Source: Acidobacteriota bacterium (GTDB lineage Bacteria > Acidobacteriota > Vicinamibacteria > Vicinamibacterales > 2-12-FULL-66-21). From it: DNA of 64,000 nucleotides. The stretch spans positions 4,505 through 68,504 of the forward strand of contig JANMCN010000240.1 in assembly GCA_031361295.1 (NCBI GenBank), read 5' to 3'. This document shows, piece after piece, positions 1-64,000 of the stretch; the first letter of the stretch is position 1; the number at the start of each line of letters is the position of its first letter. Below the pieces are notes generated by a model. It was not told the DNA's origin, did no database searches, and worked only from the letters and a program-made list of their open reading frames with translations. Made by a program: the position numbers and the translations under genes.

Positions 1-581
1 CCTACTCAACGCACAGCAACGACGGCGCGGCGCAGAATGCGCAAGCCGCGACGCTGACGTTGTACAACACCATCGGCGCGCTCCCTGCAGGGACGTCGAT
101 CCTTCCGGCGCTCGGTGGTCAGTCGCTCGGACCAGGCACGTACTCGGTGGGCGCAGCCGACCTCGCGGGCCTGAGTACGCTGACGCTGAACGGCTCGGGA
201 ACGTACATCTTCAAGGTCGCGAGCTCCCTGACCGCGAACGTCGGTTCGAGGGTCAATCTGATAGGCGTGGATCCCTGCCAGGTCTTCTGGCAGGTCACGA
301 GCGCGGCCACTCTGAACGGCGTCAACTTCGTCGGGAACGTCGTGGCGCAGGCCGGTGTCACGCTCGGTACGAACGCCATTCTCACCGGCCGGGCGCTCAC
401 CACGGCTGCGGGGTCCGTGACGATGGCCGGCGCGAACACCATCGGTGGATGCAGCAGCAGTTTCGCGCCCGCGCCGCCGGGTCCCGGACCCGTGCCGACG
501 CTGTCGCAGTGGGCGATGATCGGCTTGACGGTGCTGCTCGCGATGGCGGGCGTGGCGGCGCTCCGCGCCCGGCAGGTCTGA
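1..581 (+). CDS. Secreted ice-binding-like (DUF3494-type) protein, 3' fragment, with IPTL-CTERM-like C-terminal sorting tail
   Basis: The frame is open from the window edge (YSTHSNDGAAQNAQAATLTLYNT...). Gly/Thr/Asn/Ala-rich solenoid-like segments are present (LNGSGTYIFKV, LNGVNFVGNVVAQAGVTLG, ILTGRAL). The C-terminus is PGPGPVPTLSQWAMIGLTVLLAMAGVAALRARQV: a PTLSxW motif, a TM helix and a basic tail. Confidence 0.6.
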   Translation, partial: YSTHSNDGAAQNAQAATLTLYNTIGALPAGTSILPALGGQSLGPGTYSVGAADLAGLSTLTLNGSGTYIFKVASSLTANVGSRVNLIGVDPCQVFWQVTSAATLNGVNFVGNVVAQAGVTLGTNAILTGRALTTAAGSVTMAGANTIGGCSSSFAPAPPGPGPVPTLSQWAMIGLTVLLAMAGVAALRARQV

Positions 582-622
582 TTCCGGACGCGGGGCGCGA
601 AGAACACGCCCCGACCGCCGGC

Positions 623-1279
623 TCAGTCGTGGACGACGACCGTCAGCAATGACGGGTTGATCGTGAGGCCGTCGACGTCGTACTCGATGAAGCCCAGCTT
701 CCTGAATTTGTTCAGGAAGAAATTCACCCGCGAACGCGTCGTCCCAATCATCTCCGCGAGCGTCTCCTGCGAGACCGTCGGCAGGACCCGCTGCGGCTTG
801 TCCCCTTTGCCGTAATGCGCGAGCAGCAGCAGCGTGCGGGCGAGCCGCTTCTCACTCGAGTTGAACAGCTGATCGATCAAATCCGCCTCGAGGCGCGCGT
901 TGCGCAGCAGCATGTACGCGATGAACTTGTCCGAGAACTCGAGGTCGGTGCGCAAGAGGCGAATCATGTGGCGCTTCGGGACCACGACCACCGTGCTCGC
1001 CATCGTCGCGCGGGCCGTCGCAAGGCGCACCGGGTGTCCGGCGAGCGCCCCTTCCCCCAGAAAGTCGCACGGCCCGAGCGTGGCGACGACCGCCTCTTTG
1101 CCGGCATGTGAAATCACTGAGAGCTGGATCCCGCCGATCCGCACGTACATCACGCTATCGCACGCGTCACCCTGCGAAAAGATGACGTCTCCCCGGGCGT
1201 ACGAGACGCCTCGCGTCGCAAGCCCCGCCGCTTCGAGGAAAGACTCCACGTCGAATGAGCGGATTTTCTTTAGAGGCAT
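623..1279 (-). CDS. Crp/Fnr-family transcriptional regulator (cNMP-binding domain + C-terminal HTH)
   Basis: 218 aa. It has a beta-roll cNMP-like region (GDVIFSQGDACDSVMYVRIGGIQLS...FLGEGAL) and an HTH (SQETLAEMIGTTRSRVNFFLNKFRKLGFIEY). Confidence 0.85.
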   Translation of the reverse strand: MPLKKIRSFDVESFLEAAGLATRGVSYARGDVIFSQGDACDSVMYVRIGGIQLSVISHAGKEAVVATLGPCDFLGEGALAGHPVRLATARATMASTVVVVPKRHMIRLLRTDLEFSDKFIAYMLLRNARLEADLIDQLFNSSEKRLARTLLLLAHYGKGDKPQRVLPTVSQETLAEMIGTTRSRVNFFLNKFRKLGFIEYDVDGLTINPSLLTVVVHD

Positions 1280-1542
1280 CGATATTGTTCAGACCAGCCT
1301 ACTCCAGTCGGGTTAGCACCAAAACGGACTGTATAAGACACGAAACGACTCTAAGGCGATATCACGCATTATAGAAGTACTACTTCGCCTGGAACCGACG
1401 CGCCGCACTACGAGAACGAGGGACTCCGTCCCGGTCGAGGCCGCCGCTCCGGACCGCCGCCGGCGCCTCGCGGCGCCTCCGCGATGACGCTCGCCGCCCG
1501 CGGACGCCCAGCGCCGCCGTTCATGACGGATTCATTTGCCGC

Positions 1543-4107
1543 GTGCCAGGATCACCGGGTCATATGCCGGCGATTGCCATGCTCCTTCTCCTGCTGGGGT
1601 CGTTCCAGTCCACTGGTCCGGAGACGCAGACGCTCCGCGGAACCGTTCGTGATCAGACCGGCGCGGTCCTGCAGGGCGCCCACGTCGAACTCGCGACTGA
1701 AACCGGCACGGTGGTCCGGGGGGTCCTCACGGATGCCAGGGGCGAGTACCGCATCGAGGGGATCGCCCCTGGCACTTACACGCTCACGATCGGGTTCGAA
1801 GGCTTCGCGCCCGCGAAGATCGCGGCGCGGGTGTCCGCGCGCCGCGCGCCCGCGCCCCAGACGGTCGTGCTCGGGCTCGCGTCGCAGTTCCAGGAGGTGA
1901 CGGTCGATGTGGGCGGGGACGTCGTGGCGGCCGCCGCGAACGGCAACCGGGACGCAGTGGTGCTCGACGACAGGGATCTGAAGAGCCTGCCGATTTTCGA
2001 TCGCGACATCGTGGGCACGCTGTCGCGCTTTCTCGACGCCTCGGCACTCGGCACCGGCGGCGTCACGCTCGTCGTGGACGGCATGGAGGCGCGCAAGGTC
2101 GGTGTCGCACCCTCGGCCATTCAGCAGGTGAAGATCAATCAGGATCCATATTCGTCCGAGTTCCCGCGCCCTGGCCGCGGCCGGATCGAAGTCGTCACCA
2201 GGCCGGGTGCGGACAAGTACAGGGGATCGATGGACGTCACGTTCCGCGACGCCAGACTCAATGCGCGCGATCCGTTCGCGGAGAGCCGCCCGCCAGAGCA
2301 GCGGCGGATCTACGAGGGTGTGATCGGCGGCCCTGTCGGCGACGGGAAGCGGACGTCATTTCTCGCGACGCTGGAACGCCGTGAGGAGAACGTCCAGGCG
2401 ATCGTCTTTGCCGAGGGGCCCACGGGGCTCCTTCGGGCAGTCGCCCCGCAACCCGACCGGCGCCTCGAGGTATCCGCCTCGCTCAGTCACCAGAGGGGCG
2501 CGCGGCACAACGTGTCGCTGCGGTTCACGAGCGAATCCTCGTCGACGCGGAATCGCGGGGTCGGTGGAACCACGCTTGCCGAATCCGGTGCGGACGATCG
2601 AGGACACGAAGCGCAGCTCGTATTCGGGGCGCGGAGCGTCCTGAGCGGCCGGCTGCTCAACGAGTTCCGCCTGCTCGTGGGTGACGAAGGGAGCTCGATC
2701 ATCAGCCTCCATCCGGGCCGCCGCATTGTCGTCCTCGATGCGTTCACCGCCGGTGGCGCGCAGGCCGACCAGCGCACGACCGAGGATCACGTCACGGTTG
2801 CCGAGTCATTGACATACGTGCACGGCAGACATCTCGTGAAGGGCGGCTTCCAGATTCCGGACTTCAGCCGGCGCGGGTTCGACGACCGATCGAACCGCGA
2901 GGGCACTTATACGTTTTCGTCACTCGGGGACTATGCGACTGGACGCCCGCTGAGCTTTGCGCAGCAGCAGGGCGACGGCAGGCTCACTTTTCTCCAGAAG
3001 GTGTTTGGCGCCTTCATCCAGGATCAGATCGCGGTGAACGATCGCCTGTCGCTGACCGCGGGGCTCCGCTACGACTGGCAGAACATCTTCACCGACACCA
3101 ATAACGTCGCACCGCGGCTGAGTCTTGCTTATGCCATCGACAAGAAGACGGCGGTTCGCGGCGGCGCCGGCATCTTCTACGAGCGGGCGGGCGACAGTGC
3201 GATCCGCGAAGTGCTGCGGTCCCGCGAAGACCGCCTGCGGCGTGTCGTCCTGCTGGACCCGACGTACCCCGATCCGTTCGGCGCTGCTGTCGCCGGAGCC
3301 GCCGCGCGCATCGTCGTCACGCTGGCGCCCGACATCCGCATCCCCTACACGACGCAGTACGGGTTTGGGCTCGAGCGCATTGTCAGGAAGGGGACGACGA
3401 TCGCGGCGAATTACCTCGGCTCTCGCGGCGTCGACCTGTTTCGATCGCACGATGTCAACGCCCCGCCGCCCCCGCTCTACACGGCGCGTCCGGACCCGGC
3501 GTTCGGGGCGATCAGGCGGATCGAGTCGACCGGGAGGCAGACCGCCCACTCGTTCCAGTTGATTGCTCGCGGCCTGCTTGCGCCGAGAGTGAAGGGGTCG
3601 GTGCAATACACGCTGGCGACCGCGCACAACGATACGAACGGGATCAACGCGCTGCCGGCAAACAACTACGATCTCGCACCCGAGTGGGGCCGTGCGGCGT
3701 TCGACCAGCGGCACCGAGTCGAAACCCTCCTGCAACTGAAGGCTGGCCGCTGGGCGGATTTCGGGGCCAGCCTGTCGCTCGGGTCAGGGCGCCCCTATTC
3801 GCTTCAGACGGGGCGCGACGATTACCACACCGGGCAGACGAACGCCCGCCCTCCGGGCGTTTCCCGCAACACGCTCGAGGGGCCCGGCTTTGCGCGGCTC
3901 GACATGCGGTGGTCGCACGAATTCGCTCTTCGATCCCGCAGCGGCGGAGAGCCCCCGGCGTGGACCATCGGGCTCGACGCCTTCAACATCGTCAATCGCG
4001 TCAACTACTCCGGGTTCGTCGGCACGCAGACGTCGCCATTCTTCGGCCGAGCCATCTCCGCCCAGCCCCCGCGCCGGGTGCAGCTCTCCGCCGGGCTTCA
4101 TTTCTGA
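1543..4107 (+). CDS. TonB-dependent-receptor-like outer-membrane beta-barrel with N-terminal carboxypeptidase-regulatory-like domain
   Basis: CarboxypepD_reg-like N-terminus (GTVRDQTGAVLQGAHVELA...RGEYRIEGIAPGTYTLTIGFEGF), then a long beta-barrel region that ends in a terminal aromatic residue (...QLSAGLHF). The start could instead be the ATG at 1564 (MPAIAMLLLLLG). Confidence 0.8.
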   Translation: MPGSPGHMPAIAMLLLLLGSFQSTGPETQTLRGTVRDQTGAVLQGAHVELATETGTVVRGVLTDARGEYRIEGIAPGTYTLTIGFEGFAPAKIAARVSARRAPAPQTVVLGLASQFQEVTVDVGGDVVAAAANGNRDAVVLDDRDLKSLPIFDRDIVGTLSRFLDASALGTGGVTLVVDGMEARKVGVAPSAIQQVKINQDPYSSEFPRPGRGRIEVVTRPGADKYRGSMDVTFRDARLNARDPFAESRPPEQRRIYEGVIGGPVGDGKRTSFLATLERREENVQAIVFAEGPTGLLRAVAPQPDRRLEVSASLSHQRGARHNVSLRFTSESSSTRNRGVGGTTLAESGADDRGHEAQLVFGARSVLSGRLLNEFRLLVGDEGSSIISLHPGRRIVVLDAFTAGGAQADQRTTEDHVTVAESLTYVHGRHLVKGGFQIPDFSRRGFDDRSNREGTYTFSSLGDYATGRPLSFAQQQGDGRLTFLQKVFGAFIQDQIAVNDRLSLTAGLRYDWQNIFTDTNNVAPRLSLAYAIDKKTAVRGGAGIFYERAGDSAIREVLRSREDRLRRVVLLDPTYPDPFGAAVAGAAARIVVTLAPDIRIPYTTQYGFGLERIVRKGTTIAANYLGSRGVDLFRSHDVNAPPPPLYTARPDPAFGAIRRIESTGRQTAHSFQLIARGLLAPRVKGSVQYTLATAHNDTNGINALPANNYDLAPEWGRAAFDQRHRVETLLQLKAGRWADFGASLSLGSGRPYSLQTGRDDYHTGQTNARPPGVSRNTLEGPGFARLDMRWSHEFALRSRSGGEPPAWTIGLDAFNIVNRVNYSGFVGTQTSPFFGRAISAQPPRRVQLSAGLHF

Positions 4108-4145
4108 CGGTACCGATCGGGCAGGCAGTAACATGCTGACGACCC

Positions 4146-4814
4146 ATGCGGATCCTGCTCGTTGAGGATGAGCCAAGCGCCGCCCGCTTCATCGCGAAGG
4201 GGCTGCGCGAGGCCAGCCATGCCGTCGACCTCGCAGCCGACGGCACGACGGCGGCGGAGCAGTGCCACGAGAACGACTACGACGCCGTCATTCTCGACGT
4301 GATGCTCCCGGGGAAAGACGGTGTGACGGTCTGCCGGGAACTGCGCGCGTCCGGCTCCGATGTGCCGGTTCTGATGCTGACCGCGCGTGACGCGGTCGAG
4401 GCCCGTGTCCAGGGGCTGGACGCGGGGGCCGACGATTACCTCACCAAGCCGTTTGATTTCCGCGAGCTCCTCGCGCGTGTGCGCGCGCTCACCCGCCGCG
4501 ACCGCCGTCCTCTCGCGCCCGAGCGCCTCGAAGTTCGCCACCTGACCATCGATGTGAGCGGGCAGCGCGTGTGGTCACGCGGGCGGGAGGTGGATCTGAC
4601 CAGCCGAGAATACGCGCTGCTCGAATTCCTCGCGCGGCGCGCCGGCGAAGTGGTGGGTCGCGCGGACATCGCTGAGCACGTGTGGGACGAACACTACGAT
4701 GCTTTTTCGAACATCGTGGACGTGTACATCCAGCGCCTCCGCCGCAAGCTCGATGAGCCGAGCGAGCCCTCCCTGATTCGCACCAGGCGGGGCCAGGGAT
4801 ACCAGCTCACGTAG
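4146..4814 (+). CDS. OmpR/PhoB-family response regulator
   Basis: REC domain (MRILLVEDE...DAVILDVMLPGKDG...LTARD) plus a winged-helix C-terminus (REYALLEFLARRAGEVV...IRTRRGQGYQL). Confidence 0.9.
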   Translation: MRILLVEDEPSAARFIAKGLREASHAVDLAADGTTAAEQCHENDYDAVILDVMLPGKDGVTVCRELRASGSDVPVLMLTARDAVEARVQGLDAGADDYLTKPFDFRELLARVRALTRRDRRPLAPERLEVRHLTIDVSGQRVWSRGREVDLTSREYALLEFLARRAGEVVGRADIAEHVWDEHYDAFSNIVDVYIQRLRRKLDEPSEPSLIRTRRGQGYQLT

Positions 4815-4822
4815 GGAACGCC

Positions 4823-6190
4823 GTGCACGTGTCACTCCGCACCCGCCTGACCGTCTGGTATTCGGTGCTCCTGGTGTTGACGGTGGCGCTGTTCAGCGCC
4901 TCGGTGCTCTGGCTGCACTGGCGCCTGCTCCTCGAGCAGCTCGACGACGGCCTGAGATCCATCAGCGTGACGGCGGGCAACGTCGTCGACGAGGAGATCA
5001 CGGAAACGAAGGATCTGCGGCTTGCGGCCGCCGGCATGGCCGCCGTGGTGCACCCGCCCGACTACAGCGTGGAGGTCCTCGATGCCGCGGGTGCGCCGAT
5101 ACATCGGACCGCGCCGCGAATGCCGCTGCCGTCCGAGGTGCTCCCGGCGGGCGTCACCCGTGCGACGCGGACGCTCGCGGCCGAAGACGACGAGCGGTGG
5201 CGGGTCAACATCAGGAGACGGGACGCACACGGGCAGCCGTATTTCGTCGTCGTCGGCACGCCGCTCCGGGAAGCGATCGAGCAGTGGCAGAGCCTGCTGA
5301 AGGCCTGCCTGATCGGCATCCCGCTGGCGCTCGTCGTGGCCGGGGTCGGGGGGCTGTGGCTCGTGCGGCACGGGCTCAGGCCGCTGACATCCATGACCGC
5401 CGAGGCGCAGGCGATCACCGCGGCCACGCTGGAAACCCGCCTGACGGTTCCGGCGTCGACACGCGAATTCGCGCAGATCGCCGGATCGTTCAATCACGTC
5501 CTGGACCGGCTCGGGAGCGCGCTGTCGACCCAGCGTCGCTTCATGGCGGACGCCTCTCACGAGCTGCGGACTCCGGTCTCCATCATGCGGACCGCGGCGG
5601 ATGTGACGTTGAGCCAGCCGACGCGGGACGAATGGGAGTATCGCGACGCCTTGACGACAGTCGCCCAGCAGGCCTCGCGGCTGACGCGACTCGTGGACGA
5701 CATGCTCGTGCTGGCGCGCGCGGACGGCGGCGGGTATCCGATGGCGTTTGCGCCGCTCGATTTCGCACGGCTCATTGAGGAGTGTGTCCGCGAGCTCGGC
5801 GCCCGCGCCGAGGACCGAGACATCCGGGTGCAGACATCACTCGAAACGGTCAGGCTGAAGGGCGACGAGGCGCTGCTGACGCGGATGCTGATGAACCTGC
5901 TCGGCAACGCGCTGGCGTACACCCCCGCAGGGGGCTCCGTTCACATTTCGCTCTCGAAAGCTGATGGGTACGCCGTGCTGCGCGTCGCGGACACGGGGCC
6001 GGGCATCCCTGAGGGCGATCGCGAGCGCGTGTTCGAGCGCTTCGTCCGGCTGGATCCGGCTCGTGGGAGCGGCGGTGCCGGGCTCGGCCTGGCGATCGCG
6101 CGATGGGTCGCCGAGGCCCATGGGGGCGCCGTGCGCATCGCGTCGAGCGGCCCCGGCGGGACGATTTTTGCGGCCAGTCTGCCCGCGTGA
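4823..6190 (+). CDS. Sensor histidine kinase (TM-HAMP-HisKA-HATPase_c), partner of the 4146 regulator
   Basis: H-box FMADASHELRTP, N-box LLGNALAYTP, G-boxes DTGPGIP and GGAGLGLAI. Located 8 nt downstream of the regulator. Confidence 0.9.
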   Translation: MHVSLRTRLTVWYSVLLVLTVALFSASVLWLHWRLLLEQLDDGLRSISVTAGNVVDEEITETKDLRLAAAGMAAVVHPPDYSVEVLDAAGAPIHRTAPRMPLPSEVLPAGVTRATRTLAAEDDERWRVNIRRRDAHGQPYFVVVGTPLREAIEQWQSLLKACLIGIPLALVVAGVGGLWLVRHGLRPLTSMTAEAQAITAATLETRLTVPASTREFAQIAGSFNHVLDRLGSALSTQRRFMADASHELRTPVSIMRTAADVTLSQPTRDEWEYRDALTTVAQQASRLTRLVDDMLVLARADGGGYPMAFAPLDFARLIEECVRELGARAEDRDIRVQTSLETVRLKGDEALLTRMLMNLLGNALAYTPAGGSVHISLSKADGYAVLRVADTGPGIPEGDRERVFERFVRLDPARGSGGAGLGLAIARWVAEAHGGAVRIASSGPGGTIFAASLPA

Positions 6191-6282
6191 CGCACGCATC
6201 CCTGTCATCGCATGCATGGTCGATTCACGTTGACGGCTGCCGGAGTGGCGCACGCGAGCGCCCTCAAGTTACGATCAATCCC

Positions 6283-7107
6283 ATGAAGTCGCGCGTCATC
6301 GTCGGCAGAATGCTGCTCGTCGGGCTGATGTGCCGGGCCGGTGTCCCGGTGGTCGCGCAGTCGGTGCCCGACGCCGCCCACACGTCCACTGCAATCGCGG
6401 AGTCCTCTCAACCGACCGGGCCCGCCGATGGAAAAGCTGCGGTCTCCGCCCCCTCGATTGGTTCGTTGTTCGGCGACCTGCGCCACGACGTCCGTCGCCT
6501 GCCCACGCGCACGAATGGCATCTGGCTCGGTGCCGCGGGTGCGCTTGCGCTGGCGGTGCATTCGAGGGACGCCACGCTGACGCGAAAGGCGGTTGCGTCG
6601 GATGGCCTCGACACGCTGGTCGAAGGAGGTTCGTTCGTTGGCGGCGGGCTCGTGCAGGCCGGGGCGGCGTTCGGCACCTACGCCCTCGGCCGCCTCACGA
6701 AGCATCCGAACCTCGCGATTGTCGGCGCGGACATGGTCCGCGGCCAGATCCTCAACACCGTGCTCACGCAGGGCACCAAGATTGCCGTCGACCGCCGGCG
6801 GCCGGACGGGAGCCGCTTCTCGTTCCCGTCGGGACACAGTTCAGCCACGTTCACGACGGCGACCGTCCTGCAGCGTCATTTCGGATCGAAGGCAGGCGTG
6901 CCCGCATACGTGATGGCCACATACGTCGCCGCCTCGCGGCTGCACGACAACAAGCACTACCTGAGCGATGTCATCTTCGGCGCCGGCATCGGCATTGTCT
7001 CGGGCAGAGCCGTGACTGTCGGGCGCGGCGCGAACACCTTCGCGTTCGGCCCGCTCCTGACTCCGCGCGGCGTGGGGGTGGCGCTGACGCGAATGGAGAG
7101 CCATTAG
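6283..7107 (+). CDS. PAP2-family (acid phosphatase / lipid phosphate phosphatase) membrane protein
   Basis: PAP2 motifs KIAVDRRRP, SFPSGHS and SRLHDNKHYLSDV. A signal/TM segment follows the ATG at 6283 (MKSRVIVGRMLLVGL). The upstream part of the 6103 ORF overlaps the kinase and is not credible. Confidence 0.8.
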   Translation: MKSRVIVGRMLLVGLMCRAGVPVVAQSVPDAAHTSTAIAESSQPTGPADGKAAVSAPSIGSLFGDLRHDVRRLPTRTNGIWLGAAGALALAVHSRDATLTRKAVASDGLDTLVEGGSFVGGGLVQAGAAFGTYALGRLTKHPNLAIVGADMVRGQILNTVLTQGTKIAVDRRRPDGSRFSFPSGHSSATFTTATVLQRHFGSKAGVPAYVMATYVAASRLHDNKHYLSDVIFGAGIGIVSGRAVTVGRGANTFAFGPLLTPRGVGVALTRMESH

Positions 7108-7160
7108 CGGACCTCGCGCACGTTCGGCGACGGGGTCGACTCAGTTTCTGGGGAGCGCCT

Positions 7161-7898
7161 TCACGTCGTGCGCTGCGGTGGCAGGCTGGCTGCCTCATCC
7201 TTTGGAACGTTTTCGAACGGCTCGTCGTGGCCCGGTATGATCAGTCCGTCGAACGCGCGGATAGCCGCCTGCGAGCCTCTATACGCCTCCGCCGACCACG
7301 GCGGCATCATCGGCGCACCGTAGACGTCTTCGTCCCGAATCAGCAGGGCGTCGCCGCAGACCAGCACCGCTCGGCGTGCCGTGGCGATCGCGAACGAGAC
7401 GTGGAACGGAGCATGGCCGGGCGTGTCAAGCGCCGTGATGCCCGAGGGCAGGGGGGTCGATTCGAGATGGGCCGCCTGATCGGGCCGCCCCCACCGGTTC
7501 GGGTCCCACAGGAGCTTCTCGATTCCCGCGATCTTCCTGACGATTTTGCTGGACGCGCCACTTCCCGCGAGATCCGGATAGAAGGCCGCGATGGCCGCCG
7601 GGCCGGGGTCTTCGGCCTCCGCCAGGACCTCGTGGAACCGCCGGGTCCACTCCCGGTCCCGCGCCGAGAAGAAAATGCGTGCCCTGGGGAACAACGCGTT
7701 ATTGTGTGAGTGATCGACGTGGGCGTGGGTGTTGAAGACCAGCGTCACCTCGTCGGGTGTCAGGTGCTCGCGCGCGAGCGCGCTGCTCAGCCCGCCGGCG
7801 TGCTGCGCGAGGCCGGTGTCGAAGATCGCGACCTCGTCGCCGCGTCTGGCGAGCACGGTGCTCGCGCGGGTGGCGCCGCCGCGCATCAGGATCGTCAC
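7161..7898 (-). CDS. MBL-fold metallo-hydrolase
   Basis: Motif THAHVDHSHN (HxHxDH) and downstream DTPGHAP. Only the 3' ~245 codons of the 605-aa ORF look like real protein. The likely start is the GTG at 7898 or the ATG at 7886. Confidence 0.75.
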   Translation of the reverse strand: MTILMRGGATRASTVLARRGDEVAIFDTGLAQHAGGLSSALAREHLTPDEVTLVFNTHAHVDHSHNNALFPRARIFFSARDREWTRRFHEVLAEAEDPGPAAIAAFYPDLAGSGASSKIVRKIAGIEKLLWDPNRWGRPDQAAHLESTPLPSGITALDTPGHAPFHVSFAIATARRAVLVCGDALLIRDEDVYGAPMMPPWSAEAYRGSQAAIRAFDGLIIPGHDEPFENVPKDEAASLPPQRTT

Positions 7899-7916
7899 GC
7901 TCCACGTCTCGTCGAC

Positions 7917-9503
7917 ATGAGTCGCGACGGAATGCACAAGTTTCTTCGGCTGAACCTTCAGTGGCGCGTCCTGGCGCTCGCCGCCGGAGCCATGACGCTC
8001 ATTCTCGTGCTCTCCGCGCATCTCCACCAGATCATTACACGAACGCTGATCGACGACGTGCGCTATAGCAGCGCCGTGAGCCAGACGGTCGCCATTGCCG
8101 AGCGGACTGCCGCGCTCAATCTGTTCGCCGACCACCGGGCCCTCGAGCGGGACATCCGCCTCGTCGCGACGAGCCAGCCCGACTTCGTCCAGATCGACGT
8201 CTACCAGCATGCTCCACTCGGCGGTCTCGTCCTGCTGGCGACGACGGTCCCCGGGGCGCCCCCCGTCCCTGCGCTCGACGGCACGACAGGGGACAACGCG
8301 CTCGGCGAGATGGACCGGTCCGTGCCGGGGGTGGTCACGATGGAAGTCGTCCGCGGCGGCACGCGGCACTGGGTCGTGTCCGTGGCGATCGGCGAACGCG
8401 GCGCGACGGGGTACGTGACAGCCCTCGTTCGCAAGAACCCATACAGCCCGATCAGCCGCGTCGTGCAGTTGCAGCACAGTCTCGTGCTGATGGGCGCGCT
8501 CGCGGCCTGTGTCTGCTGTCTCTATCTGCTCTTCGAGCACTCGTTCCGGCGGCCGGCGAAAGCCATCGTCGATGCGATGGCGCAGGCCAGGGGCGGCAGT
8601 TTCGCGGTCCGGGCACCGGTGCGTCGCCCGGACGAGCTCGGGGAGATCGCCCGCGACTTCAACCTGCTGATGGAAGACCTCAGTGCCCGCGACTTCGAAC
8701 GCGAGGAGCTCCTGCGGCGAATCGAAGGGTTCAACGAAACGCTGCGTCAGGAGGTTGCCCAGGCCACCGCGGATCTCCGCGTGGCCGACGAGGCATTGCT
8801 GCAATCGCAGCAGCGGCTGGGACGATCGGAACGACTGGCGGCGATGGGGCAGGTGGCGGCAACCATCGCGCACGAAATCGGCACGCCGCTGAACTCGATT
8901 TCCGGCCACGTCGGGCTGCTCGCCAGGGGACTGGCCGACGATGCGGAGGCGCAGCGGCGGGTGCGGATCATCAATCACCAGCTCGAATCAATCGTCGGCA
9001 GCGTCCGGGCGCTGCTGAGGCGCACGCACAAGGCCTATGTGCCGTTCGAGCCGATCGACGTGAACGGCGTGATCGTCGAATTGCTCCGCCTCGTCTCGCC
9101 GACCCTGGATGCGCGGGGGATTGTCGCACGAGCCGAGCTCGCGGATTTCCTGCCGCCCGTGCTCGCCAGTCGCGACGGGTTGCAGCAGGTGTTCCTGAAT
9201 CTCGTGAACAACAGCATGGATGCGATGTCTGCCGGAGGTCAGCTCCTGATTGCCACGCGCAGGGGGCCGAATGGATCGACCGAAGTGGTGGTCGAGGATA
9301 CCGGGCCGGGGATCCCGGCAGGCGCGTCCGACCGCGTGTTCGAACCGATGTGGACGACCAAGGCGACGGGCAGCGGCTTCGGCCTGGCCATTGTCCGGGA
9401 CATCATCGCCGCGTGCGGAGGCCAGATCGAGTACGACGAGTCCCTCACGACCGGCGCCCGGTTCAGGGTGCGGCTGCCCGGCGGAGTGATCCATGCCGCG
9501 TGA
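7917..9503 (+). CDS. Sensor histidine kinase (TM, HAMP, HisKA, HATPase_c), NtrB/AtoS-like
   Basis: HAMP (PDELGEIARDFNLLMEDL), H-box AATIAHEIGTPLNSI, N-box FLNLVNNSMDAM, G-boxes DTGPGIP and GSGFGLAI. The ATG at 7917 lies ahead of a TM segment. Overlaps the downstream NtrC-type gene by 11 nt. Confidence 0.8.
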   Translation: MSRDGMHKFLRLNLQWRVLALAAGAMTLILVLSAHLHQIITRTLIDDVRYSSAVSQTVAIAERTAALNLFADHRALERDIRLVATSQPDFVQIDVYQHAPLGGLVLLATTVPGAPPVPALDGTTGDNALGEMDRSVPGVVTMEVVRGGTRHWVVSVAIGERGATGYVTALVRKNPYSPISRVVQLQHSLVLMGALAACVCCLYLLFEHSFRRPAKAIVDAMAQARGGSFAVRAPVRRPDELGEIARDFNLLMEDLSARDFEREELLRRIEGFNETLRQEVAQATADLRVADEALLQSQQRLGRSERLAAMGQVAATIAHEIGTPLNSISGHVGLLARGLADDAEAQRRVRIINHQLESIVGSVRALLRRTHKAYVPFEPIDVNGVIVELLRLVSPTLDARGIVARAELADFLPPVLASRDGLQQVFLNLVNNSMDAMSAGGQLLIATRRGPNGSTEVVVEDTGPGIPAGASDRVFEPMWTTKATGSGFGLAIVRDIIAACGGQIEYDESLTTGARFRVRLPGGVIHAA

Positions 9504-10875
9504 CAAGCCCCGCATCACGATCGTGGACGACGACCTGGTGACGTGCGAGTTGCTGTCCGAAGTGTTCTGCGGGGAAGGGTTCGTCACCGAGTCCGCCCTC
9601 ACCGCCGAGGCGGCACTCGCCCTGATAGCCGCCACGCCGCCAGACGTGGTCGTGAGCGACATCAGGATGAAGTCACGCGTCGACGGCCTTGGGTTGCTCG
9701 ATCGCCTTCGGCGCGAGTACCCGTCACTCCCCGTGGTGCTCATCACCGCCTTCGGGTCGATCGACACGGCGATCCGGGCGGTGAAGAACGGCGCATTTGA
9801 CTACCTGAGCAAGCCTTTCGAGATCGAGACCCTGGTGTCGACCGTCCGCCGCGCGATCGCGACGACGGCCGCCCCCTCGCCGCCGGACGACGAGGCGGTC
9901 GACGACGAAGGCCCCGGCGTGGGGACGCGGCACCTGGTGGGCCGTACCCCGGCGATGCTGGCCGTGTACAAGATGGTGGCCCGGGTGGCCGACGCCGACG
10001 CGCCGGTGCTGATCAGCGGGGAATCGGGGACCGGCAAGGAACTGGTCGCGCGAGCCATTCACGCCAACGGCGCGCGGGAGCCCCATCCCTTCGTCGCCGT
10101 GAACTGCGGCGCGCTGACCGAGACGCTGCTCGACTCCGAGTTGTTCGGCCACATCCGCGGGTCGTTCACCGGCGCCACGACGAACCGGCGCGGGCTGTTC
10201 GAAGAGGCCGGGGCGGGGACCATCTTCCTCGATGAAATCGCCGAGACGAGCCCTGCCCTCCAGGTCAAGCTGCTGCGCGTGCTCCAGGAACGCGAGGTCG
10301 TTCCGGTCGGCGGCAGCTCGCCCGTCGTGGTGCGCGCGCGCGTGATCGCCGCCAGCAACACGGATCTGGACCGCCTGTCGCGGGCCGGAGGGTTCCGCCG
10401 CGACCTGCTGTACCGGTTGAACGTCGTGAACATCCACCTGCCGGCGTTGCGGGAGCGAGCCGAAGATGTGCCGCTTCTCGCCGCGCACTTCCTCCGGAAG
10501 TACGCCGCTGACCGTTCCGTCCCCATCGCGCTCAGCGAGCCCGCGAAGCGCGTTCTGGAACAATATGCATGGCCCGGCAACGTCCGCGAGCTGGAGAACG
10601 CCATCGAGCGCTCGGTGACGCTTGGACAGGGGTGCGTCATCACGGTTGACGACCTGCCGCCCGCCGTCCGGCAGACAGCAGCCGATACCCGCGTGGACTC
10701 GGGTGATCCGACGGCGGTGTTCGCAGGGCTGCCGACTATTGACGAGATGGAACGCCGGTACGTGCTGCACGTGCTCGAGGCTGCGGGCGGCAATCGCACC
10801 CACGCGTCCGAGATTCTTGGGATAAACCGCCGCACGCTGTACCGCATGGCGGCCCGGCTTCGCCTTGAGATCTGA
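9493..10875 (+). CDS. Sigma-54-dependent (NtrC-family) response regulator / bacterial enhancer-binding protein
   Basis: REC domain, then an AAA+ sigma54-interaction domain (GESGTGKELVARAIH, GSFTGA loop, FLDEI, RRDLLYRLNV) and a Fis-type HTH (NRTHASEILGINRRTLYRM). Confidence 0.9.
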   Translation: MPRDKPRITIVDDDLVTCELLSEVFCGEGFVTESALTAEAALALIAATPPDVVVSDIRMKSRVDGLGLLDRLRREYPSLPVVLITAFGSIDTAIRAVKNGAFDYLSKPFEIETLVSTVRRAIATTAAPSPPDDEAVDDEGPGVGTRHLVGRTPAMLAVYKMVARVADADAPVLISGESGTGKELVARAIHANGAREPHPFVAVNCGALTETLLDSELFGHIRGSFTGATTNRRGLFEEAGAGTIFLDEIAETSPALQVKLLRVLQEREVVPVGGSSPVVVRARVIAASNTDLDRLSRAGGFRRDLLYRLNVVNIHLPALRERAEDVPLLAAHFLRKYAADRSVPIALSEPAKRVLEQYAWPGNVRELENAIERSVTLGQGCVITVDDLPPAVRQTAADTRVDSGDPTAVFAGLPTIDEMERRYVLHVLEAAGGNRTHASEILGINRRTLYRMAARLRLEI

Positions 10876-10966
10876 CCGAGGCATAAAGCCACTCGACCGC
10901 ACCGTCAACCGGGACATTAAGCCACACCCGCCCCTGCCCGCGGCTCTGCAGCCCGGCGGGAGTCGT

Positions 10967-10982
10967 CGGCACAGTCGTTGCT
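10967..10982 (+). promoter_or_regulatory. Candidate sigma-54 (-24/-12) promoter
   Basis: cGGCACagtcgTTGCt: GGCAC at 10968-10972 and TTGC at 10978-10981, with the canonical 5-nt spacing of TGGCAC-N5-TTGC. It sits 34 nt upstream of the first operon gene and directly downstream of an NtrC-type activator gene. Confidence 0.6.
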
Positions 10983-11015
10983 GCCACTTAGGAGCCTCAT
11001 GAGCGTGCACTCGTC

Positions 11016-11432
11016 GTGAATCTTCCGGACAGCATCCTGATCGATCTTGCGGCGGGTACGGCTGAGGGGGCTTTGCACGTCGATCCGGGCGCGGAGTACC
11101 TGCAGGATCATTTTCCCGGCGCGCCCATGCTGCCAGGGCTCCTGATGCTTGAGGTCGGCGTCCGGGTGGCGGCCGCGTTGTGGTCCGCCACGCAGCCGCC
11201 AGTTGGCGGCGCCGTGCTCGAGCACCTCGAGCGGCTTCAGGTTGTCCGGCGCGTCCTGCCTGGAGAGACTCTCCGGGTCGTCGCCGCGCGTGCGGGCGAC
11301 GGGGAGGCTGAGCCGGCCCGGGCCTGGTTCGCCGTGCGGGGAACCGTCGGAGCGGAGATGGCGGTCCGGGCGAAGTTCCGTCTCCGCGCCATCGACGCAG
11401 GCCACCGTCAGTGGGAGGGGCAGCATGCATGA
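11016..11432 (+). CDS. FabZ/FabA-like hotdog-fold (3R)-hydroxyacyl-ACP dehydratase
   Basis: Motif DHFPGAPMLPGLLMLEVG, i.e. the catalytic-His HFPG...P-G-LxxE signature of FabZ-type dehydratases. GTG start. Confidence 0.7.
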   Translation: MNLPDSILIDLAAGTAEGALHVDPGAEYLQDHFPGAPMLPGLLMLEVGVRVAAALWSATQPPVGGAVLEHLERLQVVRRVLPGETLRVVAARAGDGEAEPARAWFAVRGTVGAEMAVRAKFRLRAIDAGHRQWEGQHA

Positions 11433-11844
11433 GAGCGTTTTGAGCCGCGACGAGATCAGCGGACGCGTCGTCGAGGCGCTCGTGCAGGCGCTCGGCGCGA
11501 GCCGGTCGGACGTGACACCCGGGGCGTCCCTGGCAGGGGACCTCGAGGCTGAGTCGATTGACTTTCTCGATATCGTTTTCCGGCTCGAGAAGGAATTCGG
11601 GATCGAGATCGCGCGCGGTGAGCTCTTCCCGCAGGAGCTTCTGCGCGACGCGGCACTGGTCGCGAACGGCCGGTTGACCGAGGCGGGGGTGGAGGAGCTG
11701 CGAAGACGATTCGCCTTCACGGACGTCTCCGCGCTGACGCCAGGGGCAAGCGTCGACGACCTCATGAACGACCTGCTGACCGTGGGTCTCGTCATCGACT
11801 ACGTCGAGAGCAAACTGCAGCCCGGCGGCGGGGACAGGCCCTGA
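11425..11844 (+). CDS. Acyl carrier protein with a large internal insertion
   Basis: Phosphopantetheine-attachment-like motif GDLEAESIDFLDIVFRLEKEFGIEI and a C-terminal helix-IV-like LLTVGLVIDYVESKL. The product is about 139 aa, against about 80 aa for a typical ACP. Confidence 0.75.
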   Translation: MHESVLSRDEISGRVVEALVQALGASRSDVTPGASLAGDLEAESIDFLDIVFRLEKEFGIEIARGELFPQELLRDAALVANGRLTEAGVEELRRRFAFTDVSALTPGASVDDLMNDLLTVGLVIDYVESKLQPGGGDRP

Positions 11845-11848
11845 GCCC

Positions 11849-12544
11849 GTGTCCGTGGCGCCGATGAGCGACGAAGACGAATCGGTTCGCGCGGTGCTGG
11901 AGGCGGCGGCCCCGTTCTTTGCCGTGCTGGCCGGGCGCCGCAGCGTTCGTCAGTTCACTGCCCAACTGCCCCCTCGCGAGCTCGTCGTGCGCGCCATCGA
12001 GGCGGCGACCCATGCGCCGTCGGGCATGAACAAACAGCCCTGGCGGTTCGTGGTGGTCTCCGACGAGGCCGTGAAGGCAGAGATGGTCACCCGCGTGAGC
12101 CGCGAGATCGAGACCATCCTGGCGCTTCTGGCCGGCGACGAGTACGCCGACAAGGTCGGGGAGTATCTCCGCAACTACGCGACCCTCTTCCGGACCGCGC
12201 CGGTGGTGATCAACGTGCTGTACCGGGAGTACGGGCAGGTCATCGCGAGCCTCCTCGGTCGATCGAACCTGCACTATCCCGACAACCAGGAGGAGGCGGC
12301 GAATCCGGCGATGCAGAGTGTATCGGCCGCCATCCAGAACCTGCAGCTCGCGGCGCACGCGGTCGGACTGGCAACGTGCTGGATGACAGCGCCGCTGTTC
12401 GCCCGGGAGCAATTGCACGACCTGCTCCAGGTCGAGTCGCCCTGGCAGCTCGCCGCGGTCATCCCCATCGGCTACGCGGCCTCGGAAAATACGAACGGGC
12501 CGAGGCGGCTGCGTCTGGACCGCGTCATCCGGTGGATCGAATGA
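11849..12544 (+). CDS. Nitroreductase-family FMN-dependent oxidoreductase
   Basis: RRSVRQFT..., HAPSGMNKQPWRFVVV and LAAHAVGLATCWM are typical nitroreductase-fold signatures. Confidence 0.8.
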   Translation: MSVAPMSDEDESVRAVLEAAAPFFAVLAGRRSVRQFTAQLPPRELVVRAIEAATHAPSGMNKQPWRFVVVSDEAVKAEMVTRVSREIETILALLAGDEYADKVGEYLRNYATLFRTAPVVINVLYREYGQVIASLLGRSNLHYPDNQEEAANPAMQSVSAAIQNLQLAAHAVGLATCWMTAPLFAREQLHDLLQVESPWQLAAVIPIGYAASENTNGPRRLRLDRVIRWIE

Positions 12545-12933
12545 TCCTCGGCACCGGCATCGACGTCGCCACGATCATCCGTGTCGAGCGTTTCCTTGAG
12601 GCGCATCGGGCTGAGCTCTCTCGGATTTTCACCGCGCGGGAACGCGCGGTGTGCGATCGGGCGCCGGCGGGGCGCCGCGCGGCCCGATACGCCGGTGCCT
12701 TCGCGGGCAAGGAAGCCGTCATGAAGGCGCTGGGTACGGGCTGGCGTTCCGACGTCACCTGGTGCGACATCGACACGCAGCCCGATGATGGGTGCGGCGA
12801 AGCGGTGCTGCTCGCCGGGGCGCTGCACGCCGCCAGGACGCAGGGCATCTCGAGGGTTCTCGTCAGTGTGTCATTGACGCGCGAAGCCGCCGTCGCGACC
12901 GCGGTCGCCGAGGGGGACGGCTGCCATGGTTAA
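12541..12933 (+). CDS. acpS: Holo-ACP synthase (AcpS-type 4'-phosphopantetheinyl transferase)
   Basis: MILGTGIDVATIIRVE..., FTARE..., FAGKEAVMKALGTG and ISVSLT-type C-terminus (VLVSVSLTRE). ATGA overlap with the upstream stop. Confidence 0.8.
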   Translation: MILGTGIDVATIIRVERFLEAHRAELSRIFTARERAVCDRAPAGRRAARYAGAFAGKEAVMKALGTGWRSDVTWCDIDTQPDDGCGEAVLLAGALHAARTQGISRVLVSVSLTREAAVATAVAEGDGCHG

Positions 12934-13627
12934 ACCGGCATTCGTGGCGTTTGCGGTGATCTCGGCCGCGACAGGCCTCCCGGGGCTGCACCGAGCGCCC
13001 GAGTCGGGCGACTGGCGCGCCGTGAGCGCCAGCTACGCGGCCGTGCGCGACTATACGGCCCTGTACGAAAAGGAGGAGCAGGCGATCTCCGGCGGCGAGC
13101 CGCAGCGCATGCACCTTTCCTTCAGAAGGCCGCTCGACGTGCGGCTCGAGTGGGTGGACGACAGCGGCAAGGCGAGCCAGATTGCCGTCTATCGTGAAGG
13201 CCACAACGGGGGCAGGCTTCTCGCACGCCGTAGCGGGGTGTTCGGGTCCCTGGTCGGGACGGTCAGCCTCGATCCGCACGACCGCCGCGCGCTCGCCGAT
13301 TCGCGTCACCCGATCACGGACGTCGGCATCGGGCACATCATCGAGAGCGCCTCACGGGCGCTGGCCGCGAACGGCGGGATCGGCCGGCCCGTCGTCGAAG
13401 ACACGCTCGATCGTCAGCCGGCGTACAGGTTCGAGTTCGTGGCCCCGCCACCCGGACTGCTCTTCGGCATACCGGGGGCTCGACGTGCCCTCGTCTGGGT
13501 CGACCGGGCGTTGATGCTGCCCGTCAGCGTGGAGATTGTCGACGAACGCGGGGCGATGCTCGAGCGGCATCGTTTTCGCGACGTCCATCTCAACAACGGA
13601 CTCACCGACAGCGTGTTTTCACTGTGA
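12926..13627 (+). CDS. Secreted DUF1571 / LolA-like (lipid-carrier fold) protein
   Basis: N-terminal signal-like segment. Pattern YTALYEKEE...G...MHLSFRRPLDVRLEW...AVYREGHNGGRLL...VSLDPHDRRALADSRHPIT recalls DUF1571. The family call comes from memory of the motif pattern only. Confidence 0.55.
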   Translation: MVKPAFVAFAVISAATGLPGLHRAPESGDWRAVSASYAAVRDYTALYEKEEQAISGGEPQRMHLSFRRPLDVRLEWVDDSGKASQIAVYREGHNGGRLLARRSGVFGSLVGTVSLDPHDRRALADSRHPITDVGIGHIIESASRALAANGGIGRPVVEDTLDRQPAYRFEFVAPPPGLLFGIPGARRALVWVDRALMLPVSVEIVDERGAMLERHRFRDVHLNNGLTDSVFSL

Positions 13628-14925
13628 AGACGATGTTCAACCGGCGGGTGGTGGTGACAGGCCTGGGCGTCGTGACACCTGTCGGCGGTGACACGGCGAC
13701 GTTCTGGGCGGCTCTGGTCGCCGGCCGATCCGGAGCGGGCCCCGTCATGGCGTACGCGACTCCGGAGCCTGCGTTGTCGTATGCGGCGGAGGTCAAGGAC
13801 TTCACGCCCGAGCGCGCCGGCCTGCCCCGCAAGCGAGTCAAGATGATGGGACGCCAGGCGCAGCTCGCGTTCGCGGCTGCCGCCCAGGCATGGCAGGACG
13901 CGGGTCTCGCCGGCGCCGGCGTGCCGCCCGGCCGCGTGGGGTTGATCCTAGGCGTCGGCATGCTCAACGCGGACGTGACGGAGCTCGGCCGCGCGTTCGA
14001 TGCCATGACGCGGGCGGGCGCCAGCGGGGAATCCGATCCGGTGTCGTTCGGACGCGTGGGCGCGCCGGAGCTCTTTCCGTTATGGCTGCTGCGCCACATT
14101 CCGAATCTCGCGGCGGCGCACGCCTCGATCGCGCTCGACGCACAGGGACCGTCCAATACGATTGCGACCGGCTGCGTCGCGGGGGCCAACGCGATCGGCG
14201 AAGCGGCGCGCCTTGTCGCGCGCGGCGACGCCGACGTGGTGCTCGCGGGCGGGACGGACGCGCGGGTGACGCCGCTCGGCACCCTGCGCTACCGGGAGCT
14301 CGGATGGCTTGCCACACGCACCGGCGTGGATCCGGTCACGGTCAGCGCACCGTTCGACGAGCACGCGTGCGGATTCGTGAGCGGCGAGGGAGCGGGCATC
14401 CTCGTGCTCGAGTCGCTGGACCACGCGCAGTCGCGTGGCGCGCGCATCGACGCGGAGCTTCTGGCGTACGCCGCCGCCAATGATGGAGGGGATCCGCTGG
14501 TGCCCAATCCGGAAGGCACTGCGCTCGAGCACGCGATTGCCCGGTGTCTCGTCCGTGCGGAACTGACGGCGGAGGCGGTCGATGCGGTGTTCGCCCCGGC
14601 CCCATCGGTGCCGACGCTCGACCGCGCCACAGCGGCCGCGCTCAGCCGCGTGTTCGGGCGCAGCGGATCCCGCGCCGGCATTACCGCCACCCGTTCGCTG
14701 CTCGGACACACACATGCGGCATCCTCGGCGCTCGATTGCGTGGCCGCCGTCCGATCACTTGGGGATGGTCGGATCCCGGCTATCGCGAACCTTCACCGGC
14801 CGGTCGCCGATCTCCCGTTCGTGCGCGGCGGCGCCCGCGCCGCGGCGGTCCGGAGCGCGGTCGTCGGGGCCTATGGGTTCGGGGGCCACGCAGCCACGCT
14901 GGTCTTCGGCGGGTGCGGCCAATGA
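13624..14925 (+). CDS. Beta-ketoacyl-ACP synthase-like protein, degenerate triad (partner / chain-length-factor-like subunit)
   Basis: KS fold (VVVTGLGVVTPVG, active-site Cys in NTIATGCVAGANAIGEA, GFGGHAATLVF). When aligned to the neighbouring KS, the first catalytic His is Pro (AVFAPAPSVPTLDRA vs YVNAHGTSTIENDRA) and the Lys before the second His is Arg (TATRSLLGH vs SSTKSMTGH). Confidence 0.8.
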   Translation: MKTMFNRRVVVTGLGVVTPVGGDTATFWAALVAGRSGAGPVMAYATPEPALSYAAEVKDFTPERAGLPRKRVKMMGRQAQLAFAAAAQAWQDAGLAGAGVPPGRVGLILGVGMLNADVTELGRAFDAMTRAGASGESDPVSFGRVGAPELFPLWLLRHIPNLAAAHASIALDAQGPSNTIATGCVAGANAIGEAARLVARGDADVVLAGGTDARVTPLGTLRYRELGWLATRTGVDPVTVSAPFDEHACGFVSGEGAGILVLESLDHAQSRGARIDAELLAYAAANDGGDPLVPNPEGTALEHAIARCLVRAELTAEAVDAVFAPAPSVPTLDRATAAALSRVFGRSGSRAGITATRSLLGHTHAASSALDCVAAVRSLGDGRIPAIANLHRPVADLPFVRGGARAAAVRSAVVGAYGFGGHAATLVFGGCGQ

Positions 14926-16226
14926 GGCGCCGGGTCGTGGTCACCGGCCTGGGCGTCGTGTCTCCCGTCGGCACGGGCCTGGAGCGTTTCTGGGACAGCC
15001 TGGTCAACGGACGGTCTGGTGTCGCACGGATTACCCGGTTCGACCCGTCGGGGCTGGCGGTCGCCATCGCCGCGGAGGTTCGCGGGTTCCGTCTGCGGGA
15101 CTACTCGGACGCGAATGAGGAGTACGTCTCCGCCGACGGCATCAGGGTGCCCCTCGACGCGCGGACGGGCTACGCGCTCGCGGCGGCGGACATGAGCATT
15201 CGCAGCGCGGGGCTGGGCGGATCCGCCGCCTGGACGGATGCTTCTATGTACCTCGGTGTCGGCGAAGGCGACAACGACCTGGCGCTGCTCTCAGAGATGC
15301 TCACACCGTGCGCCACACGGGACGGATGCGATACGGCGAAGCTCCTCTCCCGGCCCGCGCGGGCCTTCGCGGTGCGGGACCAGCTGATGGAGCCCACCAT
15401 CCCCGCCTCCCTGATCGCCGCGCGGTACGGAATCAGAGGCGAAGTCACGACCTGCCTCACGGCCTGCGCGGCGAGTGCCCAGGCGATCGGCGAAGCGGCC
15501 CGGCGGATCCAGACCGGCGAATGCGACCTGGCACTCACGGGGGGCGCCCACGCGATGACCGCCCCGCTCGACGTCATCGGGTTTGCGATGCTCTCGGCCC
15601 TGTCGTCGCGCAATGACGCGCCCGCGCGTGCCTCCCGGCCGTTCGATCGCCACCGCGACGGGTTCGTGCTCGGCGAGGGCGCGGGGATGCTGGTGCTCGA
15701 GGATGCGGATCACGCGCGGCGGCGCGGTGCGCACGTGTTCGGCGAGATCGCGGGCTACGGGTCCGCGAACGACGCCTATCGCGTGACCGACATGCATCCC
15801 GACGCCCGCGGGGCCACCGGCGCCATCGCCGCCGCCCTCCACGATGCGGGAGTCGCGCCGTCCGAGATCGGGTACGTCAACGCACACGGCACGTCGACCA
15901 TCGAGAACGACCGTGCGGAAACGCTCGCGCTCCATCGCGCACTGGGTGACGCGGCGCGCACCATTCCCGTCAGCTCGACGAAGTCCATGACCGGCCACGC
16001 GGTCGCTGCCGCGGGCGCCATCGAGATCATCGCGACCATTCTCGCGCTGCGCGATCAGCTGCTGCCGCCCACCATCAATCTCGAGACGCCGGACCCGGAC
16101 TGCGATCTCGACTACGTGCCGAACCGCGCCCGCGCCCACGTGTTCGACACCGCGCTGTCGAATTCGTTCGGCTTCGGCGGTCAGAATGTCGCACTGGTCG
16201 TCCGCCGCGAGGCGCGGACGTCATGA
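14922..16226 (+). CDS. Beta-ketoacyl-ACP synthase (FabF/KAS II-like), canonical Cys-His-His
   Basis: VVVTGLGVVSPVG, TTCLTACAASAQAIGEA, YVNAHGTSTIENDRAE, STKSMTGHAVAAAG, FGFGGQNVALVV. ATGA overlap with the upstream KS-like gene. Confidence 0.85.
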   Translation: MRRRVVVTGLGVVSPVGTGLERFWDSLVNGRSGVARITRFDPSGLAVAIAAEVRGFRLRDYSDANEEYVSADGIRVPLDARTGYALAAADMSIRSAGLGGSAAWTDASMYLGVGEGDNDLALLSEMLTPCATRDGCDTAKLLSRPARAFAVRDQLMEPTIPASLIAARYGIRGEVTTCLTACAASAQAIGEAARRIQTGECDLALTGGAHAMTAPLDVIGFAMLSALSSRNDAPARASRPFDRHRDGFVLGEGAGMLVLEDADHARRRGAHVFGEIAGYGSANDAYRVTDMHPDARGATGAIAAALHDAGVAPSEIGYVNAHGTSTIENDRAETLALHRALGDAARTIPVSSTKSMTGHAVAAAGAIEIIATILALRDQLLPPTINLETPDPDCDLDYVPNRARAHVFDTALSNSFGFGGQNVALVVRREARTS

Positions 16227-17308
16227 CGCCGCGACGCATCCTGCTGACCGGCACGGGGACGGTCGGACGCGACCTCCTCCTGGCGATGCTGCGGCGGTCG
16301 GACGACCGCGTGGCCGTCTTGATGCGCGATCGGGGAAGAAAGCCGGCGGCGGTACGCGCTCGTGCGTTGTTCGATCAGCTCGGGCTCACCGAAGAGGAGC
16401 GCGCGCGGGTGGAGGTCGTCCGGGGCGACATTCGCGCGGAGGGCTTCGAGCTCGACGCGCCGACGCAGGTCCGTCTGCAGGATGCGACCGATGTGATCGT
16501 GCACACGGCGGCGGTGACGTCGTTGACGGCGGACCGACAGTTGTGCGACGTGGTCAACCGTGACGGCACGGCCAATGCGCTGATTTTCGCCGAGCGCTGT
16601 TACCGTGTCGGGCGCCTCCAGCGCTTCATGCATCTGAGCACGGCGCTCGTCGCGGGCGCCGACTCGAGCCGGCGGGTCCAGGAGGACGCGCTGCCCGAGG
16701 CGCCGATGCACGCCAACCACTACGAATCGAGCAAGCACGCAGCCGAGCGCATCGTTCGCACGGCCATGCACGCGGGTTTGCCGGCGACGATTTTCAGGCC
16801 GAGCATGGTGGTCGGGGATTCCCTGACCGGCCGGACGCGCGACTTCAACGTCATCTACCCGCTCCTGCGGCTGCTCGCGAACGGATATCTCCCACGCTTC
16901 CCCGCTCGTCCGAACGCCCGCGTGCACCTCGCACCCCTGGACTTTGTCGTGGACGCGATTCTGCGGGCGATGGATGAGCCGTGGACCATCGGCCTGACGT
17001 TTCATCTCACCGCCCCGGAGCCGCCGACGGTGAGCGAGCTGTTCGCCTGCCGGACGTTTTTCCCCCCGGGCGCGGGACGGCCGCAGCTCTGCGACCCGGA
17101 CACCTTCGATCCGTCCGGACTCACGGCGCGCGAGCGGGAGCTGCTCGAGTCCGTGTCGTTCTGCCTGCCGTATTTCAAGTCGCGGCTCACGTTCGACACG
17201 AGCAATACCGCCAGGCTGGTGCCGCTGCCCGTGACCGACGCCGCGTTCCTCGAGCGGCTGGGCCGCTATGCGATCGAGAGCGGCTACCTGCGGACCAGCG
17301 CCGGCTGA
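16223..17308 (+). CDS. Stand-alone thioester (acyl-ACP/CoA) reductase, NAD_binding_4 / TIGR01746-like SDR
   Basis: ILLTGTGTVGRDLL, RVEVVRGDI, VIVHTAAVT, FMHLSTALV, YESSKHAAE (YxxxK), ATIFRPSMVVGDSLTGR, LAPLDFVVDAI. This pattern matches terminal reductase (R) domains. Confidence 0.75.
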   Translation: MTPRRILLTGTGTVGRDLLLAMLRRSDDRVAVLMRDRGRKPAAVRARALFDQLGLTEEERARVEVVRGDIRAEGFELDAPTQVRLQDATDVIVHTAAVTSLTADRQLCDVVNRDGTANALIFAERCYRVGRLQRFMHLSTALVAGADSSRRVQEDALPEAPMHANHYESSKHAAERIVRTAMHAGLPATIFRPSMVVGDSLTGRTRDFNVIYPLLRLLANGYLPRFPARPNARVHLAPLDFVVDAILRAMDEPWTIGLTFHLTAPEPPTVSELFACRTFFPPGAGRPQLCDPDTFDPSGLTARERELLESVSFCLPYFKSRLTFDTSNTARLVPLPVTDAAFLERLGRYAIESGYLRTSAG

Positions 17309-17322
17309 GGATCCATTCCGCC

Positions 17323-17811
17323 ATGCGTTATGTCCTCGTTGACCGTATCACCAGCCTGACGCCCGGCCGGACGCTGCGCGCGATCAAGAACGTCAGCGCG
17401 GGGGACGGGATGGTGACCCGCTACGCACCGGGGATGTGGATGTTGCCCGCCTCGATGGTGCTCGAGGCGATGGCTCAGGCCGCCGGGCTCCTGGTGATCG
17501 CGACGACCGGGGGGGCGGCACTGCCGGTTCTGGCCAAAGTCCGGCCGTTCACGGTGTTCGCGGATGCGGTGCCTGGTGATCAGGTCTGTCTCGAGGCCCA
17601 GCTCGAGGAACTGGGGCATGGCGGGTGCCGGGCCGGGGTCACAGCCGCGGTGGACGGTCGCCCGCTCGCCGCGGCGACGCTGTATCTCGCGCTGGTTCCG
17701 CTCGACGGCCCGGAGTCCGCCGCCGCGCGGTCCGCACCGCTGCGGGCTGCACTGGGGGACGCGTTCCCCGACTGGTTCGGGGCGCGCGGCATTGAGGAGG
17801 GGAGGCAATGA
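17323..17811 (+). CDS. Hotdog-fold FabA/FabZ-like protein lacking the catalytic His motif
   Basis: MRYVLVDRITSL...LRAIKNVS...MLPASMVLEAMAQAAGLL resembles the FabZ/FabA core, but the HFPG position reads RYAPGMW. Confidence 0.6.
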   Translation: MRYVLVDRITSLTPGRTLRAIKNVSAGDGMVTRYAPGMWMLPASMVLEAMAQAAGLLVIATTGGAALPVLAKVRPFTVFADAVPGDQVCLEAQLEELGHGGCRAGVTAAVDGRPLAAATLYLALVPLDGPESAAARSAPLRAALGDAFPDWFGARGIEEGRQ

Positions 17812-18827
17812 AGAAACGTTTGATGGTCCGGAATGCCCTGCGGCAGTTGAGGCATGGGTTCAACCGGCCCTTCATGGTGATGTTCGAGACGACGCTGCAC
17901 TGCAACATGAAGTGCGGGTACTGCGCGATCTGGCAGAACCAGCAACCGGAGCAGCGCGCCGTACAGGACAGGGTCTACGCGCGCATGGATGAAGCCGCGG
18001 ACTTTGGCGTGTTCGCCTGGAGCTTTTCGGGTGGGGAGCCGCTGATGAACCCCAACGTGCCTGAGTACATCACCTACGCGGCCAGGAAGGGGTTCTACAC
18101 GTCGATGCCGACCAACGGTTTGGCGCTCAAGAAGTGCGCCGAGGCGTGCGGGCAGCTCGATCAGCTCGAAGTGTCGATCGACACGCTGGATCGCGAGAAG
18201 TTCGCGCGGCGCCGCGGCATCGACGGCCTCCCGACGATTCTCTCGGGCCTCGATTACCTGCTCGGCCGCTGCGAGCACCACACGATTCAGATCAACGCCG
18301 CCGTCGATCTCGACAATCTCGAGGACCTCCCGGCCCTGGCGGCGTACTGCCAGGAGCGGGGCCTGCTGCTCCACACGGAAGCCGTCCACAACGTCGTCCG
18401 CACCACGTGGAAGACCGAGGATGTCGAGCTCGAGGCCGAGGCGCTCGACACGGTTGCCGCGTACCTGCAGGAGCTGCGCCGGAGTTACCGGTGCGTGCGC
18501 TTCTATACCGACTATTACCGGTTCTACCGGAATCAGGGTTTCACCCAGGCCTTCCCGTGCCGATCTGCATCCCATCTCGTCAACATGCGGCCGGATGGCT
18601 CGATCCAGTTCCCCTGCGCATTCGTCAACGTCCACCGCGGAGCGCCGGACATGTCGCTGCGCGAGATTTACGCGTCGGCGGAGGTGCGCAAACTGATCGC
18701 CGAATCACCGCGCATGTGGGATTTCTGCGAGGGCTGCAAGATCGGCTGTCCCTACGAAGTCTCGGCCTACCGGAACAGCCCCCTCCTGGCGCTCCGATCG
18801 GCGCTCGATTTCCTGCAGGTGCAGTGA
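17808..18827 (+). CDS. Radical SAM enzyme with C-terminal SPASM/twitch-like Cys cluster
   Basis: CX3CX2C (HCNMKCGYC), the SFSGGEPLM glycine-rich SAM motif, and C-terminal cysteines (FPCRSAS...QFPCAF...WDFCEGCKIGCPYE). Confidence 0.8.
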   Translation: MKKRLMVRNALRQLRHGFNRPFMVMFETTLHCNMKCGYCAIWQNQQPEQRAVQDRVYARMDEAADFGVFAWSFSGGEPLMNPNVPEYITYAARKGFYTSMPTNGLALKKCAEACGQLDQLEVSIDTLDREKFARRRGIDGLPTILSGLDYLLGRCEHHTIQINAAVDLDNLEDLPALAAYCQERGLLLHTEAVHNVVRTTWKTEDVELEAEALDTVAAYLQELRRSYRCVRFYTDYYRFYRNQGFTQAFPCRSASHLVNMRPDGSIQFPCAFVNVHRGAPDMSLREIYASAEVRKLIAESPRMWDFCEGCKIGCPYEVSAYRNSPLLALRSALDFLQVQ

Positions 18828-19720
18828 CCCAGACGCCTGCCGTCCGCGTGCGAGGCCTCGTCAAGGAGTATCGGGACGGGACGAAGGCGAACCGGGGCAT
18901 CGATCTCGACGTGTCTCCCGGGGAGATCCTCGCCGTCCTCGGCCCGAACGGCGCCGGCAAGACCACGTTCCTGCGTCAGCTCACGAGCGAGCTGCGCCCC
19001 ACGTCGGGCGCGATCAGCATTTTTGGCGTCGATGCCCTCGCGGATCCACAGCGGGCGAAGGGGCTCATGGGGATCTCTCCGCAGGACGCCGGCGTGTTCG
19101 AGACGCTCACCGTTCGCCTCCACATGGAACTGTTCGCGCGGCTCAAGGGACTCGACCGCGACGAGGGCCGAAAAGCCGCAGCCACCGTGATTGACGAGCT
19201 CGGCCTCGCGGGCGACGCCGACAGACGGGTCGGAACGCTCTCGGGCGGTCAGCGCCGCCGGGTCCTCGTCGGGCTTGCGCTGCTCGGGTCTCCGCCGCTG
19301 CTCGTTCTCGACGAGCCGACAGCCGGCCTCGATCCGGCCTCCCGGCGCATCCTGTGGGATGTGCTGCTCCGGGCGGTCCGCGCGGGCGCGACGGTCATTC
19401 TGTCGACGCACTACACCGAGGAAGCCGAGCGGCTGAGCGATCGGATCGCCATCATCTGTGCCGGCCGCCTCATCGCCCTGGGCACACTGCCCGAGCTCGT
19501 CGCGAGGGTCAGCGATCCGTACCGGCTCAGCTACCGCGATCCCTCGCGTGCCTTCGGTGACCTGCAGGTTCGACGCTTCGCCGCGTTTGCCGAGGTCGAG
19601 TCCGTCATCCGTGGACTCGGGCTGTCGGAATACTCGGTGGCCACCGCCTCGCTCGAAGACGTGTACTTCCAGCTCGCAGGCGCCTCGTTTCCTGTGGACG
19701 CCGTGGCGGACGCATCATGA
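18824..19720 (+). CDS. ABC transporter ATP-binding protein (ABC-2 / DrrA-like exporter)
   Basis: Walker A GPNGAGKTT, signature LSGGQRRR, Walker B LLVLDEPTAGLD, H-loop STHY. The GTG at 18824 overlaps the rSAM stop (GTGA). The upstream 230 codons of the 528-aa ORF are an out-of-frame overlap of the rSAM gene. Confidence 0.9.
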   Translation: MTQTPAVRVRGLVKEYRDGTKANRGIDLDVSPGEILAVLGPNGAGKTTFLRQLTSELRPTSGAISIFGVDALADPQRAKGLMGISPQDAGVFETLTVRLHMELFARLKGLDRDEGRKAAATVIDELGLAGDADRRVGTLSGGQRRRVLVGLALLGSPPLLVLDEPTAGLDPASRRILWDVLLRAVRAGATVILSTHYTEEAERLSDRIAIICAGRLIALGTLPELVARVSDPYRLSYRDPSRAFGDLQVRRFAAFAEVESVIRGLGLSEYSVATASLEDVYFQLAGASFPVDAVADAS

Positions 19721-20481
19721 GGCGCCGGTTCTCCGACGCGCGCTGCGTGTTTCGCATTCACCTGGCCCGTCTGCGCGCCGAGGCAGGCCCCTTCGTGCTC
19801 GCCGCGGTGATCTTCCCGGGCGTCATGTTCATGTTCGCGAACGCCGTGGGGTCCCCCGAGAGCGTCGCCCAGGCGGACCCGGCGCACCGCGTTCGGCTAT
19901 TGGCCGGCTCGGTCGTGTTCTCGCTGTCGCTCACCGCCGTGACCTGGCTCGGCTACCTCCTGCTCGAAAACCGCTTCACTGGCCGGCTGAAGCTCTTCGC
20001 GACGCTGCCGCTCGCGCCGTCGTCGTACGTGCTCGGCGTGGTGGTGTTCGCCCTCGCGCAGGGCGCCATCGCGACGATGTCGTTGCTGGTGATCGCACGG
20101 CTGATGGGGGTGCACACCGGGATCACCATGCCAGTCGGCGCCGTCCTGCTCACCGCCGTCGTCATTCTCACGGTGCTCTGTGTGTGCGGGATCGCGGTCG
20201 TCGTGGCCGCGCGCGCCCGAAGCTTCAGCGAGGGATCCCTCCTCACTGATGCACTCGGGACCGGCCTCGTGTTCCTGGCACCCGTGTACTGCGCCCGCGA
20301 ATCGCTGCCGCGCGCGCTGCAGCTGTCGTCGCCCCTCTTCCCGACCACCTACGCGGCCCGCGCGGTCAACACGGTGCTGGCCGGGGGGACTCACGTGGGC
20401 GTGGATCTGGCAATTCTGGCCGGCATGGCCGCGCTCACCCTCGCCGCCGGGTTCCATGCCATGCGGTGGCGGGAGGACTGA
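19717..20481 (+). CDS. ABC-2-type transporter permease
   Basis: About six predicted hydrophobic helices. ATGA overlap with the ATPase gene. Typical pairing with a DrrA-like ATPase. Confidence 0.75.
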   Translation: MRRRFSDARCVFRIHLARLRAEAGPFVLAAVIFPGVMFMFANAVGSPESVAQADPAHRVRLLAGSVVFSLSLTAVTWLGYLLLENRFTGRLKLFATLPLAPSSYVLGVVVFALAQGAIATMSLLVIARLMGVHTGITMPVGAVLLTAVVILTVLCVCGIAVVVAARARSFSEGSLLTDALGTGLVFLAPVYCARESLPRALQLSSPLFPTTYAARAVNTVLAGGTHVGVDLAILAGMAALTLAAGFHAMRWRED

Positions 20482-22784
20482 TGACGCCAGGCTCCGCTGA
20501 CGCCCCTCGCATTCTGATCCTGACGCTGTCGTTTGGATCTGGTCACGCCCGCGCCGCCGCGGTCGTGGCGAATGAGCTCGGGCGCCAGGCGCCGCGCGCG
20601 GACGTGCGCCTGCTGGACGCGCTGGCGGATTCCCGCCCGTGGTTCCGCGCCCTGTATGTCTGGCCCTATTGGTGGATGCTGCGGTACGCGCCAGGTCTGT
20701 GGCGCCGGCTGTTTTCGTCGCGCCTGCGTCGCCGCACGAGGCACACGGCGCCGGCATGGACGTTCCGTCATGGCTGTCCGCGCGTGTTCGAGACCATTTC
20801 CACCTTCCAGCCGGACGTCATCGTGGCCGCGGAAGTCGGGGCCTGCGAGATGGCCGTGATCGCCCGGCGGAGCGGACTCACGCCCGCGCCGATCGTGTGC
20901 CTCGTCACCGACCACCAGGCAGAGCCCGCGTGGGTGCATCCGGAAGTGACGGCATTCGCGGTGCCGACCCAAAAGGTGGCACGGCAGCTCTGTGGCTGGG
21001 GCGCGTCACGGCAGCAGATCACCACCTGCGGGATTCCGACAGCCGCCCGCTTCGCGGATGCGGCGGCCGACGGAGACGTGCGTGCCCGCTTCGGATTGTC
21101 CGACGGGCGTCCGCTCGTCCTGCTGATGGGCGGCGGGATGGGTCCGACGCGGATGGATCGGATCGCGGCCGAGCTGTGCGCGACCGGCGCAGAGATGCAT
21201 GTCGTCGCCGTGACCGGCCACGACCGGCGCGCACGGCGCCGGCTTGCCCGCGTCTCGGGCCACGGTCGCGCCTCGATCCACGTGGAAGGGTGGATCGACG
21301 ACATCGCCTCGCTGATGCGCAGCGCCGACCTGCTCGTGACGAAGCCGGGCGGTGTCACGTCCGCCGAAGCGGCTCTCTGCGGCGTTCCCTGTGTGTTGTT
21401 CGATCCGATCCCCGGGCCGGAAGAGCGGAATGCCGCGCACCTGGCAGACCAGGGCGCCGCCCTCCTCGTCTCAGGAGCCCCCGCGACCGCCGCCGCGGTG
21501 ACGGCCCTCCTCGGTGATGCCCCCCGGCGCGCGGCAATGGCCGCTCGCGCGCGTGAGCTTGCGACGCCGGCTGCCACGCAGGACGTCGCGGCACTGACGC
21601 TGCGGGCGTGCCGTGAGGCGCACGACGACGAAGGTCGTCCTGTGCTCATCCTGGCGATCCGCAATGGTGCGGGTCACTTGAGGGTCGCCGAAGCGATCGC
21701 CCAGGCCATCGAGGTCGAGGCGCCTGCCGCGCGGGTCCGCATCGTCGACGTCGCCGACCACATGACGCCGCTGACCCGTGCCACGCACGTGACCATTTAC
21801 CTGTGGCTCGTGCGGTATGCGCCCTGGCTCTGGGCACGCATCGACCGGTACCAGAAGCGGCAGTCGCAGACGAGCCCTGCGTGGTATTACCGGCGCGGCT
21901 GCCGGTCCCTGTTCGATCTGGTGCGTGGCGTCCGCCCGCGCGCCCTGGTCGCCACGGAAGTGGGCTGCTGCGAAGTCGCGGCGCTCGTGAAGCGCGATCT
22001 CCTGCCCGCGTGTCCGCTCGTGGCCGTCAACGGGGAGTACGACGCAGATCGGGCCTGGATCCAACCGGAGGTGGACGCCTACTCGGTCGCCACCGACGAT
22101 GTCGCCGACGAGTTGTGCGCGCTCGGCGCGGAGCGATCGCGCGTGCACGCCTGGGGCGTGCCGATTTCGCCGGAGTTCGAGCTGGCGCCGTCGCCGTGTT
22201 CGGATCGCGAACATGCGCGGAGGCGGCTTGGACTCGATCCGCGTCTCCCGATGATCCTCGTCGGGGGAGGCAGCGAGGGGCTGGGGCGTCCCGACCTGAT
22301 TGTCGGAGGTCTGCTGAATGCGGGGTCGTCGCAGATTGCCGTGCTGACGGGCCGCAATCGCGAACTGAAGCGCCGTTGCGACGCGCTGGCGCGCGCGCAC
22401 GGACCCGGCCGACTCCGCGTGGTCGACTGGACACCCGCCATCGCCGACTGGATGCGCGCGGCGGACCTCTTCGTCACGAAACCCGGCCACACGTTTGACG
22501 AGGCGCTGTCGAGCGGCCTCCCGCTCGTCTCCCTGCCGCCCCCGCCCGGATCCGAATGGGTGCAGTACCGGCTGCTCGACACGTGGAATGTGGGCCGTGC
22601 GGTCCGTACCCGCGACGAACTGGTGAAGGTCGTCACGCGGCTCATGTCGCAGCCTGACGAGCTGACCGCCATGCGACAGTCGGCGCGCACACGCAGCCGG
22701 CCGGGCGCGGCGCCGGCCGTCGCGCGCTGGGTGCGTGCCGCCCTGGCGCGTCCGCAGGTCGTTGACGCGGGGTTGGTGTCATGA
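20466..22784 (+). CDS. Tandem-duplicated GT28 (MGDG-synthase / UgtP-like) glycosyltransferase, two complete modules in one polypeptide
   Basis: Module 1: ILILTLSFGSGHARAA...LLVTKPGGVTSAEAALCGVP. Module 2: VLILAIRNGAGHLRVA...LFVTKPGHTFDEALSSGLP. The modules are collinear over their whole length. The start could be the ATG at 20481 (TGATG overlap with the permease stop). Confidence 0.8.
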   Translation: MAGGLMTPGSADAPRILILTLSFGSGHARAAAVVANELGRQAPRADVRLLDALADSRPWFRALYVWPYWWMLRYAPGLWRRLFSSRLRRRTRHTAPAWTFRHGCPRVFETISTFQPDVIVAAEVGACEMAVIARRSGLTPAPIVCLVTDHQAEPAWVHPEVTAFAVPTQKVARQLCGWGASRQQITTCGIPTAARFADAAADGDVRARFGLSDGRPLVLLMGGGMGPTRMDRIAAELCATGAEMHVVAVTGHDRRARRRLARVSGHGRASIHVEGWIDDIASLMRSADLLVTKPGGVTSAEAALCGVPCVLFDPIPGPEERNAAHLADQGAALLVSGAPATAAAVTALLGDAPRRAAMAARARELATPAATQDVAALTLRACREAHDDEGRPVLILAIRNGAGHLRVAEAIAQAIEVEAPAARVRIVDVADHMTPLTRATHVTIYLWLVRYAPWLWARIDRYQKRQSQTSPAWYYRRGCRSLFDLVRGVRPRALVATEVGCCEVAALVKRDLLPACPLVAVNGEYDADRAWIQPEVDAYSVATDDVADELCALGAERSRVHAWGVPISPEFELAPSPCSDREHARRRLGLDPRLPMILVGGGSEGLGRPDLIVGGLLNAGSSQIAVLTGRNRELKRRCDALARAHGPGRLRVVDWTPAIADWMRAADLFVTKPGHTFDEALSSGLPLVSLPPPPGSEWVQYRLLDTWNVGRAVRTRDELVKVVTRLMSQPDELTAMRQSARTRSRPGAAPAVARWVRAALARPQVVDAGLVS

Positions 22785-23497
22785 CCGGGCACCACGAAGG
22801 CCTCCTCGCGCTCTCGGTGGTCGGCAGCGCCACGATCGCTGCGGGGTACTGGGCGTCGTACGGCGTACGCAGCCAGTGGCTCGGCCCGACCGACTGGCGG
22901 GGCCGGACGGATGGCGAGGCGCTTGCGCTGACGTTCGACGACGGGCCTGCGGACGACACCGAGCGGATACTCGACACGCTGAAGCGATTGAACATCCGCG
23001 CGGCGTTCTTCATGCTGGGCCGACAGGTCGAGCGATATCCGCACATCGCCCGGCACGTCGTCGACGCCGGCCACGAAGTCGGGAACCATTCGTACTCGCA
23101 CCCGCTCTACCTGTATTGCGGAACCGATCGCATTCGCCGCGAGCTTCAGCGCACCCAGGCGGTCATCGAGGACGTCACCGGAGTCAGGCCCGTCTGGTCA
23201 CGGCCGCCGTGCGGCGTCCGCTCGCCCGCCTATTTCGCCGCGGCGACGGAGCTCGGCCTGCGGACGGTGCAGTGGTCGGTGGCCGGGTATGACTGGAAGC
23301 CACGGTCGGCGCCCGCGATCGCGCACGCAGTCGCACGCGGTATGGCTCCGGGCGCCATCGTGCTGCTCCATGACGGCGACAGCGCCGGACAGCGGGACCG
23401 ACGCGAGACCGTCGCGGCGCTCCCGGCGATCGTCAGCGACGCGACATCCCGCGGCTTGTCGTTCGCCCCCCTCTCCACTCTCCTGGGGACATCCTGA
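22781..23497 (+). CDS. Polysaccharide deacetylase (CE4 / NodB homology domain)
   Basis: LTFDDGP, GHEVGNHSYSHP and WSRPPCG, with an N-terminal TM segment. ATGA overlap with the GT28 gene. Confidence 0.85.
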   Translation: MTGHHEGLLALSVVGSATIAAGYWASYGVRSQWLGPTDWRGRTDGEALALTFDDGPADDTERILDTLKRLNIRAAFFMLGRQVERYPHIARHVVDAGHEVGNHSYSHPLYLYCGTDRIRRELQRTQAVIEDVTGVRPVWSRPPCGVRSPAYFAAATELGLRTVQWSVAGYDWKPRSAPAIAHAVARGMAPGAIVLLHDGDSAGQRDRRETVAALPAIVSDATSRGLSFAPLSTLLGTS

Positions 23498-24192
23498 TGC
23501 ATTCACCGGCGCTTCGAGGCGGGTTGGCCGTGTTTCTCGATTTCGATGGAACCATCTCCACCTCCGACGTGGTCGACGCGATGCTCGAGACGTACGCGGA
23601 TCCCGCCTGGGCATCGGTCGAGGCCGAGTGGCGGGCCGGCCGCATCGGATCGCGCGCATGCCTCGATCGGCAGATTGCGCTCGTCAGGGCGTCGACCGAC
23701 GACATGGACGCCTTGATCGACTCGATCGCGATCGACGACGGGTTCGTGGCGCTGCTGGAGGCGTGCGATCGCGCCGGCGCGCCGGTGCACATCGTGAGCG
23801 ACGGCTTCGACTACTGCATCCGGCGCATCCTCGCCCGCGCGGCGCCGCGCCACGAGCGGCTCGTTCGGGGGCTGACCATCTCCGCGAGCCATCTGGAGCC
23901 TGAACGTGAGCTCCGGTGGCGCACGGCGTTTCCGTTTCCCGCCGTGACGTGCGAGCACGGCTGCGCCACCTGCAAGCCGGCGATGATGCGCGCCATCGCG
24001 CCCGCCGGGGCGCATACCGTCTTCGTGGGGGACGGATTGTCGGACCGCTACGCGGCGGCCCACGCCACGACCGTCTTCGCCAAGGCGTCGCTCGCGGAGT
24101 ACTGCGCGGATCGCGCCATCGCTCATACCCGGTTCGACACTCTGGGCGACATCGCGGCCTGCATCGATCGAGACATTCGCATTCGCGCCTGA
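23497..24192 (+). CDS. HAD-superfamily subfamily IB phosphatase (MtnX / phosphoserine-phosphatase-like)
   Basis: FLDFDGTIS (DxDxT) and VFVGDGLSDRYAA (GDGxxD). The cap region contains Cys residues (CEHGCATCKP), as in MtnX-like proteins. Confidence 0.7.
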   Translation: MHSPALRGGLAVFLDFDGTISTSDVVDAMLETYADPAWASVEAEWRAGRIGSRACLDRQIALVRASTDDMDALIDSIAIDDGFVALLEACDRAGAPVHIVSDGFDYCIRRILARAAPRHERLVRGLTISASHLEPERELRWRTAFPFPAVTCEHGCATCKPAMMRAIAPAGAHTVFVGDGLSDRYAAAHATTVFAKASLAEYCADRAIAHTRFDTLGDIAACIDRDIRIRA

Positions 24193-24204
24193 GCGCGGGG
24201 GAAC

Positions 24205-25623
24205 ATGACGACAAACCCGACAGACCTGCTGCAGATGACCCGTATAACGGACGAGCGCGAGCTGCTCGACATGGAGCGGAAGTACTGCTCCTGGGGCGAC
24301 ACCGTGCACTATCTCGAGCCTCCGAAGTTCTTCGCTCGCGCCGAGGGCCACTACCTGTTCGACAGGGCCGGGGTTCCGTACCTGGACCTGCAGATGTGGT
24401 ACTCGGCGGCAAGTCTTGGCTACGGCAACCAGCGCCTCGAGACCGCGCTGACCGATCAACTCCACAAGCTGCCGCAGCTGGCCTCCCAGTATCTGCATCC
24501 TGAAAAAGTCCAGCTCGCCGCGGCAATCGCGCGGCTGAACGAGTCGAAGTTCGGCCTCGAAGGGCGGGTCCATTTCAATGTGGGCGGCTCCCAGGCGGTC
24601 GAGGACGCGCTGAAGATCGTACGCAACGCGACAGGAAAAAATCTGGTGTTCGCGTTCATGGGGGGCTACCACGGCCGGACGCTCGGCGCCTCGGCGATCA
24701 CGTCCAGTTACCGGTACCGGCGGCGCTATGGCCACTTTTCCGATCGGGCGCATTTCGTGCCGTTCCCGTATTGCTTCCGCTGCCCCTATGACAAGAAGCG
24801 CGAAGATTGCGGCCTCTACTGTGTGAAGCAGTTCGAGAAGAATTTCGAGACCGAGTACAACTCGTTCTGGGACGCCAAGGCCGGAGAGCCGGAGTTCTCC
24901 GCCTTTTTCATGGAGGCCATCCAGGGCACGGGCGGTTACGTCATCCCGCCGCCCGAGTACTTCCCCGCGCTCAAGAAGGTGCTCGACGAGCGGGGGATCC
25001 TGCTGGTGGACGACGAGATCCAGATGGGATTCTACAGGGCCGGAAAGTTCTGGGCCGTCGAGAACTTCAACGTCGAGCCTGACATCATCGTGTTCGGCAA
25101 GGCGCTGACGAACGGCCTGAACCCCTTGTCGGGAATCTGGGCGCGGGAGGAACTGATCAACCCGGGTGTCTTTCCCCCTGGCTCGACGCACTCCACGTTT
25201 TCGTCGAACACGCTCGGCACCGCGGTCGGCCTCGAAGCCATCCGCATCATGCTCGAGACCGATTACGAAGACCTGGTCCAGCGGAAGGGCGCGTATTTTC
25301 TCGCGCAGCTCAAACAGCTGCACAAGAAGTTCCCCATGGTGATCGGCGATACGGACGGCATGGGACTGGCGCTGCGGATGGAGATCTGCCAGCGCGACGG
25401 CTACACCCCGGACCGCGAGCTGACCGACAAGATGTTTGCCGAGGGGATGAAAGGCGATCTCGACGCGCCCGCAGGCCGCATGGGCCTCGTGTTGGACGTG
25501 GGAGGCTATTACAAGAACGTGTTCACGCTGGCCCCTGCGTTCACGATGACCGAGGCAGATATCGACCTAGCGGTGGAGTTGCTGGAACAGCTGATCCGCC
25601 GCTGCGCTCCGGACCGGGTGTGA
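24205..25623 (+). CDS. Class III (omega-type) PLP-dependent aminotransferase
   Basis: GGSQAVEDALK, FMGGYHGRT, LLVDDEIQMGFYRAGKFWA and IIVFGKALTNG (Schiff-base Lys context). Confidence 0.85.
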   Translation: MTTNPTDLLQMTRITDERELLDMERKYCSWGDTVHYLEPPKFFARAEGHYLFDRAGVPYLDLQMWYSAASLGYGNQRLETALTDQLHKLPQLASQYLHPEKVQLAAAIARLNESKFGLEGRVHFNVGGSQAVEDALKIVRNATGKNLVFAFMGGYHGRTLGASAITSSYRYRRRYGHFSDRAHFVPFPYCFRCPYDKKREDCGLYCVKQFEKNFETEYNSFWDAKAGEPEFSAFFMEAIQGTGGYVIPPPEYFPALKKVLDERGILLVDDEIQMGFYRAGKFWAVENFNVEPDIIVFGKALTNGLNPLSGIWAREELINPGVFPPGSTHSTFSSNTLGTAVGLEAIRIMLETDYEDLVQRKGAYFLAQLKQLHKKFPMVIGDTDGMGLALRMEICQRDGYTPDRELTDKMFAEGMKGDLDAPAGRMGLVLDVGGYYKNVFTLAPAFTMTEADIDLAVELLEQLIRRCAPDRV

Positions 25624-26954
25624 TGCTCTCACGCCTCGTCGACAGGATTGAAGGAGCCGCGCTGCGGACGGCACCGTCCGCAGCCGCGCGCCTGATGGGC
25701 GCTCTCCCGTCCGGCGCCCTCCCGGCCCTGCAGCGGGCGCGGTTCCGCCGGACGCTTCGGCTCGCGTCCGAGCGCGCGCCCTTCTACCGGGACCAGTTCC
25801 GCCGCCGCGGCATCCGCGTGGACACGATCGAGCATCCCTCCCAGCTGGGAGACTTCTTCACCACGGGTGACGATCTGCGCACCAACCCGGCCAGCGCGTT
25901 CCTCACCGGCCGACCGGACACCGCGTTCGAGACGACGGGGACGACCTCGGCGATTCCCAAGCGGGTGTTCTTCTCTCACGGTGAGCTGGACGCCATGGGC
26001 ACCGCGAGCGCGGCCGCACTGCACCTCCTCGGCGTACGGGAGAACGACACCGTGCTGAGCGCGTTCGACTGCTCGTTCTGGGTGTCCCCGGCGGTGGCGC
26101 GCTCAGCGCTCCAATATCTCGGATGCTTTCACGTCGAAGCCGGAAAGATCGATCCGCAGGAGTGCTATCTGCATGCCGTGCATTACCGCCCGTCCATCAT
26201 TTTCGGCGAGCCGTCCTGGCTCGTGCGATTCGCGCAGGTCGCCCGGGCCAGCGGAACCTGGCCTGTCAAACTCCTCCTCGGCGGCGGCGAGAACATGGCG
26301 GAGACCGCCCGAGCGGAGGTCGAGCGTGTCTGGCAGGCGCCGCTGTATCTGAACTACGGGCAGACGGAGGCGTTCGGATCGCTCGGCCTGGAGTGTCGCG
26401 AGCGCGCCGGATATCACCGGAACGATCTCCATTTCCTGTTCGAGGTCGACGGTGCGGACGCGGATGGCTGGGGCGAGCTGACGTATACGACGCTGACGCG
26501 CGACGTGATGCCGCTCATTCGGTACCGGGCCAGTGACATCACCCGCCTCGTGAACGAGCCGTGCGCGTGCGGTCTCTTTGCCGGGAGACTCGCCAGGATC
26601 CGGGCGCGGGCGGACGAAATGGTTGTCTGCGGCATGGGCAATGTCGGCCCGTGGGTATTCGATGAGCTGCTTCGCGGAGTGATCGGCCCTGCGGATGAGT
26701 GGCAGGCCGTCGTCGGCAGCGACGGGCAGCTCGATGCCATCGAATTGAGCCTCGAGACTGACGGCTCGCGCGCGGTTGACGGCCTGGTTCGCGACAACCT
26801 CCGGGAGCGCTTTCCGGACTTCTGGAAAAACCTCCAAATGGAGCTGTACAGCCTGCGCATTTCGCCGGTTCCCCCAGGCTCCCTGCGCCATGGCCGCAAG
26901 CTGCGCCGGATTGTCGATCGCAGAGATCAGGTGAAGGCCACGGCTCCGGGATAG
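25620..26954 (+). CDS. PaaK-like adenylate-forming enzyme (phenylacetate-CoA ligase / F390 synthetase family)
   Basis: ETTGTTSAIPKRVFFS (a TSGTTGxPK-like AMP motif), YGQTEA and RYRASDIT. The length (~444 aa) fits the short PaaK-type ANL enzymes. Confidence 0.75.
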   Translation: MMLSRLVDRIEGAALRTAPSAAARLMGALPSGALPALQRARFRRTLRLASERAPFYRDQFRRRGIRVDTIEHPSQLGDFFTTGDDLRTNPASAFLTGRPDTAFETTGTTSAIPKRVFFSHGELDAMGTASAAALHLLGVRENDTVLSAFDCSFWVSPAVARSALQYLGCFHVEAGKIDPQECYLHAVHYRPSIIFGEPSWLVRFAQVARASGTWPVKLLLGGGENMAETARAEVERVWQAPLYLNYGQTEAFGSLGLECRERAGYHRNDLHFLFEVDGADADGWGELTYTTLTRDVMPLIRYRASDITRLVNEPCACGLFAGRLARIRARADEMVVCGMGNVGPWVFDELLRGVIGPADEWQAVVGSDGQLDAIELSLETDGSRAVDGLVRDNLRERFPDFWKNLQMELYSLRISPVPPGSLRHGRKLRRIVDRRDQVKATAPG

Positions 26955-27086
26955 CACCTCTCGATCCTTGACCGGCAACGGACCTCGGCGGAGCTCAAGA
27001 CCTGCCAGCGTCGTAACGAACGGTGCCGAGCGCGCAGCTGGTTGCGCATCTCGGGCGGCCGACCGTTCACCACGGGCCGCAGGGCG

Positions 27087-28709
27087 CTATTTCGCCGCCG
27101 CGATGTGAGGCCCGGCGACTCTGCGAACGGACATGTCCCGCACCGCTGACGCGGCGCCGGACAGGTGCGCCAGATAGAGGCGCCGTGTGCTCCGGTCCAG
27201 TCCAAAGGTGGCGACGACCGCGAGATAGACGGCACCGACCAGAGATGCACCGAGCGCGATCCGGCCCAGCGACGGCGTTGCGAACGTGAGGCGAATGAAT
27301 ATGCACAGGGCGGCGGCCGGAACGCCGCCAATCAGCGCGGGCAGGAGTGTCTCTCGCGCATAACGCCAGAGCGGCAGCCCGACACTGCGGGCCGCCGTTG
27401 GCGTCATCACCAGGAGGTGTCCAACGGCAATCGGGATCGCGGTGCCCGCCGCCACTCCCAGCGCGCCAAAGCGCCGCACGAGAATGAGGCTCAGCGCCAG
27501 ATTGGCAGCCGCTTCGACGATCCAGATCGCGGTGACGGTCCGGTGTCGGCCTGTTGCCAGAAGGATGCTCTGCTGGGTCGCGTGTCCGACCATGACGATT
27601 CCGACGATCGAGAGCACCACGAATGCCGGCACGCTCCCGCCGAACCCGGGGCCCATCCACCGGCTGATCAAGGGTCCGATGAACCCGACCAGGCAGATCG
27701 TCACACCGACGACGAGCACCACGGCGAGCCGCGTACCCTCGATGAGGACATTCCGAAGCCGGTCGACCCTGCCCCCCGTACCAAAGCCAACCGCCACCGT
27801 GTAGAGCATGCCGCTGAACTGGTCGCACACACGCCGCTGGTACTCGGAGAGGCGGACGGCGACCGCATAGACCGCCACGGCGCTCGTGCCGAGAAAAGCG
27901 CCGACCACCACGTTGTCGAGATTGAAAGTCACCTGCGACGCCATGTCGATGATGAACAGGTAGACGCTGAAGCTCGTCACCTCGCGCCACTGGTCCCGGC
28001 TGAAGTGCCTGACACGCAGCGAGAGCGCCGGAAACACGCGGTGTGCGCTCCATGCATATCCGATGTAGCCGGTCAGGCTTGCGGCAGTGGTCACCGCCAC
28101 GAGCATGACGAGCCCTCCGCCTGCGGCGAGGACCACATACGTGAGGAGCGCATTGACGATCACCATCACGAGCGCAATCGAGTTGTTCAGCACGAAACCG
28201 TGCCGCGCATTCGTCACGGCGCCGAAGACGGTCATCGGAAAACCGACGGCAATCCGGAACCCCATGAGCGCCAGGACGATCCGCGCCGTCGAGACCTCCG
28301 CCGAAGTGAGGTTCGGAAAGTGCGGCACCACCAGGAGCACCAGGCCACCGGTGACGAGACAGGCCGCCAGACCGATGACGGCGTAAATGCACACGAACGT
28401 GCTCGCGATTTCGTTCACGCGACGCACGTCGCCGCGCGTGTAGGCGGCGACGATGTGCCGCACGAGTCCGTTGCCGTAGCCCAGATCGAGCAGCGAGAAA
28501 TACGAGGTGAGCGATGCGACCAGCATCCAGAGGCCGTACTGCGGTTTGCCGAGGTGGCGAACGGTGAACGGCATCAGGAAGATGCCCGTTCCGATACTTG
28601 CCGTCAGAAGGGCGTATTTCGTGACCGTGCCGGCGACCAGCGTTCGGGTCACCCCGCGGTCGACGCGCCGCGCGCGGACAGGATCGGCCGCCTCCTCCGC
28701 GGGGGTCAC
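27087..28709 (-). CDS. Wzx/MOP-superfamily oligosaccharide (lipid-linked glycan) flippase
   Basis: About 12-14 hydrophobic helices (KYALLTASIGTGIFLMPFTVRHLG...). The GTG at 28709 overlaps the stop of the upstream GT2 gene (GTGA). The longer 752-aa ORF extension overlaps the GT2 gene and is not credible. Confidence 0.75.
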   Translation of the reverse strand: MTPAEEAADPVRARRVDRGVTRTLVAGTVTKYALLTASIGTGIFLMPFTVRHLGKPQYGLWMLVASLTSYFSLLDLGYGNGLVRHIVAAYTRGDVRRVNEIASTFVCIYAVIGLAACLVTGGLVLLVVPHFPNLTSAEVSTARIVLALMGFRIAVGFPMTVFGAVTNARHGFVLNNSIALVMVIVNALLTYVVLAAGGGLVMLVAVTTAASLTGYIGYAWSAHRVFPALSLRVRHFSRDQWREVTSFSVYLFIIDMASQVTFNLDNVVVGAFLGTSAVAVYAVAVRLSEYQRRVCDQFSGMLYTVAVGFGTGGRVDRLRNVLIEGTRLAVVLVVGVTICLVGFIGPLISRWMGPGFGGSVPAFVVLSIVGIVMVGHATQQSILLATGRHRTVTAIWIVEAAANLALSLILVRRFGALGVAAGTAIPIAVGHLLVMTPTAARSVGLPLWRYARETLLPALIGGVPAAALCIFIRLTFATPSLGRIALGASLVGAVYLAVVATFGLDRSTRRLYLAHLSGAASAVRDMSVRRVAGPHIAAAK

Positions 28710-29728
28710 GACTGCGCCTGGGCGGAGTGCGGGTCCGGTGAGGGAGGCCCTGTGAGATCCTCCAGCGCCCGAGTCCACAGATAGCTCACCAGATAACGGA
28801 CTCGGCACTCGGCGGTGAAGGTCTCCGGCGCGCGTCCACCGACATACGCCCGCACGCACTTGACGATCTCGTCGCCCAGTTCCTTGTAAACATAGGCGGG
28901 CGTGCCGAAGAGGCAGTGTCGGGTCACCGGCTCCGTCAGGTGACCGTCGGCGGCGATGATTTGCTTGAATCGCATCCGCGCATGATTTGCCCCGGTTACG
29001 GCGTGCCAGCGTCGGTGATAGGCCTTGGTCAGTCGCTCGGGTTGAACGACCGCGGTCGCCACGACGCCATCGGCATAGATGCCGACCTTGCCGGCCCGCC
29101 AGAGCCGCAGGTTGAACTCCCGATCCTCGTCCCGGTAAAAAGCTGGAGAGAATCCCCCGACGTCCCGAAGAACGTCCGACCGACAGATGAAGTTTGCGCC
29201 CACGAGGCATCCGGAGGCATTCGTGGCGCTGAGCGGCCGGCCGGCGCCCCGCCCGTGTTGCAGCGCCAGCGGGCCATAGTTCGCGGGCGTCAGCCAGTGC
29301 GGCGGACGTTCGGGCCACCGCGGTTCGATCCGTCCCCCGACACAATCCACTTCGGGGTGCGCGCTCATCGTCCCGGTGATGCTCGGAAGCCAGTCAGCGG
29401 CCGGGAGCAGATCATCATCGAGGAATGCGATCAGGTCCCCGGCGGCGTGCTGTACGCCGGTATTACGCGCGTTCGAGGCGCCGCGACGAGGTTCGTAGAA
29501 GTACCGGATGACGGGGTGCGCATGCGCCGCGACTGTGGCCGCCGTTGCGTCAGTCGAAGCATTGTCGACGACCAGGATCTCGTACTTGATCCCATGCACC
29601 TGCTGCGCGAGCAGAGCGTCGAGCAGGGCAGGAAGAAGTTCGGCGCGGTTGTAGGTCGGGATGACGACTGAGACCTCGGGGCGAGGCGTTCGTCCGGCGG
29701 CAGCATTTAGCGGCAACGAATTCGTCAT
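28706..29728 (-). CDS. GT2-family glycosyltransferase
   Basis: VSVVIPTYNRAELLPALLDALLAQ, ILVVDNASTDAT and the AFLDDD (DxD) motif. The start was taken at the ATG at 29728 (MTNSLPLN...). Confidence 0.85.
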   Translation of the reverse strand: MTNSLPLNAAAGRTPRPEVSVVIPTYNRAELLPALLDALLAQQVHGIKYEILVVDNASTDATAATVAAHAHPVIRYFYEPRRGASNARNTGVQHAAGDLIAFLDDDLLPAADWLPSITGTMSAHPEVDCVGGRIEPRWPERPPHWLTPANYGPLALQHGRGAGRPLSATNASGCLVGANFICRSDVLRDVGGFSPAFYRDEDREFNLRLWRAGKVGIYADGVVATAVVQPERLTKAYHRRWHAVTGANHARMRFKQIIAADGHLTEPVTRHCLFGTPAYVYKELGDEIVKCVRAYVGGRAPETFTAECRVRYLVSYLWTRALEDLTGPPSPDPHSAQAQS

Positions 29729-30014
29729 GTTGGTGCTGTCGGCCAATCTCGTCTTGCACTCGACCGTCGCGTTGTGGCTTCCTGCAACTTGAGCGCCACG
29801 CATCGCTTTTTCGCGTCATCAGGTCGAGCTGCCATCGATCCACGGATGTTCGAAGGATTTCGTTCGCCGACACCCTCTAACCAATGGGGGAGCCCCAGAC
29901 GTCGTCGTCTCTCTCGGAGCGGGCTGGAAGCCAACGAAGGAACGCCGGCTCAGGCACACTCGAGCTCCTGTTGCCGGCGCTGATTGGTAGGATGGTGGCG
30001 GTGCTGAGGGTCCA

Positions 30015-31454
30015 GTGAACGCACAGGCCATACGCGCGGACGACGGGCCAGCTGAGCAGTGGCCAGCGCGGCGCGCGACTGAGGAAGCGGTGGGCGCCGC
30101 CGTACTGAGCGCAATGCTGTATACCGTTCTGGCGTGGTCGGAGCGCGAGCTCGCGACACACGCGCACCGGCGACTGGCGCTGTTGATGTACGTCGCGACG
30201 TTGTCGGGTCTGTTCGCTGTTTATGCCCGCGTGGTGCACTCCGCCGCCCGGTGGCGCGCACCCGTCGCAATCACCGTCGTTATTGCGGCGCCAGTACTCT
30301 TTGCAATCGGGTGGTGGCTCACTCCGCCTGCGCTATCCATCGACGTGTATAGCTATCTGGCTGACGGATATCTGTGGCGCCACGGAATGAACCCGTATCT
30401 GCACGGGGTCCGCGAGCTTCGCGGGACCGCCGAGGGGGCGGCGCTTGCCGCCTGCGGGTGGAGGCCGGTCCACGGTATTTCTCCCTATGGACCGCTCTGG
30501 ACGCTCGTGGAGGTGGGAGCTGGTCGTGCGGGAATGAGCGTCCCGAACGCGGTGCTCGTCCTCAAGGCGGTCGTCGTGCTGGCGGGCGCCCTGGCCGCGG
30601 CTGCCATCCATGCGGCACGTCCGAACGCCGTAAACGTGAGTCGCCTGCGGTCGATGCTTCTCTTTGCCTGGAATCCGACCATCATCACCGAATTCGCCGG
30701 CGAGGGTCACAACGACACGGTGATGGTTCTCGCGGTGATCGTGGGATTGTGCTGGATTATACGCCGCCGGACCGTGGCGGGGTCGCTCGCCCTGGCTGCG
30801 GGTGTACTGGCCAAATACCTGCCGCTCCTATTCGCGTTTCCGGCCCTCGTGTATATGTGGCGAACGCGAGACAGCAGCGTCCGATTCTGGAGCGCTCTAG
30901 CCGCGTCCGTCGCCCTGTGCGCGGCACTGGCGACCCTTCTGTATGCGCCGTTCTGGACAGGGCGGGGCACACTTGACGGCGTCCGGGCGGCCAGTCACAC
31001 CGCCTTCGGGCCAGGCACGTCCGGCGTGCTGGCGGGGGGGCTCTCGCAGGTGTTTCCGCGCGATGCTTCCGCCATCCTCGGAGGGATCAGCACGGCCGTC
31101 GTATTCGCATTCGTGATCGTGGCAGGTCTGCAGGTGCGCGATTCCGAGACTCTGGTGCGGGCGTTCGCGACGATTGCGCTGGCTTATGTGCTGATCGCCG
31201 CGCCGAGATTCTGGCCCTGGTATGTCGCCTTGCCGACCGCGCTTCTCGCGCTGACTCCGGACCGTCGCTCGATACTGTTTATACTGGTACTCACGTTCTG
31301 CGCCAAGCTGATTGCTCCGCTCGATATCCTTCGTGTGTCCGAGGCCATCAGCTGGACCACCCAGTCCCTTGTGATGACGGTCGTCGGAGTGTGGATTCCG
31401 CTGCTGGTCTGGGCGGGGATGTCTCTCCGCACTCGCGCTGACGCGGCGCGCTGA
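30015..31454 (+). CDS. Polytopic membrane protein, GT-C-like (GT87 / DUF2029, polyprenol-P-sugar-dependent glycosyltransferase-like)
   Basis: Many TM helices. The first loop motif IDVYSYLADGYLWRHGMNPY resembles MptB/DUF2029 proteins. The start is uncertain (30015 or the ATG at 30114). Confidence 0.6.
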   Translation: MNAQAIRADDGPAEQWPARRATEEAVGAAVLSAMLYTVLAWSERELATHAHRRLALLMYVATLSGLFAVYARVVHSAARWRAPVAITVVIAAPVLFAIGWWLTPPALSIDVYSYLADGYLWRHGMNPYLHGVRELRGTAEGAALAACGWRPVHGISPYGPLWTLVEVGAGRAGMSVPNAVLVLKAVVVLAGALAAAAIHAARPNAVNVSRLRSMLLFAWNPTIITEFAGEGHNDTVMVLAVIVGLCWIIRRRTVAGSLALAAGVLAKYLPLLFAFPALVYMWRTRDSSVRFWSALAASVALCAALATLLYAPFWTGRGTLDGVRAASHTAFGPGTSGVLAGGLSQVFPRDASAILGGISTAVVFAFVIVAGLQVRDSETLVRAFATIALAYVLIAAPRFWPWYVALPTALLALTPDRRSILFILVLTFCAKLIAPLDILRVSEAISWTTQSLVMTVVGVWIPLLVWAGMSLRTRADAAR

Positions 31455-31596
31455 GGCACCGGCCCGTTTCCGTCCGATGGGGTGCCTCGCCCCCCAATTC
31501 CCTGCATCGATGACAGTTGTGTGGCTCGCCAGGCGGATGGGCTATGCCGCCGGGGACGCGAGGCCATAGAATGGAGTCTTACCACCCAGCAACCGA

Positions 31597-34125
31597 ATGG
31601 CCCGTCTGTCGCCTTTTCTCGTGCGCCATGTCCTTGGTGTCTTTGCGGTCGTCGCGCTGGCTTCCGCGCCAGTGATGACAAATGCGGCCCAGGCTGCGAC
31701 TCTCGTCGTCCGCGTCGTCGACGCGCAGAGCTTGGCAGTACCTGGCGCCAGCTGTTCGTTGACCGCCGCGGGCGGTGCTGCCCCCATTGCACAGACGACG
31801 TCAGACAGCGGCGGGCATGCCGTGTTCGACGCCGTCCCGGCCGGTCGCTACACGCTGCGAGTCGAGCTGGACGGGTTCGAGCCTTTCGTTCGAACCGGCG
31901 TCATGCTGGACGCCCCGAGTCTTCCGGAGCTGGATGCCGTCCTCGCCCCAGCGGGCGTGGCTCAGGCCGTGTCGGTCGCCGCGCCGCCGTCATCGGACAC
32001 GACGAGCCGGGCGGGATCGAGTCCGCCGGCTGGGGACCTTGCCCGGCGCATGTTGCAGCGGCTGCCGCTCGCGGTGGCCTCCTTCCGGGACGCGCTGCCG
32101 CTGGTCCCGGGTGTGCTGCGCTCCACGACGGGGGAGCTTGCCTTCAACGGGGGCCCGGAAGCGCAGAGTGGATTGCGCGTCAACGGCATGAACGCCGTCG
32201 ACCCGGCCACGGGAGCCTTCCGTCTGAGCGTCCCAGTCGACGCGGTGGAAGGCGTGCAGGTCTTCCTGCACCCCTACACCGCCGAGTACGGTCAATTCAC
32301 CGGCGGGATTACGCGCGTGGACACGCGTCCCGGCAGCGATCGGTGGCGCTTCGAATTGAACGATTTTTTTCCCGATTTCCGGTTTGTCGACGGACGGGTG
32401 CGCGGCATTGCCGAGGACGCGCCACACATGAACCTGAGTGGGCCGCTGTTCGGGAAGCGCCTGCTGCTGTCCCAATCCGCGGCGTACACGATCGCCAACC
32501 GCCCCGTGCGTGGGCTCGATTTCCCCGTCAACGAAACGCGCACGCAGTCCCAGAATTACTTCACGCAGCTCGACTTCACCGTGCGTCCGGGCCATTCCCA
32601 GATGGTGACGCTGGGATATGCGCCGGAGCGCCGGGACTTCATCGGTCTGGATGTGTTCCGCCCGCAGCCCACGACGCCGAGCGCCCGCCAGCGTGATCTC
32701 GTGCTCACTGCACGCGACAACTCCGTCGTCGGGAGCGGTCTCCTGACGTCCTCGGCTTCGGTGAGTCGCTTCGACACGAATGTCCTGGGCCGCGGCACGG
32801 AGGAACTGACGCTCGCGCCCACTGGAGAATCGGGTAACTACTTTGCGACCCAGGCCCGCCGCTCCATGCGCACCGAGCTGCTGGAGGTATATACCCTGCC
32901 GACGCAGCACTGGCTCGGGTCGCACGACGTCCGGCTCGGGGTGGATGTGAACGATGTCAGCAGCCGCCTCAATTACCGCGCCCGTCCGGTCAACATCGTT
33001 CGCGGCGACGGGACATTGGCCGAACGGGTCGAGTTCGATCCGGCCGCGACGATTCGTGCGCGCAACCGCGAGTACATCGGCTTCGCGCAGGATCGCTGGA
33101 CGCTCGGTGATCGGGTCGCGCTCGATGCCGGCATCCGGTACGAGGACCAGCGCATCGCTGACGCCACCCTGATTGCCCCGCGGGCAGGGTTCGCGTGGGC
33201 TCCCGCCGCTGACGGGCGGACAGTGATTCGCGGCGGCGTCGGGGTCTTCTTCGACAAGGTCCCGCTGAACATCCGCAGCTTCGCGCAATATCCCTCGCGA
33301 ACGGTGACCCGTTTTGCGTCGGACGGTTTCACCATCCTCGATCGCCGGCGGTACACGAACCTGCTGGTGGATGCGGTCGGGCCTGCCGTGTCAGCTTCTG
33401 AGCTTGCAACCGATCAGACGGAGTTCGTGCCGGGCAACGTCACGTGGAACCTGCAGGTCGATCACATCGTAAGACCCGGCCTGGCATTCCGAGCGAACCT
33501 CGTCAACAGCCATACGGACGATCTGTATATCGTCGAACCCCGGAGCGGCGCGCCGGGGACGGGCACGATCGCGCTCAGTTCGGTCGGACGCTCGTCTTAC
33601 CGTGCGGAAGAGCTTGCGGTGCGTTTCGGCCGGGCTGACCGCCTGCTGAACGTCTCCTACACACATTCCCGCGCGCGCGGGGACCTCAATGGCTTCAGCG
33701 ACGCTTTTGGAGATTTTGCGACGCCCATCGTTCGCAGCAACGAGTACTCACAACTCCCGACCGACGCCCCGCATCGCCTCCTCGCCTGGGGCTCGGTCGC
33801 GCTGCCCCGCCGGTTCTCGCTCGCACCGATCTTCGAGGTCCGCACCGGCTTCCCTTACCAGGTGCGTGATGCGGCGCAGGATTTCGTTGGTCTGCGCAAC
33901 TCGGACGCCACACGGTTCCCGCGGTTCGTGGCCCTGGATCTCGAAGGTGCCAAGGAGCTCCAGGTCACGAAAAAGTACGCGGTCCGGCTTTCCCTCCGGG
34001 CGTTCAACCTGACCAACCACTTCAATCCGCGCGACGTCCACGCGAACACGGGCGATCCGTTGTTCGGCCGATTCGTGGCGTCCTACCGCCGTTATTTCAC
34101 GGGCGGTTTCGATATTCTTTTCTGA
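31597..34125 (+). CDS. TonB-dependent-receptor-like outer-membrane protein with carboxypeptidase-regulatory-like domain
   Basis: Signal peptide, then LVVRVVDAQSLAVPGASCSL...GGHAVFDAVPAGRYTLRVELDGFEP, a plug/barrel region, and a terminal ...GGFDILF. Confidence 0.75.
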   Translation: MARLSPFLVRHVLGVFAVVALASAPVMTNAAQAATLVVRVVDAQSLAVPGASCSLTAAGGAAPIAQTTSDSGGHAVFDAVPAGRYTLRVELDGFEPFVRTGVMLDAPSLPELDAVLAPAGVAQAVSVAAPPSSDTTSRAGSSPPAGDLARRMLQRLPLAVASFRDALPLVPGVLRSTTGELAFNGGPEAQSGLRVNGMNAVDPATGAFRLSVPVDAVEGVQVFLHPYTAEYGQFTGGITRVDTRPGSDRWRFELNDFFPDFRFVDGRVRGIAEDAPHMNLSGPLFGKRLLLSQSAAYTIANRPVRGLDFPVNETRTQSQNYFTQLDFTVRPGHSQMVTLGYAPERRDFIGLDVFRPQPTTPSARQRDLVLTARDNSVVGSGLLTSSASVSRFDTNVLGRGTEELTLAPTGESGNYFATQARRSMRTELLEVYTLPTQHWLGSHDVRLGVDVNDVSSRLNYRARPVNIVRGDGTLAERVEFDPAATIRARNREYIGFAQDRWTLGDRVALDAGIRYEDQRIADATLIAPRAGFAWAPAADGRTVIRGGVGVFFDKVPLNIRSFAQYPSRTVTRFASDGFTILDRRRYTNLLVDAVGPAVSASELATDQTEFVPGNVTWNLQVDHIVRPGLAFRANLVNSHTDDLYIVEPRSGAPGTGTIALSSVGRSSYRAEELAVRFGRADRLLNVSYTHSRARGDLNGFSDAFGDFATPIVRSNEYSQLPTDAPHRLLAWGSVALPRRFSLAPIFEVRTGFPYQVRDAAQDFVGLRNSDATRFPRFVALDLEGAKELQVTKKYAVRLSLRAFNLTNHFNPRDVHANTGDPLFGRFVASYRRYFTGGFDILF

Positions 34126-34419
34126 CAGACTGACTTCCCTACGGCCGGAAATCCACGCCAGCACGCGACGGCTTGTGTGGCGTCAGAAGGATTGCCGGCT
34201 CCGAGCCTCTCTAACACGGGCAACCTCCTGAGCCCGCACTCCGTGCCTGTTTCGTCGCGCCCCGCGTCGACGCCTCGAGTGTGCCGTCGCTCGACGGTGT
34301 GGTCGACTGGCGACCGGGCGGCTGCTCATGGCAGATTCATCTGGCGCGTGCCACCATGCCCACAAACGCTGGTACGGCGTCATCGCCGTTCATAGCAGGG
34401 AACGTAACGAGGTACAGAC

Positions 34420-34902
34420 ATGAAGAAGCATCCACTTGCACTGCCGGCCGTACTACTGTGGCTCGCGGGTGTTTCGCACACCAGCGCCCAGCCTGCCGCG
34501 TCCAAACCCAAGGACTCGCCGAACCTGCAGGCCCTGCTCAGGAAGCTGCCCGGGCCGGTTCGGGCCACCGTCGAGGCCGAGGCCAGGAACGCGACCATCA
34601 AGAGCATTTCCACAGAGAAAGCACACGGAAAGACCGTGTATGAGCTCGAGTCGCTCGTCAACGGCCGCACCCGCGACCTGATGATCGATTCGACCGGGAA
34701 GGTGTACGTCGTCGAAGAGCAGCTCGATCTGGACAAGGCACCGGCGCCCGTGCGGGCAGCGCTCGAAGCGCAAGGGACGGTTGGAACGCTGGAATCGGTC
34801 ATGGAGAACGGCAGGACTCACTACGAAGGGCAGGTCCGCACCAGGAGCGGCAAGAAGGTTGCGCTGACGCTCGAGGCCGACGGGACGCCCATCAAGAAGT
34901 AG
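34420..34902 (+). CDS. Small secreted PepSY-like (DUF2874-type) repeat protein
   Basis: Signal peptide MKKHPLALPAVLLWLAGVSHTSAQ. Two repeats of the pattern P..V...........I......G..VYE/YEG.........L..D..G. The family call is tentative. Confidence 0.5.
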   Translation: MKKHPLALPAVLLWLAGVSHTSAQPAASKPKDSPNLQALLRKLPGPVRATVEAEARNATIKSISTEKAHGKTVYELESLVNGRTRDLMIDSTGKVYVVEEQLDLDKAPAPVRAALEAQGTVGTLESVMENGRTHYEGQVRTRSGKKVALTLEADGTPIKK

Positions 34903-35560
34903 AGACCGGGCGCACTCACACTTCCGTGGACGAGGAGCGGGTCGCGTAGGTCCGGCTCTCGGCGAAGTGCTCACGAGCCCGGGTGAGGATGTAACACCTG
35001 GAGGGGACTTCGGACGGGATGGTCGCCCGCTCGAAGGATCTCGCACTCCCAGGCACTCTAACGGGACGACCACCAGTGGTTCGGGGCTGTTGCGCCGGGA
35101 CGAGGCCGGGCGCCCGGGTGATCGTGCGTGTGCGCCAGGCGCACGCGAGGCGTAAGATCGAACTCACGCAGATGGGTTACGCGGTCACCGGGTTCTTCGC
35201 GGTGCAACGGGACTCCGCGCTGCGCGTGGTCAACGTGGACTGCGTGATTTTGCGGGAGGAGGAGGTCGAGCGGCTGCGGGCGCCCGGACGTCACGCGCCA
35301 GGGCAGGCGGACCGTCCGTAGCGGTCAGCCGGGATCCGCCCGACGTGACCGTGCCTGACGTGGGTTCCCGTACTCGAGCGTCTGTTAATCTCCCATACAC
35401 CTTCCAGAGGCTATGATTGTGCGTTCGGCGGAGCTGAAAGCTCCGCCCAACATACTGACGCTGGCGAGATCCGGCCGAGATAACGCTCGGACCTGCACGG
35501 CGTCGGGCTTTGTCACGTATCACTGTGGGTCTCGTGACTTCTGAATGAGATGAGGACCGT

Positions 35561-36619
35561 ATGACCAGACACCCGCTCATCGTCGTGGCTCTTTCCTTCG
35601 CGGCGAGCATCGCCGCGCCGGTCGTCGGTCATGCGCAAACGTTCAAGGTCGAGAAGTTCGACATCAAAGGCGATGGGGGCACGGACTACGTCGCCGTCGA
35701 ACCCGCCACGGGCCGGGTGTTCGTCTCACGCAGCACCCACATGATGGTCGTCGACGGGGCCACGGGCAAGGTGCTCGGCGATATCCTCAACACACCCGGC
35801 GTGCATGGTGCCGCGTTCGCGACGAAGGCCGGTCACGGCTTCACCACGAACGGCGGCGATCAGACGGTCACCATGTTCGATCTGAAGACCCTGGCCGTGC
35901 TGAGGCAGATCAAGGTGGGGCCGGGCCTCGACGGCATCATGTTCGACGAGGCGGACAACAAGATCATCCTGACGAACCACAGCCGTCCCGTGGGGACGCT
36001 CACCGCCATCGATCCGGCGACCGGCGACATCGTCGCCACGGTGGAGCTCGAAGACACCGCGCCGGAAGGCGCGGCCGCCGATGGCAAAGGGCGCATCTTC
36101 GTGAACAACGAGGGCAAGAACACGATCCAGGTGATCGACGTGAAGACCTGGAAGGCGACGGCGTCCTGGCCGGTGGCCCCGTGCGACGGGCCGACCGGCA
36201 TCGCCTACGACGCGGTCACGAACCGCATCTTCTCAGGATGCTCCAAGACGTCGGTTGTGGTCGATGCGAGCACCGGCAAGGTCGTGGCGTCGATCGCGAA
36301 CGGCACGCGCGTCGACGCCCTGGGGTGGGATCCTTCGAGGAAGCTGATTTACATTCCGAACGGCGGCGAAGGGACGGTCACGGTCGTCCACCAGGATTCG
36401 GCCGACAAGTATACGGTCGTCGCGACCGTGGCGACGTTCGCTGGCGCGAAGACCATCGCCGTGGATCCGTCGACACACAACGTCTATCTGTTCCAGCCGG
36501 AGCGCGGGCCCGTTCCGGCCCCCGCGGCGGACGCACCGCCGCCGGCACAGCCCGCCGGGCGTGGACGTGGTCCTCAGGGGCCGATCGTCGCGTCCTGGTT
36601 CATCGTCATCAAGTCGTGA
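35561..36619 (+). CDS. Secreted YncE/YVTN-type beta-propeller repeat protein
   Basis: Signal peptide, then repeated units (RVFVS..., GAAFATKAGHGFTTNGGDQTVTMFDLKT, RIFVNNEGKNTIQVIDVKT, LIYIPNGGEGTVTVV, NVYLF). Confidence 0.7.
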   Translation: MTRHPLIVVALSFAASIAAPVVGHAQTFKVEKFDIKGDGGTDYVAVEPATGRVFVSRSTHMMVVDGATGKVLGDILNTPGVHGAAFATKAGHGFTTNGGDQTVTMFDLKTLAVLRQIKVGPGLDGIMFDEADNKIILTNHSRPVGTLTAIDPATGDIVATVELEDTAPEGAAADGKGRIFVNNEGKNTIQVIDVKTWKATASWPVAPCDGPTGIAYDAVTNRIFSGCSKTSVVVDASTGKVVASIANGTRVDALGWDPSRKLIYIPNGGEGTVTVVHQDSADKYTVVATVATFAGAKTIAVDPSTHNVYLFQPERGPVPAPAADAPPPAQPAGRGRGPQGPIVASWFIVIKS

Positions 36620-36622
36620 TCG

Positions 36623-37102
36623 CTACGGCTTCTTGACCACCTCGCTGCCACTGACCGGGATGCCGCAGACCGTTCCGGCATAGGACACTTTGATTCCGCC
36701 GCCGGTCTCTTCTGTCGCCTTCCCGTTCGGAAACGAGAACGGGCAGTTCGTCCCGCCCTGGCCCACGAGCCCCTGCGCGCTCCACTCCAGGGTCGCACCG
36801 GTAACCTTGCCGGTCCCGGCACCGGCCACCTGAATCGTGCTGGCGCAGGTGGCCGAGAACGTCACGTTCGCGGTCGTGGCGCTGGTCGGCGTCACCGTGT
36901 AATGGACGTTCCCGCACCCGGTCGCCGGGATCGTCGCGCTCGTCGAGGCCCAGGTGCCCGCGAACGCGTCGAGCGATGCCGCGGACGCGCTCGGGGATGC
37001 CGGGTTCTTGCTGGTCAGCTTGTCTATGGCGTCGCAGCCCGCCGCCATCAGCAAGGCCGACGCGGTCACGGCAACCGAAAGGTTCTTCCACATATCCCCC
37101 AT
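36623..37102 (-). CDS. Hypothetical lipoprotein
   Basis: MGDMWKNLSVAVTASALLMAAGC gives a signal peptide plus a lipobox-like LMAAGC. No recognisable domain. The start was chosen at the ATG at 37102. Confidence 0.5.
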   Translation of the reverse strand: MGDMWKNLSVAVTASALLMAAGCDAIDKLTSKNPASPSASAASLDAFAGTWASTSATIPATGCGNVHYTVTPTSATTANVTFSATCASTIQVAGAGTGKVTGATLEWSAQGLVGQGGTNCPFSFPNGKATEETGGGIKVSYAGTVCGIPVSGSEVVKKP

Positions 37103-37223
37103 ATCGGCTCGACTCCCGGGGCGCTGCAGCCGGCGGGATGTGGACGACAGGTCGATGTGATACACAATCCCTTGCAGGTCGCCCCGTATCTTGGCGCCTT
37201 GCCACCTTTCGAAGGAGTTTCCC

Positions 37224-38177
37224 GTGCAGCTCGAAGGCGTCTACTCCGTGCTCCCCACGCCGTTCCACCCCAACGGGGACGTTGACGAGTCGAGCCTGAG
37301 GCGCGTCGTCGACGTGTTCATCGCGGCTGGCGTGAACGGGGTGACGGCGCTCGGCGTCACGGGCGAAGCCGCGCGCCTGGACGACGACGAACGGCGCAGG
37401 GTGCTGGACGTTGTCGTCGCGCAGGTCAACGGACGGATTGGGGTGGTCGCGGGGACAACCGCAGAAGGCACGCGCACCTGCATCGGCTACAGCCGACAGG
37501 CGCATGCGTCCGGCGCCACGGCCGTGATGGTGAGCCCCCCCCGCTTGCCGAAGCTCAATTCGGATGCTGTCCTTCGCCACTACACGGCGCTGGCGAGTGC
37601 CGTGGAGATCGACATCGTCATCCAGGACTATCCGCCCGCCTGCGGTTTTGCCATGGAGCCGGCGCTGCTGGCGCGCATCGCCCGTGAGATCCCGCGCGCC
37701 CGCACCATCAAGCTGGAGGATCCCCCCACTCCGTTCAAGACCTCACGCATCATCGAGTCGTGCGGTGAGACTCCGGTCAGGATTTTTGGCGGGCTCGGCG
37801 GCGTCTTCCTGCTGGAGGAGCTCCTTGCCGGCGCCACGGGCGCCATGACCGGCTTTGCCTTTCCCGAGATCCTGGTCGCGGTGGTCTCGCATTTTCGTGC
37901 GGGACGCATCGCCCAGGCCGCGGAGATCTTCTACCGGGCCGTCCCGTTGATGCGCTTCGAGTTCCAAGAAGGCATCGGCACCGCGATACGGAAGGAGATC
38001 CTCCGGCGCCGCGGGGCGCTCGCACACGCCGCCATGCGGGCTCCCGCCGGCGCGCTGGATCAGACGACCCGCGAGGCGCTCGACAGGGTCATGGAGTGGA
38101 GCGAGTCGCTGCTCGGCGCACACGCGCGCGACGTGGACGCGCCCAAACGTCCTGCGGCAGCCGGCAGTGCCGGCTGA
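37224..38177 (+). CDS. DapA/NAL-family class I aldolase-like protein (dihydrodipicolinate synthase family paralogue)
   Basis: GVYSVLPTPFHPNGDVDESSLRRVVDVFIAAGVNGVTALGVTGEAARLDDDER. The GTG at 37224 is preceded by GGAG. It is distinct from the bona fide dapA at 55656. Confidence 0.75.
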   Translation: MQLEGVYSVLPTPFHPNGDVDESSLRRVVDVFIAAGVNGVTALGVTGEAARLDDDERRRVLDVVVAQVNGRIGVVAGTTAEGTRTCIGYSRQAHASGATAVMVSPPRLPKLNSDAVLRHYTALASAVEIDIVIQDYPPACGFAMEPALLARIAREIPRARTIKLEDPPTPFKTSRIIESCGETPVRIFGGLGGVFLLEELLAGATGAMTGFAFPEILVAVVSHFRAGRIAQAAEIFYRAVPLMRFEFQEGIGTAIRKEILRRRGALAHAAMRAPAGALDQTTREALDRVMEWSESLLGAHARDVDAPKRPAAAGSAG

Positions 38178-38269
38178 CGACCGAACGCGGGCGGGAAGGA
38201 CGCATGGCCTGGTGCGGCGGCTGTCGTTGAAAACTGATCGCCGGCCGATGATCAGTGGAGAGCTGAGAC

Positions 38270-39061
38270 ATGGATCTTCATCTTCAGGGCAAAGTGGCGC
38301 TCGTGGCCGGTGCGAGCAAGGGACTGGGCTATGCCGTCGCGCGGGCGCTCGCGGCGGAAGGCGCCCACGTGTCGATGTCCTCCCGCAACGAGGCCGCCAT
38401 CAGGGACGCCGGCGTGCGAATTGAGCGCGAGACGGGCGCGAAGGTGCTCGCGCTGCCGCTCGACGTCCGGTCGCCGGCGGGCATTCAGCAATGGGTGAAG
38501 ACCACGGAGGACACGTTCGGCGGGATCGATGCCCTGATGACGAACTCCGGGGGGCCTCCCGCCGGTCTCGTGCTGTCGTTCGACGATGCGGCGTGGCAGG
38601 ATGCGGCGGAACTCCTGCTGTTCAGCGCCCTGCGAATGGTGCGTGCTGCAGTGCCGTCGATGACCCGGCGCGGCGGCGGGGCGATCCTCATGTCCACGTC
38701 GTCGTCCGTCAAGGAGCCGATTCCGAACCTGGGGCTGTCGACCGTCCTGCGCGCATCCGTCGCGGCGCTCGCCAAGACGCTGGCGCTGGAGCTGGCCGGC
38801 TCGGGCATTCGCGTGAATCAGATCATTCCCGGCCGGATCGACACCGATCGCGTGCGGCACCTGGACGAGCTCAATGCGGCGAAGCAGGGGGTGTCCGTCG
38901 ACGAATCGAAGAAGCGATCGATGGCCGCGATTCCGATGGGACGGTACGGCACCGGCGACGAGTTCGGCCGCGTCGGCGCCTTCCTGCTGTCCGAAGCCGC
39001 GGCGTATATGACGGGGGCTACCGTGCAGGTGGACGGCGGGGCGATTCATAGTGTGATGTAG
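38270..39061 (+). CDS. SDR-fold oxidoreductase (FabG-like)
   Basis: KVALVAGASKGLGYAVARAL Rossmann motif, NSGG, and IRVNQIIPGRIDTD. The usual YxxxK is not obvious (region reads LSTVLRASVAALAKT), so its catalytic status is uncertain. Confidence 0.75.
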   Translation: MDLHLQGKVALVAGASKGLGYAVARALAAEGAHVSMSSRNEAAIRDAGVRIERETGAKVLALPLDVRSPAGIQQWVKTTEDTFGGIDALMTNSGGPPAGLVLSFDDAAWQDAAELLLFSALRMVRAAVPSMTRRGGGAILMSTSSSVKEPIPNLGLSTVLRASVAALAKTLALELAGSGIRVNQIIPGRIDTDRVRHLDELNAAKQGVSVDESKKRSMAAIPMGRYGTGDEFGRVGAFLLSEAAAYMTGATVQVDGGAIHSVM

Positions 39062-39075
39062 CTGGCGCGCTCCCG

Positions 39076-39125
39076 GCTGGAAGCTGGAAGCCGGAAGCTG
39101 GTAGCTGGAAGCTGGAACCTGAACC
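39076..39125 (+). repeat. Tandem heptamer repeat (GCTGGAA)n, about 7 units, abutting the start codon at 39126
   Basis: Direct reading gives gctggaa gctggaa gccggaa gctggta gctggaa gctggaa cctgaac c. Confidence 0.85.
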
Positions 39126-40055
39126 ATGTCCCTCCTCCGCAGAGCGCTCCTTGCCGGCTCGACCAACGCGTGGCTGCGCGAACGCGCAATGCGGACGGCG
39201 TTCGTGCGCACGTCGGTCTCGCGTTTCATGCCCGGGGAGCAGATCGGGGACGCGATACGGGCCGCGACGGAGTTGAAACCGCAGGGGATTACGACGATCC
39301 TGACGCGCCTTGGAGAGAACCTCGAAAGCGCGGCCGAGTCCGAGGACGTCACGGCCCATTACCTCGACGTCCTGGACCGGATCGCGTCGGCAGGGCTCGA
39401 CGCCCACATTTCCGTGAAGCCCACGCAACTGGGGCTCGATCTCGATCCGGCACTGTGCGAACGAAATCTGGCTCGACTCGTGGCTCGCGCCGAGGAGCGG
39501 GGGAATTTCGTCTGGATCGACATGGAGAGCTCCGGCTACGTCGACCGCACGCTCACACTGTTCCGGCAGATGCGCGCCCGGAGCCCGAGGGTGGGCATTG
39601 CCCTGCAGGCGTATTTGCACCGGACTGCGAAGGATGTCGAGTCGCTCGTCCCGCTCGGCGCGGCCATTCGCATCGTGAAAGGCGCCTATCTCGAACCGCC
39701 GGAGGTCGCCTTCCCGGACAAGGCGGACGTGGACCGCAATTTCGTCGCGTTGTGCACACGGCTGCTCGCCGCCGACGCGCGCAGGCCTGGCGCCCTCCTG
39801 CACATCGCCACCCACGACGCGGCGATTGCCGGCAGGCTGGCCGCGTATATTGCGCAAGAGGCGGTGCCGCCATCCGCTTACGAGTTCGCCATGTTGTACG
39901 GCATCCAGCGTGGCCAGCAGGCGCGGCTTGCTGCGGCGGGCACGCGGCTGCGCGTCCTGATCAGTTACGGTGAGTACTGGTTCCCGTGGTACATGCGCCG
40001 GCTCGCGGAGCGTCCCGCGAACGTCTGGTTCGTCGTACGGACCCTGTTCGGATAG
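39126..40055 (+). CDS. Proline dehydrogenase (monofunctional PutA-like PRODH)
   Basis: C-terminal signature VLISYGEYWFPWYMRRLAERPANVWF and the TIM-barrel region LQAYLHRT...IRIVKGAY. Confidence 0.8.
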   Translation: MSLLRRALLAGSTNAWLRERAMRTAFVRTSVSRFMPGEQIGDAIRAATELKPQGITTILTRLGENLESAAESEDVTAHYLDVLDRIASAGLDAHISVKPTQLGLDLDPALCERNLARLVARAEERGNFVWIDMESSGYVDRTLTLFRQMRARSPRVGIALQAYLHRTAKDVESLVPLGAAIRIVKGAYLEPPEVAFPDKADVDRNFVALCTRLLAADARRPGALLHIATHDAAIAGRLAAYIAQEAVPPSAYEFAMLYGIQRGQQARLAAAGTRLRVLISYGEYWFPWYMRRLAERPANVWFVVRTLFG

Positions 40056-40082
40056 AGTGCCCAGTCGACAGGAGAGCGAGTC

Positions 40083-42251
40083 ATGAATACGAAACGAACG
40101 TTCGGCTCGGGGCTGGTTGCCGCCGTGTTCGCCGCCATCCTCGGTGGCGCGATCGCGCGCACGAGTGCGGATCAGGCGACCCCTCCCGCGGTGCAGGTGG
40201 ACCAGGACGATCTGGGTGGAGTCGTGACCGGCCCCACGGGGCCGGAAGCCGGGGTCTGGGTCATCGCGGAAACGACCGAACTGCCGACGAAGTTCGTGAA
40301 AATCGTCGTGACCGACGACCGGGGGCGCTACCTCGTTCCAGACTTGCCGAAGGCCACCTACTCGGTGTGGGTCCGGGGCTACGGGCTCGTGGATTCGGCC
40401 AAGGTGACGACCGCGCCAGGGAAGATCCTCAATCTGACCGCGGTCACCGCGCCGAATCCAAGGGCCGCCGCGCAGTACTACCCGGCCGGGTACTGGTTTT
40501 CGCTGCTCTCGGTGCCCGACAAGAGCGAATTTCCCGGTACGGGGCCGACCGGCAACGGTATCTCTCCCGACATGAAGACCCAGGGAGAGTGGATCCGCCA
40601 GGTGAAGTCGGGCGCCTGCCTGTCGTGCCACCAGCTCGGAAGCAAGGGGACGCGCGAGCTGCTGCCCGCGCTTGGCCACTTCGAGTCCACGGTTGATGCC
40701 TGGCAGCGCCGCGTCCAGTCGGGACAGGCCGGGCCCGACATGCTGCGGGCGCTCAATCAGTTCGGCCCGAAGCGCGCGCTGGCCCTGTTCGCGGACTGGA
40801 CGGATCGGATTGCCGCCGGGGAAGTGCCGCCCGCCCCTCCCCGGCCCCAGGGCCTCGAACGCAACGTCGTCATCACCGAGTGGGACTGGGCGCACGCGAA
40901 GGGCTATCTCCACGACGAGGTGTCGACCGATCGACGCAACCCGACGCTCAATCCGAATGGACTGATTTACGGGTCGCTCGAGCTCAGCGCCGATTACCTC
41001 CCGGTGCTCGATCCGGTGAACAACAGGATCACGCAGGTGGAGCTGACCGTAAGGGATCCCAGGACACAGCCGGCGGCGGCCGCGATGATGCTCCAGCCGT
41101 CCCCGTATTGGGATCGCGATGTGCTGTGGAACAGCAAGAACAACGTGCACAACCCGATGTTCGACGGCAAGGGGCGGCTCTGGATCACGTCGACCGTGCG
41201 TCCGCCCGAGAACCCCGACTATTGCAAGCAGGGCTCGAACCATCCGTCGGCGAAGCTGTTTCCCATCGAGCGTGCGAGCCGACATCTTGCCATGTACGAT
41301 CCAAGAACAGGCAAGCTGACCCATATCAGCACGTGTTTCGGCACCCATCACCTGATGTTCGCGGAGGACGCAAAAAACACGCTCTGGACGAGCGGCGGCG
41401 GCCAGGTGGTCGGATGGTTGAACACGAAGATGTTCGAAGAAACCGGCGACGAAGAGAAGTCGCAGGGTTGGACGGCGCTCATTCTGGATACGAACGGGAA
41501 CGGCAGGCGTGACGCCTATGTCGAACCGAACGAGCCCGTCGATCCCACGAAGGACAAGCGGTTCGGCGCGGCGTTCTATTCGGTCGCCCCGGCTCCCGAC
41601 GGATCGATCTGGGGGTCGGTTCTTGGATATCCCGGCGCCGCCGTACGGCTCGTGCCCGGCGCGAACCCGCCCGAAACCGCCCTCGCGGAAGTGTACGAGC
41701 CGCCGTTCAACGATCCGGTCAACCCTGGATTCTCACCGCGCGGCATGGACATCGACCGCGACGGTGTCGTCTGGGCGGCGCTCGCGAGCGGACACATGGC
41801 GAGCTTCGATCGCCGGAAGTGCAAGGGACCGCTCAATGGCCCCAAAGCCACAGGTCAGCACTGCCCGGAGGGCTGGACGCTCTACCCCGAGCCGCTGCCG
41901 CAGATGAAGGGTGTGACGACGTCCGGCAGCGCCGAGGGGAGTTACTACACCTGGGTCGATCAGTTCGACACGCTGGGGCTCGGCAGGAACACGCCGATCA
42001 ACACGGGGAACGAGTCCGAAGGGCTTCTGGTCCTGAAAGACGGGAAGTGGGTCGTGCTGCGCGTGCCGTATCCGACCGGTTACTACACGAAATGGATGGA
42101 CGGTCGTATCGACAACGCGGAGGGGGGATGGAAGGGGCGAGGGCTCTGGAGCACCGTGAGCACCCGCGCGCCGTTTCATATGGAGACGGGGAAAGGCACG
42201 ACGAGCAAGGTGATCAAGTTCCAGCTGCGCCCGGACCCGCTCGCGAGATGA
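40083..42251 (+). CDS. Secreted protein with CarboxypepD_reg-like N-domain and a single CxxCH haem-c motif
   Basis: Signal peptide, VVTGPTGPEAGVWVIAETTELPTKFVKIVVTDDRGRYLVPDLPKATYSVWVRGYG, then SGACLSCHQLG. The remainder has no family I can name. Confidence 0.55.
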   Translation: MNTKRTFGSGLVAAVFAAILGGAIARTSADQATPPAVQVDQDDLGGVVTGPTGPEAGVWVIAETTELPTKFVKIVVTDDRGRYLVPDLPKATYSVWVRGYGLVDSAKVTTAPGKILNLTAVTAPNPRAAAQYYPAGYWFSLLSVPDKSEFPGTGPTGNGISPDMKTQGEWIRQVKSGACLSCHQLGSKGTRELLPALGHFESTVDAWQRRVQSGQAGPDMLRALNQFGPKRALALFADWTDRIAAGEVPPAPPRPQGLERNVVITEWDWAHAKGYLHDEVSTDRRNPTLNPNGLIYGSLELSADYLPVLDPVNNRITQVELTVRDPRTQPAAAAMMLQPSPYWDRDVLWNSKNNVHNPMFDGKGRLWITSTVRPPENPDYCKQGSNHPSAKLFPIERASRHLAMYDPRTGKLTHISTCFGTHHLMFAEDAKNTLWTSGGGQVVGWLNTKMFEETGDEEKSQGWTALILDTNGNGRRDAYVEPNEPVDPTKDKRFGAAFYSVAPAPDGSIWGSVLGYPGAAVRLVPGANPPETALAEVYEPPFNDPVNPGFSPRGMDIDRDGVVWAALASGHMASFDRRKCKGPLNGPKATGQHCPEGWTLYPEPLPQMKGVTTSGSAEGSYYTWVDQFDTLGLGRNTPINTGNESEGLLVLKDGKWVVLRVPYPTGYYTKWMDGRIDNAEGGWKGRGLWSTVSTRAPFHMETGKGTTSKVIKFQLRPDPLAR

Positions 42252-42826
42252 TGCAGCGGTATGTCGCGTTCCTCCGCGCGATCAACGTGGGCGGGCACAC
42301 GGTGCGCATGGAGGATCTGCGGCGGCTGTTCGAGACGATGGGCGCGGCGAACGTGCAGACATTCATCGCGAGCGGCAACGTCATTTTCGACTCGGGCGTC
42401 CGGGCCGACGCGCTGGAACAGCGGCTCGAAACAGGGCTCGAGCACGCGTTGAGATTTCCGGTGGCGACGTTCCTGCGCACGATACCCGAGGTGGCGGGCA
42501 TCGCGCGACGGACGGCGTTTCCGGACGCGGACGTCACGGGCCCGAGCGTGTTGCATGTCGGCTTTCTCAAGTCCACCCCGGGCCGGACGCTCCGCGCCGC
42601 GGTTGCGGCAGCCAGCACGCCCGCGCATCGATTCTCCGTCTGCGATCGTGAGATCTACTGGCTCCGGATCCGGCTCGCCGACGAATACGTCGCGCCGAAA
42701 CTCGACAAGACGCTCGGCCCGACGACGTTTCGCAATATCACGACGGTGCGGAAGATCGCCGCGAAATTCGGGGATGCCCGGCCGGGCGGGAAAGAACGTT
42801 CGTCAGCAAACAGGAGTATGGATTGA
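42248..42826 (+). CDS. DUF1697 domain protein
   Basis: MMQRYVAFLRAINVGGHTVRMEDLRRLFETMGAANVQTFIASGNVIF is the characteristic DUF1697 N-terminus. Confidence 0.75.
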   Translation: MMQRYVAFLRAINVGGHTVRMEDLRRLFETMGAANVQTFIASGNVIFDSGVRADALEQRLETGLEHALRFPVATFLRTIPEVAGIARRTAFPDADVTGPSVLHVGFLKSTPGRTLRAAVAAASTPAHRFSVCDREIYWLRIRLADEYVAPKLDKTLGPTTFRNITTVRKIAAKFGDARPGGKERSSANRSMD

Positions 42827-43545
42827 TCCATTGCCCGCGGCACCACGAGTGCCGAGCGTCGCACGCTGGCGTACACCGGCCGCGGGGCATCCGCAGCCCG
42901 CTACTCCTGGCGATCGCGGTTCTCGCCGTCTCGGCCGCCGTGTGGCTCGACGCGGCGCCGCAGCCATCCACGACGCTTCATCCGGATCTCGGCAGCCCGC
43001 AGCGCATTGCCGACTGGGCGCTCGACGGATCCGGAACGTGGGACGTCGCAGACGGCACACTGCGCCTCACGGGAGCCGGCACACCCGCGGGCCCGATTCG
43101 CCGTCCCGCCGCCCTCGCGATTCTGGAGTCGGCGCCTTTCACCAGACTCACGCTGGAAGCCGACATCAAGTCGACCGCGCCGGTCGATCTGCCGGTTCGC
43201 GACGTCGAACTCGTGTTTGGCTACGAGTCGCCGACCCGGTTCTACTACGTGCACCTGGCCGGCATCACGAACGCCGTCCACAACGGCATCTTCCTTGTGG
43301 CCGGCGCCGACCGCCGGCGGCTGGACGAGCCGAACAGCGTGCCCCAGATGACGGATCAGGCCTGGCATCGGGTACGGCTCGAGCGCGACCCCGCGACGGG
43401 GCGTATCGAGATTTTCATGGACGGCGCCGCGGCGCCAGTTCTGAAGGCGACCGACACGACCATCACGGCGGGTCGCATCGGCTTCGGTTCCTTCGACGAG
43501 ACCGGAGAGTTCCGCAACATCTCTGTGACAGGCTCGACGCGCTGA
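42823..43545 (+). CDS. Secreted DUF1080-like (LamG/concanavalin-like jelly-roll) protein
   Basis: TM/signal segment, then WALDGSGTWDVADGTLRLTG..., ELVFGYESPTRFYYVHLAG, WHRVRLERDPATGRIEIFMDG and GRIGFGSFDETGEFRNISV. Confidence 0.6.
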   Translation: MIHCPRHHECRASHAGVHRPRGIRSPLLLAIAVLAVSAAVWLDAAPQPSTTLHPDLGSPQRIADWALDGSGTWDVADGTLRLTGAGTPAGPIRRPAALAILESAPFTRLTLEADIKSTAPVDLPVRDVELVFGYESPTRFYYVHLAGITNAVHNGIFLVAGADRRRLDEPNSVPQMTDQAWHRVRLERDPATGRIEIFMDGAAAPVLKATDTTITAGRIGFGSFDETGEFRNISVTGSTR

Positions 43546-43560
43546 CGGGATCAGGTATTC

Positions 43561-43593
43561 GCTGTCAGCCTTCAGTTGTCAGCCTTCTCCCTG
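43561..43593. repeat. Short direct repeat tcagccttc(ag) x2 (reverse complement GAAGGCTGA), related to the 50898 repeat
   Basis: gctgTCAGCCTTCAGttgTCAGCCTTCtccctg, in the convergent gap between the genes ending at 43545 (+) and 43606 (-). Confidence 0.7.
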
Positions 43594-43605
43594 CCGCCTC
43601 TCCCG

Positions 43606-44802
43606 TCACGTACGTCCCGCCACTGCCCACTGCGGAGGCACGTCGATGTAGGATTCGTCGAGCGCCGTCACCGACGGACAACCGAGCAGCTTGATCGTCC
43701 GCATGACGTCGGCCTCAAGGATCTCGATGGCGCGCGCCACCCCTGCGCCTCCCGCGGCGCCGAGTCCGTACGCGTACGCGCGCCCGATCAGCACCGCCTG
43801 TGCGCCGAGGCACAGCGCCTTGACAATGTCGCTGCCGCGACGGATGCCGCCGTCGACCAGCACTTCCACCTGTCCGTTGACGGCCGCCACCACCTCCGGC
43901 AGTACTCGCAGTGTCGGGTGAACGCTGTCGAGCTGCCGTCCCCCATGGTTCGAGACGACGACCGCGTTCGCGCCGACGTCAATCGCCTGTCTTGCGTCGT
44001 CTCCCCGATGCACGCCCTTGACGACGATGGGGCCGTTCCAGGCCTCGCGGATCCAGCGGAGGTCGGGCCAGGTCACCGTGGACGACTCGAGCGCGCTTCC
44101 GACGTCCGCGTACGGCATCGGGCCTTCGCCTGGGAGCACCACGTTCGGGAAGCTCATCATGCCGCCGTCACGGAAGAATCCAGTAAGCCAGCGCGGTCGG
44201 GCCGCGAACTGCCAGACGAACGGGAACATCTGGAACGGATTGCGCGTCACCAGTTCCTTCATGCCGTTGCGCAGGTCGCGCTCGCGCAGCCCTGCAACCG
44301 GGGTATCGATGGTGACGACGAGGGCGGAATACCCTGCCGTGCGCGCGCGCTCGATGGATGCGAGCGCGACGTCGCGACCGCCGACCAGGTACAGCTGATA
44401 CCAGGCGGGCCCCGTCGTCGCCTTGCGCACGTCCTCGAGCAGGCATCCCGAAAGCGTCGAGAGAATGTAAACCGTGCCCGCGTCGCCAGCGGCACGCGCG
44501 GCGACTTCTTCGCCCTTCGGGTAGAACATCCGTGAGCTCCCGACCGGCGCCAGCAGGAAGGGAATCGCCACCGACGTGCCGAGCACGGTCGTGCCAAGGC
44601 TGTATTGGGCGTTGGCCACGGCGCACCGCGGTCTGAAGGCGACCTCGTTATACGCCTGGCAGTTGCGATCGAGGGTGATCTCGCGATCGGCACCGCCATC
44701 GATGTAGTCGAACACCGCGCGCGGTAGGCGGCGCTTCGCGGCCTTTCGCAGGTCTTCGATGTTGACGATCCGTGGCGGCGCGACGGCGCGTGGCATGGGC
44801 AT
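43606..44802 (-). CDS. lldD: FMN-dependent alpha-hydroxy-acid dehydrogenase (L-lactate dehydrogenase / glycolate oxidase family)
   Basis: AVFDYIDGGADREITL, VVTIDTPV, VKGV and VVSNHGGRQLD. The start was taken at the ATG at 44802. The symbol is tentative and rests on family membership plus the adjacent lactate permease. Confidence 0.8.
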   Translation of the reverse strand: MPMPRAVAPPRIVNIEDLRKAAKRRLPRAVFDYIDGGADREITLDRNCQAYNEVAFRPRCAVANAQYSLGTTVLGTSVAIPFLLAPVGSSRMFYPKGEEVAARAAGDAGTVYILSTLSGCLLEDVRKATTGPAWYQLYLVGGRDVALASIERARTAGYSALVVTIDTPVAGLRERDLRNGMKELVTRNPFQMFPFVWQFAARPRWLTGFFRDGGMMSFPNVVLPGEGPMPYADVGSALESSTVTWPDLRWIREAWNGPIVVKGVHRGDDARQAIDVGANAVVVSNHGGRQLDSVHPTLRVLPEVVAAVNGQVEVLVDGGIRRGSDIVKALCLGAQAVLIGRAYAYGLGAAGGAGVARAIEILEADVMRTIKLLGCPSVTALDESYIDVPPQWAVAGRT

Positions 44803-44878
44803 AAGAGCGTATCGGAACGGCGCCGGCCAATCCCGGCCGCCACCAGACTCCGCCATATTATGATGGCCGCGGCCAAAT

Positions 44879-46678
44879 ATGACGTGGGCCCCCTGGATCC
44901 AGAGTTATGACCCGCTCGGCAGCCCGTGGCTCAGCACGGCGGCGGCGGCATTTCCGATCGTCCTGCTGCTCCTCGCGCTCGCGGTCTTCGAGTGGCGTGC
45001 GCATGTGGCGGCCCTGGCAGGTCTGGTTTCGGCACTCGCGGTGGCGACGCTGGTCTTCGGGATGCCGCCGCTGACGGCCGGCGCCACCGCGGCCTACGGC
45101 GCGGCGTACGGCTTCCTGCCGATCGGCTGGATCATCCTCAATGCGGTCTTCCTGTACAACCTGACGGTTGAGACGGGCCAGTTCGACGTGGTGAAGACGT
45201 CGGTCAGCCGCCTCTCGGCGGATCGGCGCATCCAGGCGCTGCTGGTGGCCTTCTCCTTCGGCGCCTTCATCGAAGGCGCGTCCGGGTTCGGGACCCCGGT
45301 GGCGATCTGCTCGGCGCTGCTCATCGGTCTGGGTTTCACGCCGCTCTACGCCGCCGGCCTGTCGCTCATCGCGAACACGGCGCCTGTGGCCTTCGGGGCG
45401 ATCGGGACGCCGATCCTCACGCTCGCGGCCGTCACGGGGATCCCGGCGCACACCATCGGGGTCATGGCGGGTCGGCAGCTCCCATTCGTGTCGCTCATCG
45501 TGCCGGCGTGGCTGGTGGCGACGATGAGCGGCTGGCGCGGGTTGCGGGGCGTGTGGCCGGCCGTGCTCGTCTGCGGCGGCACCTTCGCCTGCGTCCAGTT
45601 CGCCTGGAGCAACTTCGTCGGCGTCGAGCTCGTGGATATCGTCGGCGGGCTTGCGTCGATTGCCGCGCTCGCGCTTTTCTCACGCGTCTGGCAGCCGCGG
45701 GATGTCTGGGACTTTCCCGACGTTCCCGGGCGTGGGGCGGTTCCGGCGGCTGCCGTTCCGCCGACCGCGGTCGCGACGGGTCCGGGCTCTGTACGGACCG
45801 TGCCGGTCGCGGATGCGCGGGGGAGCGTTCTTCGCGCCTGGATGCCATGGGTGTTCCTGAGTGTGGCGGTCATCCTGTGGGGTCTCGCACCGGTGAAGGT
45901 GCTCCTCAACGGAGGGCCGGCAGCGCTGGCCGCCTATCGACGGGGCGGCAGGCCGTCCACGAGCCCGCTGCTGGCGCCGGCCTGGGAGGTTCCGCTGCTC
46001 CATCGCGCGGTGTTCCGCGATTACCCGGTCGTGCCGGCGCCGGTCGATCCGGCGAAGGTCAGGGAGACCGCGTACCGGAATGCGCGGGCGGAGGCGGCGG
46101 TGTTCACGCTCAACTGGGCATCCGCGACCGGGACGGCGATCCTGCTCGCGACGCTCGCCACCGCTCTCTATCTCAGGATTTCCGTCACCCAGCTGATCCG
46201 CGTGGGCCGGCTGACCGCCCGCCGGATGCGGTCCTCGCTCGCCACGATCATGCTGATGCTGTCGCTGGGGTTCGTGACGCGGTACGGAGGGACGGATGCG
46301 ACCCTGGGCCTTGCGTTCACGAAGACAGGCGTCCTCTATCCGTTCTTCGCCGCGCTTCTCGGCTGGCTTGGGGTTGCGCTGACCGGATCCGACACGAGCT
46401 CCAACGTGCTGTTCGGCAGCCTCCAGAAGATCACCGCGCAGCAGCTGGGATTCAATCCGGTCCTGATCACCACCGCAAACAGCACCGGAGGGGTGATGGG
46501 CAAGATGATCGACGCACAGAGCATCGTGGTCGCGACGGCCTCGACGGGGCAGGTCGGGCAGGAAGGACGCATCCTCCGCTTCGTCTTCTGGCACAGCGTC
46601 GCCCTGGTCGTCATCATGGGGGCGATCGTGATGCTCCAGGCCTACGTGCTGCAGTGGATGGTGCCGGCGCTGCCGTGA
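44879..46678 (+). CDS. lctP: L-lactate permease (LctP family)
   Basis: About 600 aa, polytopic. Motifs include FSFGAFIEGASGFGTPVAI, ANTAPVAFGAIGTPI and LTGSDTSSNVLFGSLQ. Divergent from the lldD-like gene. Confidence 0.85.
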   Translation: MTWAPWIQSYDPLGSPWLSTAAAAFPIVLLLLALAVFEWRAHVAALAGLVSALAVATLVFGMPPLTAGATAAYGAAYGFLPIGWIILNAVFLYNLTVETGQFDVVKTSVSRLSADRRIQALLVAFSFGAFIEGASGFGTPVAICSALLIGLGFTPLYAAGLSLIANTAPVAFGAIGTPILTLAAVTGIPAHTIGVMAGRQLPFVSLIVPAWLVATMSGWRGLRGVWPAVLVCGGTFACVQFAWSNFVGVELVDIVGGLASIAALALFSRVWQPRDVWDFPDVPGRGAVPAAAVPPTAVATGPGSVRTVPVADARGSVLRAWMPWVFLSVAVILWGLAPVKVLLNGGPAALAAYRRGGRPSTSPLLAPAWEVPLLHRAVFRDYPVVPAPVDPAKVRETAYRNARAEAAVFTLNWASATGTAILLATLATALYLRISVTQLIRVGRLTARRMRSSLATIMLMLSLGFVTRYGGTDATLGLAFTKTGVLYPFFAALLGWLGVALTGSDTSSNVLFGSLQKITAQQLGFNPVLITTANSTGGVMGKMIDAQSIVVATASTGQVGQEGRILRFVFWHSVALVVIMGAIVMLQAYVLQWMVPALP

Positions 46679-46694
46679 CCGATGGGCGGGGGCG

Positions 46695-48980
46695 TCAGAA
46701 GCTGAATCCCGTCCCGATGTTCACACGCGTGCCGGCCGCCGCGCCGTGCGCGACGTCCAGGTTGATGTGGACGAGGGGTGCCACCAGGAACAGCCCCGCG
46801 CCGGCGCCGCGATGCCACTCCACGTCGCCCAGTCTGGTGCCATCGTCGGCAGCCCTGGCGGCGTCCACGAAGAGCGTCACCCCGAGCTTTGCCCCGTGCA
46901 GGACCGACGTGATCGGCGCGCGCCACTCGCCCGAGGTGACGACCATGTGATCGCCGTCGAACGCCCCGGCGCGGAACCCGCGGAGGTTGGACGCGCCGCC
47001 GAGCAGGAGCCGTTCGTACGGGGGCAGTGTGGCGTCGGCGCCGAAGTACTGCAGGCGTCCGGCGACGACGTTTTGCCGGAACACGCGCAGGTAGCCGCGG
47101 GCGTCCGCTGTGTAGCGATGAACGGCCTCTGCACCGGCGACGTGCAGGTCGGACCAGCCCACACCGAGGACGACGGCGTTGGCGGGGAAGGCCGGGTCGC
47201 TGCGCGTATCGAGCGCCACGTCCCCGCCGGCGCTCCAGAGTCGATCGTCGAGCCGGGCGAAGGTGACCGAACTGCGTGAGACTTCGACCCCGGCCCGGAG
47301 GACGCCGGCAAGGACACGCTCGGCGCGGCCTTTCACTTCGACGCGCCGGTCGTCGATCTCGAAATGCGGGTTCTGACGGCTCGACATGCCGACGCTGGTG
47401 AGCACCCGAGTGAGCGGACCCTTCTTGAAGGGAAGCTCGAACTCGAGTGCCGCGCGTTTCGTGCCGCCCCAGGTGAGGGGAGCGGACAGACGTTCGCCGC
47501 CGCCGAGCAGGTCCACCGTGCTCACGCGCCCGCCATAGGTGAGCCCATGTCCGTCCGCATAGGCGAGAATGGGAAAAAACATCAGGCGGCTTGTGACCCG
47601 CCGCCAGGCGGGAGGCGCCGCGCCGGGTCCGCCGGACGCCTCGCCCGGGCGCTCGTGCACCACGAGCACGAGCGCCACGTCGGCCGGGTCGTCGAGCGAC
47701 CGGTAACGTTTCCGCACCTCGACGGACTCGAAGCGGCCGCTGTCCTTCAACCGCTGCTCGATGTCCTTTTCCGCCGACGGCGTCAGCGGATCGCCCACCG
47801 CCACTCCCGCGAGCGTGCTCACCGCGTCGTCGCTGAGCGTGGCATTGCCGTGCACCCGTATCTCGTGAATCGTCTCGACCATCTGGTCGTCCACAAAAGG
47901 CCCGTGCTCCTGCACGCCAGGCATCTCTGCCACCTCTGGCACGCGTGGCACTTGTGGCACCCGTGTCTGCGTCAGCACGCCTGGCATCCCTGGCACCCGT
48001 GTCTCGAGTTTCGGCACCTTGATCGTTGTCGTGATGTCCGCTTCGCGATAGTTGGTGAAGCCGCGCTCATAGGCCGCGTCGAACGAGCCGGTCGCGAGCG
48101 TGAGGCCGGCATGGATGGCGATCGACCTGGGCAGCCACACGCCCGCGAACGGCTGGCCCATCGTCATCGACGCGCGGAGGTCGTCGATGCGGACGAGCCA
48201 CGCGCCAGGGAGGAAATCGAGCCACACATTGTCGAACGTGTACTGGACGATCTGGTGTTCGGCGGGATCGACCCACAGCGTGACCATCGCGGTCTTGTTC
48301 ATCTTGCGATCAAGGTCCTGTTCGGCGCGCTCGTCGTGCGTCTTCTTCATCTCGCGCGGCCGCTTCTCGTCGTCCGTGTCATTGAAGAGATGCGTGGGGT
48401 AGTACTCGATGCGCAGCACGGCGTGTCCCTCGAGCGTCTCCCGGCCGGCGAGGTAGTAGTTGCCCGGCTCGAACTTGAAGTCCATGAAGTACGCCTCGGA
48501 CACGAACCGGGGTTCCGTGCCGGCCAGGCCCCCGCCGCCGACCGGCAGGCCGTCGGTGCCGGGACGGGTTTCGTTCTTCTCGGGCTCGTGGCGTGCGCGC
48601 CGGGCCTGTCGTTCCTGCTCGCGCTGGATCCACGCCTCCTCATACTGCCGGCGGGCGGGCTCGCCGATCGCGACGCCGTCGAAGCGCACGGGGCTGCGCA
48701 CGTGCATGCCGTCGCGCGCGTACCAGGTGAACTCCCGCTTCATGCGGTGGAGCGGCGTCCGTCCCGGTCCGAGCACTTCGAACGATTCGGTTTCATCGAG
48801 GACATATTGATTGAGGGTGGTGCGGTTGGCGTCCCGGCGCGCGAGCACCTGCTCCATGAAGGCGTCGAGACCACGGGAAGGCCGTGTGGCTGAGGCGGGC
48901 GCCTGCGCGTACGCGGGCGGGCATCCCGCGAGTGTGAGGAGCGCGACGAGGACTGTCGCGCCGGACGCTGGACGATACAC
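46695..48980 (-). CDS. Omp85/BamA-family (surface antigen D15) outer-membrane protein with one POTRA-like unit and a large non-canonical N-terminal domain
   Basis: C-terminal barrel ending ...NIGTGFSF, and a POTRA-like segment IHEIRVHGNATLSDDAVSTLAGVAVGDPLTPSAEKDIEQRLKDSGRFESVEV. The N-terminal ~370 aa are unrelated to POTRA. The GTG at 48980 is preceded by GGAGG and followed by the signal VYRPASGATVLVALLTLAGC. Confidence 0.7.
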   Translation of the reverse strand: MYRPASGATVLVALLTLAGCPPAYAQAPASATRPSRGLDAFMEQVLARRDANRTTLNQYVLDETESFEVLGPGRTPLHRMKREFTWYARDGMHVRSPVRFDGVAIGEPARRQYEEAWIQREQERQARRARHEPEKNETRPGTDGLPVGGGGLAGTEPRFVSEAYFMDFKFEPGNYYLAGRETLEGHAVLRIEYYPTHLFNDTDDEKRPREMKKTHDERAEQDLDRKMNKTAMVTLWVDPAEHQIVQYTFDNVWLDFLPGAWLVRIDDLRASMTMGQPFAGVWLPRSIAIHAGLTLATGSFDAAYERGFTNYREADITTTIKVPKLETRVPGMPGVLTQTRVPQVPRVPEVAEMPGVQEHGPFVDDQMVETIHEIRVHGNATLSDDAVSTLAGVAVGDPLTPSAEKDIEQRLKDSGRFESVEVRKRYRSLDDPADVALVLVVHERPGEASGGPGAAPPAWRRVTSRLMFFPILAYADGHGLTYGGRVSTVDLLGGGERLSAPLTWGGTKRAALEFELPFKKGPLTRVLTSVGMSSRQNPHFEIDDRRVEVKGRAERVLAGVLRAGVEVSRSSVTFARLDDRLWSAGGDVALDTRSDPAFPANAVVLGVGWSDLHVAGAEAVHRYTADARGYLRVFRQNVVAGRLQYFGADATLPPYERLLLGGASNLRGFRAGAFDGDHMVVTSGEWRAPITSVLHGAKLGVTLFVDAARAADDGTRLGDVEWHRGAGAGLFLVAPLVHINLDVAHGAAAGTRVNIGTGFSF

Positions 48981-49084
48981 ATGGCCTCCGACGACGGGCT
49001 GGCGACACGATTGGACGATCGCCGGCGTTCCGCGGTTCCGTTCCACTCTACTGCGATACGATTCCATCGGTGTCGACGTCGAGC

Positions 49085-50869
49085 ATGAGGCGGGCGGTTC
49101 CCGTCGCGCTGGCGCTCCTGGTCACGGTGTACGGCGGACTGGTCCGTCTGGATGCCGTGGTGGAGCGGTACGGCGCAGTGGAACATCCCGGGTGGGCGCG
49201 GCGGCTGACGCATGCCGCGCCCCGATGGGCGGCGGTCGTGAAGCCCGCCGCCCACCGATGGGACCGCGTGGAGGCACCCTACCAGGGGGGCGATCCCATC
49301 AATTATCTGCGCTTCGCCCGCGAGATGCAGACGTTCTACCAGCCCCACGTACGCGAACCCCTGTTCCTGGCCTGGACCCGAGGCTTCTTGTGGCTGTTGT
49401 CCGACCAGGACGTCGCGATCAGCTTTGCGTCGGCCGCGGGCTCGACCCTGGCGATTTTCGGCGTCTACCTCCTGACCGCGGCCATCGCCTCGCCGGCGGC
49501 CGGCGTGGCGGCGGCGCTTCTGCTCGCCTGTGAATACGATCTGATTACTTGGGGCATGGACGGCTGGCGCGACGACACCTTCATGGCCACGGTCGTGTTC
49601 GCCGCATGGGCCTTCGTCCGCCTCCACCGCCGGCCGGCTTTCGCGACCGCGCTGATCGCGGGCGTGACGGCCGGGCTCGCGTGTCTGACGCGCATCACGG
49701 CGCTGTCGTTCGTGATTCCGGCACTGCTCCTGGTCGTGATCGATGCGCCCCACGCCGCGCGGCGCGACCGTGCGGCCAGGGCGGCCCTTGCCGCGATCAT
49801 CTGCGGCGCCCTCGTCGCGCCGTTCCTCATCAGTTGTGCCATCGCGACCGGCGACCCGTTCTTTGCCATCAACTACCACACCGGGTATTACCGATTCGGT
49901 GAGGGGCTCCCGTCCGACCAGCCGATGAGCACCGCCGCGTACCTCGCGGCGAAAGTCGCCGGCCACCCGCTGCGGGCGCTCGACACGGTGCTCACGGGGC
50001 TGTTCGTGCAACCGTTCGTCACCAGGTTTCACGGGTACGAGGGCTACGCGCGGCACATCGGCGCCGCGGTCGAGTGGTGCTCGGCGGCGGGGCTCCTGGT
50101 CCTGCCCTTCGTGCCGGCGGGGCGGATGCTGATCGTGATCCTCGTGACCTCGCTCGTGCCGTACGCCTTCACGTGGAACGTGTCGGGTGGCGGCGAATGG
50201 CGATTCACGATGCATGCCTATCCGCTCTATGTCGCCGCGGCCCTGTTCGCAGTGGACCGTGCCTCACGGTACGTCCTCGCGCTCTGGCGGGACAGCGGGC
50301 GTCGCGCCCTCCCGTTCCGCCCGGTGGTCGTGCGCGCGGCGATGGTCGCCCTGCTTGCCTCACTCGCTTGGGGCAGCTACGTCACCCTGCCGTGGTTCGT
50401 CGTGCGCGAGAGCATCGTCCGGCAGGAGGACGTGAGTATCGAAGCGGGGCCGCGCGATCGGTGGTTCTTTCCCGGGGGCTGGTCCGCCCCGCACACGGAC
50501 GGAGTGCCGGTGCGCGTGTCGCTCGGCGACCGCGCGACGGTACGGCTCCCGCTCCCCGCGCGTCGCGACTACGACGTGGTGGTCCGGCTGGACCCCGTCG
50601 CGCCCGATCGGCAGCGCCGCGCCACCATTCTCCTGAACCGCCAGCTGCTCGGCGCCGTGTACCTGCAGTCGGACCCGCTCCGCATGGGCGCGTACCGGCT
50701 GCGGCTGCCGCAGGAGCGAGTCAGGATCGGCGTCAACGAACTGACGATTGTTCCCGAGACCGTCGTGACCGCCGCGTCGGCCGGCCCGAGGTTCGATTGG
50801 CTGGATCCCGCAGCCCGCACCGGAATCCGCCTGTGGTACGTCCGCGTGCTCGGGAATGGGAACCGCTGA
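49085..50869 (+). CDS. GT-C-fold membrane glycosyltransferase-like protein (GT39/GT83, ArnT/PMT-like) with C-terminal soluble domain
   Basis: Multiple TM helices, an early loop with GGDPINYLRFAREM, and a C-terminal ~170-aa hydrophilic domain. The family call is tentative. The start could be 49070 or the ATG at 49085. Confidence 0.55.
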   Translation: MRRAVPVALALLVTVYGGLVRLDAVVERYGAVEHPGWARRLTHAAPRWAAVVKPAAHRWDRVEAPYQGGDPINYLRFAREMQTFYQPHVREPLFLAWTRGFLWLLSDQDVAISFASAAGSTLAIFGVYLLTAAIASPAAGVAAALLLACEYDLITWGMDGWRDDTFMATVVFAAWAFVRLHRRPAFATALIAGVTAGLACLTRITALSFVIPALLLVVIDAPHAARRDRAARAALAAIICGALVAPFLISCAIATGDPFFAINYHTGYYRFGEGLPSDQPMSTAAYLAAKVAGHPLRALDTVLTGLFVQPFVTRFHGYEGYARHIGAAVEWCSAAGLLVLPFVPAGRMLIVILVTSLVPYAFTWNVSGGGEWRFTMHAYPLYVAAALFAVDRASRYVLALWRDSGRRALPFRPVVVRAAMVALLASLAWGSYVTLPWFVVRESIVRQEDVSIEAGPRDRWFFPGGWSAPHTDGVPVRVSLGDRATVRLPLPARRDYDVVVRLDPVAPDRQRRATILLNRQLLGAVYLQSDPLRMGAYRLRLPQERVRIGVNELTIVPETVVTAASAGPRFDWLDPAARTGIRLWYVRVLGNGNR

Positions 50870-50897
50870 ACTCGGGAGCGGGAGGAGTGTTTCGACA

Positions 50898-50967
50898 GGC
50901 TGAGGTCTGAAAGCTGAAGGCTGAAAGGCTGAAGTATCGACGCTGACCTGAACCCTGGACCTGAACC
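50898..50967. repeat. Degenerate tandem repeats (GCTGAAG/GCTGAAAG)n followed by (CTGAACC/CTGGACC)n
   Basis: ggctgaggtctgaaagctgaaggctgaaaggctgaag ... gctgacctgaaccctggacctgaacc, in the convergent gap between the genes ending at 50869 (+) and 50969 (-). Confidence 0.8.
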
Positions 50968-50968
50968 A

Positions 50969-51991
50969 TCATCCCACTCTCGCCCATCCGCTCGTTTCCG
51001 CGGACTGAAACAGGGCATCGATCACCTTCAGGTTGGCCATCGAGTCTTCGAGCGGGTACGGCGCCGGAGTGCCGCGACGGACGGCTTCGGAGAACAGGTC
51101 GCCCTGGATCGTGTACTGATCGCACACCTCGATGTCGATCACCTCACGAGCCGGGCCGCCGTCGGGGGCACGGTGCTCGACGCACACGCGCGACGGGCGA
51201 TCGGGTGGGGCATTGAAGGGGATGGCGATGTCGACGCGGCCCAGCGTGCCCGTCAACGAGACGCCCTGACCGGCGGCGAGCTGCGTGCCGCAGGTGCCGA
51301 TCGCCTGCCCGCCCGGGAATTCGAGCAGCAGGGACGTCAGCCGGTCCACGCCGAAGACCGGGTCCCGATCGATCAGTGCGCACACCCGCCGCGGCTCCTG
51401 CTCGAACATCATCCGCGCGGTGTTGACGAGGTAACAGCCGATGTCGAGCAGCGCGCCCCCGCCGTACGCGCGCACGTTCCGCACGTTCGACGGGTCGTCA
51501 TTGAAGTAGCTGAAGGCGCCGGTCACCGTTCGCAGCGGTCCGATCCTGCCGGACCGGACGATCGCTCGGGCGCGCAGCCACTGGGGATGCGTGCGCACCA
51601 TGAACGCTTCCTCCACGAGGACGCCCGTCCGATCGCGCACCTCGAGGAGCTGCTGCGCTTCGCGGGCGGTCAACGCAATCGGCTTTTCGCAGAGCACGTG
51701 CTTGCCGGCTTCGGCCGCGCGGATGGCCCACGGCACGTGCAGATGGTTGGGCAGGGGAATATAGACCGCCTCGATGTCGCGGTCTGCCAGGATCTCTTCG
51801 TACGACGCATACGCCTTGGGAATCCCCAGGGTCGCGGCGGCCTGCGCCGCGCGCGCCCCGTCCCGCGAGGCAATCGCGTCGATGCGCGTCCATGCGCCCT
51901 TCTGCATCGCGGGGATCACCTTGTTCGTGGCGATGCGCGCCACGCCAAGGACGCCCCATCGCACCTTGTCGAGCTGGAGGTTCGTGGCCAC
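50969..51991 (-). CDS. Gfo/Idh/MocA-family NAD(P)-dependent oxidoreductase
   Basis: VRWGVLGVARIATNKVIPAM Rossmann N-terminus, EAVYIPLPNHLH and VLCEKP. Confidence 0.85.
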   Translation of the reverse strand: MATNLQLDKVRWGVLGVARIATNKVIPAMQKGAWTRIDAIASRDGARAAQAAATLGIPKAYASYEEILADRDIEAVYIPLPNHLHVPWAIRAAEAGKHVLCEKPIALTAREAQQLLEVRDRTGVLVEEAFMVRTHPQWLRARAIVRSGRIGPLRTVTGAFSYFNDDPSNVRNVRAYGGGALLDIGCYLVNTARMMFEQEPRRVCALIDRDPVFGVDRLTSLLLEFPGGQAIGTCGTQLAAGQGVSLTGTLGRVDIAIPFNAPPDRPSRVCVEHRAPDGGPAREVIDIEVCDQYTIQGDLFSEAVRRGTPAPYPLEDSMANLKVIDALFQSAETSGWARVG

Positions 51992-52174
51992 AGATGGAGT
52001 ACCTTTCGGGAAGGCGGGGCGACCGGCCGCCGTCCGTTCTCATTCGTCTTTCGACGAGCGCCATAAGCGCGCGTTATGACGCCGGCCGTCCGCACCCGGG
52101 CTGCTTTTGTGCCGAAAAGCCCCCGGGCGTGGCCAGATTATGGTGCGAACGCCGAGGATTTCAATCAAATCCCG

Positions 52175-52204
52175 TTGACGCCTCTCAGGCCGGCCAGCTA
52201 TACT
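52175..52204 (+). promoter_or_regulatory. Candidate sigma-70-type promoter (TTGACG-18 nt-TATACT)
   Basis: TTGACG at 52175-52180 and TATACT at 52199-52204, in an otherwise gene-free 390-nt region upstream of asd. Confidence 0.4.
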
Positions 52205-52323
52205 TCGCGGCAATCGTGGTGAGCAGCCTGACGCGGACCATCTGCCGAAAGCGGGTCAAACGACTCGAGGCGGTGGTGTGTGTGCGCCGAACGTAGCAGG
52301 AACTACAGGACGACTCACAGCCA

Positions 52324-52359
52324 CCCGTCGGCCCTCAGCAGGGCGGCGGGTTTTTTTTT
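52324..52359 (+). terminator. Intrinsic terminator-like hairpin + T9 inside the asd leader (candidate attenuator)
   Basis: cccgtcggccc-tcagca-gggcggcggg gives about 10 bp with one bulge and one G-U pair, followed by ttttttttt. It lies 24 nt upstream of the asd ATG, and no upstream same-strand gene needs terminating. Confidence 0.55.
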
Positions 52360-52382
52360 GAGATTCACACGGGCGGGGCATC

Positions 52383-53441
52383 ATGCAGGCGAAGCGTATC
52401 GATGTGGGGATCCTCGGCGCCACCGGGATGGTGGGGCAGCAGTTCATCAAGCAACTGACGGGACACCCCTGGTTCAATCCGGTCTGGCTCGGCGCAAGCG
52501 AGCGCTCCGAGGGGAAGCCGTACGCCGAAGCCGCCACGTGGCGGCTGTCGTCGCAGATGCCCGACGCGCTGCGCGGCGTGCGCGTGCACGCCTGCACGCC
52601 CGGGCATGCCCCCCTGCTGATGTTCTCGGCCCTCGACGCGGCGGCGGCGACGGACATCGAGCCGGCATTCGCCAGGGCCGGGCACATCGTGATCAGCAAC
52701 GCGCGAAGCTACCGGATGGATCCGTTGGTGCCGCTCCTCATCCCTGAAGTCAACGCCGATCACCTTGCGCTGCTGCCCGCGCAGCGCCGCGAACGCGGCT
52801 GGCGCGGCGCCATCATCACCAATCCGAACTGCTCGACGGTGGTCCTGTCGATGGCGCTCGCGCCGCTGCGCCAGTTCGGCCTCCGGGCGGTGATGGTCAC
52901 GACCATGCAGGCGGTGTCGGGGGCCGGGTACCCGGGGGTGCCGTCGCTCGACATCATGGGCAACGTCGTTCCGGCAATCTCCGGTGAAGAAGAGAAGATG
53001 GAGAGCGAGACGCAGAAGATTCTCGGGACGCTGCAGGGCCAGGGCGTGACCCCGCACCCGGTCGTCGTCAGCGCGCAGACCACGCGCGTCGCGGTGATCG
53101 ACGGACATACCGAGAGCGTCTCGGTCAGCCTTGACGCGAAGCCGTCGGTCGAGCAGGTGATCGAAGCGATGCGGTCGTTCCGCGGCCGGCCCCAGGAGCT
53201 CGGGCTGCCCCTTGCGCCGCCGGCGCCGGTCGTCTGGCTGGCGGCCGCCGATCGGCCGCAGCCGCGGCTGGATGCCGAACGCGACGGCGGCATGACGGTC
53301 ACGGTCGGCCGCGTGCGGCGCTGTCCCGTGCTCGACATCAAGTTCATCGCGCTCGGCCACAACACCATCCGCGGCGCCGCGGGCGCGGCCGTGCTCAATG
53401 CGGAGCTCCTGCAGGCTGAAGGCCTGCTCCAGGGCGACTGA
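52383..53441 (+). CDS. asd: Aspartate-semialdehyde dehydrogenase
   Basis: VGILGATGMVGQQF, ITNPNCSTVVL (active-site Cys) and ALGHNTIRGAAGAAVLNAE. Confidence 0.9.
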   Translation: MQAKRIDVGILGATGMVGQQFIKQLTGHPWFNPVWLGASERSEGKPYAEAATWRLSSQMPDALRGVRVHACTPGHAPLLMFSALDAAAATDIEPAFARAGHIVISNARSYRMDPLVPLLIPEVNADHLALLPAQRRERGWRGAIITNPNCSTVVLSMALAPLRQFGLRAVMVTTMQAVSGAGYPGVPSLDIMGNVVPAISGEEEKMESETQKILGTLQGQGVTPHPVVVSAQTTRVAVIDGHTESVSVSLDAKPSVEQVIEAMRSFRGRPQELGLPLAPPAPVVWLAAADRPQPRLDAERDGGMTVTVGRVRRCPVLDIKFIALGHNTIRGAAGAAVLNAELLQAEGLLQGD

Positions 53442-53443
53442 CC

Positions 53444-54838
53444 ATGGCGCTGATCGGTCCGATCGTCATGAAATTCGGCGGCACGTCCGTCGCCGACGCA
53501 GAGGCCATCGCGCGGGTAGTCGGGATCGTCAAGGGCGCCCGCGAGAGCTCGGGGCTGCCGCCCGTGGTCATCGTGTCGGCGATGAGCGGCGTGACGGATC
53601 GTCTGCTCGAGCTCACCCAGGCGTCGGAGCGGCGTCGCGATGCGCACGTGCTCAACGGCGTCGCGGATCTGTCCAGGCGCCACTTCGAGGCGGTCGAACG
53701 GCTGTTGCCGCCGGAATTCGCCAGCGGTGTCCTGGCCGAAATCGCGGCGCAGCTCGATGATCTCCGCGCGCTGCTGAAGGCCACGGGCATCCTGCGCGCG
53801 GCGTCGCCGAGCGCACACGACGCGATCGTCTGCACGGGCGAATTGATGAACAGCCGCATCCTCGCGGCCGCGCTCGAGCACGCCGGCGTCGCCACGGCGT
53901 GGGTCGACGCCCGGCGGACGATCGTGACGGACGGCGCACACACCGCCGCCGCGCCGCTCGCGCCCGAGACGCGCGAGGCGGTCGCCCGGGAGATCGTGCC
54001 GCGCGTGGCCGAGGGGAGGGTGCCGGTGCTCGGCGGCTTCGTCGGCGCCACGATCCAGGGCGTGACGACGACCCTCGGTCGCGGCGGGTCGGACTATTCG
54101 GCGGCGATTGTCGGCGCCGCGCTCGACGCCCGCGAGATCCAGATCTGGACCGACGTGGACGGCATGCTCACGGCCGATCCGCGCATCGTCGCGAATCCGC
54201 GCGTCGTGCCGCACCTCTCCTTCGGCGAAGCCTCCGAGCTCGCGTACTTCGGCGCCAAGGTGCTCCATCCGAGCACGATCCTGCCCGCCGTCGCGAAGGA
54301 CATTCCGGTGCGGATCCTGAACAGCCGCCGCCAGGACGCCACCGGCACGACCATCACGGCCGAACCGCCTCCCGCCGACCGGCCGCTGGCCGCGGTCGCG
54401 TGCAAGCGCCATGTCACGATGGTGGAAATCACGTCGACCCGGATGCTGATGGCCCACGGGTTCCTCCGCCGCGTGTTCGAGATCTTCGAGCGGTATCGCA
54501 CGGCTGTCGATGTCGTGACCACGTCCGAAGTGAGCGTGTCGGTGACCGTGGACGACGACCGGGGTCTCGCCGACATCGTCGGCGCGCTCCGGGAGTTCGC
54601 CGAGGTCAGCGTCGAATCCGATCTCGCGATCCTCTGCGCGGTGGGCGACAACCTGCGTTCCGATCCGCGCATCGCCGCGCGGGTCATCGGCGCCCTCGAG
54701 GGCTTTCGCGTCCGGATGGTGTCGCAGGCGGCGTCGCGGCGCAATGTCACCATCGTGCTGAGCGACACCGATCTCGCCGCCGCAATGGCCCAGCTGCACG
54801 ACGAATTTTTTCACGAGGCCGGGGTGAGGACCTCCTGA
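53444..54838 (+). CDS. lysC: Aspartate kinase (with C-terminal ACT domains)
   Basis: VMKFGGTSVAD, GRGGSDYSAA, WTDVDGMLTADPR, AYFGAKVLHP, then tandem ACT-like regions. Confidence 0.9.
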   Translation: MALIGPIVMKFGGTSVADAEAIARVVGIVKGARESSGLPPVVIVSAMSGVTDRLLELTQASERRRDAHVLNGVADLSRRHFEAVERLLPPEFASGVLAEIAAQLDDLRALLKATGILRAASPSAHDAIVCTGELMNSRILAAALEHAGVATAWVDARRTIVTDGAHTAAAPLAPETREAVAREIVPRVAEGRVPVLGGFVGATIQGVTTTLGRGGSDYSAAIVGAALDAREIQIWTDVDGMLTADPRIVANPRVVPHLSFGEASELAYFGAKVLHPSTILPAVAKDIPVRILNSRRQDATGTTITAEPPPADRPLAAVACKRHVTMVEITSTRMLMAHGFLRRVFEIFERYRTAVDVVTTSEVSVSVTVDDDRGLADIVGALREFAEVSVESDLAILCAVGDNLRSDPRIAARVIGALEGFRVRMVSQAASRRNVTIVLSDTDLAAAMAQLHDEFFHEAGVRTS

Positions 54839-54846
54839 GAGGACAG

Positions 54847-55521
54847 ATGCGCCTCTTACTTCTCGGCTACGGTCGCATGGGGAGAATCGTCGACGAGCTG
54901 AGCCCCGAGTACGGCATGCAGGTGGTCGGACGAGTCGACCCCGTCCACGGGCAGACGCTCGAGCGCTGGCCCGACGCCGACGTCGCCATCGATTTTTCGG
55001 TCGCGAGCGCCGTGCCCGACAACGTGCGGCGTCTCGCCACCCAGGGCATCAGCGTCGTCATCGGCACGACCGGATGGGCGGCGCAGGAGGCCGAGGTGCG
55101 GCGCGAGGCTGCCGCGGGAGGCATCGGCGTGGTTGCGGCGGCCAACTTCGCGCTCGGGGTGAATCTCTTCCTGGCGCTGGCCGAGCGCGCCGCGGAGCTC
55201 ATGGCGCCGCACGCCGCGTTCGGGGCGTGGATCCATGAGGCGCACCACGCCGCCAAGCGTGACGCCCCCTCAGGAACCGCTTTGACCCTGGAGGCCGCGG
55301 TGCGAAACCATGGCTACGATCGCCCGCTCGATGTATCGTCCACGCGAGCGGGATCCATCCCGGGCACCCATACACTCGGGTTCGACGCCGCATCGGAGAC
55401 CATCACGCTGACGCACACGGCGCGGGATCGCTCCGGCTTTGGGCGCGGCGCCCTGCAGGCGGCCCGGTGGGTCAACGGGCGCAGCGGGTGGTTCAGCATG
55501 CGGGACGTGCTGGGGATTTAG
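54847..55521 (+). CDS. dapB: 4-hydroxy-tetrahydrodipicolinate reductase
   Basis: MRLLLLGYGRMGR, VIGTTGW and EAHHAAKRDAPSGTAL (the characteristic E-x-HH-x-K-x-DAPSGTA). Confidence 0.85.
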   Translation: MRLLLLGYGRMGRIVDELSPEYGMQVVGRVDPVHGQTLERWPDADVAIDFSVASAVPDNVRRLATQGISVVIGTTGWAAQEAEVRREAAAGGIGVVAAANFALGVNLFLALAERAAELMAPHAAFGAWIHEAHHAAKRDAPSGTALTLEAAVRNHGYDRPLDVSSTRAGSIPGTHTLGFDAASETITLTHTARDRSGFGRGALQAARWVNGRSGWFSMRDVLGI

Positions 55522-55655
55522 GTCACGGGAGGCGGGGTGTCAGCTGTGACGTTCCGGGACGTCCGGCGTGGCTCGCGTGGCGGTGTTTGACACGGTGCGC
55601 TCCCGGCTGTGACCGGCATCCGACAGCTGAGAGCGACAAGAGAGGAGCGACGTAG

Positions 55656-56564
55656 ATGAGAGACCCGTTTACGGGATGCGGCACGGCGCTCGTCACGCCG
55701 TTCACGCGCAGCGGCGCGCTGGACGAGGCTGGTGTGCGCAGGCTCGCGAAGCGTCAGGTCGAGGCCGGCATTCACTTTCTCGTGCCGTGCGGCACGACCG
55801 GGGAAACGCCGACCCTCACGGCCGCGGAGCGTGTCCGGGTCGTCGAGCTCGTCGTGGCCGAAGCGAAGGGCAAGGTGCCGGTACTCGCCGGGGCCGGCGG
55901 ATACAACACGCATGAGGTGATCGAGTCGGCGCTCGAAATGGCGCGCGCGGGGGCGGACGGCATCCTGTCGGTGGCGCCGTACTACAACAAGCCCACCCAG
56001 GAGGGGTTGTTTCAGCACTACCAGGCGATCGCCGGCGCGGTCCCCCTCCCGATCGTCGTCTACAACGTGCCGGGGCGCACGGGGTGCAACGTGGAGGTCG
56101 GCACGGTGGCGCGCCTGACGCAGATCCCGAACATCATCGGCGTCAAGGAGGCGTCGGGCAACGTCACCCAGATGTGCGAACTCTGCCACGCGGTGCCGGA
56201 GCGGTTTCTCGTCCTTTCCGGCGACGATGTGCTGACGCTTCCCGTGATGTCGGTTGGAGGGCGCGGCATCGTGTCGGTCGCGTCGAACGAAGTGCCGTCC
56301 GAAATGGTGCGGATGGTCGAATTCGCCGAGGCGGGCGATTTCGCGGCCGCCAGGAAGGTGCACCACGCTCTGCTGCCGCTCATGCAGGTCAACTTCGTCG
56401 AGTCGAGTCCGATTCCCGTGAAGGCTGCGATGGCGATGATGGGTCTCGTGGAAGAGGTCTATCGGCTGCCGCTCGTGCCGCCAAGCGCGGCGTCTCGCGA
56501 GCGCATCGGCAGGGTGCTGCGCGAAACCGGGTTGCCGGTCGCCGACGCGGCCGTCCGCGCCTGA
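55656..56564 (+). CDS. dapA: 4-hydroxy-tetrahydrodipicolinate synthase
   Basis: GCGTALVTPF, LVPCGTTGETPTLT, YNKPTQEG, IVVYNVPGRTG and IIGVKEASG (Schiff-base Lys). Confidence 0.9.
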   Translation: MRDPFTGCGTALVTPFTRSGALDEAGVRRLAKRQVEAGIHFLVPCGTTGETPTLTAAERVRVVELVVAEAKGKVPVLAGAGGYNTHEVIESALEMARAGADGILSVAPYYNKPTQEGLFQHYQAIAGAVPLPIVVYNVPGRTGCNVEVGTVARLTQIPNIIGVKEASGNVTQMCELCHAVPERFLVLSGDDVLTLPVMSVGGRGIVSVASNEVPSEMVRMVEFAEAGDFAAARKVHHALLPLMQVNFVESSPIPVKAAMAMMGLVEEVYRLPLVPPSAASRERIGRVLRETGLPVADAAVRA

Positions 56565-56586
56565 CGCCTGATCCGCTGGGACACGC

Positions 56587-57429
56587 ATGAGCACGATCGC
56601 GACCGAGATCACCGAACTGTTCGCCGCCGGCACCACCGCGAATCGCGACCAGGTCCGCGACGTCTTCGCCAGGCTTCGCGCCGCCCTGTCGGCCGGTGAG
56701 GCGCGCGCCGCCGAGCCCGATCCGTCCACGCCGTCGGGATGGCGGGTGAACACCTGGGTCAAGCAGGGCATCCTGCTGGGGTTCCGTTTCGGTGACGTCG
56801 TGGACGTCTCCGCCGACCACGGACGATGGCCGTTTGCCGACAAGGACACACTGCCGCTCCGGCGCCTCGACCCCTGGGCAGGCGTTCGCATCGTGCCCGG
56901 GGGATCCACGGTGCGGGACGGGGCGTTTCTGGGACGGGCGGTCGTCTGCATGCCGCCGATGTACATCAATATCGGCGCTTATGTCGGGGACGAGACGCTC
57001 ATCGACTCGCACGCGCTCGTCGGATCGTGCGCCCAGATCGGCCGGCGCGTGCACATCAGCGCCGCCGCCCAGATTGGCGGCGTGCTCGAGCCGGTCGGAG
57101 CGCTGCCCGTGGTGATTGAGGACGATGTGCTCGTCGGCGGGAACTGTGGGATCTACGAAGGCGCGATCGTCAAGCGCCGCGCCGTGCTCGCATCGGGCAC
57201 CATCCTCACGGCGTCCACCCCGATCTACGACCTGCCGAACGCGCGCATCATCACGGCATCGGGCGGCCCCCTGATCGTCCCCGAAGGCGCTGTGGTGGTC
57301 CCGGGCACGCGGCCTGTCACGAGCGGGCCCGGGCTCGCCTGGGGACTCGCCGTCGCCACGCCGATCATCGTCAAGTACCGCGACGACAAGACGGACCTGC
57401 GGACCGCGCTCGAAGACTGGATCCGCTGA
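56587..57429 (+). CDS. dapD: Tetrahydrodipicolinate N-succinyltransferase (LbH hexapeptide-repeat acyltransferase)
   Basis: NTWVKQGILLGF, then a hexapeptide-repeat region (IGAYVGDETLIDSHALVGSCAQIGRRVHISAAAQIGGVLEP) and a C-terminal KYRDDKT. I did not verify succinyl versus acetyl specificity. Confidence 0.8.
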   Translation: MSTIATEITELFAAGTTANRDQVRDVFARLRAALSAGEARAAEPDPSTPSGWRVNTWVKQGILLGFRFGDVVDVSADHGRWPFADKDTLPLRRLDPWAGVRIVPGGSTVRDGAFLGRAVVCMPPMYINIGAYVGDETLIDSHALVGSCAQIGRRVHISAAAQIGGVLEPVGALPVVIEDDVLVGGNCGIYEGAIVKRRAVLASGTILTASTPIYDLPNARIITASGGPLIVPEGAVVVPGTRPVTSGPGLAWGLAVATPIIVKYRDDKTDLRTALEDWIR

Positions 57430-57433
57430 CACC

Positions 57434-57462
57434 CGGGATTGGGATTGGGGATTCGGGATCGG
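57434..57462 (+). repeat. G-tract tandem repeat (GGGATT-like x5), canonical G-quadruplex-type motif
   Basis: gggattgggattggggattcgggatcggg has five runs of at least 3 G separated by 3-4 nt loops. It is on the sense strand between dapD and the dapE-like gene. Confidence 0.8.
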
Positions 57463-57478
57463 GCCCCGGGACAAAAGT

Positions 57479-58486
57479 ATGACACTGCCGTTCGACCCGA
57501 TCGGTTTCGCCCGCGCGCTCATTGACATCGATTCCACGACGGGCCGCGAGGCCGAGGCGGGGCAGTGGCTGGCGCGCGAACTGCGCACGCTCGGCTACCG
57601 CGTTGTCGAGCAGCCGGTGGAACGGGGCTGCGCGAACGTGATCGCGACGCTGGATCCCCCCGTCGTCGTGCTGTCCACGCACTACGACTGCGTGCCCCCG
57701 TTCTTTCCGAGCCGGATCGAGAATGGACGGCTGTACGGCCGCGGTTCCTGCGATGCGAAGGGCATCCTGGCGGCCCAGGTCGCGGCGGCCGAGCGGTTGA
57801 GGGCGACGGGCGAACGTCGCGTGGGACTGCTGTTCGTCGTCGGGGAGGAACGTGGCAGCGACGGGGCTGTGGCGGCAAATGCGACCCCTCCGGGTTCACG
57901 GTTCCTGATCAACGGCGAGCCGACCGACAACCGTCTCGGGGCCGCGACACGCGGTGTGTTCCGGATCCGTCTGCGGGCATCGGGGCGGGCCGCTCACTCC
58001 GCTGTTCCGGAGCAGGGGGTGTCGGCGATCGACAAGCTCATCGACGCGCTCGTACTGCTCCGGGCCCTGCCGCTGCCATCGGAGACGGAGCTCGGGTCCA
58101 CCTACTACAGCGTGGGGCTCATCGAGGGCGGCGTGGCGCCCAACGTCATTTCCCCGAGCGCATCCGCGGAGATCCTGTTCCGCACCGTCGGCCCTCCGGA
58201 CGATATCCTCGACGCGATCCGGCCGCTGCACGCCCTGGTGACGTCTGAAGAGATATTACGTGTGCCGGTCGTGCGCCTCCAGACGATGCCGGGGTTCGAC
58301 ACCGCCGTGTTTGCATTCACCACTGATGTGCCCTTTCTCTCCGCCTGGGGTGTGCCGCTGCTGTTCGGTCCCGGTTCCATCCTCGTCGCGCACACGGCCG
58401 AAGAGCATCTGGAGATCGCCCAGCTGAACCGCGCGGTTGACGCGTACGAGCAGCTGGCGACCGCCTGTCTGGCGTCCACGTCATAG
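57479..58486 (+). CDS. M20-family metallopeptidase/deacylase (succinyl-diaminopimelate desuccinylase or ArgE-like)
   Basis: STHYDCVP, YGRGSCDAKG, FVVGEERGSDG, INGEPT and AHSA. Its position after dapD suggests a DapE role, which is inference. Confidence 0.7.
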   Translation: MTLPFDPIGFARALIDIDSTTGREAEAGQWLARELRTLGYRVVEQPVERGCANVIATLDPPVVVLSTHYDCVPPFFPSRIENGRLYGRGSCDAKGILAAQVAAAERLRATGERRVGLLFVVGEERGSDGAVAANATPPGSRFLINGEPTDNRLGAATRGVFRIRLRASGRAAHSAVPEQGVSAIDKLIDALVLLRALPLPSETELGSTYYSVGLIEGGVAPNVISPSASAEILFRTVGPPDDILDAIRPLHALVTSEEILRVPVVRLQTMPGFDTAVFAFTTDVPFLSAWGVPLLFGPGSILVAHTAEEHLEIAQLNRAVDAYEQLATACLASTS

Positions 58487-58615
58487 CCACGCGCCGGGTA
58501 AACACAACCCGGCCCGTCGCCGTAACCTACTGAACCGTCGCGCACTCCGAGAGAGGCCTCTCAGGCGACGGCGGTACAATGAGCGCGGAGGCCGAAGGCG
58601 TGCCCAGCCGCCGGA

Positions 58616-60904
58616 GTGACCTTGGATTCGCTCTTCCGTTTTCTGTTCGGCTATCGGCCCGTCATTTTTCATCAGGGAGAGTTTCGCCTGGCTCCCTCGA
58701 CGGGTTCGTACGTCGCCGCGGCGTTCGCGCTCGTGGCGATTGCCGCCACTGTTCTCACGTACCGCGCGGTCGCCACCAGCGGCCGGACGCGTGACCGTGT
58801 CGTACTGACAGTCCTCCGCATCGCGACGCTCGGAATGGTGCTGGTCTGCCTGTTCCGGCCGATTCTTGTCGTGAAGGCCGCGGTTCCGCAGCAGAACTTT
58901 CTTGCCGTCCTCATCGATGATTCCCGGAGCATGCAGATCGCCGACTGGGGGACCAGGCCCCGCGGCGCCTTCGTCCGGGAGGCGTTCGGGAAGGATGCCG
59001 CGCTGATGAAGGCGTTGTCGGAGCGCTTCGTCCTTCGAACATTCCGGTTTTCGGCCTCCGCAGGGCGCCTGCAGTCGACGGACGACCTGACGTTCGGCGG
59101 CGTGCAGACCCGGCTGGGCGCGGCGCTCGACGGCGCCCGGCAGGAGCTCGCCGGATTGCCGCTTGCGGGGATGGTTCTCGTCAGTGACGGCGCGGATACG
59201 ACCGACGCGTCGCTGTCTGACGCGCTGCTCGGCTTGAAGGCAGCTGCGGTGCCGGTCTTCACCGTCGGTGTGGGCCGGGATCGGATCGCGCGCGACGTCC
59301 AGGTGGATCGCGTGTCCACGCCCCGCACCGCGCTCCGCGGCACGTCGCTCGTGATCGACGCCGTGGTGACGCAAACCGGGTACGCAGGACAAACGGTGTC
59401 GCTCGACGTCGAGGACGAAGGGCGGATCGTCGGCTCGCAGGACGTGAAGCTTCCCGCGGACGGAGAACCGGCGGCGGTGCGCGTCAGGTTCACCGCGGCG
59501 GAGGCCGGACCGCGTGTGTTCGCGTTCCGGATTGCGCCGCGGCCCGGTGAGCTCGTGACCCAGAACAACGTGCGGGACGCGCTCATCGACGTCTCCGATC
59601 GTCGCGAGCCGATCCTCTACTACGAGGGTGAGCCGCGGTCGGAGATGGCGTTCCTCAACCGCGCGGTGCACGACGACAAGAACCTGTCGGTCGTGACCCT
59701 GCAGCGGACGGCGGACAACAAGTATCAGCGTTTCCTCGAGGTGGACAATCCCGAGCAGCTGGCGGCGGGGTTCCCGAAGACACGCGAGGAGCTCTTCGCG
59801 TATCGCGGCCTGATGCTCGGCAGCGTCGAAGCAGGCGCATTCACGGGGGATCAGCTGCGGATGATCGGCGAATTCGTCGAACGCCGCGGCGGCGGTCTGC
59901 TCGTCATGGGGGGCCCCCGATCGTTTGCCGAGGGGGGATATGCGGGCACGCCGGTCGCCGATGCGCTGCCGGTAACCCTCGAACGCGCCGCACGCGTGGT
60001 CGACCCCCTTCCGGTGGCCCGCCTTCACGTGAAGCCGACGCGGGCCGGCGAAGCGCATGGCGTCACCCAGATTGCGCCGACCGAGGCCGCCTCGCTCGCG
60101 CGCTGGAAAGACATGCCGGTCGTGACGAGTGTCAATGCGATCACCGCCGTGAAACCTGGGGCCACGGTCCTGTTGAGCGGCACGGACGGCCGGAAGGAAC
60201 AGGTCGTGCTCGCGTGGCAGCGCTACGGGCGCGGCAAGGCCCTGGCGTTCCCGGTGCAGGATTCGTGGCACTGGCAGATGGACGTCAGGATGAGCCTCGA
60301 GGACCAGACACACGAGAACTACTGGCGTCAGCTGCTGCGGTGGCTGGTGGACGGCGTGCCCGGGCCGGTCGACGTCCATGCGCTCGCGGATCGTGTGGAG
60401 CCCGGCGAGCAGGCCACGCTCGTCGCGGACGTCGTGGACGGCACTTTCGTCGAAGTGAACGATGCGCGCGTCGTGGCGAAGGTGACCGGCCCGAAGGGAG
60501 AGCTCAGTGACGTCCCGATGCAGTGGACCGGCGAGCGGAACGGCCAGTACCGCGCCACCTTTCCGACCGCGGCGGCCGGGATGTACTCGGCGCAGGTCGA
60601 GGCCTCCCGGGCGGGGAAGGCGCTTGGCGCAGGACGGACCGATGTTCGCGTCGCACCAGGCGACGCCGAATATTTCGATGCCGCCATGCACGCACAGCGG
60701 CTGCGGCGGATCGCGGAAGACACGGGCGGCCGGTTCTACACGCCCGAGACCATCGGCGGCATGCCCGACGACTTGCGTTACACCGGTCGTGGCGTCACCA
60801 CGGTCGAAGAGCGCGAGCTCTGGCACATGCCCATCGTATTGATGCTGTTTCTCGGGCTCCTCGGTGCGGAGTGGGGGTACCGCCGCGCCGTCGGCCTGGC
60901 CTGA
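58616..60904 (+). CDS. Membrane-anchored vWA-domain protein with C-terminal GATase1/ThuA-like (DUF1355-type) domain, BatA/BatB-like
   Basis: Two N-terminal TM helices, the MIDAS-like motif AVLIDDSRSM, a later GGGLLVMGGPRSF, and a C-terminal TM helix (MPIVLMLFLGLLGAEW). Confidence 0.6.
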   Translation: MTLDSLFRFLFGYRPVIFHQGEFRLAPSTGSYVAAAFALVAIAATVLTYRAVATSGRTRDRVVLTVLRIATLGMVLVCLFRPILVVKAAVPQQNFLAVLIDDSRSMQIADWGTRPRGAFVREAFGKDAALMKALSERFVLRTFRFSASAGRLQSTDDLTFGGVQTRLGAALDGARQELAGLPLAGMVLVSDGADTTDASLSDALLGLKAAAVPVFTVGVGRDRIARDVQVDRVSTPRTALRGTSLVIDAVVTQTGYAGQTVSLDVEDEGRIVGSQDVKLPADGEPAAVRVRFTAAEAGPRVFAFRIAPRPGELVTQNNVRDALIDVSDRREPILYYEGEPRSEMAFLNRAVHDDKNLSVVTLQRTADNKYQRFLEVDNPEQLAAGFPKTREELFAYRGLMLGSVEAGAFTGDQLRMIGEFVERRGGGLLVMGGPRSFAEGGYAGTPVADALPVTLERAARVVDPLPVARLHVKPTRAGEAHGVTQIAPTEAASLARWKDMPVVTSVNAITAVKPGATVLLSGTDGRKEQVVLAWQRYGRGKALAFPVQDSWHWQMDVRMSLEDQTHENYWRQLLRWLVDGVPGPVDVHALADRVEPGEQATLVADVVDGTFVEVNDARVVAKVTGPKGELSDVPMQWTGERNGQYRATFPTAAAGMYSAQVEASRAGKALGAGRTDVRVAPGDAEYFDAAMHAQRLRRIAEDTGGRFYTPETIGGMPDDLRYTGRGVTTVEERELWHMPIVLMLFLGLLGAEWGYRRAVGLA

Positions 60905-60950
60905 TGGGGACGCTCAGTTCTTGCCGCAAGGGGTTGCAACCAGAGTCACG

Positions 60951-61952
60951 ATGTTCCAGAGCCTGACGAGACGTGTCGTGTTGTCGGCGGCGCTGTGTCT
61001 CACGGCGGCTCCCGTGGCGGCCCAGAACGTCCACCTGGCGGTGATCGTGGGCCTGCCGGGCGATCCTGAACACGCCAGGCTGTTCGCGCGGTGGGCATCC
61101 ACGCTGGTGGACGCCGCGACAGGGCGGCTGGGGATCCCCAGGGACCACATCGTGTACCTCACGGAGAAGCCGGAGGAAGACACCCAGCGCGCCACCGGCA
61201 GGTCCACGCAGGCTGACATCACGCGCGCGTTCGAGGCGTTCGCCCGCAGCGCGAAGCAGGACGACGTCGTGTTCGTCGTGCTCATTGGGCACGGCACGTT
61301 CGACGGGCGCGTCGCCAAGTTCAACTTACCGGGGCCCGACATGACCCCGGCCGACTTTGCGGCGCTGCTGAAGAGCCTGAAGGCCAGGCAGGTCGTCTTC
61401 GTCAACACGGCAAGCTCGAGCGGACCGTTCCTCGCCGGGCTGTCCGGGCCCGGCCGGACGATCGTGACGGCCACGCGCTCGGGCGCGGAGCGGTTCGCCA
61501 CGCTCTTCGGCGGCTATTTCGTCGATGCGCTGGCGGGCGACACCGCGGATGCGGACCGGAACCGCCGCGTGTCGGTACTCGAGGCTTTCGACGCGGCGCG
61601 GCTTGGGGTGGCCCGCGCGTACGAGCAGGCGGGCACGATGCTCACGGAGCACCCCCTCCTCGATGACAGCGGCGACAAACAAGGTACCGCGGATCCGAGG
61701 CCGGACGGTGCGAACGGCCGGATCGCCGCCGTGCTGTCGCTCGGCACGGCGACGTCAGCCGAGGCGCTGCCGCAGGATCCAAAAATCCGGGCCCTCTACG
61801 AGGAGCGGCGGGATCTCGAGCGCCGCGTCGAGGGGCTCAAGCTGATGAAGACCGGGATGGACCCGGCGCGCTATGCGACGGCGCTCGAACAGGTCCTGAC
61901 GGAACTTGCGCTCAAGAGCCGTCAGATCAAGGTCGCAGAGGGGCAACGGTGA
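60951..61952 (+). CDS. Secreted caspase/legumain-fold (peptidase C13-like) protein, possibly non-catalytic
   Basis: Signal peptide, then LAVIVGLPGD, VVFVVLIGHGTFDG (His-Gly) and VVFVNTASSSGPF, where a C13 enzyme would carry the nucleophile Cys. The alignment was made by eye only. Confidence 0.5.
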   Translation: MFQSLTRRVVLSAALCLTAAPVAAQNVHLAVIVGLPGDPEHARLFARWASTLVDAATGRLGIPRDHIVYLTEKPEEDTQRATGRSTQADITRAFEAFARSAKQDDVVFVVLIGHGTFDGRVAKFNLPGPDMTPADFAALLKSLKARQVVFVNTASSSGPFLAGLSGPGRTIVTATRSGAERFATLFGGYFVDALAGDTADADRNRRVSVLEAFDAARLGVARAYEQAGTMLTEHPLLDDSGDKQGTADPRPDGANGRIAAVLSLGTATSAEALPQDPKIRALYEERRDLERRVEGLKLMKTGMDPARYATALEQVLTELALKSRQIKVAEGQR

Positions 61953-62752
61953 ATGGGGGGCGCCGCCGCGCGGCCGTCCTCATGGCCCTCGTCGTCTGTC
62001 TGGCGAGCGGCGTCGCGTTCGCCCAGCGCGGTCGCGGGCGCAGCCGGAGACCGGAGTTGAGCGTCCAGGTCCAGGGCAATACGCCGTACGACGGCCGGTT
62101 CGTGTTCGTGCGGCTGCGTTACAGCGCCGCGTTCGGCCGCTGGGGGAACTGGATCGGGGACGGCGGAGTGCCGTGGTCTCACGATTACCCCGACGGTGAG
62201 GTGCACTTCTCGAAGATCCTGGAGGAGCTGACGCTGCTGAACATCAGGACCGATGGATCGAACATCCTGGGTCTGGACGACCCGGAGCTGTTCAATTACC
62301 CGGTGGCGTACATGGCGGAACCGGGGCACTGGGGTGTGACACCGTCCGAGGCGTCCTCCTTTCGAAGCTACCTCCTAAAGGGCGGGTTCGTGATCTTCGA
62401 CGACTTCCGCGGCAGCGACTGGGACAACCTGCAGGAGCAGATGCGGGTGGTGCTGCCCGATGCGCGGTGGGTGCAGCTCGATGGCACGGCGAGGGTGTTC
62501 CACGCGTTCTTCGAAATTCCGCACCCGGAGACGCTGGCCCCTCCGGCGATCTACGGCGGGCAGTTCGTCCCGAGCTATTGGGGCCTGTTCGTGGACAACG
62601 ATCCCGCGAAACGGCTGATGGCGGTGGCGAACGTGAACAACGATATCAGCGAGTACTGGGAGTTTTCCGACACCGGCGTCGCGCCGGTCGATCTGACGAA
62701 CGACGCGTACAAGTTCGGCGTCAATTACGTCATGTACGCACTGACGCACTGA
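61949..62752 (+). CDS. DUF4159 domain protein
   Basis: WSHDYPDGEVHFSKILEELT, LFNYPVAYMAEPGHW, YLLKGGFVIFDDFRG and VFHAFFEI. Confidence 0.7.
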   Translation: MNGGRRRAAVLMALVVCLASGVAFAQRGRGRSRRPELSVQVQGNTPYDGRFVFVRLRYSAAFGRWGNWIGDGGVPWSHDYPDGEVHFSKILEELTLLNIRTDGSNILGLDDPELFNYPVAYMAEPGHWGVTPSEASSFRSYLLKGGFVIFDDFRGSDWDNLQEQMRVVLPDARWVQLDGTARVFHAFFEIPHPETLAPPAIYGGQFVPSYWGLFVDNDPAKRLMAVANVNNDISEYWEFSDTGVAPVDLTNDAYKFGVNYVMYALTH

Positions 62753-62795
62753 AGGAGCCCGTGCCGACACGGGCCAATCTCCTGAGGAGGCCGTT

Positions 62796-63833
62796 TTGAA
62801 TTCTCCCGTCACTGACACCCTCGATCTCGAATCGCCGGACGATGTCGCGCTGGCTGAGCGGATGAAGACCGGCCGTGATCGGATCATCTCCGAGCTGCGG
62901 AAGCTCATCATCGGCCAGGACGACGTCGTCAACGAGGTGCTGCTGACGCTGTTCGTCGGGGGCAACAGCCTGATCGTCGGGGTGCCCGGCCTGGCGAAGA
63001 CCCTGCTGATCCACACGCTCGCGCGCGTGCTGGATCTGAAGTTCAACCGCATCCAGTTCACGCCCGACCTGATGCCCTCCGACATCACCGGCACGGACAT
63101 CATCCAGGAGGACTCGGGAACCGGCCGCCGGCAGATGGTCTTTGCGCCGGGGCCGATCTTCGCCAACATCGTGCTCGCCGACGAGATCAACCGGACGCCG
63201 CCGAAGACGCAATCGGCGCTCCTCGAAGCCATGCAGGAGCACCGCGTCACGATCCAGGGCCGCACGTACAAGCTCGAAGAGCCGTTCTACGTGTTCGCCA
63301 CGCAGAATCCGATCGAGCTCGAGGGGACGTACCCGCTGCCCGAGGCGCAGCTCGATCGATTCATGTTCCACATCGTGATCGATCATCCGCCGGAGGACGA
63401 GGAGTTCGAAGTCATCCGGACGACGACCGCGATCGTCGATCCGAAATTCGAGCGCACCGTGACCGGCGAGGATCTCGTCGCCTTCCAGCGCCTGGTGCGG
63501 CGCGTGCCGGTGGCGGAGCCCGTCATGCGGTACGCGCTGAACCTCGTCCGGGCGAGCCGGCCCAAATCCCCGACATGCCCGGACTCGGTGAAGAAATGGG
63601 TGGCGTTCGGCGGCAGCGTCCGCGCCGCACAATATCTCGTGCTCGGCGCAAAGGCCCGCGCGCTGACCAGCGGCCGCTATCACGTGAGTTTCGACGACAT
63701 CCGCGCCATGGCTCACCCCGTCCTCAGGCACCGCGTGCTCACGAACTTTCACGCGCAGTCGGAGGCGATCTCGACCGACATGCTCATCGACCGCCTGCTC
63801 GAGGCGGTATCCGTGCCGCGCTCGGGGATGTGA
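62796..63833 (+). CDS. MoxR-family AAA+ ATPase
   Basis: IGQDDVVNEVLLTLFVGGNSLIVGVPGLAKT (Walker A), VLADEINRTPPKTQSALLEAMQE (Walker B / sensor) and ATQNPIELEGTYPLPEAQLDRF. Confidence 0.9.
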   Translation: MNSPVTDTLDLESPDDVALAERMKTGRDRIISELRKLIIGQDDVVNEVLLTLFVGGNSLIVGVPGLAKTLLIHTLARVLDLKFNRIQFTPDLMPSDITGTDIIQEDSGTGRRQMVFAPGPIFANIVLADEINRTPPKTQSALLEAMQEHRVTIQGRTYKLEEPFYVFATQNPIELEGTYPLPEAQLDRFMFHIVIDHPPEDEEFEVIRTTTAIVDPKFERTVTGEDLVAFQRLVRRVPVAEPVMRYALNLVRASRPKSPTCPDSVKKWVAFGGSVRAAQYLVLGAKARALTSGRYHVSFDDIRAMAHPVLRHRVLTNFHAQSEAISTDMLIDRLLEAVSVPRSGM

Positions 63834-63897
63834 AGACGCGTTTGGCGGGCGACGGTCGGGCCGTGGGCCGCGCCGTCCGGCAGAAAGGGAGAGAACG

Positions 63898-64000
63898 GTG
63901 AGGGGTTCGGAAAGCAGTCCAGGCGCGCGGTTCATCGATCCCGCGGTGCTCGCGCGCATCGGCAATCTCGAGCTCGTGGCGCGGCACGTGGTCGACGGCT
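63898..64000 (+). CDS. DUF58 protein, 5' fragment (runs off the window)
   Basis: The GTG at 63898 follows aaagggagag. FIDPAVLARIGNLELVARHVVDG is the typical DUF58 N-terminus, and DUF58 canonically follows moxR. Confidence 0.6.
   Translation, partial: MRGSESSPGARFIDPAVLARIGNLELVARHVVDG

Follow-up and report, generated by a model that had tools for sequence, protein, structure and literature searches.

Thioester-reductase-type and class III PLP enzymes in a lipid operon of an Acidobacteriota bacterium keep different gene partners

The window analysed here is a stretch of 64,000 nucleotides from an Acidobacteriota genome. It contains a 17-gene operon that includes a stand-alone SDR of the thioester-reductase type (the reductase) and a class III PLP enzyme (the aminotransferase; Table 1). 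This is a soil-bacterium lipid operon, and its gene order is seen again in other genomes. The four genes discussed most closely, encoding the reductase, the aminotransferase, a HAD-IB phosphatase (HAD) and a PaaK-like ligase, were all found where a preliminary description had placed them, with domain scores far above chance level.

Table 1. Genes of the operon, with positions in the window
Feature	Position	Strand	Evidence and remarks
Hotdog (FabZ-like) protein 1	11016..11432	+	Weak FabZ match; opens the predicted acyl-chain module
Long acyl carrier protein (ACP), 139 aa	11425..11844	+	PP-binding and ACP models
Nitroreductase-family flavoprotein	11849..12544	+	PF00881, E 2.4e-36; co-varies with the reductase
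AcpS-type phosphopantetheinyl transferase	12541..12933	+	PF01648 and holo-ACP synthase models
DUF1571 (LolA/RseB-like) protein	12926..13627	+	PF07608, E 4.9e-24
KS-like subunit a (KSa), divergent FabF	13624..14925	+	Ketoacyl-synt domains; FabF model 301 bits, below cut-off
KS subunit b (KSb), FabF-like	14922..16226	+	FabF model 450 bits; PRK07314 subfamily cut-off passed
Stand-alone thioester-reductase-type SDR (reductase)	16223..17308	+	PF07993, 156 bits; probable accessory gene
Hotdog (FabZ-like) protein 2	17323..17811	+	FabZ models, ~61 bits
Radical SAM enzyme	17808..18827	+	PF04055
ABC-2 exporter, ATPase and permease	18824..20481	+	PF00005, PF01061
Fused tandem GT28 (MGDG-synthase-like) glycosyltransferase	20466..22784	+	Two MGDG_synth stretches
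CE4 (NodB-type) deacetylase	22781..23497	+	PF01522, E 2.3e-36
HAD-IB phosphatase	23497..24192	+	TIGR01488 above cut-off; constant neighbour upstream of the aminotransferase
Class III PLP enzyme (aminotransferase)	24205..25623	+	PF00202; distinct, very conserved family
PaaK-like adenylating ligase	25620..26954	+	DVU_1553 family, PaaK and FlxY matches, all below cut-off

Hotdog protein 1 keeps its position in the relatives G020, G204, G309 and G061, and orthologues of the ACP in related clusters are 65–74% identical. The DUF1571 gene occurs also in clusters of Omnitrophota and Planctomycetia, and the radical SAM enzyme is 74–85% identical in acidobacterial clusters. The halves of the fused GT28 protein are two separate genes in relative L001.

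The reductase (361 residues) matches PF07993 (NAD_binding_4) with an E-value of 9.7e-46 and 156.4 bits, against a Pfam cut-off of 20.1. The TIGR01746 thioester-reductase domain model gives 134.6 bits, which is below its cut-off of 213.35, yet it is the top-scoring model. The closest solved structures are the MxaA reductase domain, which is the best match, a type I PKS reductase domain, the Mycobacterium Nrp reductase domain and carboxylic acid reductase. The motifs GTGTVG and YESSK are present at residues 10–15 and 167–171, respectively, and the Ser-Thr of the catalytic triad aligns with MxaA. By these matches the protein looks like a thioester reductase and not like a ketoreductase or epimerase, as the preliminary description had it. 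Its start ATG overlaps the KSb stop (ATGA), so that it directly follows the KS pair, which agrees with the same description.

The aminotransferase (472 residues; PF00202, E 2.7e-68, 231 bits) scores below every NCBIfam cut-off, with 266.6 bits against 552 for the best model. PigE of prodigiosin (PDB 4ppm), a comparable reductase-aminotransferase fusion, matches it only partially (149 bits). The same genome has separate ArgD, HemL and PRK05769-type genes, each above its own cut-off, and in a quick tree the family forms a clade of its own, separated from the ArgD/GabT/HemL side by a branch with an aLRT of 100. Its sub-cut-off scores and separate clade rule out a housekeeping ArgD, GabT or HemL, and it does not cluster with DegT-type sugar enzymes. 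Some clusters also hold a separate DegT-type sugar aminotransferase. Identity within the family is 65–86% across Acidobacteriota, Planctomycetia, Omnitrophota, Methylomirabilis and Gemmatimonadaceae, and this high conservation across phyla fits a single common small substrate. Relatives are encoded by at least 579 stretches, from several phyla, in a species-representative genome collection.

In 69 family members the PLP residues Lys299, Asp270, Gln273 and Thr331 are invariant, as in transaminases, and the same is true of Arg158, the HGR arginine, which in GabT binds the substrate carboxylate. A basic loop spanning residues 170–181 is also invariant. GabT further uses a Glu211/Arg398 switch to bind the alpha-carboxylate of glutamate or 2-oxoglutarate. 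This switch is missing here, both positions being Thr in 69/69 members, and wider relatives of the family likewise lack the Glu/Arg pair. With the switch lost, the enzyme may be no classical transaminase; alternatives with the same fold are a racemase, a lyase or a decarboxylase, whose substrate would be a phospho-amine or an amino acid. Its best solved matches are archaeal amino-acid racemases, and the PbfA lyase and racemase models are among its top NCBIfam matches, both of which favour such an activity. However, these racemase and lyase matches are weak (at most 267 bits, below cut-off), the PLP residues are those of transaminases, and the reaction type cannot be told from sequence. A non-transaminase is considered quite improbable.

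The gene upstream of the aminotransferase encodes a HAD protein that exceeds the TIGR01488 HAD-IB cut-off (59.8 bits vs 45) and carries DFDGT, the DxDxT nucleophile motif; it fails the MtnX equivalog (98.5 vs 292). Among HAD cap types, the IB class acts on small substrates. The ligase gene, which shares a GTGA overlap with the aminotransferase gene, encodes a protein with a match to the DVU_1553 family (E 2.9e-42; 144.9 bits vs a cut-off of 300) and to PaaK structures (E 1.5e-35). The PaaK equivalog fails (111.7 bits vs 646); a phenylacetate-CoA ligase was rejected on this score, the protein being PaaK-like in fold only. These scores and PF00202 confirm that the gene of a class III aminotransferase is flanked in the operon by those of a HAD-IB phosphatase and a PaaK-like ligase. 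No kinase or dehydrogenase is conserved in this cassette, which suggests that a phospho-carbonyl substrate would be a central metabolite. In the literature, no paper was found that gives the cassette a product.

Partners were counted for the 45 loci of the aminotransferase that have 8 kb or more of upstream sequence. The HAD gene was present at 44/45, the ligase at 43/45 and the reductase at 4/45, counts that overstate independence, as the loci come from related genomes and from metagenome genomes that may be incomplete. Among genomes that carry the aminotransferase, no reductase hit was obtained at E <= 1e-10 in G061, G062, G063 and G065, nor at E <= 1e-20 in G144, which is 99% complete. G194, which is 100% complete and carries the cassette, has no reductase orthologue, its sole match being 29% identical and elsewhere in the genome. 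The cluster of G061, a close relative, is the operon of the window minus the reductase and nitroreductase, and here 42 nt separate the end of KSb from hotdog 2. Reductase and nitroreductase were both present in 4/4 reductase-positive clusters examined and both absent from the one reductase-negative cluster (1/1; G061). Conversely, reductase homologues of ~40% identity lie in clusters composed of ACP, KS, KS, an optional radical SAM gene, the reductase and glycosyltransferases, and from these clusters the aminotransferase, HAD and ligase are absent. In addition, the aminotransferase has no alignment columns that separate reductase-positive from reductase-negative clusters, and the aminotransferases of the two groups share 80.3% identity on average, vs 78.7% within the reductase-positive group.

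These partners bear directly on the pathway of the preliminary description, in which the reductase would free the ACP-bound chain as an aldehyde, which would then be aminated by the class III enzyme, N-acylated by the PaaK-like ligase and glycosylated. Its gene identities hold, whereas the route from reductase to transaminase does not. As the two enzymes keep different partners, a reduce-then-aminate order is unlikely, and we give the fatty-amine route as a whole very little credence. It has in its favour that the two genes belong to a single operon with translational coupling, that the reductase is of the right type and that the aminotransferase is neither housekeeping nor sugar-type. Precedent also exists: as in actinobacterial polyketide alkaloids of the coelimycin type (PMC5365063) and TamH/tambjamine (PMC9594044), a thioester-reductase SDR and a class III PLP enzyme share one biosynthetic operon with carrier-protein chemistry. 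However, a defining trait of those systems is that reductase and transaminase always occur together or are fused to each other (PMC5365063, PMC9594044), whereas here the reductase is stand-alone, partnered by a nitroreductase and found at few aminotransferase loci; complete genomes and a near-identical operon lack it. No fused reductase-aminotransferase forms were found, which is weak evidence. Further points against the route are the reductase homologues that occur without the aminotransferase, the lack of any reductase-linked specialisation in the aminotransferase, and an active site that keeps the carboxylate-binding Arg158 and has lost the flipping arginine of amine transaminases. The phosphatase, which is the invariant partner, would have no role.

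A second possibility is that the KS pair extends a carboxylate starter which the ligase has loaded onto the ACP, and that the aminotransferase aminates an ACP-bound oxo (beta-keto) intermediate, producing an amino-acyl chain in the manner of cispentacin or mycosubtilin. ACP, a KS pair or single KS, aminotransferase and ligase are direct neighbours in Planctomycetia, Omnitrophota and Terriglobia, and the invariant basic loop could serve as a docking site for an acidic ACP. The type II PKS-like cispentacin pathway (AmcB-H; PMC10698177) likewise has an ACP, an adenylate-forming loader, a KS heterodimer, a hotdog protein and a class III aminotransferase in one operon, with the aminotransferase used after the carrier-bound steps. 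However, Amc models score below cut-off here and below FabF or FabZ, and the Amc set is without a HAD, glycosyltransferase and exporter. The cassette is also found without any KS or ACP: at 17 Blastocatellia-type loci the HAD, aminotransferase and ligase genes are retained and a dedicated ACP or KS is absent from the neighbourhood, and 0/5 Blastocatellia-type genomes searched (3 among the 17 loci) have a KSa orthologue, the best matches being 33–37% identical and FabF-like. On-carrier amination, which in addition leaves the always-adjacent phosphatase unexplained, is therefore considered unlikely.

Class III enzymes aminate sugars at C-6' in aminoglycoside pathways, and the presence of GT28, CE4 and radical SAM genes next to the cassette in acidobacterial clusters would suit a pathway in which the radical SAM enzyme oxidises a hydroxyl of the glycolipid sugar, forming a keto or aldehyde sugar to which the class III enzyme then adds the amine. 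Against this, Planctomycetia and Omnitrophota clusters, in which ACP, KSa, KSb, HAD, aminotransferase and ligase are present, are without GT28, CE4 and the radical SAM gene, as they are without the reductase. Nine Terriglobia loci have no radical SAM gene within 10 kb, and some clusters already have a dedicated DegT sugar aminotransferase with an epimerase/dehydratase. Amination of the sugar thus has hardly any probability left.

The reading that we tentatively prefer, at a little under even confidence, is that the operon is a mosaic of modules, with a HAD/aminotransferase/ligase amine unit and an accessory reductase that does not feed the aminotransferase. The modularity, the partner counts and the active-site features are results of the present analysis, and three separable modules can be distinguished. 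Module A (11016–17811; hotdog 1, ACP, nitroreductase, AcpS, DUF1571, KS pair, reductase and hotdog 2) would use its own ACP to build a dedicated acyl chain. Module C (17808–23497; radical SAM enzyme, ABC-2 exporter, two GT28 domains and CE4 deacetylase) would be responsible for glycosylation, de-N-acetylation, modification and export of the lipid. Module B (23497–26954; HAD-IB phosphatase, class III PLP enzyme and PaaK-like ligase) is the invariant core across phyla and would function without the reductase. Blastocatellia-type clusters have modules C and B and are without module A.

From gene partners and motifs we infer the following substrates and step order for module B. Most likely, the PLP enzyme would aminate a small phosphorylated carbonyl from central metabolism, of the type of dihydroxyacetone-phosphate or acyl-dihydroxyacetone-phosphate. 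The HAD-IB phosphatase would then remove the phosphate to leave an amino-alcohol-type unit, to which the ligase, using ATP, would couple a carboxylate, either the acyl chain or an ACP-loaded starter. Histidinol and serinol are formed by amination followed by dephosphorylation, using histidinol-phosphate aminotransferase with a phosphatase and RtxA, respectively. The direct coupling of the aminotransferase to a HAD phosphatase resembles this conversion of a keto-phosphate to an amino alcohol, although the histidinol and serinol aminotransferases are from other classes and have no known link to lipid synthesis. For the last step, the planctomycete OlsH/OlsI ornithine-lipid pathway offers a parallel in that N-acylation of an amine with a fatty acid could likewise fall to an adenylating enzyme that uses ATP; OlsH, however, is GH3-like and not PaaK-like (PMC12493201). 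Ornithine comes from primary metabolism there, so no aminotransferase or phosphatase is required. A further point of resemblance is the alpha/beta-hydrolase gene that adjoins the cassette in the Methylomirabilis-type variant.

The reductase would have an accessory, tailoring role in module A, and a few acidobacterial lineages would have acquired it along with the nitroreductase. It probably converts acyl-ACP to an aldehyde or alcohol, giving a chain variant; two-electron and four-electron reduction look alike at the sequence level. Heterocyst glycolipids, in which reductive release to a fatty alcohol precedes glycosylation, provide a model, and the distant reductase homologues similarly sit between a KS pair and glycosyltransferases. 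Unlike the type I heterocyst system, the enzymes here are of type II (discrete), and GT28 genes are still found in clusters that lack the reductase.

Several points speak against the modular reading. Both enzymes share one operon in the window, so that a lineage-specific side use of the reductase-made aldehyde is possible. The HAD could act on a lipid phosphate and not on the aminotransferase product, and a family without the Glu/Arg switch is perhaps no classical transaminase. An amine-bearing, glycosylated lipid is a plausible product, and the more probable role of the aminotransferase is to make a small amine unit jointly with the phosphatase and ligase that constantly flank it. In a more specific and rather improbable version, the cassette would make a serinol-type amino-alcohol backbone, from dihydroxyacetone phosphate or its acyl ester, that replaces glycerol in an amide-linked outer-envelope glycolipid. 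If true, this would be a new lipid class in Acidobacteriota, Planctomycetota, Omnitrophota, Methylomirabilota and other double-membraned phyla, and the reductase and nitroreductase would account for an alkyl or reduced-chain variant of it in a few lineages.

Cluster mining often takes a thioester reductase beside a class III aminotransferase as an amine-forming pair. Such pairing can mislead where the two genes sit in different mobile modules, as here, and the true conserved unit is the phosphatase, the atypical class III PLP enzyme and the PaaK-like ligase. Knowing what this unit makes would probably bring to light a new envelope lipid of bacteria that are abundant in soil and groundwater, and would also give a function to an enzyme family without the usual carboxylate-recognition switch.

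The window is part of contig C126, from a genome of 4.9 Mb with 98.9% completeness. It has a G+C content of ~68%, and the nearest relatives of its proteins are labelled Vicinamibacterales or Acidobacteria. The operon can be divided into three modules, as listed in the table. Profile matches, motifs and overlaps confirm the four genes on which the preliminary description relied: a stand-alone thioester-reductase-type SDR (the reductase), a class III PLP enzyme (the aminotransferase), a HAD-IB phosphatase (HAD) and a PaaK-like adenylating enzyme (the ligase). HAD, which carries a DFDGT motif, is located directly 5' of the aminotransferase gene, and the ligase gene is joined to the 3' end of the latter via a GTGA overlap. 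The two MGDG-synthase-like glycosyltransferase (GT28) units form one fused 772-residue protein in the window; in locus L001 they are separate genes, and they are likewise split in relatives.

Coordinates and gene content of the window operon and of related loci
Source	Feature	Position	Strand
Window	Operon of 17 closely packed genes	11016-26954	+
Window	1, hotdog 1 (start of module A)		+
Window	2, long ACP		+
Window	3, nitroreductase-family flavoprotein	11849-12544	+
Window	4, AcpS		+
Window	5, DUF1571		+
Window	6, KSa (divergent FabF-like KS)		+
Window	7, KSb (FabF-like KS)		+
Window	8, stand-alone NAD_binding_4 reductase	16223-17308	+
Window	9, hotdog 2 (end of module A)		+
Window	10, radical SAM enzyme (start of module C)		+
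Window	11, ABC-2 exporter ATPase		+
Window	12, ABC-2 permease		+
Window	13, fused tandem GT28	20466-22784	+
Window	14, CE4 (NodB-type deacetylase; end of module C)		+
Window	15, HAD-IB phosphatase (module B)		+
Window	16, class III PLP aminotransferase (module B)	24205-25623	+
Window	17, PaaK-like ligase (module B)		+
L001	Two GT28 genes (393 and 398 residues)	5983-8357	
L026	DegT/DnrJ/EryC1 sugar aminotransferase and NAD-dependent epimerase/dehydratase	6336-8443	
L046	2617-residue ORF	17-7870	
L070	Cluster with alpha/beta-hydrolase	9162-15403	

The reductase matches PF07993 (E 9.7e-46). Among NCBIfam models, the thioester-reductase domain TIGR01746 scores highest, though under its cut-off, and the closest solved structures are carboxylic acid reductase and the reductase domains of MxaA, a type I PKS and Mycobacterium Nrp. 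The protein has GTGTVG and YESSK motifs, and its ATG overlaps the stop codon of KSb (ATGA). The earlier assignment to the thioester reductases, and not to the ketoreductases or epimerases, is in line with these matches. The reductase is unlikely to supply the ketoreductase that the elongation cycle lacks, because of these matches and because a reductase-less operon, that of G061, has no substitute SDR among its genes. Near orthologues (55-79% identical) are acidobacterial; for one of them, P0321, one source gives Pyrinomonas methylaliphatogenes as the organism. Aldehyde-forming and alcohol-forming reductases are not reliably distinguished by sequence. A second tier of homologues, at ~40% identity, occurs in two other cluster types: one from Omnitrophica (SDR, methyltransferase, hotdog, ACP, KS, KS, reductase, GT2), and one with several glycosyltransferases next to ACP, KS, KS, radical SAM and reductase. 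Both types are devoid of an aminotransferase, a HAD and a ligase.

It had been proposed that the reductase releases the chain as an aldehyde, which the aminotransferase converts to an amine prior to N-acylation and/or glycosylation. At least 599 stretches match the aminotransferase, and 80 loci encoding relatives 68-86% identical to it were fetched. They come from Acidobacteriota (Vicinamibacterales, Blastocatellia/Pyrinomonadaceae, Terriglobia, Chloracidobacterium and Thermoanaerobaculia) and from Planctomycetia, Omnitrophota, Auribacterota, Methylomirabilis and Gemmatimonadaceae. All 17 operon proteins were mapped onto the 80 loci, and counts were made on the 45 in which the sequence upstream of the aminotransferase spans 8 kb or more. 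Here, HAD is present in 44 and the ligase in 43, with the reductase in only 4. Whole-genome searches found no reductase homologue at E <= 1e-10 in four genomes that carry the HAD/aminotransferase/ligase cassette (G061, G062, G063 and G065), and none at E <= 1e-20 in G144, which is 99% complete. The sole match in G194 (100% complete) is 29% identical and lies elsewhere in the genome; this genome is also without the entire block from hotdog 1 to hotdog 2.

The Vicinamibacterales genome G061, whose aminotransferase is 85% identical, has the window operon without the nitroreductase and the reductase. Its cluster runs hotdog 1, ACP, AcpS, DUF1571, KSa, KSb and hotdog 2; the radical SAM gene and the remaining operon come next. 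The gap between KSb and hotdog 2 is only 42 nt. The reductase is found within the cluster in G020, G204 and G309. In this small sample of related genomes, the nitroreductase and the reductase come and go as a pair: both are present in the window and these three genomes, and both are absent from G061 (loci L094, L098, L099 and L100). Among carriers, the nitroreductase is 75-85% identical. Over the operon, G204 is collinear with the window apart from AcpS, for which nothing was detected. The Pyrinomonas-like loci L094 and L100 (G204, G309) show no match to AcpS in the interval from the nitroreductase to DUF1571, and AcpS is present in the window and G020. The nitroreductase and reductase are proposed to be an accessory tailoring pair of module A, with the reductase probably reducing acyl-ACP.

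The aminotransferases themselves do not separate by the presence of the reductase. No alignment position sets the reductase-positive clusters apart by a residue that is fixed in them and missing from the reductase-negative ones, and mean identity is 80.3% between the two groups and 78.7% within the reductase-positive group. The proposed coupling is chemically sound (PMC5365063, PMC9594044) and was reasonable, but it is unsupported: it is at odds with a gene distribution in which highly complete genomes and an otherwise matching operon do without the reductase, and we regard it as improbable. The independence of the aminotransferase from the reductase stands on much firmer ground than any substrate named below. 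A search for fusions of the aminotransferase with the reductase, ACP, HAD or ligase found none at E <= 1e-80 among longer proteins, which is weak evidence.

The cassette occurs in several settings. Planctomycetia and Omnitrophota have ACP, KSa, KSb, HAD, aminotransferase and ligase without the reductase, with FabG-type SDRs, hotdogs, GT2, a hexapeptide acyltransferase, BacA and an LPG_synthase_TM protein nearby. In Terriglobia, an optional radical SAM and CE4 precede ACP, KS, GT28, ligase, HAD and aminotransferase. Clusters from Methylomirabilis, Gemmatimonadaceae and Thermoanaerobaculia (L070, L074 and L078) comprise HAD, aminotransferase, an alpha/beta-hydrolase, ACP and KS with no PaaK-like ligase nearby; in L070, MipA, EamA and a DegT-type gene lie downstream. 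The Blastocatellia-type arrangement, seen in 17 acidobacterial loci that are mostly from Blastocatellia/Pyrinomonadaceae, is radical SAM, ABC, ABC, GT28 (one or two copies), CE4, HAD, aminotransferase and ligase, with no KS or ACP nearby. In five genomes of this type no KSa orthologue was found, the best matches being FabF-like and 33-37% identical. In an Auribacterota contig (L046), the large ORF immediately precedes the ligase, HAD and aminotransferase genes. Overall, of 301 high-quality genomes in the phylum sample only 5 carry the aminotransferase, and the cassette occurs in 2 of 61 close relatives. Despite this patchiness, the aminotransferase is 65-86% identical across several phyla, and together these suggest horizontal spread under strong constraint.

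The aminotransferase matches PF00202 (E 2.7e-68) and scores under every curated NCBIfam cut-off, the top model giving 266.6 bits versus 552. The same genome has separate ArgD, HemL and PRK05769-type enzymes, each over its own cut-off. In an exhaustive representative search, the family forms one tight cluster at 893 bits; next are fragments of the same family at 522 bits or less, then the closest full-length non-family protein at 419 bits, with generic class III proteins at ~220 bits or less. A quick, provisional maximum-likelihood tree with SH-aLRT supports shows a monophyletic family; it belongs to a clade of 19 rows that a branch with aLRT 100 separates from GabT, ArgD, the PRK05769-type enzyme and HemL. 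The closest non-family relatives (P0124, P0127 and P0128) sit on short contigs, and their gene contexts gave no clue to function. A housekeeping role is rejected based on the sub-cut-off scores, the separate paralogues and the tree.

Some Blastocatellia-type clusters (L026, L007, L009, L014 and L022) have a DegT-type sugar aminotransferase and an epimerase/dehydratase between GT28 and CE4, as well as a B12-binding radical SAM protein with DUF4070 downstream of the ligase. The presence of this separate DegT-type enzyme speaks against the class III enzyme being the sugar aminotransferase, and sugar amination by the latter is very improbable. The enzyme is therefore neither of the housekeeping nor of the sugar-modifying kind, in agreement with what had been anticipated.

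When 69 proteins of the family were aligned with E. coli GabT and with the paralogues from the same genome, five residues proved invariant in the family: Lys299 (the PLP lysine), Arg158 (the HGR arginine), Asp270, Gln273 and Thr331. Arg158 aligns with GabT Arg141, which binds the substrate carboxylate. The alpha-carboxylate of glutamate or 2-oxoglutarate is recognised in GabT by a switch made up of Glu211 and Arg398. These positions (residues 242 and 441 of the window's aminotransferase) are Thr/Thr in all 69 members, and the pair is also missing from the wider clade. Residues 170-181 form an invariant basic loop with four arginines, and a CxxC...CxxxC insertion is common to a wider group of class III proteins. 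A small substrate that is polar and anionic would suit these conserved residues better than a simple fatty aldehyde. Given the Thr/Thr switch and arginine-rich loop, the reaction type may differ from that of a classical transaminase; an outright non-transaminase activity is of low probability.

We tentatively propose, at somewhat short of an even chance, a modular operon in which module B makes and couples a small amine unit and the reductase is accessory. Module A would use its own ACP to build an acyl chain, the invariant core is module B, and module C would decorate and export the lipid. A phosphorylated carbonyl compound of central metabolism would be aminated by the PLP enzyme and then dephosphorylated to an amino-alcohol-type unit, which the ligase would join to a carboxylate in an ATP-dependent manner. 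This scheme is the most economical because the PLP enzyme always has a DxDxT phosphatase beside it, with neither a kinase nor a dehydrogenase conserved alongside the two. In its logic it resembles histidinol or serinol formation, and the coupling step resembles OlsH-type N-acylation (PMC12493201). On-carrier amination as for cispentacin or mycosubtilin (PMC10698177) would leave both the phosphatase and the clusters without KS unexplained, and is rather unlikely. No paper giving the cassette a product came up in full-text searches on the gene combination and on the lipids of Pyrinomonas. This leaves an as yet uncharacterised variant of the specialised-lipid pathways.
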